Source: Candidatus Poribacteria bacterium (lineage in GTDB: Bacteria; Poribacteria; WGA-4E; WGA-3G). From it: a stretch of 64,000 nt of DNA. The number at the start of each line of letters is the position of its first letter. Position 1 is the stretch's first letter. Where the stretch lies: contig JAJEET010000039.1 of NCBI GenBank assembly GCA_022820835.1, positions 702 to 64,701 of the forward strand, read 5' to 3'. A program made the translations under genes and the position numbers. The notes under the pieces were generated by a model. The model searched no databases and was not told where the DNA came from. It saw nothing but the letters and a program-made list of their open reading frames with translations. Positions 1-64,000 of the stretch are shown piece by piece.

Positions 1-539
1 TAGTTATTTTCGGCACCTTCATCAATCCAATCAATGAAAAGTTGAACAGCGTCAGCATCTAATGGGGGTTGCCCGATCGGCATTTGCGGTGGTTGAGTGC
101 CGTCAAGGCGTTTGACAACAAGGCTGCCTTTCCCATTACCCGCGGCGAATGCGGCACCGCCGTTTCCGCCCTTCTTGAAGGTATCGTATTTGGTAAGGTC
201 AAGCCCTGCGGCAGCGGGGGCGGCGTGACACCCTGCAAAAGTACATCGCTCCGCGAGGATCGGTTGAATATCGTCTTTAAAAGAGACCTTCGGTTCTTCA
301 ACAATAGGTTCTTCAATGACCACTGCATCTACTGGTTCTTCGCCAACAGCAGGTGGTTGGGTTTCAGGCGTTGTCGTCGGTTGAACAATATCCGTCATAC
401 CGGTGGTGTCTTCGGTCGTGTCGCCTTCGTCGCCACAACTTGCGATGAAGACCGCAGTTAGTAAGATACCGATTGCCAAGATAGGCAAAAATAGACCCCG
501 TTCACATCGGTTAGAGAAACACGTAAAAGATAGATTCAT
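1..539 (-). CDS. Lipoprotein with planctomycete-type cytochrome-c-like (PSCyt1-like) domain; the 3' end runs off the window
   Basis: Absent from the ORF track because there is no stop inside the window. My reverse translation from the ATG at 537-539 is stop-free down to position 3. It reads MNLSFTCFSNRCERGLFLPILAIGILLTAVFIASC (lipobox IASC) ... DDIQPILAERCTFAGCHAAP ... KGGNGGAAF ... MPIGQPPLDADAVQLFIDWIDEGA. Confidence 0.6.
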   Translation of the reverse strand, partial: MNLSFTCFSNRCERGLFLPILAIGILLTAVFIASCGDEGDTTEDTTGMTDIVQPTTTPETQPPAVGEEPVDAVVIEEPIVEEPKVSFKDDIQPILAERCTFAGCHAAPAAAGLDLTKYDTFKKGGNGGAAFAAGNGKGSLVVKRLDGTQPPQMPIGQPPLDADAVQLFIDWIDEGAENN

Positions 540-686
540 GAAAATAAAATTCTCCTTTTTTGAGAATGTGTTTTTTCGCAAGCCCTTCGCTATTTTGTAT
601 TTAGCCATGAGGGTAGCATGTAATTTCGCAATCCAATTTATGAACCACTCCCCTATAGGATACCACCATACCCAGGAGAAGTCAAC

Positions 687-1631
687 ATGAAAATTTTGAT
701 TAACACCGATATTACACCTGAACAACAGCAGCAAATTGAATCGGTTTCTGACGAACTTTCGCTTGTGAGACCGAAGAATTCGGAAGATGCCATGCGTGAA
801 ATAGTAGACACTGACATTGTGTTCGGTGGGTTCAACCGTTCGCTCTTTGAAAAAGCGGAGCAGTTGAAATGGGTACAAGTGCTTTCGGCAGGGGTTGACG
901 GATTGCTGTTCCCTGAATTCGTTAGCAGCGATATTATTCTGACGAGCGCGAAAGGGTTTGTTGGACCGCATCTTGCGGATCAGGCGTGGGCATTGATCCT
1001 CGGACTCCTGCGAGGTATCGGACGCTCGGTACGCGAGCGGACGTGGGATAACCGGATGTCTATCCGACACGCGACATGGGAATTGAGCGACCGGACGCTC
1101 GGTATCGTTGGACTCGGCGGCACTGGGATTGATGTAGCACGTCGGGCACAAGGGTTCGATATGCGTGTTATCGCTGTTGACCCTGAAACAGTCGATGCAC
1201 CTTCATTTGTTCACGCTGTCTGGAAGATGGACCGATTCCACGACCTGCTTTCAGAATCAGATGTTGTCGTCATCTGTGCGCCACTGACACCCGAGACGCA
1301 CGGTATGTTCGACGATGTTGCGTTTGAAAAGATGCGATCACACGCGTTGTTAATCAACGTCACGCGTGGCAAGATTGTAGACGGGCCGGCACTGCTCCGC
1401 GCACTCACTTCAGACAGCATCGGCGGCGCGGGGTTGGATGTCACGCCTGAAGAGCCGCTACCTACCGATAGCCCGTTATGGGACCTGCCGAATGTGATTA
1501 TTACACCGCATGTCGCGGGGGGTTCACCGATTCGATTGGATCGGTCGGTTGGACTTTTCTGTGATAATTTAGAACGCCTTCTCGTCGGCAAACCGCTCCT
1601 CAGCGTGATTGATAAACAGAAAGGGTATTAG
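687..1631 (+). CDS. D-isomer-specific 2-hydroxyacid dehydrogenase family protein (NAD-binding)
   Basis: 314-aa ORF with the Rossmann motif GIVGLGGTGIDVA and the family motifs LLINVTRG and ITPHVAG. Confidence 0.85.
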   Translation: MKILINTDITPEQQQQIESVSDELSLVRPKNSEDAMREIVDTDIVFGGFNRSLFEKAEQLKWVQVLSAGVDGLLFPEFVSSDIILTSAKGFVGPHLADQAWALILGLLRGIGRSVRERTWDNRMSIRHATWELSDRTLGIVGLGGTGIDVARRAQGFDMRVIAVDPETVDAPSFVHAVWKMDRFHDLLSESDVVVICAPLTPETHGMFDDVAFEKMRSHALLINVTRGKIVDGPALLRALTSDSIGGAGLDVTPEEPLPTDSPLWDLPNVIITPHVAGGSPIRLDRSVGLFCDNLERLLVGKPLLSVIDKQKGY

Positions 1632-1653
1632 TTCCAGCGAACCGTTAGAGACA

Positions 1654-1674
1654 GGCGAGACAAGCAGTCTCGCC
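1654..1674. terminator. Hairpin between convergent genes (possible bidirectional terminator)
   Basis: Perfect 8-bp stem GGCGAGAC/GTCTCGCC with a 5-nt loop, in the 58-nt gap between convergent CDSs. No clear U-tract on either strand. Confidence 0.3.
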
Positions 1675-1689
1675 ATCTCTGTATCATGC

Positions 1690-2703
1690 TTAAGCGTTTA
1701 ACGCCGCGATTTTGACGAGTTGTTTCCCGATATTTCCACCTTTTAACATACTAATGAATGCGGCGGGCGCGCTCTCAATCCCACCTTCTTCGATCGTTTC
1801 GTGATATTTCAGTTTACCCTGTCGCAGCCATTCTGCCATTTGTACGAGTGCTTTCGGGTGCTGGTCAACGAAATCGAAGACAAGGAAGCCCTCAATCCTT
1901 GCGCGTTTGGTAATCATGTGCCAGAGGAAACGCGGTCCCATTTCTGGTTTCTCTAAGTTATATTGTGAGATCTGTCCGCAGATAACGACCCGTCCATTGA
2001 TTCTTAAATTGGGGAAAACAGCATCCGTAATCTCTCCACCGACGTTATCAAAATAGACATCGATACCGTCTGGGATCAGTTTCTGGAGTTCTGTGTGATA
2101 ATCGGTAACGCGTTTATAATTAAAAGCGGCATCAAATCCGAGTTCATCAACAATATAATCGACCTTTTCATCGGTTCCAGCGGAACCGACGACTCGGCAT
2201 CCTTTAATTTTGGCGATTTGTCCGACGACAGAACCGACAGCACCTGCGGCACCAGAAACGAATACGGTCTCTCGCTCTTGGAGTTTCCCAATTTCGAGTA
2301 AACCGAAGTAAGCCGTCAATCCGGGCATACCGAGGATTCCTGCGCCTGTTGAGATGGGTGCGATTGTCGGATCAATTTTTCGCACTTCATTCCCGGCAGC
2401 GACACCGTATTCCTGCCACCCGATATTCGCATTAACGATATCACCGATCTTAAAGTTCGGATGTTTTGATTCGATAACTTCGGCAATAACACCGCCTACC
2501 ATTACTTCATCGATTTCGACGTTGGCGGCATAAGATTTTGCTGCATTAATCCGCCCTCGCATGTACGGATCAACGGAGAGATAAATAGTTTTCAACAAGA
2601 CTTGATCGTTTTCTGGTGTTGGAATCGGGACTTCGATTAAATTGAAATCCGATTCTTTTGGATACCCTACTGGACGGGATGCCAGCGTAATTTGATGATT
2701 CAT
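1690..2703 (-). CDS. NADP-dependent oxidoreductase, zinc-free medium-chain dehydrogenase/reductase (YncB/CurA/PTGR1-like)
   Basis: 337-aa ORF with the nucleotide-binding stretch VSGAAGAVGSVVGQIAKIKGCRVVGSAG. N-terminal MDR fold motifs include LLKTIYLSVDPYMRG. Confidence 0.85.
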   Translation of the reverse strand: MNHQITLASRPVGYPKESDFNLIEVPIPTPENDQVLLKTIYLSVDPYMRGRINAAKSYAANVEIDEVMVGGVIAEVIESKHPNFKIGDIVNANIGWQEYGVAAGNEVRKIDPTIAPISTGAGILGMPGLTAYFGLLEIGKLQERETVFVSGAAGAVGSVVGQIAKIKGCRVVGSAGTDEKVDYIVDELGFDAAFNYKRVTDYHTELQKLIPDGIDVYFDNVGGEITDAVFPNLRINGRVVICGQISQYNLEKPEMGPRFLWHMITKRARIEGFLVFDFVDQHPKALVQMAEWLRQGKLKYHETIEEGGIESAPAAFISMLKGGNIGKQLVKIAALNA

Positions 2704-2752
2704 AGAACGACTCCTTAATGATGATTGACCGTCACTTACAAACCGCTGTCAA

Positions 2753-3478
2753 CTAACTCCTTTTATTGAATTCGACAGGATCTTCGCCGTGAATGACAAT
2801 GAGTTCATGTCTCGGCGCATCCCAATCGAAAACTTTAACAATTGGAAGGATAACCCGGACTGCCAATCCGATCCGTCGCTTATCGGATCGATTCGCTTCC
2901 GAGTGATGCAAGGTGCGTTCATTAAAGAGTACAAATTCGCCGGGTTGCATCTCTAAGTTGACAGCACTACTGGTATCAACGAATCCGAGGTCCCCCATTT
3001 GTCCGAATGCCATATCCGAGGTCGCTTTCACGTGCGGTATCACTTTTCGGTGTGAACCGGGGACGATCTGGAGGCAGCTATTTTCCAATGTCGCTGAATC
3101 GATGGCAATCCACGCTGAAATGATGATCGGTGGTTCGAGGGGCCAGTAGTTGAAATCTTGGTGCCATGGGATCTCTTTTGCCCCCGGTTCCTTAACGAAA
3201 AAATTCGTTCGCCAGAGCAGGAGATCTGGACCGTAGATAGATGCCATCCTGTTGACGATAGCCGGATGCGTGGCGAGATCGTGAATTATAGGAGAATCGA
3301 GATGCCGATTATGTACCCTATTTTTGTGGTCTGGGGCATCGGTCTCGAGGACCTTCTCGATTTCCGGTTGCATGTTGAGCATGTCCTTGGGATTGCAAAG
3401 CCTATAAGGGCCTAAGTAGCCATGTTCCCAAAACTGCTCTCGCTCCTCAGTGGTCAATATATGGTTTCCGTTTTGCAT
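2753..3478 (-). CDS. Phytanoyl-CoA dioxygenase (PhyH) family Fe(II)/2-oxoglutarate dioxygenase
   Basis: 241-aa ORF with N-terminal EQFWEHGYL, the WHQDFNYW metal-site motif and a distal HHSEAN. Confidence 0.8.
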   Translation of the reverse strand: MQNGNHILTTEEREQFWEHGYLGPYRLCNPKDMLNMQPEIEKVLETDAPDHKNRVHNRHLDSPIIHDLATHPAIVNRMASIYGPDLLLWRTNFFVKEPGAKEIPWHQDFNYWPLEPPIIISAWIAIDSATLENSCLQIVPGSHRKVIPHVKATSDMAFGQMGDLGFVDTSSAVNLEMQPGEFVLFNERTLHHSEANRSDKRRIGLAVRVILPIVKVFDWDAPRHELIVIHGEDPVEFNKRS

Positions 3479-3579
3479 GGTACAAATCCTTTCATAACTA
3501 TAAACTCGGACGATTCTTTGAGGTATTGAAGTTTCACATAAAACGGTTGGCGTTCCGTCCTCATCAACGATAGTGGAAA

Positions 3580-4611
3580 CTATTCTTGACAGACATGAAC
3601 TTTAATTGCGCCGGAGGATTTATCGGCAGAGACACGGAAGGCTTCGCTGATCTCTTCAAGCGGATAGTAGTGCGTCACCAGTTTCGTGGCATCAACTTTT
3701 CCGGAGTCTATCAACTCAATCGCCGCCTCAAAATCTGTTTCCATCCCACTATAACCGTAGCAGTTAGAACCTGTAATGAACGCCTCTGACCAGACGATAG
3801 TAGATAGGTTCACCTCAAGCGGTTTGTAGTATCCTGCGACGAGTACGACCGCTCCCTGCTTCCGCACAATAGTTGTGGCGGTGTTGAAGTTATCCGCGCC
3901 GCCGACGGTTTCGATCACTGCGTCAAATCCGACCCCATTTGTTACATCTTTGGCGTATTCTCGGACATCGGTATCTCCGATATTGACGATGTGATCTGCG
4001 CCGAGTGATGCTGCTAACGCCGCCTGTTGTTCGTATTTGACGGTAATCAGGGTTTCCTTAACGCCGGTTGATACAGCATCCGCTAAACAGAGCTGCCCGA
4101 TAGTTCCGCCCCCGATAATGGCAACTGTGTCTCTGGCGTTTGCCCGCGAACGCGCGACAGCGCGGTGTGAAACCGCAAGCGGTTCAACGAGCGCGCCTTG
4201 TTCAAACGTCATCCGTTTCGGTAATTTAAAGAGACCCGACTGGTGCGTTGACGTGAATTCAGAAAATCCACCGTGCATTTTCGGGGAGATCCAGGCTCTG
4301 TTGACGCAGAGGTTGTACTGACCCGTTTCACAATACTTGCAAGAACTGCAGTGCGAGAAACATTCTACTGCGACCTTATCCCCGATTTCAAAGCCTGTTA
4401 CACCATCGCCGAGGGCTACGACGACACCACATGTTTCATGTCCGGCGGCATGTTCATGCGATTGACCCCAATGTCCGAAATAACTGTGCAGATCACTTCC
4501 ACAAATGCCGGTCTGTTTGGTATCAATGAGTACAAAACCGGGGGGCGGTTCGTTGCGTTCCACTTCACGAATCGAAATTTGTTCAATACCTGTATAGATA
4601 GCAGCTTTCAT
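3580..4611 (-). CDS. Zinc-dependent alcohol/polyol dehydrogenase (sorbitol/threonine dehydrogenase-like MDR)
   Basis: Motifs GICGSDLH, GHETCGVV, a structural-Zn Cys cluster CSSCKYCETGQYNLC, and GGGTIGQL. I place the start at MKAAIYTG (ATG 4609-4611). The 102-aa upstream extension of ORF 3580..4917 is low-complexity and crosses a structured intergenic region. Confidence 0.85.
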   Translation of the reverse strand: MKAAIYTGIEQISIREVERNEPPPGFVLIDTKQTGICGSDLHSYFGHWGQSHEHAAGHETCGVVVALGDGVTGFEIGDKVAVECFSHCSSCKYCETGQYNLCVNRAWISPKMHGGFSEFTSTHQSGLFKLPKRMTFEQGALVEPLAVSHRAVARSRANARDTVAIIGGGTIGQLCLADAVSTGVKETLITVKYEQQAALAASLGADHIVNIGDTDVREYAKDVTNGVGFDAVIETVGGADNFNTATTIVRKQGAVVLVAGYYKPLEVNLSTIVWSEAFITGSNCYGYSGMETDFEAAIELIDSGKVDATKLVTHYYPLEEISEAFRVSADKSSGAIKVHVCQE

Positions 4612-4677
4612 CAAATTCTTCGGTGTGGAAACCCCGTTCTTTAGGACGGGGAGGAACACCGCTCCTTCCTTTTTTCT

Positions 4678-4706
4678 TTGACAAAATATGTCAAAAATGT
4701 TAGAAT
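4678..4706 (+). promoter_or_regulatory. Near-consensus sigma70-type promoter (TTGACA-N17-TAGAAT) with no obvious downstream CDS
   Basis: TTGACA at 4678-4683, a 17-nt spacer and TAGAAT at 4701-4706. The -35 is part of the palindrome TTGACAaaataTGTCAA. Confidence 0.4.
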
Positions 4707-5033
4707 GTTTTGTAAAGTTAGACGCTAAACACGCTAACTTTGCGGGAGATGGCGATATTTTTCGCATACCACACATCTCCAAGTAACTCGAGGACGTTAG
4801 AACGTTCGTTCTACTTCCGAAGTCGGAAGTGTCTGAGGTTCTGCATCGTGGGCTGCTTGAGCCCCTCGGGGGTATGCAGGTAAAGTTACGAACCATAGCC
4901 CGAGAAGCAAGCCTCACGCTTTAGTGTGAGGTGGCACTTGACGGCATTTCCCTTTTTGACAATCGGTGCTTCGGTAAGATTCAAGAACATCGGTCATGAT
5001 AAAGTTCTTAGCAGGTACGATATTTTCTCACTC

Positions 5034-5123
5034 AGAACTTACGCATTTCTCCATGATAATTTACCTATTACACACTGCAGGCGTGGTTTGAAACCCCGCC
5101 TGCAAAGGGGCTGCGTAAGTCCT
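5034..5123. repeat. Short element bounded by inverted repeats AGAACTTACGCA / TGCGTAAGTCCT (MITE/REP-like)
   Basis: The terminal inverted repeats enclose the hairpin CAGGCGTGGTTTGAAACCCCGCCTG. The element starts right after the stop of the acyl-CoA synthetase gene. A second family member lies at 12961-13112. Confidence 0.6.
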
Positions 5124-5124
5124 A

Positions 5125-6834
5125 TCACGATTTCTTTCGCGTAGAATTGCGTATTCGACTTTTTTCGACTGGGGGCTGGCTCCCCGTGAGTTGCATCAAA
5201 ATTGTGCGTTTATCGGATTTCCCGACGCTCGTCTTCGGAATTTCATCAACACAGATGAATTTATCTGGTATCCAGAATTTAGGAAATTCAGATATGAGTT
5301 GTTGTCTAAGGATATCCGAGAAGTTTTCGTCTGTCTGTTTTGTGCAGACAACGACGGCGACGGGTCGTTCACCCCACTTCTCATCGGGTATACCGACAAC
5401 CGCTGCTTCCTGTACGTAGGGGTGCTTTAGGAGCGCGGTTTCGAGTGCGATACTTGAAATAGATTCTCCGCCGCTTCGGATGAGCGACTTCGCGCGGTCA
5501 ACTATTTGGACGTAGCCTTCAGCGTCAATAGTTGCTATATCGCCTGTACGTAACCACCCGTCATTTGTAAAATGTTCGGGTGTGGGTTCAATTTTATAGT
5601 AGCCGTTCGCTGTCCATGGACTCCGCGTTTGGAGTTCCCCGATTGTCTCACCGTCCCACGGGAGTTCTTTGAAACCGTCAGTCGTTTCAGTTGCAAGGCG
5701 GAGTTCAACACCCGGTATAGGTCGTCCCTGTTTCGCTTTGATTCGCCATTTCTCGGTATCCGGTAAATTCTGATGTTTGGAACGCAGTTTTGAGAAGGTC
5801 CCGGTAGGCGACATCTCTGTCATCCCCCAGGCATGGCAGATTTCAACACCGAGTTCCTTCTCATACACCTCAATAAGAGCGGGTGGCATCGCTTCTCCGC
5901 CGACAATGACGCGTCGTAGGCTGGAGATGTCCGTTTTCCGTTTTCGCAATTCCGGGTGAGCCGCTGCCCAGACCGTCGGCACGCCAGCAGCGACGGTGAC
6001 ACCCGTATCGGCAATTAGGTTAGCAATAGAGGTGTATTTGGCACCCGGTAGCACGATATCTGCACCTGCGAACATACTCGCGTAAGGCAGTCCCCACGCC
6101 ATTGCGTGGAACATCGGGACGATCGGCAAGACGACATCCGCCTCTGTCAATCCGAAGACATCGGTTTGATTCGCTGCGAGGGTATGAAGATACATAGATC
6201 GGTGTGTGTAGAGAACGCCGCGCGGTTCTCCGTGCGTTCCGCTGGTATAGCACAACCCCATCGCCGAGTTTTCGTCTCGAATATCCCATGTATACGCAGA
6301 CTTCGCATCCGAAAGCAGTTCCTCGTAGGAGGTATCGGTATCCGCGGATTTTGGACCGAAGTAGACGGGCTGTAGAAAATCAATCTTATCCTGTAATGGC
6401 TGAAATTGCGCTACATACTCACTATCAACAAAGACGAGTTTGTCCTCTGCCTGACGCATAATTTGCGCTAACTGCGTCGGTGAGAGACGTACATTGAGCG
6501 GGTGTAGCACGGCACCGAGGCACGGGATGGCATAGTAGAGTTCCAAATGCTGGTAGGTGTTGGCGGCATACGTCGCGATTCTATCGCCACGCTGGACACC
6601 CAATTCGGTGAGCGCGTTAGCCAATCGTTTCACACGCTGATATAAAGTCGCATAGTTATAACGATGCAGGGTTCCGTTGGGCAGCAGTGTGGTAACGTGC
6701 TTATCCGCGTGTATACGGTGTGCGTGTTCCAATATCTGTGCAAGTGTTAACGGATAGTCCATCATCAAGCCATACATTTTTTGACGATTTGGTTCCTTCA
6801 TCAAAAATGGGTTTTCGTCACCTATCAAAGGCAA
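5125..6834 (-). CDS. Long/medium-chain fatty-acid--CoA ligase (AMP-dependent synthetase)
   Basis: AMP-binding motif YTSGTHGEPRGV, GWLRTGD and a C-terminal PKTSVGKSDKR. The start is uncertain: TTG at 6834, or an ATG at 6801 (MKEPN) or further in (MYGLMMDYPL). Confidence 0.85.
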   Translation of the reverse strand: MPLIGDENPFLMKEPNRQKMYGLMMDYPLTLAQILEHAHRIHADKHVTTLLPNGTLHRYNYATLYQRVKRLANALTELGVQRGDRIATYAANTYQHLELYYAIPCLGAVLHPLNVRLSPTQLAQIMRQAEDKLVFVDSEYVAQFQPLQDKIDFLQPVYFGPKSADTDTSYEELLSDAKSAYTWDIRDENSAMGLCYTSGTHGEPRGVLYTHRSMYLHTLAANQTDVFGLTEADVVLPIVPMFHAMAWGLPYASMFAGADIVLPGAKYTSIANLIADTGVTVAAGVPTVWAAAHPELRKRKTDISSLRRVIVGGEAMPPALIEVYEKELGVEICHAWGMTEMSPTGTFSKLRSKHQNLPDTEKWRIKAKQGRPIPGVELRLATETTDGFKELPWDGETIGELQTRSPWTANGYYKIEPTPEHFTNDGWLRTGDIATIDAEGYVQIVDRAKSLIRSGGESISSIALETALLKHPYVQEAAVVGIPDEKWGERPVAVVVCTKQTDENFSDILRQQLISEFPKFWIPDKFICVDEIPKTSVGKSDKRTILMQLTGSQPPVEKSRIRNSTRKKS

Positions 6835-7088
6835 TTTGGTAAAAAATATGAAATATAGGACAAAGATTCTACTGATGAGCGCAAGAATTGTCCAATTTCC
6901 CTCTATTTTAGCACAAAATCAGCGTTTTTTGTACAAAAAGCGACACCGGACGCTACTCCTGAACTTTAATTTGCATTTTTAAAAAAAAATAATGCATAAT
7001 TAAACATAGGATGCGGATAAAGTATTGGATTCATGGAAAACTACGCTCAATTCGTCCAATTTTCACGGTAACAAAGGGGGAAAATTAA

Positions 7089-9881
7089 ATGTCAATATCA
7101 GATCATGGAAGGTATTTCTGGTGCGTTATGGCGATCCTATTCAGTTTCGCGTTATTAATTCCGATGTCCGCCAGTGCTGAAGCACTCAAGGTCATCGTTC
7201 AAGATCAAAACGGGAACGCTATCCCAGAAGCAAAATTGCAAATCGGAAACCAAGAACAGACAACAGACGCAGACGGTGCTGCCACATTCGACGACGTATC
7301 CGGAGCGCAGTCGCTGACGGTGTTAGCAATCGGTTTTGCGAGCAAGCGGATTAACATCGCTGCGGGACAAACAGAAACGACAATCGTGCTCGCGCCTGTC
7401 CAAACCGTTGACGCGGTTGTGGTCGTCGGTACGCGTAGTATCGGGCGGCGCGTTTTACAAGCACCCGTCCCGATTGAAGTGGTTGACAGAGAGCAGCTCA
7501 GCATTACCGGTCAATCCGAAACGGGTCGTGTTCTTCAGATGTTGGTTCCGTCCTTTAACTTTTCGAGTTCAACGATTAGCGACGGTACAGATGCCTTACG
7601 TCCCGCAACACTACGCGGCTTAGGTCCCGATCAAACGTTAGTGCTTGTTAACGGCAAACGTCGCCACAAAAGTGCGTTGTTACACGTCAACACATCGGTC
7701 GGTCGTGGTACGGCTGGCACGGACTTCAATGCGATTCCATCATCGGCGATTGAACGGATTGAAGTGCTACGCGACGGAGCAGCAGCACAATACGGTTCTG
7801 ATGCCATTGCCGGTGTGATCAACATTGTGCTGAAAGATGATGTGGACACAGGCGATGCCGACATCTATTGGGGACAAACCTACGAAGGTGACGGCGATAC
7901 ATGGAACGCTAACGCGAACTACGGTATGAGAGTCGGTGAATCGGGATTCCTCAACCTGACGGCTGAATGGCGTGACAGATACCGCACAAACCGCGCAGGA
8001 CTCACAGGTGTCCGTCAATATGACTGGGTGGAGGAAGACCCCGGTAGACCAGCAGATAACACCCTCGAAATCGAAAACGATGACGGCACAGTGACCGCCA
8101 AACCTGTCTGGTTCGATGCTCGCGAATATACCTTTGAGCGTCAGAATTTCCGAATCGGGGATGCCGACTCGACGCAAAAAGTCGGGTTCTATAATTTCGG
8201 ACTCCCGCTCGCGGCAGGTTTAGAACTCTACTCTTTCGGCGGACACTCCTCACGCCAGAATAACAGTGCCGGCTTCTATCGCAGAGCCAATCAAGCAGAC
8301 CGAACCGTCACAGAGATCTATCCAGACGGATTCCTACCAGAGATTAACACCGACATCGGTGATACCGCTCTCGCTTTAGGGGTGGCGTGGACACACGAGG
8401 CGACTGACCTGAACGTTGATGTCAGCGTCAACCATGGACTGAACACGTTTGACTTTTTGATTTCCAACTCTCTGAACGCCTCTTACGGTCCGAGCAGCCC
8501 GACTTCAGCAGATGCGGGTGGCTTTGAACTCTCGCAGACAGCGTTCAACTTGGATGTTACTTATCCGTTGGACTATCAATCCTCGCTTATTAACCTTGCC
8601 GGTGGTGTCGAATTCCGCAGAGAAGGCTACGGCATCCATGCAGGAGAACCGCTTTCATGGATTAACGCTGGCCTCGGTGCAGATGGTGCCGCGGGCGGTA
8701 TCCAAGTCTTCCCCGGTTTCCGTCCGGACAACGAAGTGGACGAAAACCGAACCAATATCGCGGGGTACGCAGACTTTGAATCCTATCTCAGTGGACAACC
8801 GGGAAGTGGACTCCTCGTCGGCGCAGCGGTGCGTGGTGAGCAGTACAGCGACTTCGGTGCAACGGTCACAGGAAAAGCGACGGCGCGTTACGACCTGACG
8901 AAACAGGTTGCAGTGCGTGCTGCGGGTAGCACCGGTTTCCGTGCGCCTTCCTTGCAGCAGCTCTACTTCAATAATATTAGCACCCAATTCAAAGTAGATG
9001 CCGACGATATTGATGGTGACGGAAATACAGAGGAACTGGTCGCACTTGAAGTCGGCACGTTCCGCAACGACAGCGAAGCCGCACGTGCGCTCGGTATCCC
9101 TGAACTCAAAGAGGAGACCGCATTTAACGTTTCCGGTGGTTTCGTGTTGAAACCGCTTGAGAAGGCGTGGCTCACCGTAGATGGATTCCTCATTCAAATT
9201 GATGATCGTATTGTGCTGAGCGGAAGCTTCAGTGCGGATAGCGTCGCAGGCTTAGCCGCAGCGGGTGCAAGCAGCGCGCAGGTGTTCACGAACGTCGCAC
9301 AAACACGCACACAAGGTGTTGATGTCGCAGCGGGCTACCTGCTTGCTTTTGACAACGAATCTTTGCTTAATTTGCGTGCAGCATTTACGTGGGCGGATAC
9401 GGAAGTTATCGGTGATGTGAATGCGCCAGAAATCCTCATCGGACTCGAAGATACCCTTTTCCCTTCACAGGAACGCTCTATGATTGAGGAGTGGCAGCCG
9501 AATACTCGGATTAATCTCAGCGCGGATTATATTATCGGTGATCTGACTATCGGCGGTGCCTTGCGTTACTTCGGCAGCTACACCGTTCAAGAGGGGAGCG
9601 GCGAGGATCCAGCACGTCAGACGTATGGCGGAAAATGGCTCACTGACATTCAGGGGAATTACCAATTAAACGAAGGACTTTCGTTGACTATTGGTGCGAA
9701 CAACCTGCTCGATCAGTTGCCTGATCCGAACGAGATTGGGCAGTCCCGCGGTGGAACTTTAGAGGATAGCGCAGGTGATGTCATTGTTGATTCACCGGGT
9801 GTGTTCACCTATTCGAGAAGGTCTGCACCTTTCGGTTTCAACGGCGGACTTTACTACGCGAAGGTGTCCTATCGCTTTTAG
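7089..9881 (+). CDS. TonB-dependent receptor with N-terminal carboxypeptidase-regulatory-like domain
   Basis: Signal peptide ending in SASA, a CarboxypepD_reg-like segment (LKVIVQDQNGNAIPEAKLQI) and plug motifs (DALRPATLRGLGPDQTLVLVNGKR, IERIEVLRDGAAAQYGSDAIAGVINIVLK). The C-terminal beta-barrel ends in YYAKVSYRF. GGGGGA RBS upstream. Confidence 0.9.
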   Translation: MSISDHGRYFWCVMAILFSFALLIPMSASAEALKVIVQDQNGNAIPEAKLQIGNQEQTTDADGAATFDDVSGAQSLTVLAIGFASKRINIAAGQTETTIVLAPVQTVDAVVVVGTRSIGRRVLQAPVPIEVVDREQLSITGQSETGRVLQMLVPSFNFSSSTISDGTDALRPATLRGLGPDQTLVLVNGKRRHKSALLHVNTSVGRGTAGTDFNAIPSSAIERIEVLRDGAAAQYGSDAIAGVINIVLKDDVDTGDADIYWGQTYEGDGDTWNANANYGMRVGESGFLNLTAEWRDRYRTNRAGLTGVRQYDWVEEDPGRPADNTLEIENDDGTVTAKPVWFDAREYTFERQNFRIGDADSTQKVGFYNFGLPLAAGLELYSFGGHSSRQNNSAGFYRRANQADRTVTEIYPDGFLPEINTDIGDTALALGVAWTHEATDLNVDVSVNHGLNTFDFLISNSLNASYGPSSPTSADAGGFELSQTAFNLDVTYPLDYQSSLINLAGGVEFRREGYGIHAGEPLSWINAGLGADGAAGGIQVFPGFRPDNEVDENRTNIAGYADFESYLSGQPGSGLLVGAAVRGEQYSDFGATVTGKATARYDLTKQVAVRAAGSTGFRAPSLQQLYFNNISTQFKVDADDIDGDGNTEELVALEVGTFRNDSEAARALGIPELKEETAFNVSGGFVLKPLEKAWLTVDGFLIQIDDRIVLSGSFSADSVAGLAAAGASSAQVFTNVAQTRTQGVDVAAGYLLAFDNESLLNLRAAFTWADTEVIGDVNAPEILIGLEDTLFPSQERSMIEEWQPNTRINLSADYIIGDLTIGGALRYFGSYTVQEGSGEDPARQTYGGKWLTDIQGNYQLNEGLSLTIGANNLLDQLPDPNEIGQSRGGTLEDSAGDVIVDSPGVFTYSRRSAPFGFNGGLYYAKVSYRF

Positions 9882-9921
9882 GATGCTTCTATAAAATCGA
9901 ATGTGGATTCAGTATTAACGC

Positions 9922-10061
9922 GTAGGTTGGGTTGAACGGGATCTTACTTAAAACCTGGATATAAAGATATCTTCAAGTTCATCAAGAAACCTAAAATTAC
10001 CAGAAGTACAAGTGAAACCCAACACATTTTCACGCGGACAGCGTTTGGATTGTTGGGTTTC
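9922..10061. repeat. GTAGGTTGGGTT / AACCCAAC inverted-repeat element cluster
   Basis: GTAGGTTGGGTTGAACGG at 9922, GAAACCCAACA at 10014-10024 and its perfect complement TGTTGGGTTTC at about 10051-10061. The same termini recur at 46929-47034, with degenerate copies near 18015 and 34695-34764. Confidence 0.65.
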
Positions 10062-10142
10062 GCTATATTTATCTACTGGAATGGTTTCTCAAAAATCGGA
10101 ATGCTCTGTATAAACTTGAAGACTCTTAGAGAGACTTCCAAA

Positions 10143-12944
10143 ATGTTAATTTCAGAAAACAGACGACATTTCTGGTGCGCTGTAGCGATTTTATTCGGCA
10201 TCATATCATTATTAATCCCGATGTCCACCAGTGCTGAAGCACTTAAAATAGTTGTTCAAGATCAAAACCGGAACGCTATCCCAGAAGCAAAATTACAAAT
10301 CGGGAACCAAAAACGGACAACGGACGCATCTGGAGCCGCCACGTTCGACGACATATCCGGAGCGCAGTCGCTGACGGTGTTAGCAATCGGTTTTGCGAGC
10401 AAGCGGATTAACATCGCTGCGGGACAAACAGAAATGACAATCGTGCTTGCACCTGTCCAAACGGTTGATGCGGTTGTCGTTGTCGGTACGCGTAGCATCG
10501 GGCGGCGCGCCTTACAAGCACCCGTCCCGATTGAAGTGGTTGATAGAGAACAACTCAGGCTTACCGGTCAATCCGAAACGGGTCGTTCTATCCAGATGCT
10601 GGTACCCTCCTTCAACTTCCCGAGTTCAACGATTAGCGACGGTACCGACGCGTTGAGACCGGCGACATTGCGTGGCTTGGGACCCGATCATGTCCTGGTG
10701 TTGGTCAATGGTAAACGCCGTCACAAAAGTGCCTTGCTTCATGTCAACAGTTCTGTCGGTCGCGGCACTGCTGGCACGGATTTCAATGCGATTCCGTCGT
10801 CAGCGATCGAACGGATTGAGGTGTTACGCGACGGTGCCGCTGCACAATACGGTTCCGATGCTATTGCGGGTGTCATCAACATCGTGCTGAAAGACGATGC
10901 TAACGCAGGCAATGCCGACATCTACTGGGGACAAACTTATGAAGGTGACGGCGATACATGGAACGCTAACGCGAACTACGGCATGAAAGTCGGTGAATCG
11001 GGATTCCTCAACCTGACTGCTGAATGGCGTGACAGATACCGCACAAACCGTGCTGGACTCACAGGTACGCGACAATACGATTGGGGAGAAGTAGACCCTG
11101 GCAGACCACCTGACACCACGATTGAGATAACAGACGCGAACGGAAATGTGACGGGTGAAAAACCGGTATGGTTCGACCCGCGTGAATACTATTTTAATCG
11201 AAAAAATTTCCGTGTCGGAGATTCTGACTCGACACAGAAAGTTGGGTTCTATAATTTCGGTTTGCCCTTGACGGAAAGCATCGCGTTATATTCATTTGGA
11301 AGTTATTCGGCACGCCAAAACAATAGTTCCGGTTTCTACCGTAATTCCAAGGATACCAGCCGCAACGTGAAGGCGATTTATCCAGACGGATTTCTTCCCG
11401 AAATTAACACAGACATTAAAGATGTATCCATAGCATTCGGTGTCACTTGGAAACACGAGCCAACCGATTTAGATGTTGACATCGGTTTCAACCACGGTCT
11501 GAATACATTTGATTTCTTCGTTTCTAACTCTCTGAACGCATCCTACGGAGTTGGGAGTCCAACGTCCGCTGATTCCGGCGGCTTTCGACTCGATCAAACC
11601 GCTTTTAATGTAGATGTCACCTATCCGCTTGTGTACCAATCCTCACTGGTGAACTTAGCGGGTGGTATCGAGTTGCGTCGGGAAAGTTACGGCATCCGAG
11701 CAGGTGAACCCGTCTCTTGGCTCAACGCGGGGCTCGGTGCAGACGGTGCCGCGGGGGGTATCCAAGTTTTCCCCGGATTCCGACCCGACAACGAATTGGA
11801 CGAAAGTCGAACCGACATCGCAGGGTATGCAGACTTTGAATCCTATCTCAGCGGAAAGGTAGGAACGGGGTTACTTGTTGGTGCAGCCGTGCGAGGTGAA
11901 CAGTATAGCGACTTCGGTGCTACGGTCACAGGGAAAGTGACGACGCGTTACGACTTGACGGAACAGATTGCCGTCCGCGCTGCGGGGAGTACCGGTTTTC
12001 GAGCGCCTTTACTCCAACAAATCTATTTCAACAACATCAGCACACAATTCAAGGCAGACAATAACGACGCTGACGGTGATGGGAACACAACGGAACTCCT
12101 ACCGTTTGAAGTGGGGACATTTCAAAATGATAGTGATGCGTCGCGGGCACTCAACATTCCAGAACTCAAAGAAGAGACCTCAGTCAATGTTTCTGGTGGA
12201 ATTGTCGTCAAACCGATTCAGAACCTATGGTTGACGGTTGATGCGTTCCAGATTAATATTGACGATCGGATTGTTCTCAGTGGAAGTTTCAGTGCGGATG
12301 CCGTACCTGCATTGGTAGCGGCTGGCGCGAATCAGGCACAGGTTTTTACAAATGTCGCCCAAACGCGCACCCGCGGCATTGACGTGGCAACAGGGTACCT
12401 ACACGCTTTCGACAATGAATCCATCTTGAATGTCAGAATCGCGGCGACTTGGGCGGATACGGAAGTTATCGGTGATGTAGAAGCTCCCGGTCCTATTCTG
12501 ATCGGTTTTGAGGAAATCCTTTTCCCGAAACGGGAACGCTCGATTATTGAGGAATGGCAACCGAACACTCGTGTGAATATCAATGTGGATTATCTCATCA
12601 GTGATCTGACTATCGGCGGTGCCTTGCGCTACTTCGGCAGCTACACCGTCCAAGCCGGAAGCGGAGAGAATGCACAGCGACAGACCTACAGTGGAAAATG
12701 GCTCGCTGATCTTCAAGGGATATATCAACTCAACAAATCTTTAACGCTGACACTGGGGATAAACAATTTTCTTAATCAGTTGACTGACCTGAACGAGGTC
12801 GGTCAAGCGCGTGGTGGCACCTTAATAGATAGTACTGGGACAGTCATTGTGGATTCGCCAGGGGTTTTCACGTATGACCGGGCAGCTGCACCGTTCGGTT
12901 TCAACGGCGGCTTTTACTACGCAAAGTTAGCCTATCGTTTTTAG
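10143..12944 (+). CDS. TonB-dependent receptor, tandem paralog of 7089..9881
   Basis: Collinear with the upstream receptor over its full length. I place the start at MLISENRRHFW (ATG 10143), which aligns with the paralog N-terminus. The 31-aa extension from 10050 lies inside the repeat element. Confidence 0.9.
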   Translation: MLISENRRHFWCAVAILFGIISLLIPMSTSAEALKIVVQDQNRNAIPEAKLQIGNQKRTTDASGAATFDDISGAQSLTVLAIGFASKRINIAAGQTEMTIVLAPVQTVDAVVVVGTRSIGRRALQAPVPIEVVDREQLRLTGQSETGRSIQMLVPSFNFPSSTISDGTDALRPATLRGLGPDHVLVLVNGKRRHKSALLHVNSSVGRGTAGTDFNAIPSSAIERIEVLRDGAAAQYGSDAIAGVINIVLKDDANAGNADIYWGQTYEGDGDTWNANANYGMKVGESGFLNLTAEWRDRYRTNRAGLTGTRQYDWGEVDPGRPPDTTIEITDANGNVTGEKPVWFDPREYYFNRKNFRVGDSDSTQKVGFYNFGLPLTESIALYSFGSYSARQNNSSGFYRNSKDTSRNVKAIYPDGFLPEINTDIKDVSIAFGVTWKHEPTDLDVDIGFNHGLNTFDFFVSNSLNASYGVGSPTSADSGGFRLDQTAFNVDVTYPLVYQSSLVNLAGGIELRRESYGIRAGEPVSWLNAGLGADGAAGGIQVFPGFRPDNELDESRTDIAGYADFESYLSGKVGTGLLVGAAVRGEQYSDFGATVTGKVTTRYDLTEQIAVRAAGSTGFRAPLLQQIYFNNISTQFKADNNDADGDGNTTELLPFEVGTFQNDSDASRALNIPELKEETSVNVSGGIVVKPIQNLWLTVDAFQINIDDRIVLSGSFSADAVPALVAAGANQAQVFTNVAQTRTRGIDVATGYLHAFDNESILNVRIAATWADTEVIGDVEAPGPILIGFEEILFPKRERSIIEEWQPNTRVNINVDYLISDLTIGGALRYFGSYTVQAGSGENAQRQTYSGKWLADLQGIYQLNKSLTLTLGINNFLNQLTDLNEVGQARGGTLIDSTGTVIVDSPGVFTYDRAAAPFGFNGGFYYAKLAYRF

Positions 12945-12960
12945 GATAACTGTTATCAGT

Positions 12961-13112
12961 AGGACTTACGCATGTTGCTCTTTTGTACCACGATGCACTT
13001 CGCATCTGGGCGAGTACGCCGCAAAACTTCCCAGTTTGTGCCACCAGAACACTATGTTTTACGAGAAACCTCATCTAACAGAACAGGCTGCAGCCAAAAT
13101 TGCGTAAGTCCT
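12961..13112. repeat. Element bounded by inverted repeats AGGACTTACGCA / TGCGTAAGTCCT
   Basis: Perfect 12-nt terminal inverted repeats, beginning 17 nt after the TBDR stop. Same family as 5034-5123. Confidence 0.6.
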
Positions 13113-13143
13113 GTGTTACCAACACGCAAAGAATAACAAAATC

Positions 13144-13170
13144 AGGCGCGGTTGAAACCGCGCCTTTTTC
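13144..13170 (+). terminator. Rho-independent terminator
   Basis: Stem AGGCGCGGTT/AACCGCGCCT with a short loop, followed by TTTTT. Confidence 0.6.
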
Positions 13171-13246
13171 GCGTAATTTCTATTGCATAGATTTGCAGAG
13201 TGTGCTAAATTGAGTCCGAGATTTGATTCTATAAGGAGTGTATCGA

Positions 13247-13813
13247 ATGCATCGAAACCTTTTAATTTTTTGTGTAGCGGTGCTGTTTGTCGGTGCCGTT
13301 ATTGCGCTGAGCATCCGTTCTGTTGAGAGCCAGAGTGATATGGTACAACGTGGTAAATACCTCGTGGACGCAGTCGCCGCGTGTGGATATTGTCACACGC
13401 CGCGTACGGGTGCCGAGTACAATATGGATATGTACCTTGCTGGTCACCTCGCCGGACAACGGTATCCGAGCTACAATCTTCGCAGCATGATGCCACTGGA
13501 CATTTTCATCTTAACATCAACGAAGATGACCGCCTTCTCCGGTCCATTCGGAACGAGTTTCGCCTCGAACCTGACTCCCGATAAAGAGACGGGGTTAGGC
13601 GAATGGACGGAAGAGATGTTCATCGGCGCAATACGTACAGGACTGCATCAAGGTGTTGAAGGTAATCGACCAATTTTACCACCGATGCCTGTGAAGCACT
13701 ACGCCCAGATGAACGATGAAGATTTGAAAGCGATTTGGGCGTACCTCAAGACGATAAAACCTGTCAAAAACGAGGTGAACCCACCACTAAATCAACGCGG
13801 TCGTCCATATTAA
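13247..13813 (+). CDS. Membrane-anchored mono-haem c-type cytochrome
   Basis: CGYCH haem-binding motif, a PPMP candidate Met ligand and an N-terminal TM/signal segment. AAGGAG RBS lies 8 nt upstream of ATG 13247, which I prefer over GTG 13238. Confidence 0.75.
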   Translation: MHRNLLIFCVAVLFVGAVIALSIRSVESQSDMVQRGKYLVDAVAACGYCHTPRTGAEYNMDMYLAGHLAGQRYPSYNLRSMMPLDIFILTSTKMTAFSGPFGTSFASNLTPDKETGLGEWTEEMFIGAIRTGLHQGVEGNRPILPPMPVKHYAQMNDEDLKAIWAYLKTIKPVKNEVNPPLNQRGRPY

Positions 13814-13950
13814 AATAGTTGTCAGTTGTCAGTACGCTGCGCTTTCAGTTATTGGTTAAAGAGGATTCTGATTTAGTCAATCCACCTCTTACCTGATAAC
13901 CGAACTCTCATTGTGAGGCAAACTGACAACCCTAAAACTGATAACCAAAC
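13814..13950 (+). repeat. Heptamer-array palindromic intergenic element (AATAGTTGTCAGTTGTCAGT ... ACTGATAAC)
   Basis: It starts directly after the TAA stop. The left arm is (GTTGTCA)n-like and the right arm holds CTGATAAC/CTGACAAC units. Its first 50 nt are near-identical to the reverse complement of 45588-45637. Confidence 0.7.
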
Positions 13951-13970
13951 ATTTGGAGATACTTTGTTAT

Positions 13971-15032
13971 ATGGCAGCAAAAGACTCTGTTCGTATCGCC
14001 GTCGTCGGCATGGGTATCGGTAGACCCAATGGAACGGCACTCGCCGGAAACCCACGCGGCAATGTCGTCGCACTCTGTGATCTACTCGAAGATCGGATGA
14101 AAGATTTCGCTAAGGACTTACCCGGCAAGGTCAAATTTTATACAGATTATAAAGAGATGTGCAAAGCCGATGATATCGACGCGGTATTCGTCGGCACGCC
14201 GAACCAGTGGCATGTTCCCATCGCGTTAGAAGCCGTGCGGAACGGTAAGCACGTCATGGTAACGAAACCGCTCGCCGATTCCGAGGAAGCAGCGCAAAAA
14301 CTGGTCACAGAAGCAGAGGCAGCCGGTGTCGTCAATATGATGTCGCTCTCGACGCGCTTTGGGAAAGAATGCCAATACCTCGGTAACCTCGCACGCGACG
14401 ACTATTTTGGCGAACTCTATTACGCGCGGGCACGGAGCGTGCGCAGGAGCGGTATCCCCGCATGGAATCTCGGTTTCATCCAGAAAGGTGGCGGCGCATT
14501 TCGCGATATGGGGGTCCATGTGCTTGACTCGGCATGGTGGATCCTCGGACTGCCGACACCGATCGCCGTACTCGGTGCTGCTGGCGCGAAGTTCGGACCC
14601 CGAGGACTCGGCTACTGGAACGGGACGAAAGCGCCTAAAGAGATCTACGAGAAATATGATTCCGATGACTACGCTGGCGGGTTCATCACTTTTGAAGGCG
14701 GTGTCGGTTTGCAGGTCGAAAGTTTTTGGGCATCACACCAACCCAACGAATTTCAGATTGAGTTGTTCGGCACAGAAGCGGGGGCAACGATGAGCCCTTT
14801 GCTACTGTACCGAACCAATAAAAAAGGTGAATTTGAGGATATAGAAGGGAAACCGCCAAAGAGTAAGTATGGAAGGTCGTGGGACGCTATCGCTGATCAT
14901 TTTATAGAATGCATCTTGGATGACGTAACCTGCAAAGCACCGCTCCGCCATGGATTGATCGTCCAACAGATGATGGAAGGGCTGCTCAAGAGTGCCGAGA
15001 CCGGACGTGAAGTTCAGATTAAAGAGGGATAA
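13971..15032 (+). CDS. Gfo/Idh/MocA family oxidoreductase
   Basis: N-terminal Rossmann segment VRIAVVGMGIGRPN and family motifs EKPLA-like (VTKPLADS). ATG 13971 is preferred over TTG 13953. Confidence 0.85.
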   Translation: MAAKDSVRIAVVGMGIGRPNGTALAGNPRGNVVALCDLLEDRMKDFAKDLPGKVKFYTDYKEMCKADDIDAVFVGTPNQWHVPIALEAVRNGKHVMVTKPLADSEEAAQKLVTEAEAAGVVNMMSLSTRFGKECQYLGNLARDDYFGELYYARARSVRRSGIPAWNLGFIQKGGGAFRDMGVHVLDSAWWILGLPTPIAVLGAAGAKFGPRGLGYWNGTKAPKEIYEKYDSDDYAGGFITFEGGVGLQVESFWASHQPNEFQIELFGTEAGATMSPLLLYRTNKKGEFEDIEGKPPKSKYGRSWDAIADHFIECILDDVTCKAPLRHGLIVQQMMEGLLKSAETGREVQIKEG

Positions 15033-15035
15033 AAA

Positions 15036-15761
15036 ATGACCCCTGACCTAACAACGATTCGCGACGATTTTGTGAGAAACGGTTTCGCTATTGCCCGGAA
15101 CCTGTTTACGCGAAGTGAAGTCCAACGGCTCAAGTCAGAATGCATCGACATTTTGGCAGCCGTTAAAGCGGAGACAGGTTCAGTCGCTGGACACGGCGTA
15201 CATGTCGGTTTAGCGACGCGGAGTCCCGTCTTCCAAAAAGTGATCGGTGACGAGCGGATACTCGATATCTTGGAAGGCATCCTCGCGCCGGACATTGAAT
15301 TTTTGAGCGATAAGGTGGTCTTCAAGAGTGAGGCGATGACTTTCGCGAGTCCTTGGCACCAAGACTGGCACTATTGGCACGGTGCACACAAAGTCTCAAT
15401 CTGGGTGGCACTCGACGATGCGACTGTTGAAAACGGGTGTCTCAAGTTATTCCCGGGTTCACATAAATCCGCGATTCTCCACGATGGCGAGGCAAGTGAT
15501 GGACACGGGTTCGGGAACCGGTTGCGTCCGGGTGCAGTTGATGAGAACCTCGCCGTCACAGCGGAAGTGGAAGCCGGTGGTGCCGTCTTTTTTCACGATT
15601 TGACGCTCCACTCCAGTCATCCGAACATTTCTGGTGAGGAACGCTGGGTCTGGATTCCGACGTATCGCGACGCAAACGCTGAGGACAACGACTATCCGTG
15701 GGCTGTCGCTGCGAAAGTTTTACGCGGTCAAAAATCGTCTGAATCAGGATTTACAAAATAG
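15036..15761 (+). CDS. Phytanoyl-CoA dioxygenase (PhyH) family dioxygenase
   Basis: Motifs WHQDWHYW and HSSHPN, with an FVRNGF N-terminal motif. The gene starts 3 nt after the upstream stop. Confidence 0.8.
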   Translation: MTPDLTTIRDDFVRNGFAIARNLFTRSEVQRLKSECIDILAAVKAETGSVAGHGVHVGLATRSPVFQKVIGDERILDILEGILAPDIEFLSDKVVFKSEAMTFASPWHQDWHYWHGAHKVSIWVALDDATVENGCLKLFPGSHKSAILHDGEASDGHGFGNRLRPGAVDENLAVTAEVEAGGAVFFHDLTLHSSHPNISGEERWVWIPTYRDANAEDNDYPWAVAAKVLRGQKSSESGFTK

Positions 15762-15878
15762 CCATAATTAGAAATAGTGGTTCCAAATGCCAAGCTTGAA
15801 ATGAAATGGAAAGCGACTCTTAATAAATACGCGTGAGGTCCCAGATCCACGTGTTTAACCGCAAGGAAAATTAGAAAT

Positions 15879-16733
15879 ATGTTTAAGAATCTGAGTACCG
15901 GTGCCGTTGGTATCCGGGCGGATATGAGAGAAGGTTTAGAACTCGCAAAAAATGCGGGGTTTGACGGGTTGGATCTGAATATCGGTGAAGCCGCACAACT
16001 CGCAGAAGAACATTCCGTGCAATACGTCAAAGACCTCTGGTCGGATGCGGGTATTGTCATGGGGGGCTGGGGTTTCGGTGTCAACTGGCGCGGTTCCGAT
16101 GCCGAATATTATGCCGGTTTGGCGCAGCTACCGGAACGTGCAGCACTCGCCGCAGAACTCGGTTGCTACCGGACGACAACCGTCGTTGGTCCCGCCTCAA
16201 ACGATATGACGTATCAGCAGAATTGGGATTTCTCCGTCAAACGGTTACGTGCTGTTGCCGAAATTCTCAGTGCACACGGACACGCAATCGGACTTGAGTT
16301 TATTGGACCCGCAACGAGCCGCAAAAGTGCCAAACATCTCTTCGCCTATTCTATGGATGCGATGTTAGGACTTGCCGCCGCTATCGGTACCGGAAACGTC
16401 GGACTGCTCTTCGATACATGGCACTGGTACACCTGTCGTTCCACAGTTGACGACGTACGGAAACTCTCTGTATCGGATGTCGTCTACGTCCACATCAACG
16501 ATGCACCCGCTGGCATTGATCCTGATGATCAGATTGACAACATCAGATGCCTACCTGCCGAAACGGGTGTGATTCCGCTCACGGAACTGATGCAAATCCT
16601 GACGGAGATCGGTTACGAGGGACCGGTAACGCCAGAACCTTTCAGCAAAGCGGTGAACGAGATGGAACCTGCAGATGCTGCGAAAGCGACTGCGGAATCG
16701 CTCGATAAAGTATGGAAAAACGCTGGTCTGTAG
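15879..16733 (+). CDS. Sugar phosphate isomerase/epimerase (xylose-isomerase-like TIM barrel)
   Basis: 284-aa ORF with motifs GLEFIGP, FDTWHW, HINDAP and EPF typical of the AP_endonuc_2/TIM family. Confidence 0.8.
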   Translation: MFKNLSTGAVGIRADMREGLELAKNAGFDGLDLNIGEAAQLAEEHSVQYVKDLWSDAGIVMGGWGFGVNWRGSDAEYYAGLAQLPERAALAAELGCYRTTTVVGPASNDMTYQQNWDFSVKRLRAVAEILSAHGHAIGLEFIGPATSRKSAKHLFAYSMDAMLGLAAAIGTGNVGLLFDTWHWYTCRSTVDDVRKLSVSDVVYVHINDAPAGIDPDDQIDNIRCLPAETGVIPLTELMQILTEIGYEGPVTPEPFSKAVNEMEPADAAKATAESLDKVWKNAGL

Positions 16734-16754
16734 GCGCACGCCAAAGAGGTTAAT

Positions 16755-17567
16755 ATGCAACTCATTGATAAAGAGAGTATCCTCGCAATGACGCATCTGT
16801 GGGAAGGCGATCGGTTCCCTGATGGACGACCGCGCGTTCCCGACGATATCATTCAGCGTATGAAGGCTATCAGTATTGAACAAGCGTGGGGTGTGCTCAA
16901 CGGAAACGGCTATAAATTTCAGTTCGCTGGCGATTGGATGAACCTCCACCCCGATCGGATTCTCGTCGGCAGAGCGGTGACGTGCGCTTTCGTTCCAATC
17001 CGCCCGGATTTCAACGACGCTGTCTCTGCACAAGGCGAAAAAGACGGATGCGTCGGCGGTCAAAACTCATGGGTGATTGATACGCTCGTTCAAGATGATG
17101 TTATCGTCGTGGACCTCTTCGGTAAAGTGAAAGATGGCACTTTCGCGGGTGACAACCTCGGCAACTCTATCTATGCGAAAACGGGAACCGGCATGGTCAT
17201 TGACGGTGGGATCCGAGATTTGGACGGTATCTACGAGTTGCCTGATTTCGCCACGTTCGTACGCGGGGTGGATCCGACAGGTATTGCGAACGTCACGTTG
17301 ACGGGCATCAACATCCCGATCCGTATTGCGGAGGCGACGGTTTTACCGGGGGATGTCGTTTTGGGCAGACGTGGCGGGATTATCTTTATTCCGCCGCATT
17401 TCGCACAACAGGTCGTCGAGCGCGGTGAAGAGGTCGCACTCCGCGACAGATTTGGACATCAACGGCTACGCGAAGGCGTGTACACACCCGGGGAAATAGA
17501 CCGCAAATGGTCGGAGGAGATTGAGGCAGACTTTGAGAAGTGGCGTGAGGATCAAGATTCCGAATAA
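16755..17567 (+). CDS. RraA/HMG-aldolase family protein
   Basis: Motif GDNLGNSIYAKTGTGMVIDGGIRDLDGI typical of the RraA-like family. Confidence 0.7.
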   Translation: MQLIDKESILAMTHLWEGDRFPDGRPRVPDDIIQRMKAISIEQAWGVLNGNGYKFQFAGDWMNLHPDRILVGRAVTCAFVPIRPDFNDAVSAQGEKDGCVGGQNSWVIDTLVQDDVIVVDLFGKVKDGTFAGDNLGNSIYAKTGTGMVIDGGIRDLDGIYELPDFATFVRGVDPTGIANVTLTGINIPIRIAEATVLPGDVVLGRRGGIIFIPPHFAQQVVERGEEVALRDRFGHQRLREGVYTPGEIDRKWSEEIEADFEKWREDQDSE

Positions 17568-17584
17568 CAAGGAGGTTCCCAAAT

Positions 17585-17803
17585 ATGAAACTCGAGCAAG
17601 TGATAAACCAGGACCCTGAGATTCACGGTGGAACTCCCGTATTTAAAGGAACACGGGTGCCTGTAGAGGCACTCATCGATCACCTGAAATCCGGAGAGAG
17701 TCTTGACTATTTTCTTGAAGGATTTCCGTCTGTTACTCGGGAGCAGGCGATCGCTTTTTTGGAACTCGCCTTGACCCACGCACTCCGATCACGCCCACAA
17801 TAG
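17585..17803 (+). CDS. DUF433-type antitoxin-like protein (solitary)
   Basis: 72-aa ORF containing IHGGTPVFKGTRVPVEALIDHLKSGESLDYFLEGFPSVTREQAIAFLE. No PIN/DUF5615-like partner ORF follows. Confidence 0.7.
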   Translation: MKLEQVINQDPEIHGGTPVFKGTRVPVEALIDHLKSGESLDYFLEGFPSVTREQAIAFLELALTHALRSRPQ

Positions 17804-18092
17804 GAACGCATCGGGTCGCGTTGTGATCTGGCAAGGGCGGATTTGTGAACTAATATCATTTTAAAATAAACGCCAACGAAAAATCGGTTCGTAGTAGCGC
17901 AATTTATTGCGCTCTTACAAGCGGATACCTCAGAACGTGAATTAGAACAGCTCCGCCGACAACTCGAAAACCGATAACGGAAACCGTGCTGCTGTTCTAA
18001 ACGGTGTCGCATAACCTGTTAGGTTGGGCATCGTCTTCTCGCAAAATGGTGTGGGAATCGGAAGTGAACATATCTGAATCAAGATTTTTTAT

Positions 18093-18120
18093 TTGACAAA
18101 TTTCCTTTTTCGGTTATAAT
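18093..18120 (+). promoter_or_regulatory. Consensus sigma70 promoter at the head of the AT-rich island
   Basis: TTGACA at 18093-18098, a 16-nt spacer and TATAAT at 18115-18120, about 80 nt upstream of the first island ORF. Confidence 0.55.
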
Positions 18121-18122
18121 TC

Positions 18123-18154
18123 ACGATAGTTATTTCTGAGATTAGGACTATCGT
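18123..18154. promoter_or_regulatory. Perfect 8-bp inverted repeat just downstream of the -10 (operator or 5'-UTR hairpin)
   Basis: ACGATAGT at 18123-18130 and ACTATCGT at 18147-18154, separated by 16 nt. Confidence 0.35.
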
Positions 18155-18198
18155 ATATTTTCAAATCATTAAAACGTTCAAATGGATCAATGCACATT

Positions 18199-18490
18199 AT
18201 GTATCGGTACAGAAAATGCGAGAAAAAAATAAAGTGGAAAACACGCCTTTTGCTGTTCCCTATCTGTCTATGCCTTTTTATTTTTTTTTATAGGTTGTGA
18301 CGGTGAAATGCCTATCCTAGACCCTCCAGAACCGCCACCGCCCTTACCGTCCATATCAGACAAACTTGTTGCGCACCTCTATTTTGACGCTACACTCTCC
18401 AGGCAAGGCTGTGTTGTTCTGGGTTTAACGCATTGCACCGAGATAGGTCCCTCTTTAGAGAGTGTGATTTTAAGGCGGTTGGAGAGATGA
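18199..18490 (+). pseudogene. Small lipoprotein gene split by a +1 frameshift in a T9 homopolymer
   Basis: ATG 18199 encodes MYRYRKCEKKIKWKTRLLLFPICLCLFIFF and then hits a stop at 18298. Removing one T from the T9 run (18281-18289) joins it to ...FFIGCDGEMPILDPPEPPPPLP..., the frame of ORF 18308..18490. That gives a textbook signal peptide plus lipobox (FIGC). Confidence 0.5.
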
Positions 18491-18567
18491 AAAGGCAGTT
18501 TTTTTCGGTTTTGTGAGCAAATTGAGCCTATTTTGGCGAAGGTATTGATAGTTGGAGTTTAATATAA

Positions 18568-20283
18568 TTGAACGAATTACTACAACAAATCTTTAATCTT
18601 GAAACCCCAATTGGTAGAACCATTGTCTACTGGATTCGTATATTCTTTTGGGTCGGTGTTGGAAACTACATTTGGCATTTAGGACGGTTAGGATATGAAT
18701 ATATCTGTCTTAAATTTGTTCAAATCAAAATCAAAAGGGGTCTTGATGTTATATCTCCTGATTTACTCAATCGGTTAGCTAAATCCGTAGTCATCCGTAC
18801 AGGTATTAGAGTAAGTATTATTTACCGGCGAATTCATGATCTGGGTAAAATTAAGCAGAACGGCGGTGAAATTGATCATAATGTCCTCGGTGACATCCAT
18901 GCAGGGGCAACCAGCAGAAAGGCAGGTTTATCGAACTATATCCTCGGTATTCTTATTATCCTCGGTTTAGTTGGGACATTGTGGGGATTAACGACGGCAG
19001 TTATTGAAGTCCAACCGCTTTTGCAAGACATTGATGACCTTGACCAATTGCCCCAAATTTCACGTGCCCTACAGGAAACATTAAAGGGCATGGGCACCGC
19101 ATTTAAAACGACGTTAGCAGGTTTGGTAACATCACTCGGTTTGGGGGCTTTGGGATGGCTTTTTAGTCTTTTAAACTCGGCTTTTCTCACCCAGTTTGAA
19201 ACAGTTGTAGCCACAGAAATAATTCCGCCTTTCAAACAAACCCCAGAGTCATTAATTGAATCCTCTGTAGATCAACTTCAGGTAAGTGTTGGCGAATTTA
19301 AGTTAGCAACGGAAGACAATGTTCGGAGAATGCAGGAATCAATTCAACAATTAACAGAGAAGTCATGGGATGCCTATCTGGAACAACAATACGTCATCGC
19401 AAATGAGTTGCGTGAGATTCCAGGAGAACTTCGTGAAAGTTTAGGCGGAATAAGTGAATATCAAGTCCTGATTAAATCCACGGTGGCATCTTTTGAGAAA
19501 ATGACTGAGAATTTCATGACCGAAATCTCAAAAAATCAATCTGCTGTGGATACTATGGTTGAAGAATTTAGGACATTAACAGAGAAATCCATGTCTCAAG
19601 TTTCGGAGTATCAAGCAGCACTACTTGAAGGTTTAGAAAATGTCGTATCAGAGTTTAAAGAAGAAAGTACGGAATTGAAAACGACAATTCGTGATGCTCA
19701 GAGTTCGCAAGCAAAATTTATTGACGAGCTTGCTAACAACCTTGCTGGCATTCTTGAGAAACAGTTTCAACCCATTGTAGAAAATCAGCAAGATATGATG
19801 GAAGGACTCCGTGTAACGGTTATTAATATACGCCAAATTGCTGACGAGTTACAGATACGGTCTGCTCTTGAGAAGCAGAACGAAGTTTTTGAGAGCATCA
19901 AATCAGAGTTGATACAAAATCAGCAGGAAATGCGTAATAGACTATCGGAATTAATAAGTAAACTTCAAATTATACCTGCTCTTGAGGCACAGAATAAAGT
20001 TTTTGGACGGATTGAAAGTCATCTGGCAGGGCAACGTGACTTGGTCGATAAGCAGATAGAAATAATGCAAACATTAGATAGCAGTGTGAACCGGCTCCAA
20101 CAAACTTTTTCAAAAACAGAATCGGATGAGCAGCAACGTACAGAGCAAATGTTACAGCAGCTCAGGCTGAATTTTGTCGCGCTCAGCGAGAAGATGGATA
20201 CATTGAACCATACAATGAGCAAGCCAGGTTTATATCGTTGGGGATCGGAAATTCGCCGTTGGTTTGGTGTTTTTCGCAGGTAG
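18568..20283 (+). CDS. MotA/ExbB/TolQ-family channel protein with a C-terminal coiled-coil tail of about 350 aa (ZorA-like architecture)
   Basis: Three TM segments. MotA_ExbB-like signature LGILIILGLVGTLWGLTTAV ... LKGMGTAFKTTLAGLVTSLGLGALGW. The remainder is heptad-rich and Q/E-rich with an internal repeat (ALEKQNEVFESIKSEL / ALEAQNKVFGRIESHL). TTG start with GGAG 10 nt upstream. Confidence 0.75.
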   Translation: MNELLQQIFNLETPIGRTIVYWIRIFFWVGVGNYIWHLGRLGYEYICLKFVQIKIKRGLDVISPDLLNRLAKSVVIRTGIRVSIIYRRIHDLGKIKQNGGEIDHNVLGDIHAGATSRKAGLSNYILGILIILGLVGTLWGLTTAVIEVQPLLQDIDDLDQLPQISRALQETLKGMGTAFKTTLAGLVTSLGLGALGWLFSLLNSAFLTQFETVVATEIIPPFKQTPESLIESSVDQLQVSVGEFKLATEDNVRRMQESIQQLTEKSWDAYLEQQYVIANELREIPGELRESLGGISEYQVLIKSTVASFEKMTENFMTEISKNQSAVDTMVEEFRTLTEKSMSQVSEYQAALLEGLENVVSEFKEESTELKTTIRDAQSSQAKFIDELANNLAGILEKQFQPIVENQQDMMEGLRVTVINIRQIADELQIRSALEKQNEVFESIKSELIQNQQEMRNRLSELISKLQIIPALEAQNKVFGRIESHLAGQRDLVDKQIEIMQTLDSSVNRLQQTFSKTESDEQQRTEQMLQQLRLNFVALSEKMDTLNHTMSKPGLYRWGSEIRRWFGVFRR

Positions 20284-20310
20284 TAGTAGAAGGCAGTAGG
20301 AGAGATATTA

Positions 20311-20973
20311 ATGGACCTTCGGATGCGTCAAAATTCTGCTTTGAACGTGTGGCCCGCTTTTACCGATGTTTCCATCGCGATGCTGCTCATCTTTATATTT
20401 TTTCTTTTCATTCAATTTGTTTCCAACAGCAAGTTGATTTTGAAAATCCGAATGGAGAAAAAGCAGGACACGATACAAGAAGCTTTTGAAAAAAGGTTTG
20501 CCAATGAAATAAAAAGAGGTATTATCTCTATTGAACGGGATGGCAACCTGCAGCGATTTATGTTTAGTGACCGAATCCTATTTAAAACTGATGAGGCTGT
20601 CCTCCAACCGCTTGGAAGGTCTACACTCACTGCTGTTGGTCGGTTATTACAGAATTACAAAACGGACGAGAAGGGGCAGCAGTTGTATCAAAGTATTCAA
20701 ATTGAGGGACATACGGACAATGTCCCTATTATGTCTCCAGACCGTTCAAACTGGGAGCTGTCATCAGATCGAGCGATTGCCGTTTTACGTCTTTTTGTCG
20801 ATCATATTGGCATTGATCCGCGAACGCTAAAGGCAACAGGTTATGCAGAATTTCGTCCTGCTGCAGGTGATAGTTCTAATATAGAAGGTGCTAACAGTAC
20901 CGAAACGAAACGCGCGAAAAATCGCAGAATTGAGATCGTTTTAGTCTATTCGGAAACGGAGGGGAACAGGTGA
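20311..20973 (+). CDS. MotB/ZorB-like protein: N-terminal TM with conserved Asp plus OmpA-like peptidoglycan-binding domain
   Basis: WPAFTDVSIAMLLIFIFFLF resembles the MotB TM (Asp codon at 20365-20367). OmpA-like motifs are IEGHTDNVPI, SNWELSSDRAIAVLRLF and NRRIEIVL. Confidence 0.85.
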   Translation: MDLRMRQNSALNVWPAFTDVSIAMLLIFIFFLFIQFVSNSKLILKIRMEKKQDTIQEAFEKRFANEIKRGIISIERDGNLQRFMFSDRILFKTDEAVLQPLGRSTLTAVGRLLQNYKTDEKGQQLYQSIQIEGHTDNVPIMSPDRSNWELSSDRAIAVLRLFVDHIGIDPRTLKATGYAEFRPAAGDSSNIEGANSTETKRAKNRRIEIVLVYSETEGNR

Positions 20974-22352
20974 GCGTTTGTCCTTATGCAAATACGAGTG
21001 AGGTATGTGGCCTGCCAGCAGTAAATACGGATCAGGGCAGTATAGTTGCTTATTGCCAAAAGTGTTCTGAGGTTATTTTTCGATGTGCTTCGGGGCATTG
21101 GAATCGTGCTTTTGCGCGTTATTGCACACAATGTCGTCAAGAACTTGAGAAACCTGCACAATGGGGTATGGCTTCGGCAAATCCGCAACGCACCGCAACA
21201 CTGCCCCACATATCTTCTGTTGATGCTCTGAATCGTGATTACGGTTTCAATACTGGGGTTGTAAATATCCCTAAGATGAACGTTGATGGAGATTTGCCCG
21301 GAATCCTTGTGATTGATGGATTGATCGTCGTCCCGAATCCTAATGAAAAAAAATTGGATGCCTACACAATAGCGAATCCATTCGATCAGAGGAATCTTAA
21401 ATTGAAGTGGAGTATCTCTTACGATGAGGCGTTAACTTATGGGGCAACGCCAGTTTATCATGGGTTCCATCTATACTATGTTAGTTCGGCTGGTATTCGG
21501 CGACAGCCAGTTGTTGGCGGAGAAGTAAAACCTGTGGAATTGAATGATGTAACTTCCGCACCTATTCAACCTACTCCGAAATGCGCCCCACTGAAATGTT
21601 ATATCAATAGAAGTCCAACAATGATTGTTGGCTTGGAGCAAGGTGTGCTACTCTTAGACCTTGTAAATAATGAAAGTAACTATATTGGGCACAAATTTTT
21701 CAGCGAAAACACGGTGATGTCGCCCGTTCAGTGCCGAGAATATATAGTTTTCACTACACTTCAGGGACAAATCTTTACGCTTAACATGAATATGATTGGT
21801 GATAAGATGGTACCGCCAAAGGTGTATCGGGATATATCTTTCTCTGCTCCCATTTCGTTAAGCGGGAGGGTTTATTTTGAGGCTTTAAGCGGGAGCGGCA
21901 ACCGGAGCCTTGCATGTTTCGATCCGAGTTCGGGCAAATTGTCTAAAGTAATAGAAATGGACAACGACCCAGAAAGCAATTTTGAAAATCGCCAAGTTCT
22001 TTTCACACACCCTCCACTTACTGATGGAAACCGATTGTTTGTGTCTGATAGGTATGGAAAGCAGGTTTATATCTATGATATCGAAGATGGTTATTCATCT
22101 AAAAGAAGTTTGCCGCAAAACGATGTTCGATATATGTTTGCTCCGCACCTATCTATCGTTGTGAATAACCGAATTTATTCTCCGACTTCATACGGTTTAA
22201 CTACTCTGGATCTTACACAGAATTATGCCGCCGGACATCGATCATTGGCAATGGGGATGCCACCGGTACCGAAACCGATTGCCCGCCCTGTTCGGTATGG
22301 TGATAAATTGTTTATTTTATGTGAAGATCGACTACTGTGTCTCGGTTGTTAG
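20970..22352 (+). CDS. Double zinc-ribbon protein with C-terminal PQQ/BamB-like beta-propeller
   Basis: The GTG start overlaps the upstream stop (GTGA). The N-terminus has Cys pairs CPYANTSEVCG...CQKCSEVIFRC...CTQCRQEL. It is followed by repeated strand motifs (LIVVPN, HLYYVSS, YIVFTTLQGQIFTLN, GRVYFEAL, NRLFVSDRYGKQVYIYD, DKLFILCEDRLLCL). Confidence 0.6.
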   Translation: MSVCPYANTSEVCGLPAVNTDQGSIVAYCQKCSEVIFRCASGHWNRAFARYCTQCRQELEKPAQWGMASANPQRTATLPHISSVDALNRDYGFNTGVVNIPKMNVDGDLPGILVIDGLIVVPNPNEKKLDAYTIANPFDQRNLKLKWSISYDEALTYGATPVYHGFHLYYVSSAGIRRQPVVGGEVKPVELNDVTSAPIQPTPKCAPLKCYINRSPTMIVGLEQGVLLLDLVNNESNYIGHKFFSENTVMSPVQCREYIVFTTLQGQIFTLNMNMIGDKMVPPKVYRDISFSAPISLSGRVYFEALSGSGNRSLACFDPSSGKLSKVIEMDNDPESNFENRQVLFTHPPLTDGNRLFVSDRYGKQVYIYDIEDGYSSKRSLPQNDVRYMFAPHLSIVVNNRIYSPTSYGLTTLDLTQNYAAGHRSLAMGMPPVPKPIARPVRYGDKLFILCEDRLLCLGC

Positions 22353-22366
22353 GAGGTCGATTTATA

Positions 22367-24286
22367 ATGGAATACTTAATAAGTGTTCAGAGACATATTT
22401 TTTTTGTAATAGTTTTCCTTGTTTTGATGCTATTCTTGCCAGCAGCACATGCCAAACATATTATAGTTGTTTACGATGTGTCTGGTAGTATGATTGGCCT
22501 TAAAATTGGTGGGAGAACAGAAGTCTATATGGAGTCCGATGATATACGTCGGGTTAACGATTATTTGGTAGGTCTGCTATTTACGGATACGTCGCAATCT
22601 TTGCGTGATAGCAATGACACACACATTGAGGAATGCAAAGCTACGTTCGTCGGTAAACCTCTCTACCAGAGCGGTGATGTACTCACTTATGTCGAATATG
22701 CAAAACAAGGGAAGATAAAAATAAACAGATCAAAGGTATCTCGTAACGAATTTCAACGGCAGCTGCCAAACCCGATAAACCTAAAATCATCCTTCCCTGG
22801 GTTGGTTTCTTACTTGCTGCGCGCAGAGGTTGAGGTGTATGACGAATTATACCGTAAGGATGACAATGAAACGTATTGGGTCTTTGTAACGGATGGTGAT
22901 ATTGATAATAGTGGAAAAAGCGATCCTGGCATAACTACAGTCTTACAACGACAGGCAGCAATTGAAAAGGAATTTTATTCGCCACTAATATTGAGTCTTT
23001 TTGTTAACAATCATGTTAAAATTGAAGTTAGACAACTTCAAAAACGGGACGACATCAAGTCAATTTTTATTGCGACTCCAATAAAACCAAAACAGCCAGT
23101 GCGAAAAATACAACTCTCGAGAAATATGGAAGGGCAGTTTTTCAGTGAAACCTTAACTATTGACACGGAGAATTCCGCAAAAACGAAATTTAAACTCAAC
23201 AGTGTCGGTGTAGAAGTTGTTGATAAACACAACAGACCTCTTCAAATTGTGACTGAAGATAATGGATTCGGTGTGCTTGAAGTTCCGCCTATTTTACTTA
23301 ACGAAAATTCACCACCGTATGAATTTCAAATACTGCTTTCCGCACATCCAGAACTTGCTGCTCCCGGCAATGCGTTAAAACTTGAGGTCATATATAACTA
23401 CAATGGTAAAGATGAAGTCTACTCAGCCCCGCTGATGAACTATACAGCAGTTATTGACAGTATCTATGTTGCCACGCTTGAAGAGCCTGATCATCCGACA
23501 AAAAAGTTAGATATCGTTTTTTCTGAAGGTAAATATAGCCAAGCGTTGACTATTCAGAGTGAGAGTCCAAACATAGACGCGTTCCAAATCGGTGAAATCC
23601 GTTGTCAAATTCAGTATAAGGATACCCGTAAACTTTGCGATGTGACTGTGCCTCAAACAATAAAGCGTTTGGGTGAATCTTTTAACTTAGAAGTACCAAA
23701 AGAAAACCGTTTGGATTGGTATGGCAACAAAGTTGTATTTGAAATTGATTATCAATATGAGGGCGATACCAAATCAACTACGATTCAGATGCCCTTTAAA
23801 GTCCGAGGTGGTGGAACAGGTTTCCCAATGTGGTTGCTTTGGGTTCTAATTGCTATTCCTTTAGTTGGCCTTGTTTTACTATTGGTTCGCCAGATAAAGC
23901 CTATCCTTGTTCCTCCTCTACCTGTCTATCATGTTGCGTTAACCGAAGTGGGCGAAGGGGGCACTGAATTAGGGGAAACAAAATATGTTATATTTAAGGA
24001 CAAGGCTACACTTGAATTTGGGGCGCGTGGTTCCAATGAATCCCGTTTTGATGTTGGAAGTGAAGCTTTCTTGTACTGCGACAAGAAAAATATCATACTT
24101 TTTACTGATGCTGACGACGACGAAGGACAAATATTAGATTTACCAGAAACAATAACGTTGATTCGAGATGAAGATGATGAAGTCTGCGTCCGTTGTGAGA
24201 TAGTAGACGATACCTCTGACGAATCAGAGGAGGAGCGATCTATTATTGACGCGAATCCTTCTAATGATGACCCGCTTGGTGTATGA
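22367..24286 (+). CDS. Secreted von Willebrand factor A (vWA) protein with a single TM and an acidic cytosolic C-terminal domain
   Basis: AGGAGG RBS lies 10 nt before ATG 22367. Signal peptide ...LFLPAAHA, then the MIDAS motif IIVVYDVSGSM (22475-22492). TM segment FPMWLLWVLIAIPLVGLVLLLV. The C-terminal domain of about 125 aa ends in a D/E-rich tail ...NDDPLGV. Confidence 0.8.
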   Translation: MEYLISVQRHIFFVIVFLVLMLFLPAAHAKHIIVVYDVSGSMIGLKIGGRTEVYMESDDIRRVNDYLVGLLFTDTSQSLRDSNDTHIEECKATFVGKPLYQSGDVLTYVEYAKQGKIKINRSKVSRNEFQRQLPNPINLKSSFPGLVSYLLRAEVEVYDELYRKDDNETYWVFVTDGDIDNSGKSDPGITTVLQRQAAIEKEFYSPLILSLFVNNHVKIEVRQLQKRDDIKSIFIATPIKPKQPVRKIQLSRNMEGQFFSETLTIDTENSAKTKFKLNSVGVEVVDKHNRPLQIVTEDNGFGVLEVPPILLNENSPPYEFQILLSAHPELAAPGNALKLEVIYNYNGKDEVYSAPLMNYTAVIDSIYVATLEEPDHPTKKLDIVFSEGKYSQALTIQSESPNIDAFQIGEIRCQIQYKDTRKLCDVTVPQTIKRLGESFNLEVPKENRLDWYGNKVVFEIDYQYEGDTKSTTIQMPFKVRGGGTGFPMWLLWVLIAIPLVGLVLLLVRQIKPILVPPLPVYHVALTEVGEGGTELGETKYVIFKDKATLEFGARGSNESRFDVGSEAFLYCDKKNIILFTDADDDEGQILDLPETITLIRDEDDEVCVRCEIVDDTSDESEEERSIIDANPSNDDPLGV

Positions 24287-24411
24287 AATTATTTCTTGTC
24301 ATTTTTTCCTATTCATGGTATCTTGCACGCGCATGAGTCAGAAATTTTATTAACTATGAGCGTGCTTTGGAGCATGCCGAGTGACAATAATTGGATATTC
24401 AAGGAGAATGT

Positions 24412-24807
24412 ATGACGGGCATTGCTGATTTTTTTGGAGACCCATTGGTATGGCCGGCTATTGTTTATTTACTTGCTTATACTTTTGTATGGTTGATCGC
24501 ACTTGTGCTCGGTCAATTCTTAAAGAATCGATTTAGCATTGAGCGTGCGGCAAAAATAGCATGGAGAATTGCGCTTTTTATACATATTATCGGCGGAACA
24601 TTTCTTATAATTTGGCTTTGGGACAGAGCGCATAACCGATTCGCAGATGGGTTATATTCACTCCTTTATCTGCTTCTCTACATAGTAATTATGATTGCTG
24701 ATGTTTACTTGATATTTTCAATACTATCCGAGAATCGTAAAAAAACAGAAACTGACTCGCAGACTCCAAAAACAACAGGTAGATCTCGTAACCCAAAAAA
24801 GAGTTGA
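24412..24807 (+). CDS. Small polytopic membrane protein with a basic C-terminus
   Basis: Three to four hydrophobic helices (VWPAIVYLLAYTFVWLIALVLG, IALFIHIIGGTFLIIWLW, LLYLLLYIVIMIADVYLIFSIL). AAGGAG RBS lies before ATG 24412. Confidence 0.5.
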   Translation: MTGIADFFGDPLVWPAIVYLLAYTFVWLIALVLGQFLKNRFSIERAAKIAWRIALFIHIIGGTFLIIWLWDRAHNRFADGLYSLLYLLLYIVIMIADVYLIFSILSENRKKTETDSQTPKTTGRSRNPKKS

Positions 24808-24852
24808 TGAAAACCGCTGTCTGCATAATTTCTAAATACGAGGGAAGACTCT

Positions 24853-27800
24853 ATGATTACACCTACATTATTTATTGGACTTGGAACAACTGGAACCAAT
24901 ATTTTAAAAGAGTTACGTAAACTTATGTCTGAGGAATACGGGCACTTGGGGTTGCCGCTTTTTCGATATATTGCTATTGAAACAAATGGTGAAGTAGAAG
25001 TTCAAAATACTAACCAGATGGAGGATTATGAACGAATTAACCTAATAAGCGCGACAATTCCGACTGTGATACCGATTCGTCATAAACTGACTCCAGGAGA
25101 TCCGTTGCACAATCCACAATTGGTAAATTGGTTGGATCCTGAACTCTTAAAAATTGAAGCAGGTAGCTTTATAGCGGGTGCTTCTAATATCCGTATGGCA
25201 GGTAGATTGTGTTTGTGGGAAAACTGGGCTAACGTACAAAATACATTCAGCAGAGCACTTGGTGCTATTATCGCTCCCGCTACGACACGACAAACAGAGG
25301 ATATATTGACACAACGCAAGAAAATCGCCGGGAATCCTCTTGATACGGAGGGTGCCATTAAAATCTATGTTGTTGGTTCGCTTTGTGGCGGTTCTTGTAG
25401 TGGAATGCTTATTGATGTCGCGTACTTTTTAAGACACCTCCTTAGTGGATACGGTGATCAATCAAAGGTATTTGGAATCTTTACAATATTTGATGAGAAT
25501 CACGCTGCAAAACCGGATGCTATGTGTAATATACGTGCCGCTAATTGTTATGCCAGCCTTTTAGAGTTGAATTATTATCATCATCAGGATACGACTTATG
25601 ATATAACCTTTCCAGATGGACGAAAGATTGAAAATATGCGGAAAAAGCCGTTTGATTATACATTATTTGTTTCACCGAGTGGCAAAATAGCCGGTAACCA
25701 ATTTGTAAAACCAAACGGTTCCTTTGATGAAGAAGGTTTGAACTTGATGGTTGCCCTGAATCTTTTTGCTGAATCTGCTGCGGACACAGGTGGAAGAAAA
25801 GATGAAATTCGCACAAATTTTACGTCTCATGGTAATTTTGGGACATTGAAACCGGTTCCACAAGGTGAAATCCGCACGATGATACGATATATGGCAAGTT
25901 TTGGCTTAACGGCTGTTTGGTACCCTAAATATCGCATCGCAACAGCTGCTGCCTGCTTAATCAGTAACAAATTATGTGACGATTGGCTTACATCACACAT
26001 TCCACAGGCCACGACTGTGAAAAATGCAGAAACGGAATGGAATCAGATACTGAAAGAGAATATTGATACACTCACCAATCCAGACGGGCAAGCACCAATA
26101 AAGAGTCGGATTGAAACACAACTTACATTGGCAAAACAACAATGGGGTAATAAAGATATCTCGTCTTATCAATTAAGCCAGAATATGGAGGGTTTCCCAA
26201 CTGGAGAATCATTCCGGGAGAAATTTGAGCAGGGTGGCGAGTACGTTGAATTAATGAAAATGCAGGGTGCTGAGTGCCAAAAGGCATTTCACAGTGCCAT
26301 CGAAAAAACTTTGAATAACCAATTAGGGCGCATCGATTTTTCCGGAGCACACGGATTACATGACGTGAGAATATTCTTTGAAACGCTTGATAAGGAGATT
26401 GAAAAAACGATTCAAAATTGTCCAGAGCGAATGCCGTCTTTAGATTTGAGAAAACTGAATTTTGAACCGATGGGTAGAGCAAATAATAGTTTTTGGTTGA
26501 AGAGTCTTTGGCTACGTGAGTATGCAGTTAAATCACATCAGAATAACTTAATTGACCAATATTGCAATTTGATTATCGGAGGTGGGACGAGTTTTTATGA
26601 GTCGGTACGAAATTATTATTTAAGGCCGGTTTTACAAGAAATCCGCACCAAACTTGGTTTTGGGGTAATTCCATCGGACGAAGTTGGACCTAACCGACCT
26701 CAAACAATTAAAGAGCGATTGGATAAAATAGAAGGGAACCTAAATGACTGTATCAAGGAATTCAAAAACGAATATAATAAAGCTATCAATCCACCAAGAT
26801 CTGAATGTGTGAAGATTGTTGCTAATAATTCAGAGAATCGAATTGATACGGATGCAGCGACATTGAGTCACCAGATTTCCCAGTCGGATGATGGTATTGA
26901 CTTGCTCCGTGGAGAATCTATAGCTACATTTTTAGCGAAAGAACGGGCAGATATAATCGCTTGGATGACTGAAACTTACCGGCAACTATCGTTAGATCAG
27001 GTACAGGTTGATGATGTTGTTACAAAAGCCCAAAATCTTTTAGACTCCGGAAGTTCAGACATCCAAAATCTCGCCAGTCGATCAAATCCGTACCAGATGT
27101 TCACGCCAACTTATATCCCGTTTACCGTCTCGGATTCACCAAATATAATCTTTGGACAAATTGGGGCGGTATTAACGAATTTAAACAACAATTTAAGTAG
27201 TCCCGAATTATCATTTGGTGTAGGCCCATCTTCTGTAGACCACCTCCTGTTTTTCTATCAAGAGGAAGCAGGTTTTGCCTTAGATGATTTGGTTGCACAA
27301 GGTATGCTTATTGATAAATTTCGGCGAACTCCAGGGGAATATGGACATTCAACCCATCAGAACCCAGATTTTTACAACCTCGAACTTTACGACAAAACAC
27401 AAAAAATCAAACGCTGGTGTCAGGTGTTAGCACGTCTTGTACCGGAAATATGCAACCGAATTGACAGAAAGGCCTTTGAGGGAGTGTTTCAACTTGATCA
27501 TGGGAAATATGTTTATGAATATATCGTAGATGGATCAACCAAATGGCTCGGTTTGCGGAATCACGAGAGTGGGATAAAGGAGCTTTCCATGAAGCAAAAC
27601 GAGAGTGCGTATCATGAATTTTTCAATGCCGTGCAGTCCCGTTTTAATCGACTGGATCGTGAAAAAATTAATGAAAGTATAATCAAACCGTTGTTATTAG
27701 AAGTTGAAAACCTTGAAACTCGTAATACAGTAAATAGTTACTACAATCGTTTCCTGAATGAAGTTTACTCTAACGATACTATCGTGAATGATACGGCTTC

Positions 27801-28344
27801 CAGTGTTGAAGTTGAATTGGACGCGTATTTTTCACAGGTTAGTTCCGGTGCACCTGAGGAAGCTCTACGCAACGAAGCGGAGCAGGAACCACCAGAGCAG
27901 ACCGAAAATATAAGGAGTGAAAGTGCCGCGGATCAAACTACAGACACAGATGACTACGAAGAGGAAACTTCTGAACCAGAGGAAGTGGGACATGATGTCG
28001 GCACCGTGAACCAGCCGAGATATACAAATAGCGACAACTATTACGAAGAAAGTGTAGATTCTGAGGAAACGGATTCATCGTCCGAAAATACGCTATCCAC
28101 AGAAGTCAACGAAGACGAGATTGTATGGAGTGAAGTTGAACCTGAAGCGGATCCCAGTTCCGCAGAAGAATTTACTGAAGAGGTTATGATCAAAGAATCT
28201 TCTTCAGAGCAACAGTCACAGCCAGAAGTTGTCCCTGGAAACGTTAATCAGGATAAACAAACACAACCCTCTAAAGAATTTTCTGTGGCTGATGTTGACT
28301 TAAAACCGATACAGCGTCGTGGGAGCACTCGTAAGAAGGAGTAA
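24853..28344 (+). CDS. Giant tubulin/FtsZ-superfamily GTPase-like protein (Tubulin_2/PF13809-type N-terminal domain) with an acidic disordered tail
   Basis: The N-terminal LFIGLGTTGTNILKEL resembles the T1 loop. VVGSLCGGSCSGMLIDVAYFL (25375-25404) resembles the T4 GGGTGSG signature. The last 160 aa or so are D/E/S-rich and end in a basic patch, RRGSTRKKE. Confidence 0.7.
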   Translation: MITPTLFIGLGTTGTNILKELRKLMSEEYGHLGLPLFRYIAIETNGEVEVQNTNQMEDYERINLISATIPTVIPIRHKLTPGDPLHNPQLVNWLDPELLKIEAGSFIAGASNIRMAGRLCLWENWANVQNTFSRALGAIIAPATTRQTEDILTQRKKIAGNPLDTEGAIKIYVVGSLCGGSCSGMLIDVAYFLRHLLSGYGDQSKVFGIFTIFDENHAAKPDAMCNIRAANCYASLLELNYYHHQDTTYDITFPDGRKIENMRKKPFDYTLFVSPSGKIAGNQFVKPNGSFDEEGLNLMVALNLFAESAADTGGRKDEIRTNFTSHGNFGTLKPVPQGEIRTMIRYMASFGLTAVWYPKYRIATAAACLISNKLCDDWLTSHIPQATTVKNAETEWNQILKENIDTLTNPDGQAPIKSRIETQLTLAKQQWGNKDISSYQLSQNMEGFPTGESFREKFEQGGEYVELMKMQGAECQKAFHSAIEKTLNNQLGRIDFSGAHGLHDVRIFFETLDKEIEKTIQNCPERMPSLDLRKLNFEPMGRANNSFWLKSLWLREYAVKSHQNNLIDQYCNLIIGGGTSFYESVRNYYLRPVLQEIRTKLGFGVIPSDEVGPNRPQTIKERLDKIEGNLNDCIKEFKNEYNKAINPPRSECVKIVANNSENRIDTDAATLSHQISQSDDGIDLLRGESIATFLAKERADIIAWMTETYRQLSLDQVQVDDVVTKAQNLLDSGSSDIQNLASRSNPYQMFTPTYIPFTVSDSPNIIFGQIGAVLTNLNNNLSSPELSFGVGPSSVDHLLFFYQEEAGFALDDLVAQGMLIDKFRRTPGEYGHSTHQNPDFYNLELYDKTQKIKRWCQVLARLVPEICNRIDRKAFEGVFQLDHGKYVYEYIVDGSTKWLGLRNHESGIKELSMKQNESAYHEFFNAVQSRFNRLDREKINESIIKPLLLEVENLETRNTVNSYYNRFLNEVYSNDTIVNDTASSVEVELDAYFSQVSSGAPEEALRNEAEQEPPEQTENIRSESAADQTTDTDDYEEETSEPEEVGHDVGTVNQPRYTNSDNYYEESVDSEETDSSSENTLSTEVNEDEIVWSEVEPEADPSSAEEFTEEVMIKESSSEQQSQPEVVPGNVNQDKQTQPSKEFSVADVDLKPIQRRGSTRKKE

Positions 28345-28350
28345 TCGAGT

Positions 28351-31080
28351 ATGGCAGACGTGTTTTGTTCAAAATGCGATGTCGGTTGGGTAATTTACTC
28401 ACATGATAAGCATTGCGGGTATTGCGGGTGTAAAATCTTTGATTTTGAAGTGAGATGGGAAGAAGAGCCGTTGCTTTACGTAGGTGATGGAGCGGATATC
28501 TATGACCGAACTATTTTCGTAGAAAACACTGGGGCCTATCCGATTACATTCCATCCAATTCAAACGATAAGAGATGATACAATTCTATTTCCACAGCCGA
28601 ATGACAGTCCTTTTGAAGTCAAGGCTGGTAAATTCCGCGCTGTTCCGATTCAGGTGAAATTGGCAAATTTAGAACGGGCTCACGAAGTTATCACTGTGCG
28701 AGTACAGGATGCACCATCGGATTTTGAAAACGAAAAATCATTGTGTCTTAAGACTTTGCCAGATCCTGAATTTAAACTGACTCCGGATCCTATAGAAGTT
28801 CGTTATCGAAGAGGAATAAAAAAGACAACGGTAGACCTCCACCTTGAGGTGCTGCAAGGTGAGTTTTATATCAGTGATATTAAAGTCAAACAGGGATCTG
28901 TTCTTCGTGTTGGTTATTCCAAAGACCTCCATAAAAAAAACAGCGTATCCAAAAAACTCCTGTTAGAGCTCGACTGCAACCAACTCAGTGATGAATTGAG
29001 TATGGTAAAACTAAATTTTGAAATTCGAGACTTACCTCAGCCTATTGAAAAGCGAATTGAGATCCGAAGAGAGGTAGTACCAGATCCACCAAAACTATTC
29101 GTTCCACAAATGAATCTGGACATCACACAGGATCGTACGAAAACACACATCTTAACGCTTCAGAACAGAGGCGAACGTCCGTTGACAATCCAAGATATTA
29201 TATTCAATAGTCCTTCCAATTTAGTCCAGCTGCCAGACCTTGAGTTCCCTATAAAAATTGAGAGCGGAAAACATCAGAATATTGAATTGCAGGTTTCTGC
29301 GGAAGGTATTGAACCCGAGACTTATCCCATTAACTTTAACATCAACTCCAATTGTGAAGATGCCTCAGAATATGAAGATGTCCTAAATGTAAAGGTTAAT
29401 AAGCTAGAAGAGTATCCACATTATCTCGCTATTGATTTTGGCACAACGAATTCGTGTTGCGCGTATATTGATTTGGATACATACAAACCGAAACTCATTC
29501 CGTTAGATACTAAAGCGAACCCGCCCGAAATTATGCCTTCAACAATTGTTTATCACAGTAAGCCGACGAATGGGAAAACACATCACGTCGGATATGATGC
29601 AGAGAACTTTCGAACAAGTGAAATTGACGGTCCTTATTATATCACTTCTGTCAAGCGTTGGTTAGGATATGAATGGGGACGACACTTTCCAGACAATCAA
29701 AATATACAACCCTGTGATGTGGTTGCGGATATCTTTACCCATATTATTCAACAGGCGGAAAAGTATTTGGATACTTTTACGACTCAATCAAAAGTTAACA
29801 AATGTATAGTTACCTATCCGACAATGTTTCCGCATGAGCAACGGGCGGACTTGAGACGCGCATTTGAGAAAATTGGCATTGACGATGTTATCCTCATTGA
29901 TGAGGGGTCGGCAGCTTCTATCGCAACAGTTTTTCAAAGACGTGTAAAAGACACCTCAAAGGATTATAGAATGCTTGTTTATGATTTTGGAGGTGGGACT
30001 ATTGACATTGTCCTATCGCAAGTCAGTAACAATGATGGAGAAATAAAATTTGAACCGCTTGCCAGTGGGGGAAACCCCAGATACGGTGGTGAGGATGTAA
30101 CACATGCAATTGTTAAAGATATTTTGGAAAGACTAAGTACCGAAATTCGGCGTGTAAATCCAAATCTCAGTTTTGAGATTCCTTATTTTGATTCAAGAAA
30201 AACATCTATACCTTTTGAAAAGACAAGTATTGATAGAGCAAGACTATTTAATTCAGTTATATTGTATAGTCAGGCGGAAAGGATAAAAAAAGAACTCGGC
30301 GAAAAATCAGAAACGACAGGATCTTTTCCTATAGAGGTTGTTGTTGGAAATGACACACGATCGCTTGAAAATCTAACTCAAGGCGATACTACCGTGCAGT
30401 TGTCAACGCAGCAGTTGCAGAAAATTATCAAACCTGGATTAAGTAAAACCTTTGATGATATTGACGCAATGATAGAAGCCAATGACGCCCGCTTGCCTGA
30501 CATTGTTATTCTTGCAGGTCAATCCTCAAAAATGCGTGCTGTTAAACAGATGATGCATACCCATTTCCAAAATAAGTACGGAAGAAGTGTTGACGTTCAG
30601 CTGGGGGATCCGCCTAAAGAATGCGTTGTGCTGGGTGCTGCGGAATATGGTCGGCACCATATAGTACCGGATGATGATGGGGACTGGATAAATTATGCCG
30701 ATTTGTCAAATATAACACACTCACGGTTGGGTATCGTTAAAATTAGAGGACGGCAACCGATTTTTAGCGAGATTATTCCCAAAGGGAAACGAATACCTAA
30801 TAATAGTCGGAATACGGTAGACTTTCCGCTTCGCTCACAGGAAACTTATATTGATGTCCACGAGCATTTCGGCACGGATGATGATTTGGCAAACAGTTCG
30901 CAAGTTGCCAGTTACACACTCACGTTACCAGAAAATGTAACGAAGGAAGAATTACAGAAGGCGCGTTTAGAGATGTCCATCAAAGCTGACGGTGAGATTG
31001 AATTGATTGCACTTGTAGGTGGTAAAAAATATGATTCAACTGTGAAAAAGAAGAAACCGCCATTTGTAGACAAAATTTAA
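28351..31080 (+). CDS. Zinc-ribbon + tandem beta-sandwich (PapD/ASH-like) + Hsp70 (DnaK-like NBD and SBD-beta) fusion protein
   Basis: Zn ribbon CSKCDV...HCGYCGC. Hsp70 motifs are LAIDFGTTNSCCAY (phosphate 1, from about 29419), VYDFGGGTIDIVLS (phosphate 2), VILAGQSSKMRAVKQMM and ECVVLGAAEYG. The C-terminal SBD-beta-like part reads RLGIVKIRGRQPIFSEIIPKGKRIP...ARLEMSIKADGEIELIA. No helical lid is evident. Confidence 0.85.
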   Translation: MADVFCSKCDVGWVIYSHDKHCGYCGCKIFDFEVRWEEEPLLYVGDGADIYDRTIFVENTGAYPITFHPIQTIRDDTILFPQPNDSPFEVKAGKFRAVPIQVKLANLERAHEVITVRVQDAPSDFENEKSLCLKTLPDPEFKLTPDPIEVRYRRGIKKTTVDLHLEVLQGEFYISDIKVKQGSVLRVGYSKDLHKKNSVSKKLLLELDCNQLSDELSMVKLNFEIRDLPQPIEKRIEIRREVVPDPPKLFVPQMNLDITQDRTKTHILTLQNRGERPLTIQDIIFNSPSNLVQLPDLEFPIKIESGKHQNIELQVSAEGIEPETYPINFNINSNCEDASEYEDVLNVKVNKLEEYPHYLAIDFGTTNSCCAYIDLDTYKPKLIPLDTKANPPEIMPSTIVYHSKPTNGKTHHVGYDAENFRTSEIDGPYYITSVKRWLGYEWGRHFPDNQNIQPCDVVADIFTHIIQQAEKYLDTFTTQSKVNKCIVTYPTMFPHEQRADLRRAFEKIGIDDVILIDEGSAASIATVFQRRVKDTSKDYRMLVYDFGGGTIDIVLSQVSNNDGEIKFEPLASGGNPRYGGEDVTHAIVKDILERLSTEIRRVNPNLSFEIPYFDSRKTSIPFEKTSIDRARLFNSVILYSQAERIKKELGEKSETTGSFPIEVVVGNDTRSLENLTQGDTTVQLSTQQLQKIIKPGLSKTFDDIDAMIEANDARLPDIVILAGQSSKMRAVKQMMHTHFQNKYGRSVDVQLGDPPKECVVLGAAEYGRHHIVPDDDGDWINYADLSNITHSRLGIVKIRGRQPIFSEIIPKGKRIPNNSRNTVDFPLRSQETYIDVHEHFGTDDDLANSSQVASYTLTLPENVTKEELQKARLEMSIKADGEIELIALVGGKKYDSTVKKKKPPFVDKI

Positions 31081-31136
31081 GTGGAAGTTGACATTAATCC
31101 AGTATTGATTGTTATATTCCTGACAACGGATTTCCT

Positions 31137-32387
31137 ATGCAGAAAATCGTATGTATCATTGATCTCTCCGCTATCGAAATTCAGATTGGTGTTTTCACTG
31201 AAAAGAAATTTAAAATCATCCGTCCGGCACTCCCATGGAAGGTTGGATTTCGGCAAGTAACCGATGGTACATTAGTTTCTTGTTTTGGGGAAATGTTGGA
31301 TCGACTTGATCCAGACAATCCCGCGGAAGTTCGGTTCACAGACTTGGATGTGAAATTCAAGGAAATTACAGATGAAAAAACCTTAGAATGCTTATTTAAC
31401 GCATTTTTTCAGGAGATTTTTCATCGGAGGTTATCTGAACACGAATATTCTATGGATGCTATATCGGTATATGTTATTACACCGTTCGAGTGGAAACCCG
31501 TACACCGTCAACAGTTCAGGAAAGCATTCAAGCGTTTAAATAGCAAAATGCCGGTTTCATTTCTCAAGACATCAAATGTGACACTCCGGGGTGTACTCAG
31601 CCAGATTCTATGCCTTTCTGCCTATTATCAGAAGACGTGGATTAATATACTCACAGACCCAAACAAATGCCATCTGTTTCTGGTAGATTTTGCACGGAAC
31701 GATTTTGTAGTCTATCATACGATTTGTAATCAACTGGAAGACAGTATTATAGTTGAATTAACCGATATACTGCGGTTTATTGACTTCTTTATGGATATAG
31801 ATAAAAAGGTTTCAGATGTGCAAAAGATGTTTCAACAGGTTGAGGAGGGGCAGCACGTTGCAATTGGTTTTTCTGGCAGAATTGACGATACTGCTCTAAA
31901 GTTCATTGAATTGTTGCGAGCGCGACACAGCGCAACATTTCTTGAACCGCAGGAGACCGCAACACTTTTGGGTGGGGCAGAATTGGTTAGGTACTTTGAA
32001 GAAGAAAACCTTGAAAAACCACTTCACTTTATCTATAATTATTGCTTCGGTGTGCAGTTACCTGATGGAAAAAATGTTGATTTTGTCCCAAATACATGGA
32101 CACCCCCCTATCATCGTAAAAAAGCCTTTCGTGTCACGGGGGACGTTAAAGAATTCAATGTCCATCTTTACTGCGGCTTATCCATGACGACTAACAGCGA
32201 TGTCCATCATCTCGCGACACTTAAGATTGTCCCGCGGGAGAATAAAAAATATACATTGAACAGCCCGATGGAATTTATACTTTCTGTTACCTTGAATGAT
32301 GCTACGCATGGTACATTTGCTTTACATCTTCCAAATTCACAAGGGGCGCAATCGGTTGGATTTACTATACCAGTTTTGATGGACTAA
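31137..32387 (+). CDS. Degenerate Hsp70-like paralog (predicted pseudo-ATPase)
   Basis: Collinear with Hsp70 but with eroded motifs: IIDLSAIEIQIGVF (vs DLGTTNS), LFLVDFARNDFVVY (vs DLGGGTFD), VAIGFSGRIDDTAL (vs LVGGSTRIP) and ATLLGGAELV. The SBD-beta-like C-terminus reads YCFGVQLPDGKNVDF...EFILSVTLNDATHGTFALHL. Confidence 0.5.
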   Translation: MQKIVCIIDLSAIEIQIGVFTEKKFKIIRPALPWKVGFRQVTDGTLVSCFGEMLDRLDPDNPAEVRFTDLDVKFKEITDEKTLECLFNAFFQEIFHRRLSEHEYSMDAISVYVITPFEWKPVHRQQFRKAFKRLNSKMPVSFLKTSNVTLRGVLSQILCLSAYYQKTWINILTDPNKCHLFLVDFARNDFVVYHTICNQLEDSIIVELTDILRFIDFFMDIDKKVSDVQKMFQQVEEGQHVAIGFSGRIDDTALKFIELLRARHSATFLEPQETATLLGGAELVRYFEEENLEKPLHFIYNYCFGVQLPDGKNVDFVPNTWTPPYHRKKAFRVTGDVKEFNVHLYCGLSMTTNSDVHHLATLKIVPRENKKYTLNSPMEFILSVTLNDATHGTFALHLPNSQGAQSVGFTIPVLMD

Positions 32388-32423
32388 AACCATGTTCACC
32401 ACAGGTTATACAAGGGAAACGCA

Positions 32424-33629
32424 ATGTCTTATTTCAGATTTATATTATTCTTCACATTAATACTATTGGGTTTTGTTTCAATTGGGTTTTCACAAGGAGA
32501 CGGAGACCAACTAGACATTGAACCAGTTTTATCGGAATCTCTGCTTTGGACTGTGTTAATCGTTCTCGTGATACTTGCAATCCTTGCTTTGGTCGTTTTT
32601 TTCGTTGTTAAAATGGTTAGGCGATGGAAAGCAATGTGGCAAAAAACACAGGTATTATCTACAGACATAAATCATCTTACTCATGAATTAAATGGAAAGT
32701 TGGATACTATTCAGAAAATTAGCACCGGAAACGCCAACAAATTTAAAGAAATAGAATCAATACAAGCATCAGTTCAAAAAGACCAGGAAAGTATACAATT
32801 TGATATTGGGCAAATAAGAAACTATATCAGCCAAGTTAGCACGTATTTGGAAGAATTACATTCTAATAGAAGCGTTGATGTAGATGATACAAGGGTCTCA
32901 ATTGATTATCCTCTTGAAGTGCAAAAAGCAGTCCAATCGGCAAAAAATCGGGTATTGAAAATAGCAAAGGCTTACGAAAATGGCGAACCGATGGAATTAG
33001 TTGGTGTTGATAGCCCAACACCAAGTCAGAATGTGTTGATAATTTTAAATTCAATGGCGTATGATTTAGGTGAATGGAAAGCAGAAATAGAACAATCCGC
33101 GACAGCTAATTCCGAATTTGTAGATATTTTAACAAACGCAGAAAGTGACATCAGAGATAGGCTTAAACGCATTCGCAGTAAATCTCCAATTTCGCCTATA
33201 CCTCTTGATGTAAAAACTGATGTCAACACAGAAATTGAACTGAATCATATCCGCAATCAGTGTATTGCTTATGCTGCCTATTTTGAGGGAGTGCTTACCG
33301 GATATGAACTGACATATAAGGTTGATGAGGAGGAATATAACCAATTTATTCCACAATTTATCAGGTATCGCCTGTTTAATGAGGTTGCAGATTTTGTGCC
33401 CTTTGAAGATTTGCCTGAAAAAATGGAAAGATTTTTAAGGTTTTTAGATTATGAAGTGGTTCCTATTGAAATAGAGATAACGAAAGCTGATTCACATGTA
33501 CATGATATACGGGAATCAAGGCAATCTAACGGCGAACCTGGAACTGTCATTGAGATCGTTTCCCCAGGTCTTAGGCGTATAGCAGACGGTGAAATTGTTC
33601 AAAAACCGGTGGTCATCCGCGGAGAATAA
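32424..33629 (+). CDS. Membrane-anchored coiled-coil protein with a GrpE-like C-terminal domain
   Basis: Two N-terminal hydrophobic segments followed by RRWK, then a long coiled-coil region. The C-terminus ADSHVHDIRESRQSNGEPGTVIEIVSPGLRRIADGEIVQKPVVIRG mirrors the GrpE beta-domain pattern (FDPxxHeA...gtVvev.q.GY.l.gr.lRpA.V.V). Confidence 0.6.
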   Translation: MSYFRFILFFTLILLGFVSIGFSQGDGDQLDIEPVLSESLLWTVLIVLVILAILALVVFFVVKMVRRWKAMWQKTQVLSTDINHLTHELNGKLDTIQKISTGNANKFKEIESIQASVQKDQESIQFDIGQIRNYISQVSTYLEELHSNRSVDVDDTRVSIDYPLEVQKAVQSAKNRVLKIAKAYENGEPMELVGVDSPTPSQNVLIILNSMAYDLGEWKAEIEQSATANSEFVDILTNAESDIRDRLKRIRSKSPISPIPLDVKTDVNTEIELNHIRNQCIAYAAYFEGVLTGYELTYKVDEEEYNQFIPQFIRYRLFNEVADFVPFEDLPEKMERFLRFLDYEVVPIEIEITKADSHVHDIRESRQSNGEPGTVIEIVSPGLRRIADGEIVQKPVVIRGE

Positions 33630-33635
33630 CGCACA

Positions 33636-34688
33636 ATGTACACCAGACTCCTGATTGTCCTTCTAATCAGTGGATTTCTTATCAGTGCGGATGCTTTTGC
33701 AGAAGATGCCTTGAGTTTTGTACAGATTGTAGAGGGCATGACTCAGCAACGCCCGTCCAATACTCGCCAAACAATCGGACGGCGGTATGTGTGGAATTTT
33801 AAGAGAAGACCCTACACCGTCCTAATGACAATTGATCTGGAAAAATATAATTCATACTCCGGCAAAGAACGCTACGATATTCCCAAATTGGTTGAAGAGG
33901 GTAGAACAACTATTGGCAATCTAACGCGTGAGTTCCAACGTATCTTCAAACAAAATCGCAACTGGAATCGGCAGGACCGTGTTGATTTTGTCTTAAGCTT
34001 TGTCCAATCTTTGCCTTACACGTTTGATGACGTGACGACAGGTTATGATGAATTTAGAAGGTATGCCGTTGAAACACTGATTGAAGGCGGTGGCGACTGT
34101 GAAGATACGACGATCTTGGTGGCGGCTATTCTGCGTGGGTTAGGCGAAAAGGCCGCCCTGATTTTTACGCCCGGACACATTGCGATCGGTGTCAGTGGAG
34201 ATTTCACAGGATCATCGCTGACTTACAACGGTATCAAATACTTCTATTGCGAAACGACTGGAACGGGTTGGACCGTTGGTAAACTCCCGGCATCTGTCGG
34301 TAAAACTGTAGAGGCAATTGTCCCTTTAAGTCCTTCTAAGGTAGGTCCTGCACCGAAACCTGACAAGGTAACGACACCGACACCAGAAACGGATCCGACA
34401 CCCGTTATACCAGAACCTACACCAGAACAGCCACCTATCCAACCGGAGCCAGAACCGATAAAACCAAAACCTGAACCAGAACCCGAAAAGTCTAAACCTC
34501 CCAAAAAAGACACCTCAGAAACAGGTAGCACTGTGGGCATGGTGCTTGCAACGCTCTTTATACTTGTCGGTTTGGGAATACCCATTGCGTATATAGTCTA
34601 CCGTTTTGTCTTTGCAGATAACGATGATGACGATGATGACATATACTATGACGATACGCCAGAGTCAACAAATCCGTTAGACTGGTAA
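33636..34688 (+). CDS. Secreted transglutaminase-like/papain-fold cysteine protease-like protein with a Pro-rich linker, C-terminal TM and acidic tail
   Basis: Signal peptide ...SADAFA. Core GGGDCEDTTILVAAILRGLG (Cys codon 34098-34100) ... TPGHIAIGV ... YCETTG. The PxP linker spans about 60 aa. TM segment VGMVLATLFILVGLGIPIAYIVY. Tail ADNDDDDDDIYYDDTPESTNPLDW. Confidence 0.6.
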   Translation: MYTRLLIVLLISGFLISADAFAEDALSFVQIVEGMTQQRPSNTRQTIGRRYVWNFKRRPYTVLMTIDLEKYNSYSGKERYDIPKLVEEGRTTIGNLTREFQRIFKQNRNWNRQDRVDFVLSFVQSLPYTFDDVTTGYDEFRRYAVETLIEGGGDCEDTTILVAAILRGLGEKAALIFTPGHIAIGVSGDFTGSSLTYNGIKYFYCETTGTGWTVGKLPASVGKTVEAIVPLSPSKVGPAPKPDKVTTPTPETDPTPVIPEPTPEQPPIQPEPEPIKPKPEPEPEKSKPPKKDTSETGSTVGMVLATLFILVGLGIPIAYIVYRFVFADNDDDDDDIYYDDTPESTNPLDW

Positions 34689-34778
34689 TTATTTGTAGGT
34701 TGTAGAGAACGGTGGAAAATTCGCTGTATGGCAAAAAAACAATAGGTTAGGAAACCATACCTACGTAGTTGAACGAGA

Positions 34779-35273
34779 ATGACCGCTCAGGAAAAAATAA
34801 GACTTACATGGCTCGTGAATATCGCTGTGGTATGTTTAGGTTTAGGTATTATGCTGCCGGTTATGCGAATTGATGCGAACGATGGCACTATCCGCGGATT
34901 TATCATGGCGTTTATCACACCTGGACCTTCAAGTTATTCGATTTTGAGTAGCGTCTGGGCATTGATAAAGAAAGGTATTGTCATGGACGTTATACTTGGG
35001 AGCATTATCTTTCTTTTTTCGGTTGTTTTTCCAATCTTGAAGTTAGGCGTGTTCTATCATACACTCAGTGGTGGTACACCGAACAGAGGTATTTCAGCAT
35101 TCGTTCACAAATGGGGTCGGTTTTCGATGCTTGATGTCTATATCGTCGCTATATTGATACTGACAATCAGGAGCCTCCCCGGTGGTGCACAGATTGAGCC
35201 GAGTTGGGGACTATTGCTCTTTACAATCTCGGTCGTTCTCAGCCTTTACATTTCATCACGCCTTGAGGCATAG
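34779..35273 (+). CDS. PqiA-like integral membrane protein (single-repeat)
   Basis: PqiA-family patterns: SILSSVWALIKKG, IIFLFSVVFPILKL, WGRFSMLDVYIVAILIL and EPSWGLLLFTISVVLSL. Confidence 0.6.
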   Translation: MTAQEKIRLTWLVNIAVVCLGLGIMLPVMRIDANDGTIRGFIMAFITPGPSSYSILSSVWALIKKGIVMDVILGSIIFLFSVVFPILKLGVFYHTLSGGTPNRGISAFVHKWGRFSMLDVYIVAILILTIRSLPGGAQIEPSWGLLLFTISVVLSLYISSRLEA

Positions 35274-35277
35274 ATTT

Positions 35278-37857
35278 ATGATTGATCACCTAAAAGATAT
35301 TCATCGTGTGCTATACCTACCGGCAGCACCAGAATCAGAGGAACCTCCATTCAAGGTTACCCCGATTAATGATCCCTATCTCTATACCGATGCGAACATC
35401 TATGTAGATACATTTGATAATCCGAACCAGTCTGTAAAGGTGATGGTATCAAATGTTGGTGACGGGAAGTTGCATGTTGAACGAATTCGTGTTCCTCGCG
35501 GATTTGAAAAGTGGATAAAACGGGCAGAAGGATCAAAACCTGCGACTTTGACATCAACATCAGATCCATTGGAACTTGAACTGAAACTCAACCTTAGAAC
35601 CCTACCAAATCCTTCATCGGAAAATATAGTAAAACTGAGCATCCTTTCCAATTCAAAACGCAAAACGTTTAGTGAGATATTGTTACGTGTGCAACCCCCA
35701 TGCACTCAATCTACCAATTTGACGCTCCCAGAATATATCAACTTTGGTGAGATAACTACTTATAAAGTCTCTATTGCTGATAACCGTGAAGATGCTACGG
35801 TACCGACAGCCGACTTTCTGCTCATTGGGGATTTTACGCCTTACCCTCCAACCCGTCTTGAAGTGATACAAAAAGACGAATCCTCTTTTGGTGCGAAGAT
35901 AACCACATCAAAAGGCGAATTGTCTTATGAATTGGACTTGCAGAAATCGGGAGTCGTAATGCCTCGAGAAAAAAAGACTGGAATTACACTAAAATATTTC
36001 CAACAAACTATTCCAATTCCAAATGTTACCCCACACAGATCATCAACGCAGATTTCAACATCGGATTCGGATTGGTTAGTTGTCCCACCTCAAATCCAAA
36101 CTGATGGATATGATACAACCGATTTACCTGTTTCTATAAATGTTGAAAAACTGGAAGCGGGGCGTAATGTTGCGGAGCTCGGTGTAGCAGATCAAAAAAT
36201 ATCGGTGTGGGCGTGGTATAAAGTTGTCAAAGAAACGGCATTGACGTTAGACAAGGAACAGGCAGATATCCACCATGTTGAAGTTTTCGGTGAGCAAGAA
36301 ACACCTTTACCAATTAATGTCGTATCAACAGAGGGACCGTCCCAATCCGTGATGATTTTTGAGGATTTAGATTTTCGATTTCCATTGGCAGGCAAAGAAC
36401 GGAGTAGTTATCTGATAGGCGATTTTAATCAATGGACGCCGCGCACGCTTTTTCTGAAAAAAAGAGATGACGGTTTTGGTCTTACACTGAGTGTTTCTGA
36501 AGGAACCTACCTTTATCGTGCCGAAATTGATGGCGAAATTCGACTTGACCCTACGCGGTTGGACGAGATAATCTGCTGTCCGCACGGAGTGGCATCCAAA
36601 ATACAGGTCAATCGTATTGAACAAAAGGTAACACTGCAAAACAGGTCTAAACAGAAGATAGGGTTTAAACTTCAATCTCTGACAGAATGGTTGCGTATTA
36701 AGCCTGAGACGCTTGTGCTTCCCGCAAGAAAAAAACGAGAGGTAACTGCAATAATCCGACCCGAACGCCTCTTACCAGGGCTCAATTTAGGATGGATACG
36801 GCTGGAATCGGAAAGAGAACCGATAAAGTCGTTTCTCGCTCCTGTTTATGTTATGGGTGTGACAAATGGAGCTGTCCCTATCCTCCGAAATGAAGAATTG
36901 ATTTTTCCGCAAATTGAACAAGGCAAAGTAGAGGGCGTTCCGCTGGCACTTGACATCGTTGGTGAAGGTGAATTGAAGGGTGAAGTGCAGCCGTCTACTG
37001 TCTTGCGTTTTGTAGAAGCGGATTGGCATGTTCAAAACGAGACGGCATTTGAACCAATGACAGCTGCACCACTTGTTCAAGTGTTGAGTGAAAGACCTTC
37101 TAACGCCTATCGTAAACAGGTTCGTGCGTCTCTGGTTACAGATTGTTATCTTGCGAACCGTCGTGTGCATCGTTTTGATGCCAAATATGATATGGTTCAC
37201 CTTGTCACAGAACCGCCCGCTTTATATTTTCCCAAAGTGCATCTATTTGATGATCCACAGCATGCTGATATTACGGTAAAACGCAGTGATGGTAAAGGCG
37301 ACATTGTATGTAATGTTGAAATACCTGATGCGTTAAAACAGACCGGATTATTAAGGGTTGAGAATGACGCTGAGACAAATATATCTGATCGTTGTGGATT
37401 TGTGCTTAATCCGCAGGCTGTAACGGATGCTGGACGTGTTTCTGAGAGTTTACACCTTCAGGACAAAAGGTCCGGTATGGTGCTCCCAATTCAATTCGCG
37501 GTGGATTTTGTCGGAGGTCAAGCGAAGATTGATGTTAACGCTCAGGTGAAACGCACAAATCTATCATCTGGTGGCATACCGTTAGTGATTACCAATATCG
37601 GTGAAACTGAGTTACGGATATTTGAGGTGCGATTTAAAAATATGCGGTTTTACCTCTCATCGCATCTGACTTCGCAGCAACGTACCCTTCTCCCTGGGAA
37701 ATCTATTGAGAGACTTATAAAAGTAAAAAAAACATTGAGTTTATTAGGGAAAACAACAGTTCGGGACGCGCTTATTATTAGACTCAATGATCCACAGTTT
37801 CCTAACGGAGTCTTTGAAAAGGAAATCCAAGGACATATTCCTGGTTTTAGACGTTAA
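35278..37857 (+). CDS. Large cytosolic multi-beta-sandwich protein with an AMPK-beta/CBM48-like (E-set) domain
   Basis: I place the start at ATG 35278 (MIDHLKD), 4 nt after the upstream stop. The longer ORF from 35182 overlaps the PqiA-like gene. PapD/ASH-like strand motifs are VMVSNVGDGKLHVERIRVP, VTLQNRSKQKIGFKLQS and LVITNIGETELRIFEVRF. The CBM48-like motif is YLIGDFNQWTPRTLFLKKRDDGFGLTLSVSEGTYLYRAEIDGEIRLDP. Confidence 0.55.
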   Translation: MIDHLKDIHRVLYLPAAPESEEPPFKVTPINDPYLYTDANIYVDTFDNPNQSVKVMVSNVGDGKLHVERIRVPRGFEKWIKRAEGSKPATLTSTSDPLELELKLNLRTLPNPSSENIVKLSILSNSKRKTFSEILLRVQPPCTQSTNLTLPEYINFGEITTYKVSIADNREDATVPTADFLLIGDFTPYPPTRLEVIQKDESSFGAKITTSKGELSYELDLQKSGVVMPREKKTGITLKYFQQTIPIPNVTPHRSSTQISTSDSDWLVVPPQIQTDGYDTTDLPVSINVEKLEAGRNVAELGVADQKISVWAWYKVVKETALTLDKEQADIHHVEVFGEQETPLPINVVSTEGPSQSVMIFEDLDFRFPLAGKERSSYLIGDFNQWTPRTLFLKKRDDGFGLTLSVSEGTYLYRAEIDGEIRLDPTRLDEIICCPHGVASKIQVNRIEQKVTLQNRSKQKIGFKLQSLTEWLRIKPETLVLPARKKREVTAIIRPERLLPGLNLGWIRLESEREPIKSFLAPVYVMGVTNGAVPILRNEELIFPQIEQGKVEGVPLALDIVGEGELKGEVQPSTVLRFVEADWHVQNETAFEPMTAAPLVQVLSERPSNAYRKQVRASLVTDCYLANRRVHRFDAKYDMVHLVTEPPALYFPKVHLFDDPQHADITVKRSDGKGDIVCNVEIPDALKQTGLLRVENDAETNISDRCGFVLNPQAVTDAGRVSESLHLQDKRSGMVLPIQFAVDFVGGQAKIDVNAQVKRTNLSSGGIPLVITNIGETELRIFEVRFKNMRFYLSSHLTSQQRTLLPGKSIERLIKVKKTLSLLGKTTVRDALIIRLNDPQFPNGVFEKEIQGHIPGFRR

Positions 37858-37952
37858 TGTAACATTGTTAAACCCATTTCAGCAGTAATAAACAATTCTC
37901 ATAGTGCTGTATCAAGTTTGATTTTGCAATAGGGGCCCCTCATCCGATAAAT

Positions 37953-37981
37953 TTGACTTTTCGCAGTGGGTATGGTATACT
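37953..37981 (+). promoter_or_regulatory. Sigma70-type promoter with extended -10 upstream of the cysteine synthase gene
   Basis: TTGACT at 37953-37958, a 17-nt spacer ending in TGG, and TATACT at 37976-37981, 40 nt before ATG 38022. Confidence 0.45.
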
Positions 37982-38021
37982 TTAACGTGGTAATTGTCTA
38001 AAGTACACAGGCAGAATAGAA

Positions 38022-38972
38022 ATGAAAATCGCTAAAAATCTGACAGACCTCATCGGGAATACACCGACGATTCGCTTGAACGCCTTGCCCGGTAAGGACG
38101 ATGCGACAATCTTCGCAAAATTGGAGGCGTACAACCCCGGCGGCAGTATCAAGGACCGAATCAGCTACGCCATGATCGTCGATGCTGAAGAACGTGGTAT
38201 CCTCAGAAAAGGGGATACCATCGTTGAACCGACTGCTGGTAATACGGGGTTAGGACTCTCCATCGTCGGCATAGCGAGAGGCTATCCTGTTACTTTGACG
38301 ATGCCAGAAAATGTGAGCCGCGAGAAATATGAACTCCTCTCTGCCTTCGGGGCAAAAATTGTGCTGACCCCGGAGCACGGCGGTATGGCGAGTGCCATCT
38401 GGGAGGCGGAGACAATCGTCCGGCAGAACCCGCGGCACTATATGCCGAACCAATTTACAAACCCCGCAAACCCCGAAATCCATCGTCGTACGACAGCCGT
38501 CGAAATTCTTAAGGCGATCGGCACCGACATCGATTTTTGTGTTATAGGAGTCGGCACAGGCGGGACCTTGACAGGTGTCGGAGAGGTACTGAAAGCAGAA
38601 TGCCCGAATGTGAAAATCGTTGCTGTGGAACCGCGTGTTTCAGCGGTGCTTTCCGGCGGTAAACCCGGTCCAACCCGAATTGATGGACTCGGCGCAGGGA
38701 TGGTGCCTGAGGTGCTGAATGTAGATGTTATCGACGAGGTCATCACTGTCTCCGAAAAAGAGGCGTATGAAATGATGAAGACCATTTCGAGAACCGAAGG
38801 GTTGTTGGTCGGGATGTCGTCTGGCGCGAACGTCTATGCCGCGTTAGAGGTTGCGAAGGCACAAGGACCTGATAAAACCGTTGTTACGATTCTCCCTGAT
38901 ACCGGAGAACGCTATTTCAGTTTGAGTCGCTACTTTGAAATCGAATCGGACATTATGGATACACTTCCGTAG
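38022..38972 (+). CDS. cysK: Cysteine synthase (PLP-dependent O-acetylserine/O-phosphoserine sulfhydrylase, CysK/CysM family)
   Basis: Motifs LIGNTPTIRLN, LEAYNPGGSIKDR (PLP Lys), TAGNTGLGL and GVGTGGTLTG. Genomic context suggests CysM-like use of a thiocarboxylated carrier, but the K/M assignment cannot be made by eye. Confidence 0.9.
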   Translation: MKIAKNLTDLIGNTPTIRLNALPGKDDATIFAKLEAYNPGGSIKDRISYAMIVDAEERGILRKGDTIVEPTAGNTGLGLSIVGIARGYPVTLTMPENVSREKYELLSAFGAKIVLTPEHGGMASAIWEAETIVRQNPRHYMPNQFTNPANPEIHRRTTAVEILKAIGTDIDFCVIGVGTGGTLTGVGEVLKAECPNVKIVAVEPRVSAVLSGGKPGPTRIDGLGAGMVPEVLNVDVIDEVITVSEKEAYEMMKTISRTEGLLVGMSSGANVYAALEVAKAQGPDKTVVTILPDTGERYFSLSRYFEIESDIMDTLP

Positions 38973-39002
38973 GTTTTTCAACTAAGGGAATACCATTAAA
39001 AA

Positions 39003-39767
39003 TTGAAGTACTCAGTCGATCAAGCGCTCTGCCAGGAAATTTTGTTGACGGAGGAACCCCAAGAGATCCTCTTCTCCCTCTTTAAGCGGTTCAAAGAACG
39101 CGCCGCTATTGTCACCAGTGGACAACTTTCGGGTATGGTTTTGATCCACTTGGCGGCTGAAAACGGGTTGCCGTTCCGGGTCTGTACGCTTGACACACTT
39201 CGCCTCTTCCCAGAGACATACACCTTTCTTGAGCAGGTGGAATCGCGCTACGGTATTAAGATTGAACAGGTTCAACCGGATCCCGAAGAGGTTCAAGAGA
39301 TGGTCGCACAACACGGCGAATACCTGTTTTTCGACAGCAAATCGAAACAGGAACACTGTTGTAATATCCGGAAAGTGCGTCCGATGCAACGACTCCTCGA
39401 AACATTAGATGTCTGGATCACCGGTCTACGTCGCGATCAATCCGAGGCAAGGAAGCAGCTCCGAAAAGCAGAGATTATTTCATCCGCGACACATCCGGTA
39501 CTGAAGACGAACCCGCTTATCCAATGGACCACCGATGATGTTTGGGAATTTGTCCGAAAAAACGAAATTCCTGTGAACCCACTGCTTGAAGCGGATTCCC
39601 AAGGTCACTATTATGAATCTATTGGATGCATCATCTGTACAACACCGATAAAGCCCGGCGAACCGAAACGCGCGGGACGGTGGCGTTGGCAGAACGGCGC
39701 ATCCGCGTCAGAAAACGCAGATACCGAAGAAAATAACAAAGAGTGTGGGTTACACTATTCGATTTAA
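39003..39767 (+). CDS. cysH: Adenylyl-sulfate (APS)/PAPS reductase, thioredoxin-dependent, Fe-S type
   Basis: Motifs ECGLH at the C-terminus, the CC pair (EHCCNIRKVRPM) and CIIC, which are characteristic of [4Fe-4S] APS reductases. TTG start. Confidence 0.85.
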   Translation: MKYSVDQALCQEILLTEEPQEILFSLFKRFKERAAIVTSGQLSGMVLIHLAAENGLPFRVCTLDTLRLFPETYTFLEQVESRYGIKIEQVQPDPEEVQEMVAQHGEYLFFDSKSKQEHCCNIRKVRPMQRLLETLDVWITGLRRDQSEARKQLRKAEIISSATHPVLKTNPLIQWTTDDVWEFVRKNEIPVNPLLEADSQGHYYESIGCIICTTPIKPGEPKRAGRWRWQNGASASENADTEENNKECGLHYSI

Positions 39768-39768
39768 T

Positions 39769-39866
39769 GGCTGTCAGCAATCAGCCGTCAGCAGTCAGCA
39801 AAGAAAGTTTTCTGTTAATCGGAAACCTCTTGTGGCTGAAAGCCGATAGCCGATAGCCGACGGCTA
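39769..39866 (+). repeat. Heptamer-array palindromic intergenic element (GTCAGC-type arms)
   Basis: The left arm CTGTCAG CAATCAG CCGTCAG CAGTCAG and right arm CTGAAAG CCGATAG CCGATAG CCGACGG have 7-nt periodicity. They flank the core GGAAACCTCTT. Confidence 0.6.
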
Positions 39867-39890
39867 CACAAAAAGGAGAAAAATTATATT

Positions 39891-40172
39891 ATGGCTGTAA
39901 CAGTTCGTATTCCGACACCGCTGAGACGTTTGACGCAGAACTTGGCGGAAGTTGAAACAGAAGGTGCCAACATTGAAGGCATTATTGAGAATCTTGAAGC
40001 GAATTATCCGGGGATGAAAGAGCGTCTCTGTGATGAAGGCGGAAATATCCGTCGGTTTGTAAACATCTATCTTGACGATGAAGATATCCGTTTCCTTGAC
40101 GGTAAAGAGACCGCTGTCGCAGATGGTGCTGAAATCTCAATTATCCCAGCGATCGCTGGTGGACTTTTTTAA
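39891..40172 (+). CDS. MoaD/ThiS/CysO-type ubiquitin-like sulfur-carrier protein with a C-terminal GG-LF extension
   Basis: 93-aa beta-grasp pattern (MAVTVRIPTPLR...FVNIYLDDEDIRFLDG...ISIIPAIAGGLF). The di-glycine is followed by two extra residues. GGAG RBS. Confidence 0.75.
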   Translation: MAVTVRIPTPLRRLTQNLAEVETEGANIEGIIENLEANYPGMKERLCDEGGNIRRFVNIYLDDEDIRFLDGKETAVADGAEISIIPAIAGGLF

Positions 40173-40187
40173 CGAGTAGTAAAAAAT

Positions 40188-40327
40188 AGTAACCAGTGGC
40201 CAGTAAAGAAGTCCGTAAAGTGTTGTAGAGTTAGGGAAGTCCGTAAAGTTGTCAACTTTGAAACTTTAGCACACTTTGCAACTTTGGAACTTTCTTGCTG
40301 GTAACTGTTAACTGGTAACTGGTAACT
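40188..40327 (+). repeat. 140-nt intergenic repeat, copy 1 (near-identical to 57477-57616)
   Basis: AGTAACCAGTGGCCAGTAAAGAAGTCCGTAAAGTGTT...GTTGTCAACTTTGAAACTTTAGCACACTTTGCAACTTTGGAACTTTCTTGCTGGTAACTGTTAACTGGTAACT. Only a handful of mismatches to copy 2 by eye. Confidence 0.85.
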
Positions 40328-40337
40328 TGAAAAACTG

Positions 40338-40790
40338 ATGACGATAAAACCAGAAACCCTCAACGAGATTTGTGAGCATGCGAAATCGGAATTTCCCGAT
40401 GAATGCTGTGGTGCCATCTTGGGTGATGGGGTTCAAGAATCTGTCTGGAAATGCCGGAACATACAGAACAAACTGCATCAGGACGACCCAGACACGTATC
40501 CGCGCGATGCTCGCACAGCTTACGTGATACACCCAGATGATCTATTCAAGATTACCAAGGCATCTGAGACGCAGCAGATTAAGGCGTTTTATCATTCACA
40601 CCCGAACCACGAAGCCTATTTCTCAGAAAAAGACAAAGCAGATGCGATGATGTGGGATGAACCGACCTATCCGGGTACGACCTATCTGGTTATCTCTGTC
40701 TATGGGACTGAGATCCGAGCTGTGAAGGCTTTTGCGTGGGATGAAACGTCAAAGGATTTTGTTGAGGTTGAGACAATGGACACAAACTGA
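40338..40790 (+). CDS. JAMM/MPN+ (Mov34) metalloprotease, Mec/QbsD-like
   Basis: JAMM motif HSHPNHEAYFSEKD plus an upstream E (EFPDECCG). Confidence 0.85.
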   Translation: MTIKPETLNEICEHAKSEFPDECCGAILGDGVQESVWKCRNIQNKLHQDDPDTYPRDARTAYVIHPDDLFKITKASETQQIKAFYHSHPNHEAYFSEKDKADAMMWDEPTYPGTTYLVISVYGTEIRAVKAFAWDETSKDFVEVETMDTN

Positions 40791-40791
40791 T

Positions 40792-40888
40792 TGAAGTTTA
40801 AGAATTTAATTCGGTAATGCATCAGAAACCTCTTGGTAGAAGCACGCTGTGCTCGCGATCTTTAACGATTACCGAAATATTTATTTAA
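40792..40888 (+). repeat. 95-nt MITE/REP-like repeat, copy 1 (reverse-complement copy at 47058-47152)
   Basis: TGAAGTTTAAGAATTTAATTCGGTAAT...GCTGTGCTCGCGATC..TAACGATTACCGAAATATTTATTTA. It contains the internal inverted repeat TTCGGTAAT/ATTACCGAA and starts 1 nt after the stop codon. Confidence 0.8.
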
Positions 40889-41006
40889 TTTTCATACAGT
40901 TTGTGCTACGATTGGAAATGGTATAACACGGTAGCGCGATTTTTTATCTTCAAATTGTGCTATCAAAGCACACAATGGTTTTGTGTGCTATATTGAGGCA
41001 AGAACC

Positions 41007-43265
41007 ATGCAACGCTGGCGAGTCTACCTTGCGCAATTGATGCCGGACATCCGCGTTGTCAAGGCACCCGCACTCAGACCCTACGTTGGACTTCTCTCCT
41101 TCTCCGCTGCATCCCTTGCGATCGCTATAGGGATGACCCTCCAAAAATACGTCGCTTTTGAACACCACTCAAGTTCCGGTGTTGTCGGTTGGCTCAGTGT
41201 TAACGCGTACCCGAAACAACAGGAATATTTCTATTATCTGCTGGCACTCCTTGGGGTCCCGATGACGATAGGGTTATATTGGTTAGGATGGTGGACTTAT
41301 TCGCGCTGGTGTGCTAAGCGAACGGGACAACCGATCGTACGGGTGCTTAAAGCGAATGCGTTGGCATCTGTCCCGTTATGGGTCTGTTGGCTACAGGTCT
41401 ACGCTATCGGTCAGAACATGCTGATAGGCTTAGTCTTGCCGCTCGTTTTGTCGGCGTTGCTGAAGTTGGTGCTATTGAATAGGCAATACTTTCCCAGACT
41501 ATGGACTTCAAAAAGCGCGGTTGAAAACCTCGACAGCGAAGAACGTGAAGAAACTACGTCTGGTCGCTATAGGTCTCCGAAGTTCTGGCGTATCGGTCTC
41601 GAATACATCGTCCTCCCTATTTTTATCTATCTCCTAACCTATTCTGGGAATATCCACGGCGGTATAGACCTATTCCATGAAGGTGAACGGCTTGCCCCGC
41701 TGAATGAAATGCTGCACGGTGGTATCCCGTTTCGGGATGTCTATGTGCAACACGGACTCTTCCAAAACGCGTACTTGGCGTGGGTCGGTGGTCAAATATT
41801 TGAGCCGACGCTGTTCGGTTTGCGTACAATGGAGCGTATCCTAAATCCGCTCGGTTATGTCGCGCTCTATCTGCTCGGTTTACAAGTTTTTCGGGGCAGA
41901 TTCCTGACCGCCTTTTTGTGTATGCTTATCGCTTCTGGAACAGAGTTCTCCGTATCCGCACGGCATAGTCTCGGCTTAATCAGTTTCGCCTTCGCTGCCA
42001 ATTTTCTGACGCTTTCACAAGGTAGGTCAAAGCGGAGCGTCCTTTCGTGGAAACTCCTCTTCAGTGGGATTTTCACGAGTTTAGCTTTCTGGTACAGCAC
42101 CGAAATTGGGTTGTATTCGTTAGGTGCAATCGGACTGTTTCTGGTCATATATTCGCTTCGTAGGGGCGAGGTGACCTCGCCCCTACGTCAATCAGAAAAC
42201 GAACAGGTGCAAGCAAAGGGTGTGAAGGAACGACTATTTCCGGTTATCAGTTATAGTTGCGGTGTGCTGTTAGGTTTCCTGCCGGTGGCGTTATATTTCC
42301 TATCTCACGGTGCCTTGGATGATGCGATCTGGAATTCCTATATCCAGTGTCGGTATCAACTGGCGACGTGGGGACTCGCTTTTCCGTCTCTGTCGGGCAC
42401 CCTGACGCTATTGTCATCGGAGGGATGGTCTGCCTTTATCTTCAGCAAAGGATTTCGGTGGTATCTACCGATCTGTATCTTCCTGATTGTCGCGAGTTAT
42501 TTAACCTACCGCGGCTTATCCGGCACGCATTCCGCCAACACGATGAAACTTCTTCTTTTACTCCTCGGTGGCGTTGCCTTTTTCCGTACCGCCTTGGGAC
42601 GTTCGGACGGCGGACACCTGAACTTCGGTGCAACTTTCTTATGGCTGCTCTGTCTATTTCCGTTGGAGGGTGGTATCCTCAGCATGTTCCGTGCGATTTT
42701 ATCCTCATTCAGAGGTAGAACCGCTTGGCACAACGCGCTTAAGGCAGCGTGGGTACTGATTCCGACGGTTATATTCTGCTGGTACGTTGGAGAGGTACAC
42801 AACCCACTCTCAGGATTCAATGGGAAGTGGAATCGGTTGCGTCAGAACCCGTTCAAGCAACAGGTCGTATCGGAGGAATTAGCGCGCGCAGGTGCGGTAG
42901 ACATCCCAGACGATCAAGTTCAGCAAATCCAAAAAGTGGTCGCCTATATCCAAGAAAATACCGAACCGAATGAAAATATCTTTGACTTCACGAGTCAGGG
43001 TGCGTACTATTTCTTTGCGAACCGACTGGGTGTCACACGATTCCATCAGGTCTCGTACGCATCGACACCCGCAATGCAGGAAGAGGTGATTGCGGCTCTT
43101 GAACGGGACAAAACGCGCTTGGTGATCTTTAAGACGGGAGGGTGGTTCGATAATGTTGACGGTATTCGGGTTGAGGAGCGACACGCATTGATTGCGGCAT
43201 ACCTACAAGAAAACTACGAACCCGCGATTAACATCAACAACACGGAGATTTTGCTGCGAAAATAG
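41007..43265 (+). CDS. Large polytopic membrane protein with a C-terminal soluble domain (function unknown)
   Basis: More than 10 hydrophobic helices over about 560 aa, then a soluble tail of about 190 aa. ATG 41007 is preferred over GTG 40983. No diagnostic motif recognised. Confidence 0.55.
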   Translation: MQRWRVYLAQLMPDIRVVKAPALRPYVGLLSFSAASLAIAIGMTLQKYVAFEHHSSSGVVGWLSVNAYPKQQEYFYYLLALLGVPMTIGLYWLGWWTYSRWCAKRTGQPIVRVLKANALASVPLWVCWLQVYAIGQNMLIGLVLPLVLSALLKLVLLNRQYFPRLWTSKSAVENLDSEEREETTSGRYRSPKFWRIGLEYIVLPIFIYLLTYSGNIHGGIDLFHEGERLAPLNEMLHGGIPFRDVYVQHGLFQNAYLAWVGGQIFEPTLFGLRTMERILNPLGYVALYLLGLQVFRGRFLTAFLCMLIASGTEFSVSARHSLGLISFAFAANFLTLSQGRSKRSVLSWKLLFSGIFTSLAFWYSTEIGLYSLGAIGLFLVIYSLRRGEVTSPLRQSENEQVQAKGVKERLFPVISYSCGVLLGFLPVALYFLSHGALDDAIWNSYIQCRYQLATWGLAFPSLSGTLTLLSSEGWSAFIFSKGFRWYLPICIFLIVASYLTYRGLSGTHSANTMKLLLLLLGGVAFFRTALGRSDGGHLNFGATFLWLLCLFPLEGGILSMFRAILSSFRGRTAWHNALKAAWVLIPTVIFCWYVGEVHNPLSGFNGKWNRLRQNPFKQQVVSEELARAGAVDIPDDQVQQIQKVVAYIQENTEPNENIFDFTSQGAYYFFANRLGVTRFHQVSYASTPAMQEEVIAALERDKTRLVIFKTGGWFDNVDGIRVEERHALIAAYLQENYEPAININNTEILLRK

Positions 43266-43377
43266 TTGTCGGTTGTCAGTTATCGGTTGTCAGTAAGAGG
43301 CGATTGGCAACCGATAACCGTTATCGTTTAACCGAAACCTCTTTAACTGATAACTGAGTACTGATAACTGATAACTA
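43261..43377 (+). repeat. Heptamer-array long palindrome that exactly fills a convergent intergenic gap
   Basis: The left arm AATAGTTGTCGGTTGTCAGTTATCGGTTGTCAGTAAGAGG and right arm CCTCTTTAACTGATAACTGAGTACTGATAACTGATAACTA incorporate both flanking stop codons (TAG 43263-43265 and CTA 43375-43377). Confidence 0.8.
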
Positions 43378-44439
43378 CTTCTGCTGTTCAATGAAGATCC
43401 GGTAGATGTCCTCAAAGAGCCTGACATCTGTGAGCGTATCTTCGGCTGAAGATCGGAACGGTTCAGCGTTGCGGACGTTCGCGACGAAGTATTCTGCTTC
43501 TCTGTGATATGCCCACGTCCAACTCGGTCTCGGAATCGGGCGCGTGATTTCCTGTTCGTCGCCAGCCCGGTAGATTTCGACCTCTGCGGGTGTGTTCTTC
43601 AGGAGCAACGGCGGTGCCCACGTGTGAACCCATCCGTTTTGAAAATAGATTTGGCTATGTTCATCCCAACGATAGTGTGAAACGTGTCCGGTTTCGAGTG
43701 TCACACGGATGCCGTCCATATCGAAGATGACGACCCCGGTATATCCGTTTGCATCTAAATCGACGGCTTTAACAGCAACTTTGTCGCCAGCATCAAGGAA
43801 CCAGCGCATCAGATTAATATTGTGTGTATACTGCTGAAGGTATCCGAGATAGGAGCCTCGGTATTGCTCTGGTATCCATTCTGGGGTTTTGACAGGCGCG
43901 CTCGGTCTCGGTTCATCCGTGCCGTCCATGTGCGTATCGAGATTGCAGACCCAATCGCCACCGAACCCGTGATTTCTGGCGTACGTCAAGCGACCGAGTT
44001 CGTCGGTTTCTCGGAATTGTGCGACGCTCTCCTTGACGATCTCGTTCCCGGCATCGTAGCGTTTCATGTAACCCACCATCAATTTCTTACCGGACTTCTG
44101 CGATGCTGCCACGATTGCCTCAGCCTGTTCAGTGGAGACAGCCATCGGTTTCTCCATGAAGACATGCTTACCCGCTGAAAGCAGATCCTTGGCGATTTCA
44201 CCTTGTAAGGCGAAGTCGGCGGAGACTGCGACGGCTTCGATATCGGCGTTCTGTGCGAGTTCCGCGTGGTCACGGTAAAGTTGCGGGATACCGAAACGGG
44301 TTTGGACTGTTTTACCGAGTTCCGAGCGGACCTCTGCGAGTCCGATGAGTTCACAGTCCGGGATGCTCATAAAATTCGGGATATGGACTTTCTGCGCCAT
44401 GAACCCGCAGCCGATATAACCGAGTCGAACTTTTTCCAT
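43375..44439 (-). CDS. Gfo/Idh/MocA family oxidoreductase
   Basis: I place the start at MEKVRLGYIGCGFMAQKVH (ATG 44437-44439). Motifs EKPMA and VGYMKRYD. The upstream 37-aa extension is rejected. Confidence 0.85.
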   Translation of the reverse strand: MEKVRLGYIGCGFMAQKVHIPNFMSIPDCELIGLAEVRSELGKTVQTRFGIPQLYRDHAELAQNADIEAVAVSADFALQGEIAKDLLSAGKHVFMEKPMAVSTEQAEAIVAASQKSGKKLMVGYMKRYDAGNEIVKESVAQFRETDELGRLTYARNHGFGGDWVCNLDTHMDGTDEPRPSAPVKTPEWIPEQYRGSYLGYLQQYTHNINLMRWFLDAGDKVAVKAVDLDANGYTGVVIFDMDGIRVTLETGHVSHYRWDEHSQIYFQNGWVHTWAPPLLLKNTPAEVEIYRAGDEQEITRPIPRPSWTWAYHREAEYFVANVRNAEPFRSSAEDTLTDVRLFEDIYRIFIEQQK

Positions 44440-44574
44440 ATTTTTAATTTTCCTTGCGGTTCGGTTAGGTGGGTTGTACCAAAAACGTTCCACCGCGTAT
44501 ATCCAGCGCGCCCGTTGGTTGCGCTTACCGATTCTGACCCAGGACTGCAACTGACTGCTGAGAACCGATAGCCT

Positions 44575-45009
44575 CTAAGATAATTTCCGCGATTCTATCT
44601 GTTCAACAGCCGTCTTAGCACCTTCTCGGACGAGGGCAGAAGCATCGTTTCTGGCAAGCTGCTTGAGTTTACCGAGGCTGAGGCTCGCTTCGAGTTTACC
44701 GAGTGCGACTGCGACGAAGTAGCGTACATCAGCATCTTCATCATCCAACGCTTCTAAGAGTGCTGTCATATCTGTCAAGGTGGCGAGGTGCCGGTCAGCA
44801 TCCCCGATATTAATGAGTGCTTGTGCGGCGATCCGTCGGGCATGGATGTCTCCGTGCCGTAGGGATGCCAGGATTTCGTCATTACCTGTCGGTATAACTG
44901 TAAGGTTGTCCCAATCGCAATCCAAGCAGAACCATGAATTTCCATCCAACCGTCGGAGATTCTCGCTCCCACACGACGGGCATTCTCCAAATTCCTGTTG
45001 TCGCGCCAT
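44575..45009 (-). CDS. Zinc-ribbon + HEAT/PBS-lyase-repeat protein
   Basis: CPSCGS...CLDCDW Zn ribbon, then HEAT-like repeats (RRIAAQALINIGD, VRYFVAVALGKL, ALVREGAKTAVEQI). Confidence 0.65.
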   Translation of the reverse strand: MARQQEFGECPSCGSENLRRLDGNSWFCLDCDWDNLTVIPTGNDEILASLRHGDIHARRIAAQALINIGDADRHLATLTDMTALLEALDDEDADVRYFVAVALGKLEASLSLGKLKQLARNDASALVREGAKTAVEQIESRKLS

Positions 45010-45052
45010 TTTTATTGTCCTCGGTTACGGCACACGGAGCGTGCCTACGCCT

Positions 45053-45442
45053 TTAAGTTTCAGTTTCCTCGATCGTAGGATTGGTTTCCATTTCCGGGAG
45101 TTCACGCCAGATTTCAGGACCCTCTGGCTTGAAGTTGATCGTTGCGATGAACTGCATACCGTGATAGAAATTAATTTTGAACTTGCCGCCTCCGAAATTT
45201 TGTTTCAGATATTCCATTGGCGTTTCAATCAATGGCCCCATTTCGTCGGCATGATAGAATGCGAGCGGTTTGAACCGCACTGTATTGCCTACAGGCTCCT
45301 GCACGAGGAGTTGTGCTGAGGTCGCAGGAAAAAGGAGCTGAAAGGCTTGCCAAAGGTCGGCAACCGTCGGGTTCGGATTCCCAACCCGTTTTTTGAAGTC
45401 GTTCTCCAGATATTCTGAAAAGGTATTGAAAACCCAGTCCAT
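45053..45442 (-). CDS. Hypothetical protein
   Basis: 129-aa ORF with composition and codon usage like its neighbours. No recognisable motif. Confidence 0.45.
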   Translation of the reverse strand: MDWVFNTFSEYLENDFKKRVGNPNPTVADLWQAFQLLFPATSAQLLVQEPVGNTVRFKPLAFYHADEMGPLIETPMEYLKQNFGGGKFKINFYHGMQFIATINFKPEGPEIWRELPEMETNPTIEETET

Positions 45443-45446
45443 GGTG

Positions 45447-45536
45447 AATAGTTACCAGTTTTCAGTGCGGTTGCTACGCAACCTTTCAGTTAATAGTTAC
45501 CAATTTTCAGTGCGGTTGCTACGCAACCTTTCAGTC
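45447..45536 (+). repeat. Tandem direct repeat, 45 nt x 2
   Basis: AATAGTTACCA(G/A)TTTTCAGTGCGGTTGCTACGCAACCTTTCAGT(T/C) occurs twice head-to-tail. Each unit contains the hairpin GGTTGC-tac-GCAACC. Confidence 0.85.
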
Positions 45537-45587
45537 CTCAGCTAGCACATTGTGTCGGGAACATTTTCTCTAACTGCCACAATATAT

Positions 45588-45637
45588 CTCTTTAACTGAT
45601 AACTGAAAGCGTAGCGTACTGATAACTGACAACTATT
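45588..45637 (-). repeat. AATAGTTGTCAGTT...TTTCAGTTA element (reverse orientation copy of 13814-13865)
   Basis: The reverse complement reads AATAGTTGTCAGTTATCAGTACGCTACGCTTTCAGTTATCAGTTAAAGAG. It differs from the 13814 copy at about 4 positions. Confidence 0.8.
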
Positions 45638-45707
45638 ACAGCGGTGCCTTCAAGAAGTCCTTCCAGTCAAAATTCGGCAGAGGGAACTCCTCTGTGGCTT
45701 TACATTG

Positions 45708-46121
45708 TCAAAATGTGGCGGCTTTCTCGAAAAATTCGATATCGACACGTTCAACCCCAGCCTCTCGTGCATTTTCGGCGACACGTTGTACGACCATCTC
45801 ACGGACAAACGGAATCGGTATCCGTTTAACTCTGTGTTCGACTTCCTCTGTGCAAGGGACTGTGGTATTGTCGAGGTAGGGACCGTCTTGGAGTACGGCT
45901 GCATCTGGGTGGTCACATGTCTCCGGGACGAGTTGTTGCAACCGCATTGAGACGTAATTGGTCACCCACTGTTTGAATTCTTCCGTTTCCGCGGTATCCA
46001 CTTCACCGATATTGGAACGCTGATCCAATTTCTCGTTGATACTGACGAGTAAATTCTCAACACGCGTCAAGCGTTCTTCTACATCGGTAATCCGTTCGTT
46101 GGCACTGTTTTGCTCGTTCAT
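45708..46121 (-). CDS. Coiled-coil protein with a C-terminal PCP_red-like (protochlorophyllide-reductase-B C-terminal-like) domain
   Basis: Real start at MNEQNSANER (ATG 46119-46121) with a GGAG RBS. C-terminal VKRIPIPFVREMVVQRVAENAREAGVERVDIEFFEKA. The upstream part of the 305-aa ORF overlaps the PhyH gene and is rejected. Confidence 0.6.
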   Translation of the reverse strand: MNEQNSANERITDVEERLTRVENLLVSINEKLDQRSNIGEVDTAETEEFKQWVTNYVSMRLQQLVPETCDHPDAAVLQDGPYLDNTTVPCTEEVEHRVKRIPIPFVREMVVQRVAENAREAGVERVDIEFFEKAATF

Positions 46122-46134
46122 ATCATCTCCTTTT

Positions 46135-46854
46135 TTATATCGCCCAATATTTCCACAAGTCTTCTGGGATTTCGTATTTAATTTCTTCTCGCTTTTTATG
46201 CGAATAACGTGCAAAGATACCAAAGCGCGGGACCTCTCGGATATTTGCGGAGCCGGTATGGCAGAGAAACGCGTGCCAGAGGACAACGTCACCAGCGGCA
46301 CCGGTAAACTCACGAGGACCCTCTGGCGATAAATCCGAGAGTACGTGCCATCCCCAATCTTCGATGTCGTAGAAACTTCCATCAATCTGCTCTGGATATT
46401 GAAGGAAGTATTTATGTGTCGAGTGGTGGCTACCGGGCCAAAACACGAAGGCACCCCCACCGGGTTCGACATCGTAGAGATAGGTTGTCGCGCCGAGCAT
46501 AAAGGGACTCCAGCCGCCGGGACCATAAGCATCAATGTGTCCGCTACCGGGGATTGCCCATTCTTCTTCAGGGTTGGGCCATTTAACGAGCGGAGAACCG
46601 CCGCCACCGGCGAACTGTCCATCACCGAGTTGCGCGATCATCTCTTGCATCGCAGGGAGCTGCCCGAACAACGGCGAGAAACTGAAATTTTGGACCACGT
46701 AGTCGTTGGGCCATGTCTCCGGCGTATTCAGGCTGGAATTAAAATGTTTCCAGATCTGCTCGCGCCACGCCTCTATTATCTCCGAATCGACAAAATTTTC
46801 AAGGATAAGATACCCGTGTTCCTGAAAAAATGTTATCTGTTCTGTTGTTAGCAT
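46135..46854 (-). CDS. Phytanoyl-CoA dioxygenase (PhyH) family dioxygenase
   Basis: N-terminal TTEQITFFQEHGYLILENFVD, an HID metal motif (GSGHIDAYG) and a distal H (LCHTGSAN). Confidence 0.8.
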   Translation of the reverse strand: MLTTEQITFFQEHGYLILENFVDSEIIEAWREQIWKHFNSSLNTPETWPNDYVVQNFSFSPLFGQLPAMQEMIAQLGDGQFAGGGGSPLVKWPNPEEEWAIPGSGHIDAYGPGGWSPFMLGATTYLYDVEPGGGAFVFWPGSHHSTHKYFLQYPEQIDGSFYDIEDWGWHVLSDLSPEGPREFTGAAGDVVLWHAFLCHTGSANIREVPRFGIFARYSHKKREEIKYEIPEDLWKYWAI

Positions 46855-46928
46855 CTCGGTTTCCTCTGTTGGTTAGGACTGCGGTGCGGTTAATGAAGAG
46901 TAAATAACGTGAACTTGAAAATAAATCT

Positions 46929-47034
46929 GTAGGTTGGGTTGAGCGGTAAATACACACTAAAAACCGTATAATTTAGACAAATATGCCGCTTTTCAAGGCA
47001 CTTTCTGCATAAATAGCGGTAGCGAAACCCAACA
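46929..47034. repeat. GTAGGTTGGGTT ... GAAACCCAACA element
   Basis: Same termini as 9922-10024 (GTAGGTTGGGTTGAGCGG / GCGAAACCCAACA), with an unrelated interior. Confidence 0.65.
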
Positions 47035-47057
47035 TCCCACTTTTATCAAACTCACGG

Positions 47058-47152
47058 TAAATAAATATTTCGGTAATCGTTAGGGATCGCGAGCACAGCT
47101 CGCTCCTACAGTAAGAGGTTATTGTATCATCGAATTAAATTCTTAAACTTCA
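47058..47152 (-). repeat. 95-nt MITE/REP-like repeat, copy 2
   Basis: The reverse complement aligns end-to-end with 40792-40888. The termini are identical and the centre has diverged. It lies about 23 nt downstream of the radical-SAM stop, in the same orientation relative to the gene as copy 1. Confidence 0.8.
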
Positions 47153-47175
47153 TCAAACCGCACCTACCGCGTTTA

Positions 47176-48543
47176 TTAACGACGGGGGCGGAAAGATGGG
47201 ATACCGGTTTCATCGAATCGTTTCTTGACGGCTTGCATGAGTTCGGGGGTAACCTCCCGATAGCCGTGTTCACGTGCGTATTTCTCTACGCTTTTGACGA
47301 CCATACCGCGTGCGAATGACGGTACCCGCTTCAATCGCTGTTCCGCTGCTTCAGTCCATTGCAAATCGTAATCGGTTTCCGTTGCGAAAGCGATCCTTTT
47401 CTCAATCTGGACAGGGGGTGCACCGCGCTGTGCTCCGTCTCCATTAACAGGTACGGACCCGGGTTTATATTCACACGAAGCATCTTCAGCGAGATAGTTC
47501 CCAGTCGTGGCATAAGCACGCGCCCGACAACCGCCACATACCTCTTTGAATTCGCAGGCACCACATTTCCCTTCAAGCAGGTTCCGGTTCCGCAAGTCTT
47601 GAAAAGTCTTTGATTCATTCCAGAGGTTAACGAAACTTTCGTCTTTGAGGTTTCCGACACTAACAGGGAGATACGGACACGGTGTCAGTTCACCCTCCGG
47701 TGTGATACGACAGTAGTAGATACCACACGGACAGGTGCCGCTCGGATACCCTTGAAGGAAGGCGGAATCGGACTGTTGTCCATAAATAACGCGCTTGTAG
47801 TGCGGTGCACATTTCGCAGCGATGAGCATCTTGCCGGTGTAGGCTGCCTGCAACTCGAACATCGTCTCAAGCATCTTCTCATATTGCGCAGGTGTGAGGT
47901 CCATCACAGTCTTACCTCTACCGGTTCGGACGAGAAAATAGAGGTTCAGCACCTTGGCACCGAGTTGGTATGCGAAATCGACGATTTTCGGGATTTCATC
48001 GTAATTCCACTGCGTTACGGAGGTCTGAACGAGGAAGTCCATCTGTGCCCGTTTGAGTGCCTCAACACCGTTCATCGTCGCTTTCCACGCGCCCGCCATA
48101 CCGCGAAACTTATCGTGGTCTGTGGGTTGGATGGAGTCCAGACTTACGCCTGCGCCAGTGACACCGTGCTGTTGCATCTTCTCGACCACTGCGTCGTTGA
48201 GTAGGACACCGTTGGTTCCCATGACAACAAGAAACCCGGTATCGGAGGCATACTTCGATATCTCCAAGATATCCGGGCGTAATAACGGTTCTCCACCGGT
48301 GAGGATGAGGAGGATGTGTGGGTTGATTTCGGCAATCTCATCAATGACACGAAAACATTGTGATTGACTGAGCTCTGCATCTCTCGAAAGTTTATGTGTA
48401 CCTTGAATATCGGAGAGATGGAGGTTCCCATCCAGTAATTCACTTGTGTCTACGAACCCTGCCGGTAGGTAGCAGTGCGTACATTTCAGGTTACACAATC
48501 GTGTGATATTCCATGAGACTGCCTGAACTTTGGTATCTTGCAT
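47176..48543 (-). CDS. Radical SAM/SPASM-domain enzyme with a C-terminal PCP_red-like domain
   Basis: CNLKCTHCY (CxxxCxxC), GGEPLLRPD and SPASM Cys clusters (CPCGIYYC...CPY...GKCGACEFKEVCGGCRARA). C-terminal LKRVPSFARGMVVKSVEKYAREHGYREVT. I place the start at MQDTKV (ATG 48541-48543). Confidence 0.85.
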   Translation of the reverse strand: MQDTKVQAVSWNITRLCNLKCTHCYLPAGFVDTSELLDGNLHLSDIQGTHKLSRDAELSQSQCFRVIDEIAEINPHILLILTGGEPLLRPDILEISKYASDTGFLVVMGTNGVLLNDAVVEKMQQHGVTGAGVSLDSIQPTDHDKFRGMAGAWKATMNGVEALKRAQMDFLVQTSVTQWNYDEIPKIVDFAYQLGAKVLNLYFLVRTGRGKTVMDLTPAQYEKMLETMFELQAAYTGKMLIAAKCAPHYKRVIYGQQSDSAFLQGYPSGTCPCGIYYCRITPEGELTPCPYLPVSVGNLKDESFVNLWNESKTFQDLRNRNLLEGKCGACEFKEVCGGCRARAYATTGNYLAEDASCEYKPGSVPVNGDGAQRGAPPVQIEKRIAFATETDYDLQWTEAAEQRLKRVPSFARGMVVKSVEKYAREHGYREVTPELMQAVKKRFDETGIPSFRPRR

Positions 48544-48589
48544 TTTTTTGAGCGTATTTTCGTCCTGTGCTTGTTTATATCTGAAAGGT

Positions 48590-49381
48590 CTATAGCCGAA
48601 CAGATGGCGCGATCCCCGTCTCAAGTGCTTTAGCGGCTGTCAAATCGGCGTTGGCTTTTTCCTGTTCTTTAAGGTGTTGCCAGGCTTCGCCGCGGCTGCG
48701 ATAGGCTTCGGCATGCTCCGGATCGCGTTGGATAACTTCATTATAGTCAGCAATAGCCTTGGCATACTCGGCATTTTTGGCGTAAGCGACACCGCGTCGG
48801 TAATAAGCCTTAGGGTACTCAGGCTTGAGTTCTATTGCCGTATTGTAGTCAGCAATAGCTTTCGCATGTTCGCCGATGTAACTATAGGCGTTACCGCGTC
48901 TGATATAGTCCTCAATCATTTTCGGATTGAGTCTCAGGGTTGCCGTGTAGAGCTTAATATTTTCCTCAGCTTCTTCTCGGTTCTCGATACGGTCAAGGGG
49001 ATAACCGCCGTTTAGCTCTTGGCACTGCCGTAGAAAGTTCATTGAGCCGGCAACCCCGAGTGTTTGGGTAAGGACTCGGCTGCCAATTTCACAGATTTCG
49101 AGATCCGTCATTTTTTGTATTTCACTCTGACTCGCTGCGAACCGACGAGCTCGGGCGCGTTCTTCATCTTTTCTGGTGGCCTCGCGCGCTTGAATACGCT
49201 TAACGATAGTATCAATATCCTGTTGATCCCCTAACAATTGGTGCCGATCAATAGAATAATCGCCTGTGCCAGGTTGCCACTGCCGGACAAACCACTGTGT
49301 TTTGGCAGCACCCAGCTTAGTTGTTAGGGCTTTGCACCCAAGTTCATAAATTTCACTATCGGTCATTTCCAATATATTCAT
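48590..49381 (-). CDS. TPR-repeat protein with a duplicated N-terminal module
   Basis: Three TPRs (AIADYNTAIELKPEYPKAYYRRGVAY..., AIADYNEVIQRDPEHAEAYRSRG). The N-terminus has two copies of the module MTD(S/L)EI(Y/C)E(L/I)G...L(T/G)..........(F)(V/L)RQ. I place the start at MNILEMTD (ATG 49379-49381). Confidence 0.7.
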   Translation of the reverse strand: MNILEMTDSEIYELGCKALTTKLGAAKTQWFVRQWQPGTGDYSIDRHQLLGDQQDIDTIVKRIQAREATRKDEERARARRFAASQSEIQKMTDLEICEIGSRVLTQTLGVAGSMNFLRQCQELNGGYPLDRIENREEAEENIKLYTATLRLNPKMIEDYIRRGNAYSYIGEHAKAIADYNTAIELKPEYPKAYYRRGVAYAKNAEYAKAIADYNEVIQRDPEHAEAYRSRGEAWQHLKEQEKANADLTAAKALETGIAPSVRL

Positions 49382-49730
49382 TTCCCTCGATCTCCTGTAA
49401 CCACACATAAGGGTTTTCAACTTGGACGTAAAGGTTTGAACTATTGCGCTTCGCCCTTCTAAGAAGCCCATCATCTGTTGTTAGGAAAATATCTACATTG
49501 CCGCTTTCTGCACAGGCGATATGCAGCGCATCCATTTCTGTAAAACCTAATACTTCTAACTGCTTACCTCTTGAGATTTCCCGTGCTCCAACGGAAACAG
49601 TTTTGTTGACATCAGTTAGCCGATCCTTAATTTGCAAGCGGTGCCCCAGATTTGGGTTTCGTTCAACCTCTTCCTCTAAAGTATTGCTGGAGATCCAGGA
49701 CCAGGAACCCGCGCGAATTTGACCAAGGAT
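49356..49730 (-). pseudogene. 5'-truncated PIN-like nuclease gene remnant
   Basis: The open frame after an in-frame TGA (49731-49733) reads ILGQIRAGSWSWISSNTLEEEVERNPNLGHR-LQIKDRL...TEMDALHIACAESGNVDIFLTTDDGLLRRA. The N-terminal 35 aa or so, with the first catalytic Asp, are missing. Only a TTG at 49637 is available as a start. Confidence 0.45.
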
Positions 49731-49926
49731 TCACCTGATAACTAGGGCTTCCCTACGAACCCGAGGTTACGTTTGTATATCAAAAAGCCGGCTCAAACAA
49801 CAAGTATCTAAATAAATTACCCAGGCTGGCAAATCAGTTGGCACGTGGGTCCGCCTACTCTGTTTTTTAATTCTGTGTGTTGTTTCGCAATGGGTGCTCT
49901 TAAAAACATCGTCAATAAAAATAGGG

Positions 49927-50409
49927 TTACAGTAACAGTGCAAGTGCGAAAACGATTAAACCTGAAACCAATGTTAACCCTCTCCACAGATTGATATACG
50001 GACTCTGATTGTGATGTGTTTCGCTGTCCGGTGGTGCAACCTCAAGGTGTCGTCGATAGAGGGAACTATACAGTTCCCAAAAGAGGGTCATCAACCCAAA
50101 CGCCACGAGTTTTGCGACGAAGATGAGCATATAGGTTTTGAAATTGAAATCGCTACCGTCCTGCTTCGCAAAAAACCCGTTATCCCATGCAACGATAAAG
50201 AACACCATCGCGCCTGTCGTCAGAAGGATATGGATCATCAAGCGTATCCATGTCCGAAAACGGTTATGAATCGCTAATAGGTCTTGCGATGTTAGGTTCT
50301 GTTGCAGTATCGGTATTGCAACGAAGGTAGAAAAGAGGATACCTCCGAACCAGATGATCGTTGCGATCAGGTGGACACTCCGGATAAGAAGTTCTATGCT
50401 CTCCCGCAT
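49927..50409 (-). CDS. Four-TM membrane protein (CopD/DUF-type, unknown function)
   Basis: 160-aa ORF with four hydrophobic helices (HLIATIIWFGGILFSTFVAIPIL and others). Confidence 0.55.
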   Translation of the reverse strand: MRESIELLIRSVHLIATIIWFGGILFSTFVAIPILQQNLTSQDLLAIHNRFRTWIRLMIHILLTTGAMVFFIVAWDNGFFAKQDGSDFNFKTYMLIFVAKLVAFGLMTLFWELYSSLYRRHLEVAPPDSETHHNQSPYINLWRGLTLVSGLIVFALALLL

Positions 50410-50647
50410 TTATCTAACAAATCCCACTTTTTCATAAATGATACCATATTTTACGGCTAAAGTCAAATTTGTCTTTGCCAGTTTTCACAACTATTTCACA
50501 GACGCTGTCTTGTGGGAACGATCTTCTGTAGGAACGATCTCCTTTTTCGACATTTTTCGTGACAAATTGGGTGCGGGTTGGTATAATAGGAACGATAGGC
50601 TTAAAATAGGAGACAACTTTAACATTATCCGAATAGGAAAGGGAATT

Positions 50648-52672
<2,025 letters not shown>

Positions 52673-52783
52673 CCGAACCGCGATGAAATAACAAAATGTA
52701 GCCCAAACAACGTGCGGGGCGGACATAACAAGGAGCACATTGTGTCATCAAACCAACTTGATAAACCGCAAGGTAAGCTTAAA

Positions 52784-53668
52784 ATGCCTTTTTTGCATCA
52801 GGACGTAGAAGTTCGCACGGAATTACGGGAAAGCAACGACATCCTTGACGATCCGGATGCCTTGAAAGAACGGATCGCAGCCGACGGATATCTCCTGATT
52901 CGTGGACTGCACGACAAAGAGACTGTGCTCACAGCGCGTCGGCGGATTTTAGAGAAACTCGCGGCGAAACGGATGGTCGCACCAGAGACACCCTTGATGG
53001 AGGGTATCTTCAACCCTGATTATCCCGAACCTACATCGACCGGTTCTATGGGGAATAAGGCGTTGACGCAGCTACCGGAATTTAAAGCCGTCGTTGAAGG
53101 CGCACCGGTGATGGACTTCTTCAAACGGTTTCTCGGGGGTGAGGCAAGGACGTTCGATTTCAAATGGCTACGCACAGCGGGTCCAGGATCAGGTTCCCCA
53201 ATACATTACGATATCGTCTTTATGGGGAGAGGCACGCAAGATCTTTACTCCTGCTGGACTCCGTTTGGCGATGTGTCGCTTGACATGGGCCCCATCGTTT
53301 TCTGTCTCGGTTCTAACCGATTTGAGAAAGTCCGTGCTACTTATGGACAAGCAGATGTGGATCGAGATATGATTGAGGGACATTTCAGCGACAATCCGAT
53401 CGAAATCGTTGAGAAGTTTGGTGGGCATTGGGCGACAACGACGTTTTCTGCTGGCGATGTGATCATTTTCAGTATGTTCCTCATGCATGCTTCACTTGTT
53501 AACACGTCAAATAAGATTCGGATAACCGCGGATACGCGCTATCAGCTTGCATCGGAACCGATTGATGAGAGGTGGATCGGTGAAAAGCCGAAGGGACATT
53601 ACGCGTGGAAACAGGAGAACGCAGAGATTGAGTCTTTAGAGACCTCGCGGCAGAGATGGGGAGTCTAA
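52784..53668 (+). CDS. Phytanoyl-CoA dioxygenase (PhyH) family dioxygenase
   Basis: Motifs DGYLLIRGL, an HYD metal motif (SPIHYDIVF) and a distal HASLVN. ATG 52784 is preferred. Confidence 0.75.
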   Translation: MPFLHQDVEVRTELRESNDILDDPDALKERIAADGYLLIRGLHDKETVLTARRRILEKLAAKRMVAPETPLMEGIFNPDYPEPTSTGSMGNKALTQLPEFKAVVEGAPVMDFFKRFLGGEARTFDFKWLRTAGPGSGSPIHYDIVFMGRGTQDLYSCWTPFGDVSLDMGPIVFCLGSNRFEKVRATYGQADVDRDMIEGHFSDNPIEIVEKFGGHWATTTFSAGDVIIFSMFLMHASLVNTSNKIRITADTRYQLASEPIDERWIGEKPKGHYAWKQENAEIESLETSRQRWGV

Positions 53669-53702
53669 CGTTTTGTAATGCTATTATGGATAGGACTAAG
53701 GA

Positions 53703-53794
53703 GTAGCCAGTAAACAGTGGACAGTAGCCAGTTAAGAGGGGTGCGGATAACACAATATCTCTGTTCTGGTAACTGGTAACTGGTAACTGGTAAC
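53703..53794 (+). repeat. Heptamer-array element with (CTGGTAA)x4 right arm
   Basis: Left arm GTAGCCAGTAAACAGTGGACAGTAGCCAGT. The right arm is CTGGTAACTGGTAACTGGTAACTGGTAAC, followed by TTGAAAAATATG, the same junction as at 40321-40340. Confidence 0.75.
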
Positions 53795-53803
53795 TTGAAA
53801 AAT

Positions 53804-54889
53804 ATGAGAAGTGATCCAAGCACACACGATACCGCAGCAACATCACAGGTTCATAAACCGAAATTATTGTTGCCTTTCATTCTCATCTTGCTATGTGCTA
53901 TTGCAGTCGGATTCGGGATAAGGTATTACAAGAATAGACCGGAACCGACGACTGAGGTGGCGTGGAAGGTATATTTCAGCGAAGCCGATGGGATTGAAAG
54001 TCCGTATTCTCTGGAAAAGCGGCTTGTCCATAGGCTCGGTGCTGCTGAGGCGCGAGTTGATGCGGCACTCTACGATTTAGATGCTGCTCCAGTAGCCGAT
54101 GCTTTGATTGAGGCATATAACCGCGGTGTGCAGGTACGAATCGTCACAGAAGCGGACAATATTGACGAATCCGAAATTGGACGATTGCGAGAAGTTGGGA
54201 TTCCTGTCGTTGACGACGGTGATAATCAAGGGTTGATGCATCACAAGTTCATTGTGATTGATGAGCAGTATGTCTGGACGGGTTCTTATAACACCACGTA
54301 TAACGGTGCGTATAAGAACAGTAATAACGTGATACTCATTGATTCCGCACAACTGGCGTACAACTTTACTCAGGAGTTCCGGGAATTGTTTCTTTCGGCA
54401 CAGGTTGGAAAGCCTTCTGGTGCGTTTGTGGCATATCCGAAGGTGTCGCTAAACGATGGGACGGAGGTCTTCACCTATTTCTCGCCGGAAGCGGACACGA
54501 TCTCGCCACTGGTTAAGGAGATCCAGGCTGCGGAGCAGTCAATCCATTTTATGACATTTGCGTTTACACACGATATACTTGGCAGTGCCATGCGGGACCG
54601 CTTTAAATCAGGTATTGATGTCCGGGGTGTGTTTGAGGAGAAGCAAGTCAATAACGAATACTCTGAATATAAGGCGATGAAAGCGGCGGGGTTGTCAGTT
54701 ATTGTAGATAGAAGTAGCGGGACTATGCACCACAAGGTGATCGTTATTGATGCAGAGACGGTGATTACGGGATCGTATAACTTTTCCAAGAACGCGGAAA
54801 AACGGAATAACGAAAACCTGTTGATTATCAAGGGGAATCGTGAGATTGCGTCTGCGTACCTCGCGGAGTTTGCGAAGATAGTGCGTTAG
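53804..54889 (+). CDS. Phospholipase D-family (two HKD motifs) protein with an N-terminal TM anchor
   Basis: HHKFIVIDEQYVWTGSYNTT and HHKVIVIDAETVITGSYNFS. TM segment LLLPFILILLCAIAVGFGI. Confidence 0.85.
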   Translation: MRSDPSTHDTAATSQVHKPKLLLPFILILLCAIAVGFGIRYYKNRPEPTTEVAWKVYFSEADGIESPYSLEKRLVHRLGAAEARVDAALYDLDAAPVADALIEAYNRGVQVRIVTEADNIDESEIGRLREVGIPVVDDGDNQGLMHHKFIVIDEQYVWTGSYNTTYNGAYKNSNNVILIDSAQLAYNFTQEFRELFLSAQVGKPSGAFVAYPKVSLNDGTEVFTYFSPEADTISPLVKEIQAAEQSIHFMTFAFTHDILGSAMRDRFKSGIDVRGVFEEKQVNNEYSEYKAMKAAGLSVIVDRSSGTMHHKVIVIDAETVITGSYNFSKNAEKRNNENLLIIKGNREIASAYLAEFAKIVR

Positions 54890-54894
54890 GTGTG

Positions 54895-56088
54895 CTACGG
54901 TGTCTCGCCTAATATGACCGTCCGGTGTTGCTCGGTTCCGTTTCTGTAGATTTTGAGTTGAACCTTCGTTTTGGGGCGTTCACTTGCAACACATCTTAAG
55001 AGTTCATGATAGGAGCGTACAGGCACTTCGTTGAATTCGAGGATAAAGTCTCTCGGTAAAATTTCACTTTTGTCTGCCGGGCTGTCTTTGATGACGCCGG
55101 TAACGAAAACGCCAGACTCGTTTACATCTACCTCGACACCGAGCCAACCGCGCGCCACCTTCCCGTGTTCAATGATTTCTTCAGCAACTGCGCGAACTGT
55201 CTCTATCGGCATGGCAAAAGTAATTTCCTGCGTCCGACTTTCCTGCGAGAACTCTTGAACAAGAAGTTTTACAATATCGGGATTGATATTTTCCTCGAGA
55301 AGCGCGTCAACGGCAACGTTGGTGGTATCAGGGGGTTCTGTCAGCACAGCAAGTATCATTCCAACAATCTCGCCGGAGGTGTTTATGACGGCACCGCCGC
55401 TGTTCCCGGGGGTAACCGCAGCGTTGAGTTTAATCAATTCGCCACACAATTGATCTGGTAAGGTGTCCCAACCCCCGACAATACCGAAAGAGACAATGGG
55501 GCTATGTCCATAGGAGCTTCCCATCGTTACAACCCAAGAGCCGGTATCAATTTTTGAGGAGTCTCCCCACTTTACAGGTACCACGGTTTTAAATTCCCGC
55601 GTCGTGAGTGTCTGAAGCCGGACCGGAGCGGAGCGCTTCTTAGCTGCTGCGGTTCTATTAGCCGCCGTCGAACGTGTGGCTGATAGGGGTATTCGTGCGT
55701 CCTCCGCGACTCGGAGTACCGCGATGTCGGTGAATGTATCGGTGCCAATGAGTTCAGCTGTCGAAGCGGCTCCGTTGTTAAAGATAATCTCAATCTTATT
55801 GGGTGTTTCCATCTCAAATGTCGTTGTTACGACGTGTCCAGTGGTGTTGATAACAATACCGGAACCGATCTCTTGGCGGATAAATACCGACTTTTCAGCG
55901 TTCGGTGGGATCATCTGTGTCGCGACAACTTTCACAACAGCAGAACGAGCCTCGGTGACGACCCTCTGGAATTCCTTTTCAAGCATCTGCAAAACATTTT
56001 CGTTTGCGATACTCGGGGTGACCGCATAGAAAAGTAGACTGAGCATTCCAATTATCAATTGTTGGCGTTTTGATTCTATAGCGTACAT
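54895..56088 (-). CDS. HtrA/DegP-family trypsin-like serine protease with a C-terminal PDZ domain
   Basis: Signal peptide, catalytic-Ser motif TPGNSGGAVIN, and PDZ-like GVFVTGVIKDSPADKSEILPRDFILEFN. Confidence 0.85.
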   Translation of the reverse strand: MYAIESKRQQLIIGMLSLLFYAVTPSIANENVLQMLEKEFQRVVTEARSAVVKVVATQMIPPNAEKSVFIRQEIGSGIVINTTGHVVTTTFEMETPNKIEIIFNNGAASTAELIGTDTFTDIAVLRVAEDARIPLSATRSTAANRTAAAKKRSAPVRLQTLTTREFKTVVPVKWGDSSKIDTGSWVVTMGSSYGHSPIVSFGIVGGWDTLPDQLCGELIKLNAAVTPGNSGGAVINTSGEIVGMILAVLTEPPDTTNVAVDALLEENINPDIVKLLVQEFSQESRTQEITFAMPIETVRAVAEEIIEHGKVARGWLGVEVDVNESGVFVTGVIKDSPADKSEILPRDFILEFNEVPVRSYHELLRCVASERPKTKVQLKIYRNGTEQHRTVILGETP

Positions 56089-56144
56089 GCTTTATTTTCC
56101 TTAAATGGCATATTGGCAGAAAGGCGTGCTTATGCACGTCTCAA

Positions 56145-56717
56145 TTAAAGCCCACCGCTGGTGGAGGTAGTAGTATAACTTACCTGCTTTAACATATAAC
56201 GTTGTTGCATCGGTTGTGTCGGTGTTGAGATAACACTTCCTCGCAGGAGTTGGTTCCTATCCGCGGCGACACGTCTCGATTGCTGTACCGGGAACACCTC
56301 CGGCGATGTCGCGACCTGTTTTGTTAGCGGTGTAGTTGCTACGGGTCCTGGACGTAGGTCTTGATAGAAATAGGTGCCAGCTGCGGCGAGTATCAGGGCG
56401 AAGACACCACTGAATGCCCACTTAGGACGGCGGAACACGTCAAGCAGCTGCTGCCATTGTGTTGTCAGAACGTCTTTAATGCTACGGGTCTCGCGTTCTT
56501 CTGTAGTGAGTCGTTGTTGCAATGCGGGTATAAAGTACGGTGACGGTTCTATCTGTGGCAATTGCTGTACCGCCTTAACGGACTCCTGAAAACGGGTATA
56601 TTCGGCTTGACACGTTTCACATTCTGCGAAGTGTCCTTCAAACGTCTGCAATGTCTGATAATCGAGTGTGTCTTCAAAATAGGCAGAGAAGTGTTTCTCA
56701 ACCTGTAGGCAATTCAT
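56145..56717 (-). CDS. Anti-sigma factor (zf-HC2 type) with a single TM
   Basis: The N-terminal H-x3-C-x2-C motif (HFAECETCQAEY) follows C3. TM segment WAFSGVFALILAAAGTYFY. It lies directly downstream of the ECF sigma gene. Confidence 0.7.
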   Translation of the reverse strand: MNCLQVEKHFSAYFEDTLDYQTLQTFEGHFAECETCQAEYTRFQESVKAVQQLPQIEPSPYFIPALQQRLTTEERETRSIKDVLTTQWQQLLDVFRRPKWAFSGVFALILAAAGTYFYQDLRPGPVATTPLTKQVATSPEVFPVQQSRRVAADRNQLLRGSVISTPTQPMQQRYMLKQVSYTTTSTSGGL

Positions 56718-56734
56718 AATTTGCTCCTAATACA

Positions 56735-57334
56735 TCAAATAAACGGTTTTAACTTTTCTTTGAGCATAAGTCGGGCGCGGTTGATGCGAGATTTCGTTGT
56801 ACCGTCCCGAAGTTCGAGTACCTCACTAATTTCATCGTAACTCAGACCTTGTAGGTCGCGAAGCACAAGTGGGAGTCTATACTGTTCTGGTAGTTCTGAG
56901 ATCGCTTTCTGGATAGCGTTTTGAAGTTCCTTGCGTTCGAGAGCGACTTCGGGTTGATAAGCTGGATTTGCAGGGGCGTTCCCGATGAGATCGATCTGCT
57001 CCGCGTCTCCGTCACTATCGTTTCCGCTGTTCACGACGTTATCGACTCTGTATCGGTCCCGTCGGCCTCGATTTCGCAGTTCATTTTTGCAGAGATTCGA
57101 GGCGATATGATACATCCACGTTTTAAAATGTGCACCCTCCGATTTGTAGCGATGTGCAGCTTTAAAAATCCGGATAAAGGTTTCCTGTGCTAGATCCTCA
57201 GCACTATCCCTGTCATTTATGAACCGAGCGATAAAATTCACGAGCGGCTGCTGATGTCGGCGCACGAGCAGCGTAAACGCGTTTTCATCGCCTTTTTGGT
57301 AGCGTTCCATTAATTCATCGTCTAAGTCAGGCAT
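56735..57334 (-). CDS. ECF (sigma-24/RpoE-like) RNA polymerase sigma factor
   Basis: Region 2 (AEDLAQETFIRIF, FKTWMYHIASN) and region 4 (LRDLQGLSYDEISEVLELRDGTTKSRINRAR). Confidence 0.9.
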   Translation of the reverse strand: MPDLDDELMERYQKGDENAFTLLVRRHQQPLVNFIARFINDRDSAEDLAQETFIRIFKAAHRYKSEGAHFKTWMYHIASNLCKNELRNRGRRDRYRVDNVVNSGNDSDGDAEQIDLIGNAPANPAYQPEVALERKELQNAIQKAISELPEQYRLPLVLRDLQGLSYDEISEVLELRDGTTKSRINRARLMLKEKLKPFI

Positions 57335-57476
57335 CAGATACCTCCGGGGTGCTTATGTTAATATACACCAAACCCCGAATTTGGTTGCAAGTTTTTTTCG
57401 ATAGGTAAGGAAATCAGGTAATTTAGATGTGTGTCTTGACCTGAAAACGGGTTTTCGGGTATGATTGTTTTGTATC

Positions 57477-57616
57477 AGTAACCAGTGGCCAGTAAAGAAG
57501 TCCGTAAAGTGTTCTAAAGTTAGGGAAGTTCGTAAAGTTGTCAACTTTGAAACTTTAGCACACTTTGCAACTTTGGAACTTTCTTGCTGTTAACTGTTAA
57601 CTGGAAACTGTTAACT
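57477..57616 (+). repeat. 140-nt intergenic repeat, copy 2
   Basis: Aligns with 40188-40327 over its whole length. It lies in the divergent promoter region between the ECF sigma gene and the O-methyltransferase gene. Confidence 0.85.
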
Positions 57617-57630
57617 ATAGGGAGGTAATT

Positions 57631-58200
57631 ATGTTTGATCAGGTTTTACAAGAGGTCGAGGCACAGTGTCGGGCAGAACGGATCCCGATGTTAGGTCCAG
57701 AAAAAGCGAAATTTCTCGCTGGCTGTGTTGAAGAAGCGAAGCCGTCTCTCATCGTCGAATGTGGTACGGCTATCGGTTATTCTGGACTCTGGATGTTACG
57801 CGTCTTGAAAGCTGCGGGTACTGGACGCTTGATAACAGTCGAAATAGATGCTGACCGCGCAGCACAGGCGCGCACCAATTTTGAGCGTGCCGGAATGGCG
57901 GACCTCGTTGACTCACGGATCGGCGACGCACAGGAAGTACTCAATAGCATCAAGGACCCCGTCGATTTTCTGCTCCTTGATAACAATTTTAGTAACTATT
58001 TCCCGTGCTTTCAGGCGATTGAATCGCGGTTAACGAATCCTGCCACGGTGCTTGCGGATAACGTCGGCATCGGTGCCGATTCGATGGCGGATTATCTCGG
58101 ACACGTCCGCGAACGTTATGAATCTGAGACACACTGGTTTGACATCAACTTGCCGTGGGTGAAACAAGATGCGATTGAAGTGAGTATCTATCGCCATTAG
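57631..58200 (+). CDS. Class I SAM-dependent O-methyltransferase (family 3, caffeoyl-CoA OMT-like)
   Basis: Motifs IVECGTAIGYSGLWM, ITVEIDADRAAQAR and DFLLLDN. GGGAGG RBS. Confidence 0.8.
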   Translation: MFDQVLQEVEAQCRAERIPMLGPEKAKFLAGCVEEAKPSLIVECGTAIGYSGLWMLRVLKAAGTGRLITVEIDADRAAQARTNFERAGMADLVDSRIGDAQEVLNSIKDPVDFLLLDNNFSNYFPCFQAIESRLTNPATVLADNVGIGADSMADYLGHVRERYESETHWFDINLPWVKQDAIEVSIYRH

Positions 58201-58258
58201 TTTTTTCGCGTTCCACGCACGCCTTCTATACTGGGACAATTTCTAACTTCACCAACGA

Positions 58259-60982
58259 ATGCCGATATTACCAAAGGAACACGTTTGTATGGATTATAAT
58301 TTTTGGGCTGTCGCACGCTTACCCGCGCCAGACGACAACGTCGCTATCGCGACGCAGACATTGGAAAGTGGCACGCGTATTCGCTATGACGAACAACAAT
58401 TTCAGTTATCACACACGATTTTAGAGGGGCATCGCTTTGCGATCCAGCCGATTTCGGAAGCGGCACCGTTGCTGTCGTGGGGATTGCCGTTTGGGTTTGC
58501 GACACGCGCCATTGCCCCGGGTGCCTACGTCTGCAATCAGAAGATGATCGATTCGTTGTCGATTAGGAATCTACCGTTTACATTGCCGGAAACGCCGAAC
58601 TTCAGCGACCAGATCGCACCTTATGTGCTGAACGAAGCAGAATTCTGTCCCGGTAAGCCGTTGGCACGCTATACGGATGATCGTTGCTTCCTCGGTTATC
58701 ACCGTCCGGGCGGACGTGGTGTCGGCACACGGAACTATATTGTTGTTATGGGGACGACGGCACGTACTTCGGGGTTCGCGAGAAGGCTTGCAGATATGTG
58801 TTCGCGGCATGCTGAAGCCTATCCTAATATAGACGGCATCGTCGCTGTAACGCACACAGAGGGTGGTGAAGGTAGGACTCCGAATAACATTGATATGCTC
58901 CTCCGAACGCTCGCCGGTTTCACTGTCCATCCGAACATCGGTGCGATGCTGCTCGTTGACTACGGCACCGAGGCAGTTACAAACGAAATGCTCCAGTCAT
59001 ACATGCAACGCGAAGGTTATGCCTTAGATGATGTCGTCCACCGTTTCTATCGGTTGCAAGGAAGTTTCGACACGGATTTGGCAAGTGGTGCGGAAATTAT
59101 TAACAGATGGTTGGATAGTGTGAATGGTGTACCGCGCACCGAGCAGTCTCTGGAATACCTGAAAATCGCTTTGCAGTGCGGGGGTTCCGATGCGTTCTCT
59201 GGTGTGTCTGGTAATCCACTCGCTGCTTACGTCGCCAAAGAAGTTATCCGTTACGGTGGATGCGCTAACCTCGCAGAGACCGACGAACTGATCGGTTCGG
59301 AGGCATATATACTGCAGAACGTCCGCGACCTGACGACTGCGCGTACGTTTCTTGGAACGATTGAACGTTTCAAAGAACGCGTTTCATGGCATGGACACTC
59401 AGCGGAAGGCAATCCGTCTGGCGGCAACAATTTCCGTGGGCTTTACAACATCGCCATTAAATCGATCGGTGCGGCGATGAAACGACACCCCGATGTCTGC
59501 CTCGATTACGTCATCAATTACAGTGACTTGATGGAAGAACCGGGTTACTATTTCATGGATAGTCCCGGCAACGATTTAGAGAGCATCGCTGGACAAGTGG
59601 CATCCGGTTCTAACATGATTTTCTTCGTGACAGGCAACGGATCCATCACAAATTTCCCCTTCGTGCCGACGATTAAGATCGTCACGACAACAGGACGTTA
59701 CGAGATGCTTTCCAAGGATATGGACGTGAATGCTGGCGCGTATCTCGACGGCACACCGATGGAAAAACTGGGCGAATCTATGTTGGGCCTGACGGTGGAT
59801 GTTGCTTCCGGTGAACGGTCGGTTGGTGAGAAAGCTGGACACTCGCAAGTCTCGTTGTGGCGTGATTGGAAACAGACGGGGCCCGTGGATTTGGACCCTT
59901 TATTGTCAGCGTCCGAATTGAAGTCCGGTGAACCGATTCCGATTGAAACTTCGGTAGGAGCGATCTCCGAATCGCGACTTCCGATCTCCGAATCGCGATT
60001 TCCTCAAGAGTTGCAATTCCGTGCGCTTCAAACGGAAGCAGGATGCCGGACGGATCAGGTCGGTTTAATCTTGCCGACGAGCCTCTGTTCCGGGCAGATT
60101 GCGCAGATGATCGCGCATCGTTGTAATGAACAGAAGATCGGCGAGAAACAAGGTATCTCAAGGTTTGTCGCACTCCCGCATACGGAGGGGTGTGGTGTCT
60201 CCAGCGGTCGTTCCGAGGAGATTTATACCCGCACGATGATCGGACACCTCACGCATCCGACGGTCGCGCTCGGTCTGTTGCTTGAACACGGTTGCGAGAA
60301 AACCCATAATGACCACGTCCGACACGAGATTCAGAATCTCGGTATCTCACCAGAACGCTACGGTTGGGCAAGCGTACAGTTGGATGGCGGGATTGATGCT
60401 GTTATTGAAAAGGTACAAAACTGGTTCTCGGAAACGCTTGCGGATAAACCGTTTGTCCGAGTTATCGATGCTGGGTTAGAACACCTCTGCATAGCCGTAA
60501 CATCAACCGGTGCAGCGACGGAAGAAGCCTCTCGATCCCTAACGCAATTAATCTACAAAGTTGTCGCTGCGGGGGGAACGGTTGTCGTGCCAGCGAACGC
60601 AGCGTTTATGACATCAGAGTTGTCCCCGACATTGGCTTACGGGCAGCGGGTGGAAAAAAACGGTTTTCACGTCATGGAGACACCGACGGATCAACCGACG
60701 GAAACATTGACAGGCTTGGGCGCGACGGGTGTGGATTTGGCACTTGCACATATCGTCGGTGCGCCGTTGCAATCGCATGTGATGGTGCCGTTGATTCAAG
60801 TCTCTACGGATGCTGCGACGCAAGCCACCTACGGGACGGATTTGGATTTGACAACTGCTAATGTTGATGATTTGTTGGCGTTGATTGTAGAGGTGGCTTC
60901 GCGGCGATATACACCGAAACTACACGGTAAAGGGAACACCGATTTCCAGTTGACGCGCGGGTTATTAGGAATTTCGATGTAA
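58259..60982 (+). CDS. UxaA/GarD-family (altronate/galactarate) dehydratase with an extra C-terminal UxaA-N-like module
   Basis: SAF-like N-terminus (DNVAIATQTLESGTRI...EGHRFAI). Motifs GYHRPGGRGVGTRNYIVVMGT, VAVTHTEGGEG and LQCGGSDAFSGVSGNPLAAYVAKEVIRYGGCANLAETDELIGSE. After about aa 585 there is a second FVALPHTEGCG...LLLEHGCEKTHND module. Confidence 0.75.
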   Translation: MPILPKEHVCMDYNFWAVARLPAPDDNVAIATQTLESGTRIRYDEQQFQLSHTILEGHRFAIQPISEAAPLLSWGLPFGFATRAIAPGAYVCNQKMIDSLSIRNLPFTLPETPNFSDQIAPYVLNEAEFCPGKPLARYTDDRCFLGYHRPGGRGVGTRNYIVVMGTTARTSGFARRLADMCSRHAEAYPNIDGIVAVTHTEGGEGRTPNNIDMLLRTLAGFTVHPNIGAMLLVDYGTEAVTNEMLQSYMQREGYALDDVVHRFYRLQGSFDTDLASGAEIINRWLDSVNGVPRTEQSLEYLKIALQCGGSDAFSGVSGNPLAAYVAKEVIRYGGCANLAETDELIGSEAYILQNVRDLTTARTFLGTIERFKERVSWHGHSAEGNPSGGNNFRGLYNIAIKSIGAAMKRHPDVCLDYVINYSDLMEEPGYYFMDSPGNDLESIAGQVASGSNMIFFVTGNGSITNFPFVPTIKIVTTTGRYEMLSKDMDVNAGAYLDGTPMEKLGESMLGLTVDVASGERSVGEKAGHSQVSLWRDWKQTGPVDLDPLLSASELKSGEPIPIETSVGAISESRLPISESRFPQELQFRALQTEAGCRTDQVGLILPTSLCSGQIAQMIAHRCNEQKIGEKQGISRFVALPHTEGCGVSSGRSEEIYTRTMIGHLTHPTVALGLLLEHGCEKTHNDHVRHEIQNLGISPERYGWASVQLDGGIDAVIEKVQNWFSETLADKPFVRVIDAGLEHLCIAVTSTGAATEEASRSLTQLIYKVVAAGGTVVVPANAAFMTSELSPTLAYGQRVEKNGFHVMETPTDQPTETLTGLGATGVDLALAHIVGAPLQSHVMVPLIQVSTDAATQATYGTDLDLTTANVDDLLALIVEVASRRYTPKLHGKGNTDFQLTRGLLGISM
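59961..60002 (+). repeat. In-frame 21-nt tandem duplication inside the dehydratase linker
   Basis: CGATCTCCGAATCGCGACTTC followed by CGATCTCCGAATCGCGATTTC (one mismatch). It encodes ISESRLP-ISESRFP. Confidence 0.9.
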
Positions 60983-61013
60983 ACTTGAAGCATGGGAAAT
61001 ACGAAGGAGCTAT

Positions 61014-61802
61014 ATGCCCAACTATGAAACCCTGGATTGGCGTTTAAGCAATGGAGTGGCTACAATCACACTCAACCGACCCCGAGCTGGGAACGCGCTG
61101 ACAATGCAGATGGGACGAGAACTGATGGATGCCTCAATTTGCTGCGATACCAATCCCGAAGTGCGAGCAGTGGTGCTGACAGGCGCAGGAAAAATGTTCT
61201 GTGTCGGGGCAGATCTGAAGCAATTGCCACCACCAGGTCCGAAGATGGCAACCGAGATTAAGTTACTCACAACGTGGTTACATGCGGCTATCTCACGCTT
61301 CGTACGGATGGAGGCACCACTAATTTGTGCCATTAACGGGACAGCCGCTGGGGCAGGAATGAGTCTGGTATTGATCGGAGATATGGCATTAGTTGCGGAA
61401 TCGGCGCGGTTTAAGATGGCTTATTCACGGCTCGCCCTCACCCCAGATTGCTCTGCTACCTATTACCTACCGCGACTCGTCGGATTCCGCCGAGCATTTG
61501 AGTTGTATGCAACGAACCGAATACTCTCAGCAACGGAAGCGGAAGCCTGGGGGTTGGTCAACCGAGTGGTGGCGGATGACACACTTGTATCGGAAGCGCA
61601 AGCACTCGCTGCACAACTCGCAGCGGGACCAACGCAGGCAATCGGAGCGACCAAACGACTATTTCATGGTGCGTGGACGGAGTCACTGGAATCGCAGATG
61701 GCGCAGGAGACACGGGCGATCACGAACGCTGCACGGTGTTCCGATGCAGCAGAAGGTTTTGAGGCATTCTTTGAGAAACGCGAACCTAACTTCAAGGGAT
61801 AA
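61014..61802 (+). CDS. Enoyl-CoA hydratase/isomerase (crotonase) family protein
   Basis: Motifs ITLNRPRAGNAL, VLTGAGKMFCVGADLK, AINGTAAGAGMSLVL and AFFEKREPNF. Confidence 0.9.
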   Translation: MPNYETLDWRLSNGVATITLNRPRAGNALTMQMGRELMDASICCDTNPEVRAVVLTGAGKMFCVGADLKQLPPPGPKMATEIKLLTTWLHAAISRFVRMEAPLICAINGTAAGAGMSLVLIGDMALVAESARFKMAYSRLALTPDCSATYYLPRLVGFRRAFELYATNRILSATEAEAWGLVNRVVADDTLVSEAQALAAQLAAGPTQAIGATKRLFHGAWTESLESQMAQETRAITNAARCSDAAEGFEAFFEKREPNFKG

Positions 61803-61937
61803 GTAGTGTTCCTAGAATATAACACCTCCAAAAAATCAAAACATTAACCAACTGCCAGGAGCATAAGTACCCAAACCACCATTGGATTCTGAATCATGAG
61901 AAAGGATAATAGATTTCTGAAACGTTGGTCTTCACCA

Positions 61938-62822
61938 TCAATCGGATACCGCTATTAACATCATCATTCCTAACAAGTAAGATGAACAACAAGCAGCGCT
62001 GCCTACCCAGGCATTTCCAATCTGAAGGCTTCTGGCTTTTGCATAGTAAGCAGAGGCGTAAGTGGCAACATACTCTGGTGGCTTGCCAAGGAGTTGTCCA
62101 GCAGGTAAAGAAGGTATGTGTCTTCCGGCAGCACTGACTCCACTTCCACCACAACATGCCAAAAAACTTACCTCAAAGCAGCTGGATTTAATTCCACCAT
62201 AAGAAGGTCCCAAAAAACCTACCAGAAACCAACGCCTTGTGTCAACATAGGTATTAGCATCTTGCTCAGCAGCATCCACTGCCTCTGCCTGTGCTGAATT
62301 CTGTTGGACGAGGGAGCCAAGAGATTTACTTTGGTCTTTCTGAAGAGATTCCAGTACCTCCGCTGGAACCAATATCTTCATCTTCGTTCCCTTTGGCTTC
62401 AGGAATTGCATGTCAATCGTTTTGGACAGCCCCTGAGGAAAGCGCGCATAAGCACGAAACGCATCTAACGGTTTGGCAGGATATATCATCTGGCGATGTA
62501 AATCTACTTCGCTATCACCAGAGAGTTGAATTATCGTTAAGGTTACACGGGAAATACTATCGGATGAAATGGAAGTTAATCCCTGCGCGGTTAGAACACA
62601 AACTTGACTCAAGTTTATAGCAATTAGCTCTCCGCGTACTTCCGATTCTGAAGTACCGGTCTGGTATCTAACGGAGACCCATCCACCATAACTTTCGTGT
62701 TGAGCGGTAGAAAGGGAGGGAAGCCATCCCTTTGGCGCGGTTGTTGTTGCTCTACTACAACCGATGACATAAATCAGTGCCATAAATATGGGTAGGCCTA
62801 TGTACCTATTGAGGTTTTTCAT
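61938..62822 (-). CDS. Hypothetical lipoprotein
   Basis: I place the start at MKNLNRYIGLPIFMALIYVIGC (lipobox VIGC, ATG 62820-62822). The C-terminus is Gly/Ala/Cys-rich and hydrophobic. Confidence 0.5.
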   Translation of the reverse strand: MKNLNRYIGLPIFMALIYVIGCSRATTTAPKGWLPSLSTAQHESYGGWVSVRYQTGTSESEVRGELIAINLSQVCVLTAQGLTSISSDSISRVTLTIIQLSGDSEVDLHRQMIYPAKPLDAFRAYARFPQGLSKTIDMQFLKPKGTKMKILVPAEVLESLQKDQSKSLGSLVQQNSAQAEAVDAAEQDANTYVDTRRWFLVGFLGPSYGGIKSSCFEVSFLACCGGSGVSAAGRHIPSLPAGQLLGKPPEYVATYASAYYAKARSLQIGNAWVGSAACCSSYLLGMMMLIAVSD

Positions 62823-64000
62823 AGCGACTCCTCCAGAATTTTTCCTCCATATCGGTTTCAATCTTCTTAAACTCAGGTGCTAAAACACGTAATGCACGTT
62901 CAGGATTAAATAGCATCATCGCAGCGAGTGCGGGATTTTCATCTACGAGCCACTCTTCACGAATCCACTCCAGATAGTAACCACGGCTTTCAAGAAAAAG
63001 TTCATAATTCTCAAAATCCTTTGGCAATTGATAAACGAGGGTGTATACGTCGCCCGGCAATGTTGTTAAAGCTTTGGTTGGATCTGTCAACAACTGATGT
63101 GCTTCATCAGCACTCACGCCATCCTGATTGACTGTGATAGGAGAGAGTCGAATAGGTCTGAGTTGTTCACCTAACTTAACTAATTTAACGGCATCAAGCC
63201 GCCAGTGGCCTTTTGTTAGACGCAGACGGATGTTCACGCGTTCGTGCTTGATAGCGGGTAATTTTACAAGGTGGACATCAACGGCTAATGGCCCTGTTTC
63301 ATTGACTTCACCAACGGAAACCCACTGGCCTGTATCGTCCTGCAAAAGCACTTCGATGCCACCCAGTGTCTGACCGATACCCGTGACCGCTTTTTCAAGG
63401 TTTGTATCTCCTCTTTCAAGTACTGCAATCCATTGCCCTGCCGAGCGGCCCATATAAGAGAGCCCTTGATAAAATAGGAACGTGCTCAGCAGGGACTGGC
63501 GGGCTGCGATTACCAATCCATCACTCCCAACTGGCACGTTCTCAAATTCAAGGTCGAGTATTTCGCGCGTCGCAAGATATTCGGGATCAGCTTCACTAAA
63601 TCGCTCCTGTCCATCAACGGCACGAAGTAGGGACAGGCAATCTCCTTCCGACCCAGAGGCAGCACTGGGTTCAACAATTGTGTCGGTTTCCCAAAAAGTC
63701 TTGTCCGCAGTTTGGAAAACCCGTCCGCCTGGCTGCCGTTGGACAGCGAGCAGATCCGCATGGCGTACGACGTGGGTTTCAAGAGCTTCATTTTTCATCT
63801 GAATTTCAAAAAGACTATCAGTTGGTTGCGCGCGATACAAAGCATCGACATCTGACGCTTCAAGGACAGGTGCTACACTCGCTGAAAAACCCTCAGCTTG
63901 AAGAGTGAGTTGGTTCCCGTCTGAAACATAAAAGGTCGGACACGAACCAAAGCACGCTTTTGGATTCATAGCGCAAAATATCGCAATGCCTCCAACTAAG
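62806..64000 (-). CDS. Hypothetical protein, N-terminus probably beyond the window edge
   Basis: The frame stays open upstream of Met 63969 to the window end (..LVGGIAIFCAMNPKACFGSCPTFYV). It overlaps the downstream lipoprotein gene start by 17 nt. No motif recognised. Confidence 0.5.
   Translation of the reverse strand, partial: LVGGIAIFCAMNPKACFGSCPTFYVSDGNQLTLQAEGFSASVAPVLEASDVDALYRAQPTDSLFEIQMKNEALETHVVRHADLLAVQRQPGGRVFQTADKTFWETDTIVEPSAASGSEGDCLSLLRAVDGQERFSEADPEYLATREILDLEFENVPVGSDGLVIAARQSLLSTFLFYQGLSYMGRSAGQWIAVLERGDTNLEKAVTGIGQTLGGIEVLLQDDTGQWVSVGEVNETGPLAVDVHLVKLPAIKHERVNIRLRLTKGHWRLDAVKLVKLGEQLRPIRLSPITVNQDGVSADEAHQLLTDPTKALTTLPGDVYTLVYQLPKDFENYELFLESRGYYLEWIREEWLVDENPALAAMMLFNPERALRVLAPEFKKIETDMEEKFWRSRYEKPQ

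Follow-up and report, generated by a model that had tools for sequence, protein, structure and literature searches.

The 64,000-nucleotide stretch of poribacterial DNA analysed here (the window) encodes a 909-aa Hsp70 that sequence comparisons place in a deep, separate clade, away from the housekeeping chaperone DnaK; it is probably dedicated to one system. Its gene lies among those of a membrane system of approximately 12 genes, and we put at roughly 60% the probability that the protein serves as the dedicated Hsp70 of this envelope-spanning system, docked without a J-protein and acting on a tubulin-like/stator complex. The features of the locus are collected in Table 1.

The Hsp70 gene is an uninterrupted single open reading frame with an ATG start. 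It is translationally close-coupled to the preceding FtsZl1-type tubulin-like gene; 6 nt separate the stop of the latter from the Hsp70 start, and an AAGGAG Shine-Dalgarno sequence, 9 nt 5' of that start, lies within its final codons. The sequence-only reading of this DNA had described a lidless fusion of a zinc ribbon, beta-sandwiches, a nucleotide-binding domain (NBD) and an SBD-beta-like segment, and this layout was upheld by Pfam, AlphaFold2 and Foldseek. The protein is a member of the Hsp70 superfamily (PF00012): its Pfam match reached 100.1 bits where the gathering score is 20.6, and the phosphate-1, phosphate-2 and adenosine motifs are present together with the catalytic Lys and Glu. 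The NBD motifs that had been read as intact were all found in place (IDFGTTNS at aa 361-368, DFGGGTID at 545-552, LAGQSSKMRAV at 721-731 and VVLGAAEYG at 759-767), as were those of the N-terminal module (VENTGAYPITF at aa 57-67 and LTLQNRGERPLTIQDIIF at aa 268-285). The AlphaFold2 model (mean pLDDT 81) comprised the ribbon (aa 1-30), three beta-sandwiches (aa 32-133, 140-243 and 255-349), the NBD (aa 359-768) and a beta domain (aa 780-900), their arrangement relative to each other being uncertain at a pTM of 0.61. Assignment of the sandwiches to the ASH/PapD type likewise stood, with Pfam matches to HYDIN/VesB-like Ig (weak, at aa 259-334), DUF1573 and MOV-10 Ig-like families; the first and third sandwiches are weakly alike (domain E 1.4e-4).

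An SBD-beta-like domain, putatively peptide-binding, follows the NBD. The second phmmer domain aligned aa 639-859 to residues 232-430 of G. kaustophilus DnaK, and Foldseek aligned approximately 588 columns, spanning NBD and SBD-beta, to full-length DnaK in its ATP-open state; the top 50 Foldseek matches were all Hsp70-family chaperones. The model has only strands from aa 780 to 900 and no helices thereafter, the protein ending at residue 909; the fusion therefore lacks the alpha-helical lid (SBD-alpha), a feature typical of the Hsp70 family without strictly defining it. Judging from the sequence and the alignment, the protein does not preserve VLLL, the hydrophobic linker between the domains of DnaK, so that allosteric coupling may differ, or classical Hsp70 cycling may not occur.

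Table 1. Features of the Hsp70 operon, in window coordinates.
Feature	Coordinates	Strand	Evidence
Promoter-like site, TTGACA-16-TATAAT	18093..18120	+	Perfect sigma-70 consensus, 12/12; consensus match only
ZorA-like MotA/ExbB/TolQ-family proton-channel protein, 571 aa	18568..20283	+	PADLOC ZorA3, E 1.6e-11
ZorB/MotB-like protein, 220 aa	20311..20973	+	Pfam OmpA, 1.5e-13; PADLOC ZorB1, 1.7e-23
N-terminal zinc ribbon (CQKC...CTQC) and probable beta-propeller, 460 aa	20970..22352	+	CxxC pairs; weak PQQ_2
vWA-like membrane protein, 649 aa	22337..24286	+	MIDAS-like DVSGSM read from sequence; no Pfam match
Small multi-pass membrane protein, 138 aa	24391..24807	+	Position conserved in L002, L003, L004, L084, L085
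FtsZl1-type tubulin-like GTPase, 1163 aa	24853..28344	+	Pfam Tubulin_2, 9.7e-44
Hsp70 fusion, 909 aa	28351..31080	+	Single ORF
Zinc ribbon, Hsp70 fusion aa 1-30	28351..28440	+	C6, C9, C22, C25, C27; invariant in 58 sequences
Three Ig-like beta-sandwiches, Hsp70 fusion aa 32-349	28444..29397	+	AlphaFold2 pLDDT mostly 80-92; Pfam HYDIN/VesB-like Ig, DUF1573
Nucleotide-binding domain, Hsp70 fusion aa 359-768	29425..30654	+	All catalytic motifs present
SBD-beta-like domain, Hsp70 fusion aa 780-909	30688..31080	+	phmmer, AlphaFold2, Foldseek; lidless end
Degenerate Hsp70 paralogue (p416), 416 aa	31137..32387	+	AlphaFold2 pLDDT 76; Foldseek top 50 all Hsp70s
Membrane-anchored coiled-coil protein (p401), 401 aa, GrpE-like C-terminal beta domain	32424..33629	+	Family-level evidence only
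Signal peptide and transglutaminase/LapG-like domain protein, 350 aa	33636..34688	+	Weak Transglut_core, 0.0044; weak LapG, 1.1e-4
PqiA-like membrane protein, 164 aa	34779..35273	+	Pfam PqiA, 5.9e-12
Large cytoplasmic Ig-repeat protein, ~859 aa	35278..37857	+	CBM48/AMPK1_CBM-like module; Pfam AMPK1_CBM, 7.5e-5

The same fusion was sought in other genomes and found, with 243 homologues at E<=1e-5, the best 120 of which were nearly all full length (894-917 aa). The ribbon-Ig-Hsp70 fusion is thus not an artefact of a frameshift or of sequencing, and the single gene prevails over the possibility, raised earlier, of a separate N-terminal gene. In an alignment of 58 sequences, the five ribbon cysteines (C6, C9, C22, C25 and C27) were invariant together with D362-F-G-T-T366, K435, E518, D545-F-G-G-G-T550 and G723-Q-S-S726, where K435 and E518 are the equivalents of K70 and E171 of DnaK. 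Relatives with approximately 23% N-terminal identity retain the CxxC...CGxCG ribbon with minor spacing variants, and when 1.84 billion proteins were searched with the N-terminal module, only 39 representative proteins were returned, most having the same architecture or being fragments thereof. In their sources, relatives carry the annotation 'molecular chaperone DnaK (HSP70)' or 'Hsp70 family protein'.

Members of the family share 23-26% identity with E. coli DnaK (90-115 bits), a distance similar, as percent identity, to that of YegD; DnaK-type proteins from distant phyla (approximately 50 compared) mostly share 55-67% (480-784 bits). The NCBIfam equivalog cut-offs were not reached for DnaK (98.5 bits vs 648, and 94.3 vs 822) nor for HscA (110 bits vs 708). 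The family formed a single clade in 199 of 200 bootstraps, and in 193 of 200 this clade fell outside DnaK+HscA+HscC. Grouping of the NBD with housekeeping DnaK, which had been named as a finding that would overturn the initial interpretation, was not seen, with tree, identity and NCBIfam scores all against it. HscA and HscC have dedicated J-protein neighbours, HscB and DjlC, respectively; membership of either group was rejected on the HscA score, the tree position and the absence of a J-domain from the locus.

Ten genomic contexts were compared, ranging from 100% down to approximately 24% identity. The Hsp70 gene followed a Tubulin_2 gene, directly or nearly so, in all nine contexts with upstream Pfam calls, and tubulin-like homologues at the poribacterial locus L004 were recognized by BLAST. 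After Hsp70, all ten contexts had a gene of approximately 400-430 aa, with homology to p416 confirmed by BLAST in six loci. Where contexts were long enough, Hsp70 was surrounded by genes for the stator, the beta-propeller, the vWA-like and small membrane proteins, the transglutaminase-like protein, the GrpE-like proteins and the Ig-repeat protein, with one to three membrane-anchored coiled-coil proteins having a GrpE-like C-terminus per system; stator genes were not seen at the distant locus L087, and at L088 they occupy another position. Poribacteria-like sponge symbionts carry the system, as do a few further uncultured lineages. In a sponge metatranscriptome, one 10,991-nt contig of a related strain extends from the stator gene as far as the Hsp70 gene, which it enters; such contigs can contain DNA. 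By gene order, the Hsp70 is a fixed part of a conserved membrane system of approximately 12 genes, and this fixed membership argues for a subunit of a machine rather than a chaperone that works by itself and is targeted in a new way.

The operon begins with the gene for the ZorA-like protein, which has a long coiled-coil tail and orthologues at L002, L003, L084, L085, L088 and L096; the promoter-like site lies approximately 450 nt 5' of it, and such sites are not enriched region-wide. The ZorB-like protein has an OmpA peptidoglycan-binding domain and an Asp residue ahead of its transmembrane helix (FTDVSIAML). The 460-aa ribbon/propeller protein is conserved in the operon; a gene at L087 matches beta-propeller families, its BLAST link to the 460-aa protein being through the ribbon region only. 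The 649-aa vWA-like protein has an N-terminal signal/anchor, a second transmembrane helix (approximately aa 507-530) and a cytoplasmic tail. The gene in the same position at L087 matched VWA_2 (2.3e-5), the kinship of the two being positional, with no BLAST match. A similarly small gene takes the place of the 138-aa membrane protein at L087, L088 and L096, and the tubulin-like protein ends in an acidic, probably disordered tail of approximately 250 aa. Downstream of p401, the 350-aa protein, conserved in L002, L003, L004 and L085, has a cysteine-protease-like domain followed by a Pro-rich linker, a transmembrane helix and an acidic tail. Given their predicted signal peptide or anchor, this transglutaminase-like protein and the vWA-like protein probably face the periplasm. 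The PqiA-like gene is an accessory outside the conserved core, found only in the window (its own contig, L001), at L093 and, in a different position, at L004. The Ig-repeat protein has its likely ATG start at 35278, orthologues at L002, L003, L004 and L085 and weaker ones at L087 and L088; the gene in its position at L096 gave a faint HYDIN-like Ig match.

The protein p416 is predicted to be a catalytically dead Hsp70 paralogue. It had no Pfam or PDB sequence match; its model combines a shrunken NBD-like fold with a beta domain, its top 50 Foldseek matches to Hsp70s had E values of 1e-13 to 7e-9, and its ATP-binding loops are lost (IIDLSAIE, VDFARND and GFSGR). The product of the next gene, p401, is a candidate nucleotide-exchange factor, as suggested by its paralogues, its orthologues and weak profile matches. 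Pfam GrpE (PF01025) was matched by three of 13 p401-family members (best 1e-6), the family had a PDB profile match to T. thermophilus GrpE (3a6m; E 0.014-0.027), and hhalign aligned it to residues 133-191 of E. coli GrpE (E 0.0016, probability 16%). GrpE itself has a long helix ahead of a C-terminal beta domain with the pattern DPxxH...G.V...GY...R.A.V. A purpose-built GrpE HMM matched 14 p401-family ORFs, in 13 cases at the C-terminus, the region that in p401 bears the motif ...ADSHVHDI...GTVIEIVSPGL...IVQKPVVIRGE; the copy of the window alone was not significant with this HMM (E 2.4). At L004, the Hsp70 itself (1164 aa) ends in a fused GrpE-like domain, Rosetta-stone evidence of the two working together. 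The earlier observation that the island has no J-domain was confirmed: the HPD tripeptide is absent from all 12 island proteins, PF00226 from the Pfam scans of island proteins, and a J-domain HMM built from 28 sequences gave no match at E<1 in six frames of the window and eight related loci, these nine loci covering approximately 13-23 kb each around the system.

The proposed system would consist of a ZorAB-like, probably proton-driven stator, the vWA-like and transglutaminase-like proteins, FtsZl1, the active Hsp70 as a cytoplasmic subunit, its dead paralogue and the GrpE-like factors, with the Ig-repeat and beta-propeller proteins serving as scaffolds. The ribbon and Ig module would dock the Hsp70 permanently to a putative partner in the complex, and such docking is proposed to remove the need for a J-protein in client delivery; replacement of a J-protein by the ribbon and sandwiches as the targeting device, as first suggested in the sequence-only reading, is plausible. 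Through ATP binding and hydrolysis, the lidless SBD-beta would then alternately release and clamp an extended stretch within one of the system's proteins. As a guess, the likeliest client would be the tubulin-like protein, given its close-coupled gene and its disordered tail. The membrane GrpE-like proteins would reset the Hsp70 cycle and p416 may act as a regulatory partner, so that the tubulin-like polymer would be assembled or taken apart under control at the stator complex. The role of the whole system may be either envelope surveillance/defence (Zorya-like) or membrane remodelling. More tentative is the idea of a new class of envelope-spanning immune or membrane-remodelling machine, in which a proton-driven ZorAB-like stator and a tubulin-like GTPase would be combined with a J-independent module of active Hsp70, dead paralogue and membrane GrpE-like factors, the ribbon and Ig domains tying the Hsp70 to its client in place of a J-protein.

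The intact catalytic residues and SBD-beta, together with GrpE-like partners that suggest a normal nucleotide cycle, would also suit a classical Hsp70 that depends on an ordinary J-protein of the DnaJ/CbpA type from another part of the genome, with the N-terminal module only localising it, and the view of the genome here spans just 64 kb. We consider this unlikely: no J-domain was found in the nine system loci; the putative exchange factor and second Hsp70, the other classes of co-factor, are operon-encoded; the linker through which J-domains stimulate DnaK is not preserved, and the family is as distant from DnaK as is YegD in percent identity. It is more doubtful still that the protein is not a chaperone but an actin-fold structural or filament ATPase (MreB/FtsA/ParM-like), scaffolding with the tubulin-like protein. 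Secondary Pfam and NCBIfam matches to MreB and FtsA, the pairing with a cytoskeletal GTPase and the lack of both lid and J-protein could be read in this manner. However, MreB scored far below HSP70 (40 vs 100 bits), the whole NBD and SBD-beta align to DnaK, the Foldseek top 50 are exclusively of the Hsp70 family, and the GrpE-like domain, fused at L004, fits only an Hsp70-type nucleotide cycle.

The source annotations of relatives as DnaK/Hsp70 would favour a housekeeping DnaK paralogue with added N-terminal domains and incidental neighbours, but this explanation is highly improbable and was rejected, since the identity to DnaK and bit scores are low compared with those of DnaK-type proteins, the NCBIfam scores fall far under their cut-offs, the family branches outside the DnaK/HscA/HscC clade and the same neighbours recur in ten contexts.

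The protein resembles DnaK in its NBD, which has the actin fold and keeps every phosphate and adenosine motif as well as the K70/E171 equivalents, in its SBD-beta-like domain and in the candidate GrpE-like partner encoded nearby. It differs in its 23-26% identity, its place outside the DnaK/HscA/HscC clade, the unconserved VLLL linker, the missing lid and the approximately 350 aa of ribbon and three Ig-like domains ahead of the NBD. In contrast to DnaK/DnaJ/GrpE, the locus has no J-protein, and its GrpE-like proteins are membrane-anchored and far longer than GrpE. An active Hsp70 beside an Hsp70 fold with degenerate ATP loops recalls, by analogy only, Ssz1/Ssb (yeast RAC) and Hsp110/Hsp70, and structures of Ssz1 and Hsp110 were among the fold matches of both the Hsp70 fusion and p416. 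There is, however, no sign of common descent, and we infer the physical pairing of Hsp70 with p416; RAC requires the J-protein zuotin.

Operons of FtsZl1 (Tubulin_2), vWA and OmpA genes were predicted previously, in a study that also found protein kinases and predicted P-loop GTPases to be common partners (Makarova and Koonin, 2010; PMC2875224). The main text of that study does not mention Hsp70, DnaK or MotA; its Additional File 5 contains MotA/TolQ/ExbB and OmpA adjoining FtsZl1 in Deinococcus, a 'GrpE' protein adjoining FtsZl1 in Chloroflexus aggregans and, in the Magnetospirillum entry, a 1626-aa 'DnaK (HSP70)' after two vWA proteins. The present locus is such an operon, its vWA component being assigned from the DVSGSM motif and the same-position L087 gene only, and both have FtsZl1 together with vWA-type, OmpA/MotB-family and many membrane proteins. 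However, the ribbon-Ig-Hsp70, the dead paralogue and the fixed 12-gene order were not described there, and the P-loop GTPases and protein kinases are absent here, with no Walker A motif (P-loop) in any island protein.

The DO-GTPase/GAP1-N2 conflict systems include tubulin or HSP70+GrpE themes, which do not overlap and are known there from Firmicutes and Actinobacteria only; the FNIII protein of these systems typically has a fused DnaJ domain (Kaur, Burroughs, Iyer and Aravind, 2020; PMC7159879). They share with the present locus tubulin-family and vWA proteins, HSP70 with GrpE (here a GrpE-like candidate), a second protein with only an HSP70 domain, zinc ribbons at N-termini, repeat proteins rich in beta structure and transmembrane components, but here tubulin and Hsp70 always co-occur, DnaJ is absent and a MotAB/ZorAB-like stator is present. 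Such systems are defined by one or two TRAFAC-class DO-GTPases together with a GAP1 protein; membership was rejected with neither a Walker A motif nor, by Pfam and NCBIfam, a GTPase domain found, while for GAP1 no public model exists. As for Zorya, the two leading genes of the operon match ZorA and ZorB, including the coiled-coil tail of the one and the Asp and OmpA domain of the other; the remaining ten island genes have no relation to the known effectors of Zorya. The PADLOC models of ZorC, D, E, F and G matched none of the ten island proteins covered by the scan (all except the small membrane and PqiA-like proteins), and Zorya membership, which would involve ZorC+ZorD, ZorE or ZorF+ZorG, was consequently rejected. 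The Hsp70 operon is described here as a variant related to both the FtsZl1-vWA-OmpA operons and the tubulin/HSP70 conflict systems.

To our knowledge, the FtsZl1 tubulin family has had no function assigned to it since its prediction in 2010; the operon gives the family a firm link to an Hsp70 module and to a proton motor of the ZorAB-like kind, and thereby provides it with concrete partners. The general view is that Hsp70s require a J-protein both for their targeting and for ATPase stimulation, a view that would be challenged by this conserved clade if it behaves as proposed. Having its own candidate exchange factor and a dead paralogue, and having gained a docking module and lost the lid, the clade would offer a natural test case for J-independence.

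The Hsp70 fusion is encoded by a single unbroken ORF of 909 amino acids, within which every motif quoted in the sequence-only reading was found where it had been placed. A protein search retrieved 243 homologues at E<=1e-5; among the best 120 of these, almost all are of full length (894-917 aa; 53-100% identity) and a few carry a name from their source (e.g., 'Hsp70 family protein [Candidatus Poribacteria bacterium]'). This abundance of full-length homologues indicates that the fusion is real and conserved and that its N-terminal region is not a separate gene joined by a frameshift. At least one full-length relative (Candidatus Poribacteria) was among the matches listed in a GTDB scan; no relative was encoded in the viral contigs scanned. 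The catalytic residues are intact: DFGTT (362-366), K435, E518, DFGGGT (545-550) and GQSS (723-726) are invariant in a 58-sequence alignment, as are the ribbon cysteines C6, C9, C22, C25 and C27. The CxxC...CGxCG ribbon is still discernible in relatives with an N-terminal identity of only ~23%.

The Pfam HSP70 model matched the protein with 100 bits (gathering score 20.6), accompanied by a weaker MreB/actin-fold match and a weak HYDIN/VesB-like Ig match at aa 259-334. An AlphaFold2 model built on the 58-sequence alignment (mean pLDDT 81; pTM 0.61) comprises the ribbon (aa 1-30), three beta-sandwiches (32-133, 140-243, and 255-349), an actin-fold nucleotide-binding domain (NBD; 359-768), and a beta domain (780-900). 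The model has no helices beyond the beta domain, the chain ends at residue 909 and there is no SBD-alpha, in agreement with the earlier claim that a helical lid is missing. Using Foldseek against the PDB, the top 50 entries were Hsp70-family chaperones without exception (50/50), the best alignments extending over ~566-590 columns of the open, ATP-bound forms of full-length DnaK or BiP, NBD and SBD-beta included (e.g., 4b9q; rmsd ~5.4 Å). Likewise, phmmer aligned aa 639-859 with residues 232-430 of G. kaustophilus DnaK, which include the start of SBD-beta. The Hsp70 fusion as originally described was thus confirmed by its ORF, motifs, homologues, and model.

The earlier description of the N-terminal sandwiches as PapD/ASH-like is reasonable, given that the N-terminal regions of relatives match the HYDIN/VesB-like Ig, DUF1573, and MOV-10 Ig-like families. 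The first and third Ig-like domains share weak similarity (domain E 1.4e-4); the second is more diverged. A PDB sequence search with this N-terminal module gave no usable match. When its 356 aa were compared with 1.84 billion representative proteins, only 39 were found, ~12 of which are 911-967 aa long; an Hsp70 domain lies behind the module in 9/9 of those scanned.

With regard to its place among the Hsp70s, the fusion scored 110 bits with the NCBIfam equivalog model of HscA (cut-off 708) and 98 bits with that of DnaK (cut-off 648). Eight members of its family share 23-26% identity (89-115 bits) with E. coli DnaK, compared with 55-67% for most of ~50 DnaK-type proteins from diverse bacterial and archaeal genomes; HscA-type proteins are ~45-49% identical to E. 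coli HscA, and identity between HscC and DnaK of E. coli is 31%. A neighbour-joining tree (42 taxa, 468 columns, YegD as root, 200 bootstraps) shows the fusion family as a separate clade, monophyletic in 199/200 bootstraps and outside the clade of DnaK, HscA and HscC in 193/200. The scores, the identities, and the tree all argue against a grouping of the NBD within housekeeping DnaK, which the sequence-only reading had regarded as incompatible with its claim. Four distant relatives (P0128, P0126, P0142, and P0156) have weak Pfam matches to SrfB ('virulence factor SrfB', PF07520; best 3e-7) that cover the second half of the NBD, and a kinship between the fusion clade and SrfB-type proteins is possible.

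The main new result is the conserved genomic context of the Hsp70 fusion. The gene lies in an operon of twelve genes, all on one strand with short or overlapping spacers. Its start codon is 6 nt past the stop codon of the tubulin-like gene, within which its AAGGAG Shine-Dalgarno sequence is situated.

Promoter-like site and genes of the operon, in window coordinates
Feature	Position	Strand	Remark
Perfect sigma-70 consensus, TTGACA-16-TATAAT	18093-18120	+	~450 nt upstream of first operon gene
ZorA-like MotA/ExbB-family protein, long coiled-coil tail	18568-20283	+	PADLOC ZorA3 1.6e-11
ZorB/MotB-like OmpA-domain protein	20311-20973	+	Asp before transmembrane helix kept
Zinc ribbon + probable beta-propeller	20970-22352	+	
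Membrane protein, MIDAS-like DVSGSM motif	22337-24286	+	
Small membrane protein	24391-24807	+	
FtsZl1 tubulin-like GTPase, 1163 aa	24853-28344	+	Tubulin_2 9.7e-44
Hsp70 fusion	28351-31080	+	
416-aa protein	31137-32387	+	
Membrane-anchored coiled-coil protein (401 aa)	32424-33629	+	
Transglutaminase/LapG-like protein, signal peptide + transmembrane helix	33636-34688	+	
PqiA-like accessory gene	34779-35273	+	
Ig-repeat protein, ~859 aa, CBM48-like module	35278-37857	+	

Of the ten island proteins scanned with PADLOC, the ZorA- and ZorB-like ones alone were recognised, and no known defence system was called. Neither the tubulin head nor the vWA-like protein (22337-24286) had a usable match in PDB sequence searches; at the position of the latter, the distant locus L087 has a gene with a VWA_2 match (2.3e-5). 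The stretch of ~450 nt following the promoter-like site (18121-18567) contains no convincing ORF and may represent a long leader; Rfam and tRNA scans of the 64-kb window, this stretch included, were empty. Just upstream, at 17585-17803 (+), is a 72-aa ORF (MKLEQVINQDPEIHGGTPVFKGTRVPVEALIDHL...) that by eye looks similar to antitoxin-like proteins of the DUF433 type.

The gene order of the window is repeated in its own contig as found in ENA (L001). It is also kept in an 87%-identity relative, where the right flank is syntenic too, in two relatives of 55-57% identity, whose flanks differ, and in L085 (41%), L084 (32%) and L096 (23%, N-terminal identity); the neighbourhood is fixed. In L087 and L088, the loci of greatest distance (~25% identity), the core is kept in part: homology identifies the tubulin-like gene, the Hsp70, and a protein of CBM48/Ig type, and position identifies the vWA-type protein, the small membrane protein, the ~400-aa downstream gene, and GrpE-like proteins. 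The beta-propeller gene is recognisable in L087. The stator genes are relocated downstream in L088, and none were seen in the L087 locus. Both of these loci have an added trypsin-like serine protease gene (L087 9034-9762; L088 16555-17523), which the window does not, and L087 encodes a PKD/CBM48 protein instead of the large Ig-repeat protein. A variant of the gene order occurs in L004, a chromosome of Candidatus Poribacteria, which has two copies of the tubulin-like gene (4002-9851), the second split into ORFs of 287 and 561 aa.

The PqiA-like gene (164 aa) is outside the conserved core, being present only in the window and L001, the 87% relative, and, at another position, L004. Downstream of the island, a sulfur-carrier-type cluster at 38022-40790 encodes PALP (cysteine-synthase-like), PAPS-reductase-domain, ThiS-like, and JAB/Mov34 proteins and is syntenic in the 87% relative. 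L001 encodes an identical Hsp70 but differs from the window (34688-37857) by an indel of one base in the spacer that precedes the PqiA-like gene and by an indel of one codon in the Ig-repeat gene (860 vs 859 aa); these small differences indicate that the window derives from a near-identical yet separate assembly.

The sequence is present in sponge metagenomes, which fits Poribacteria. One sponge metatranscriptome includes, from a related strain, a 10,991-nt contig extending from the stator gene into that of the Hsp70, together with short near-identical contigs in the tubulin gene. The long contig is compatible with a polycistronic transcript, weakly so because such contigs can include DNA.

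Immediately downstream of the Hsp70 fusion is the gene for the 416-aa protein, which is without a sequence match in Pfam, NCBIfam, or the PDB (the last by phmmer) and for which BLASTP found nothing in common with the NBD of the fusion; its 189 homologues from the protein search are all annotated as hypothetical. Its likeness to Hsp70 is visible from the predicted fold only. With an AlphaFold2 model (pLDDT 76), the top 50 Foldseek matches were all Hsp70s (DnaK, BiP, Hsc70, Ssz1, and Hsp110; E 1e-13 to 7e-9, probability 1.00), the TM-scores being low (~0.36) owing to its smaller size and a different orientation of its domains. Where the three nucleotide-binding loops would lie, the sequence is IIDLSAIE, VDFARND, and GFSGR, and the Asp of the first loop is unconserved in the family, where the consensus is N. 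Loops so degenerate lead to the prediction that ATP is not hydrolysed, and hence that the 416-aa protein is a dead Hsp70. A BLAST-confirmed homologue occupies the same position in six related loci and a similar-sized gene does so in the other contexts.

The 401-aa protein has one to three paralogues per operon, and their common layout is a transmembrane helix at the N-terminus, then a coiled coil and a C-terminus of conserved sequence (...VGYEVVPIEIGKTKADSRxHDIQ...GTIVEVVxPGL...IVQKPVVIRGE). Pfam GrpE matched 3/13 members (best 1e-6), a PDB profile search aligned the family with T. thermophilus GrpE (3a6m; E 0.014-0.027) as far as the C-terminus of the latter, and hhalign with residues 133-191 of E. 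coli GrpE gave E 0.0016 at a probability of only 16%. An HMM was built from 14 GrpE genes adjoining real dnaK genes and used to search the window and eight system loci, translated in all six frames. The first twelve matches and 14 of the top 17 were members of the 401-aa family, 13/14 of them at the C-terminus (best 3e-6). One of these matches was the C-terminal extension of the Hsp70 of L004 (10001-13495; 1164 aa), to which a GrpE-like domain is fused in this one lineage. A protein search with the profile of the GrpE-like C-terminus returned only 17 short fragments. These comparisons argue with moderate strength for a GrpE beta-domain-like C-terminus, an assignment that holds at the level of the family since the window copy on its own was not significant (E 2.4).

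An HMM of 28 DnaJ J-domains found no match at E<1 in the window and the eight system loci, Pfam scans of the window proteins revealed no DnaJ, and, as had been noted by eye, none of the island proteins contains an HPD tripeptide. The operon therefore appears, from its sequence, to come with an exchange factor and a second Hsp70 while lacking a J-protein. Through its ribbon and Ig module, the fusion may be docked permanently on one component of the complex, and J-mediated recruitment would then be unnecessary; alternatively, the fusion may be served by a generic DnaJ encoded elsewhere in the genome.

FtsZl1 was defined, and FtsZl1-vWA-OmpA 'membrane remodelling' operons were predicted, by Makarova and Koonin (2010, PMC2875224), whose main text never mentions Hsp70, DnaK or MotA. 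Additional File 5 of that study includes MotA/TolQ/ExbB and OmpA next to FtsZl1 in Deinococcus, a 1083-aa 'GrpE' next to FtsZl1 in Chloroflexus aggregans, and a Magnetospirillum entry with two vWA proteins followed by a 1626-aa 'DnaK (HSP70)'. The DO-GTPase/GAP1-N2 conflict systems of Firmicutes and Actinobacteria are built on one of two themes, tubulin or HSP70+GrpE; those with HSP70+GrpE sometimes include a second HSP70-only protein, and their FNIII protein usually carries a fused DnaJ domain (Kaur et al. 2020, PMC7159879). Many building blocks are common to these systems and the operon. Unlike the conflict systems, however, the operon shows no defining GTPase, recognisable GAP1 or DnaJ, and all instances examined have tubulin and Hsp70 together. 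A ZorAB-like stator is a further addition. Its identification as a DO-GTPase/GAP1 system was rejected, as no P-loop protein is present among the island proteins. No description of the ribbon-Ig-Hsp70 architecture or of the operon was found in the literature covered, which excludes most subscription journals.

Docked in this manner, the fusion would use its lidless SBD-beta to bind and release an extended segment of a protein of the system, the likeliest client being the tubulin-like protein, which is close-coupled and has a long acidic tail. The membrane-anchored GrpE-like proteins would reset the nucleotide state at the membrane, and the dead 416-aa paralogue may modulate the active Hsp70. 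The vWA-like and transglutaminase-like proteins, both probably periplasmic, and the peptidoglycan-bound stator suggest a signal path in which an event at the envelope would be relayed by the tail of the ZorA-like protein to a cytoplasmic tubulin/Hsp70 assembly, by analogy with Zorya.

The operon may serve in mobile or conflict (defence) functions, or it may have a stable cellular role such as membrane remodelling. The ZorAB-like genes favour the former, as do the added proteases and the transposase adjoining L088 and L096; the absence of a recognisable nuclease or toxin effector favours the latter. Composition points to a mobile or conflict role, in that the operon (~20 kb; 18000-38000) has ~41% G+C vs ~50% in both flanks, and the dip persists relative to short stretches of right flank in the distant relatives L002 (0.43/0.53) and L004 (0.42/0.52); it could reflect ancient transfer or a composition specific to the system. 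Flanking sequences speak for both, differing in the distant relatives while being syntenic in the close one, and the rigidity of gene order over deep divergence is consistent with a stable role.

The original interpretation was partly supported, the ribbon and sandwich modules being a plausible targeting device in place of a J-protein, and it was incomplete in that the conserved tubulin-Hsp70-stator context had been missed. More interesting than the fusion by itself is the conserved tubulin-Hsp70-stator machine of which it is a part.
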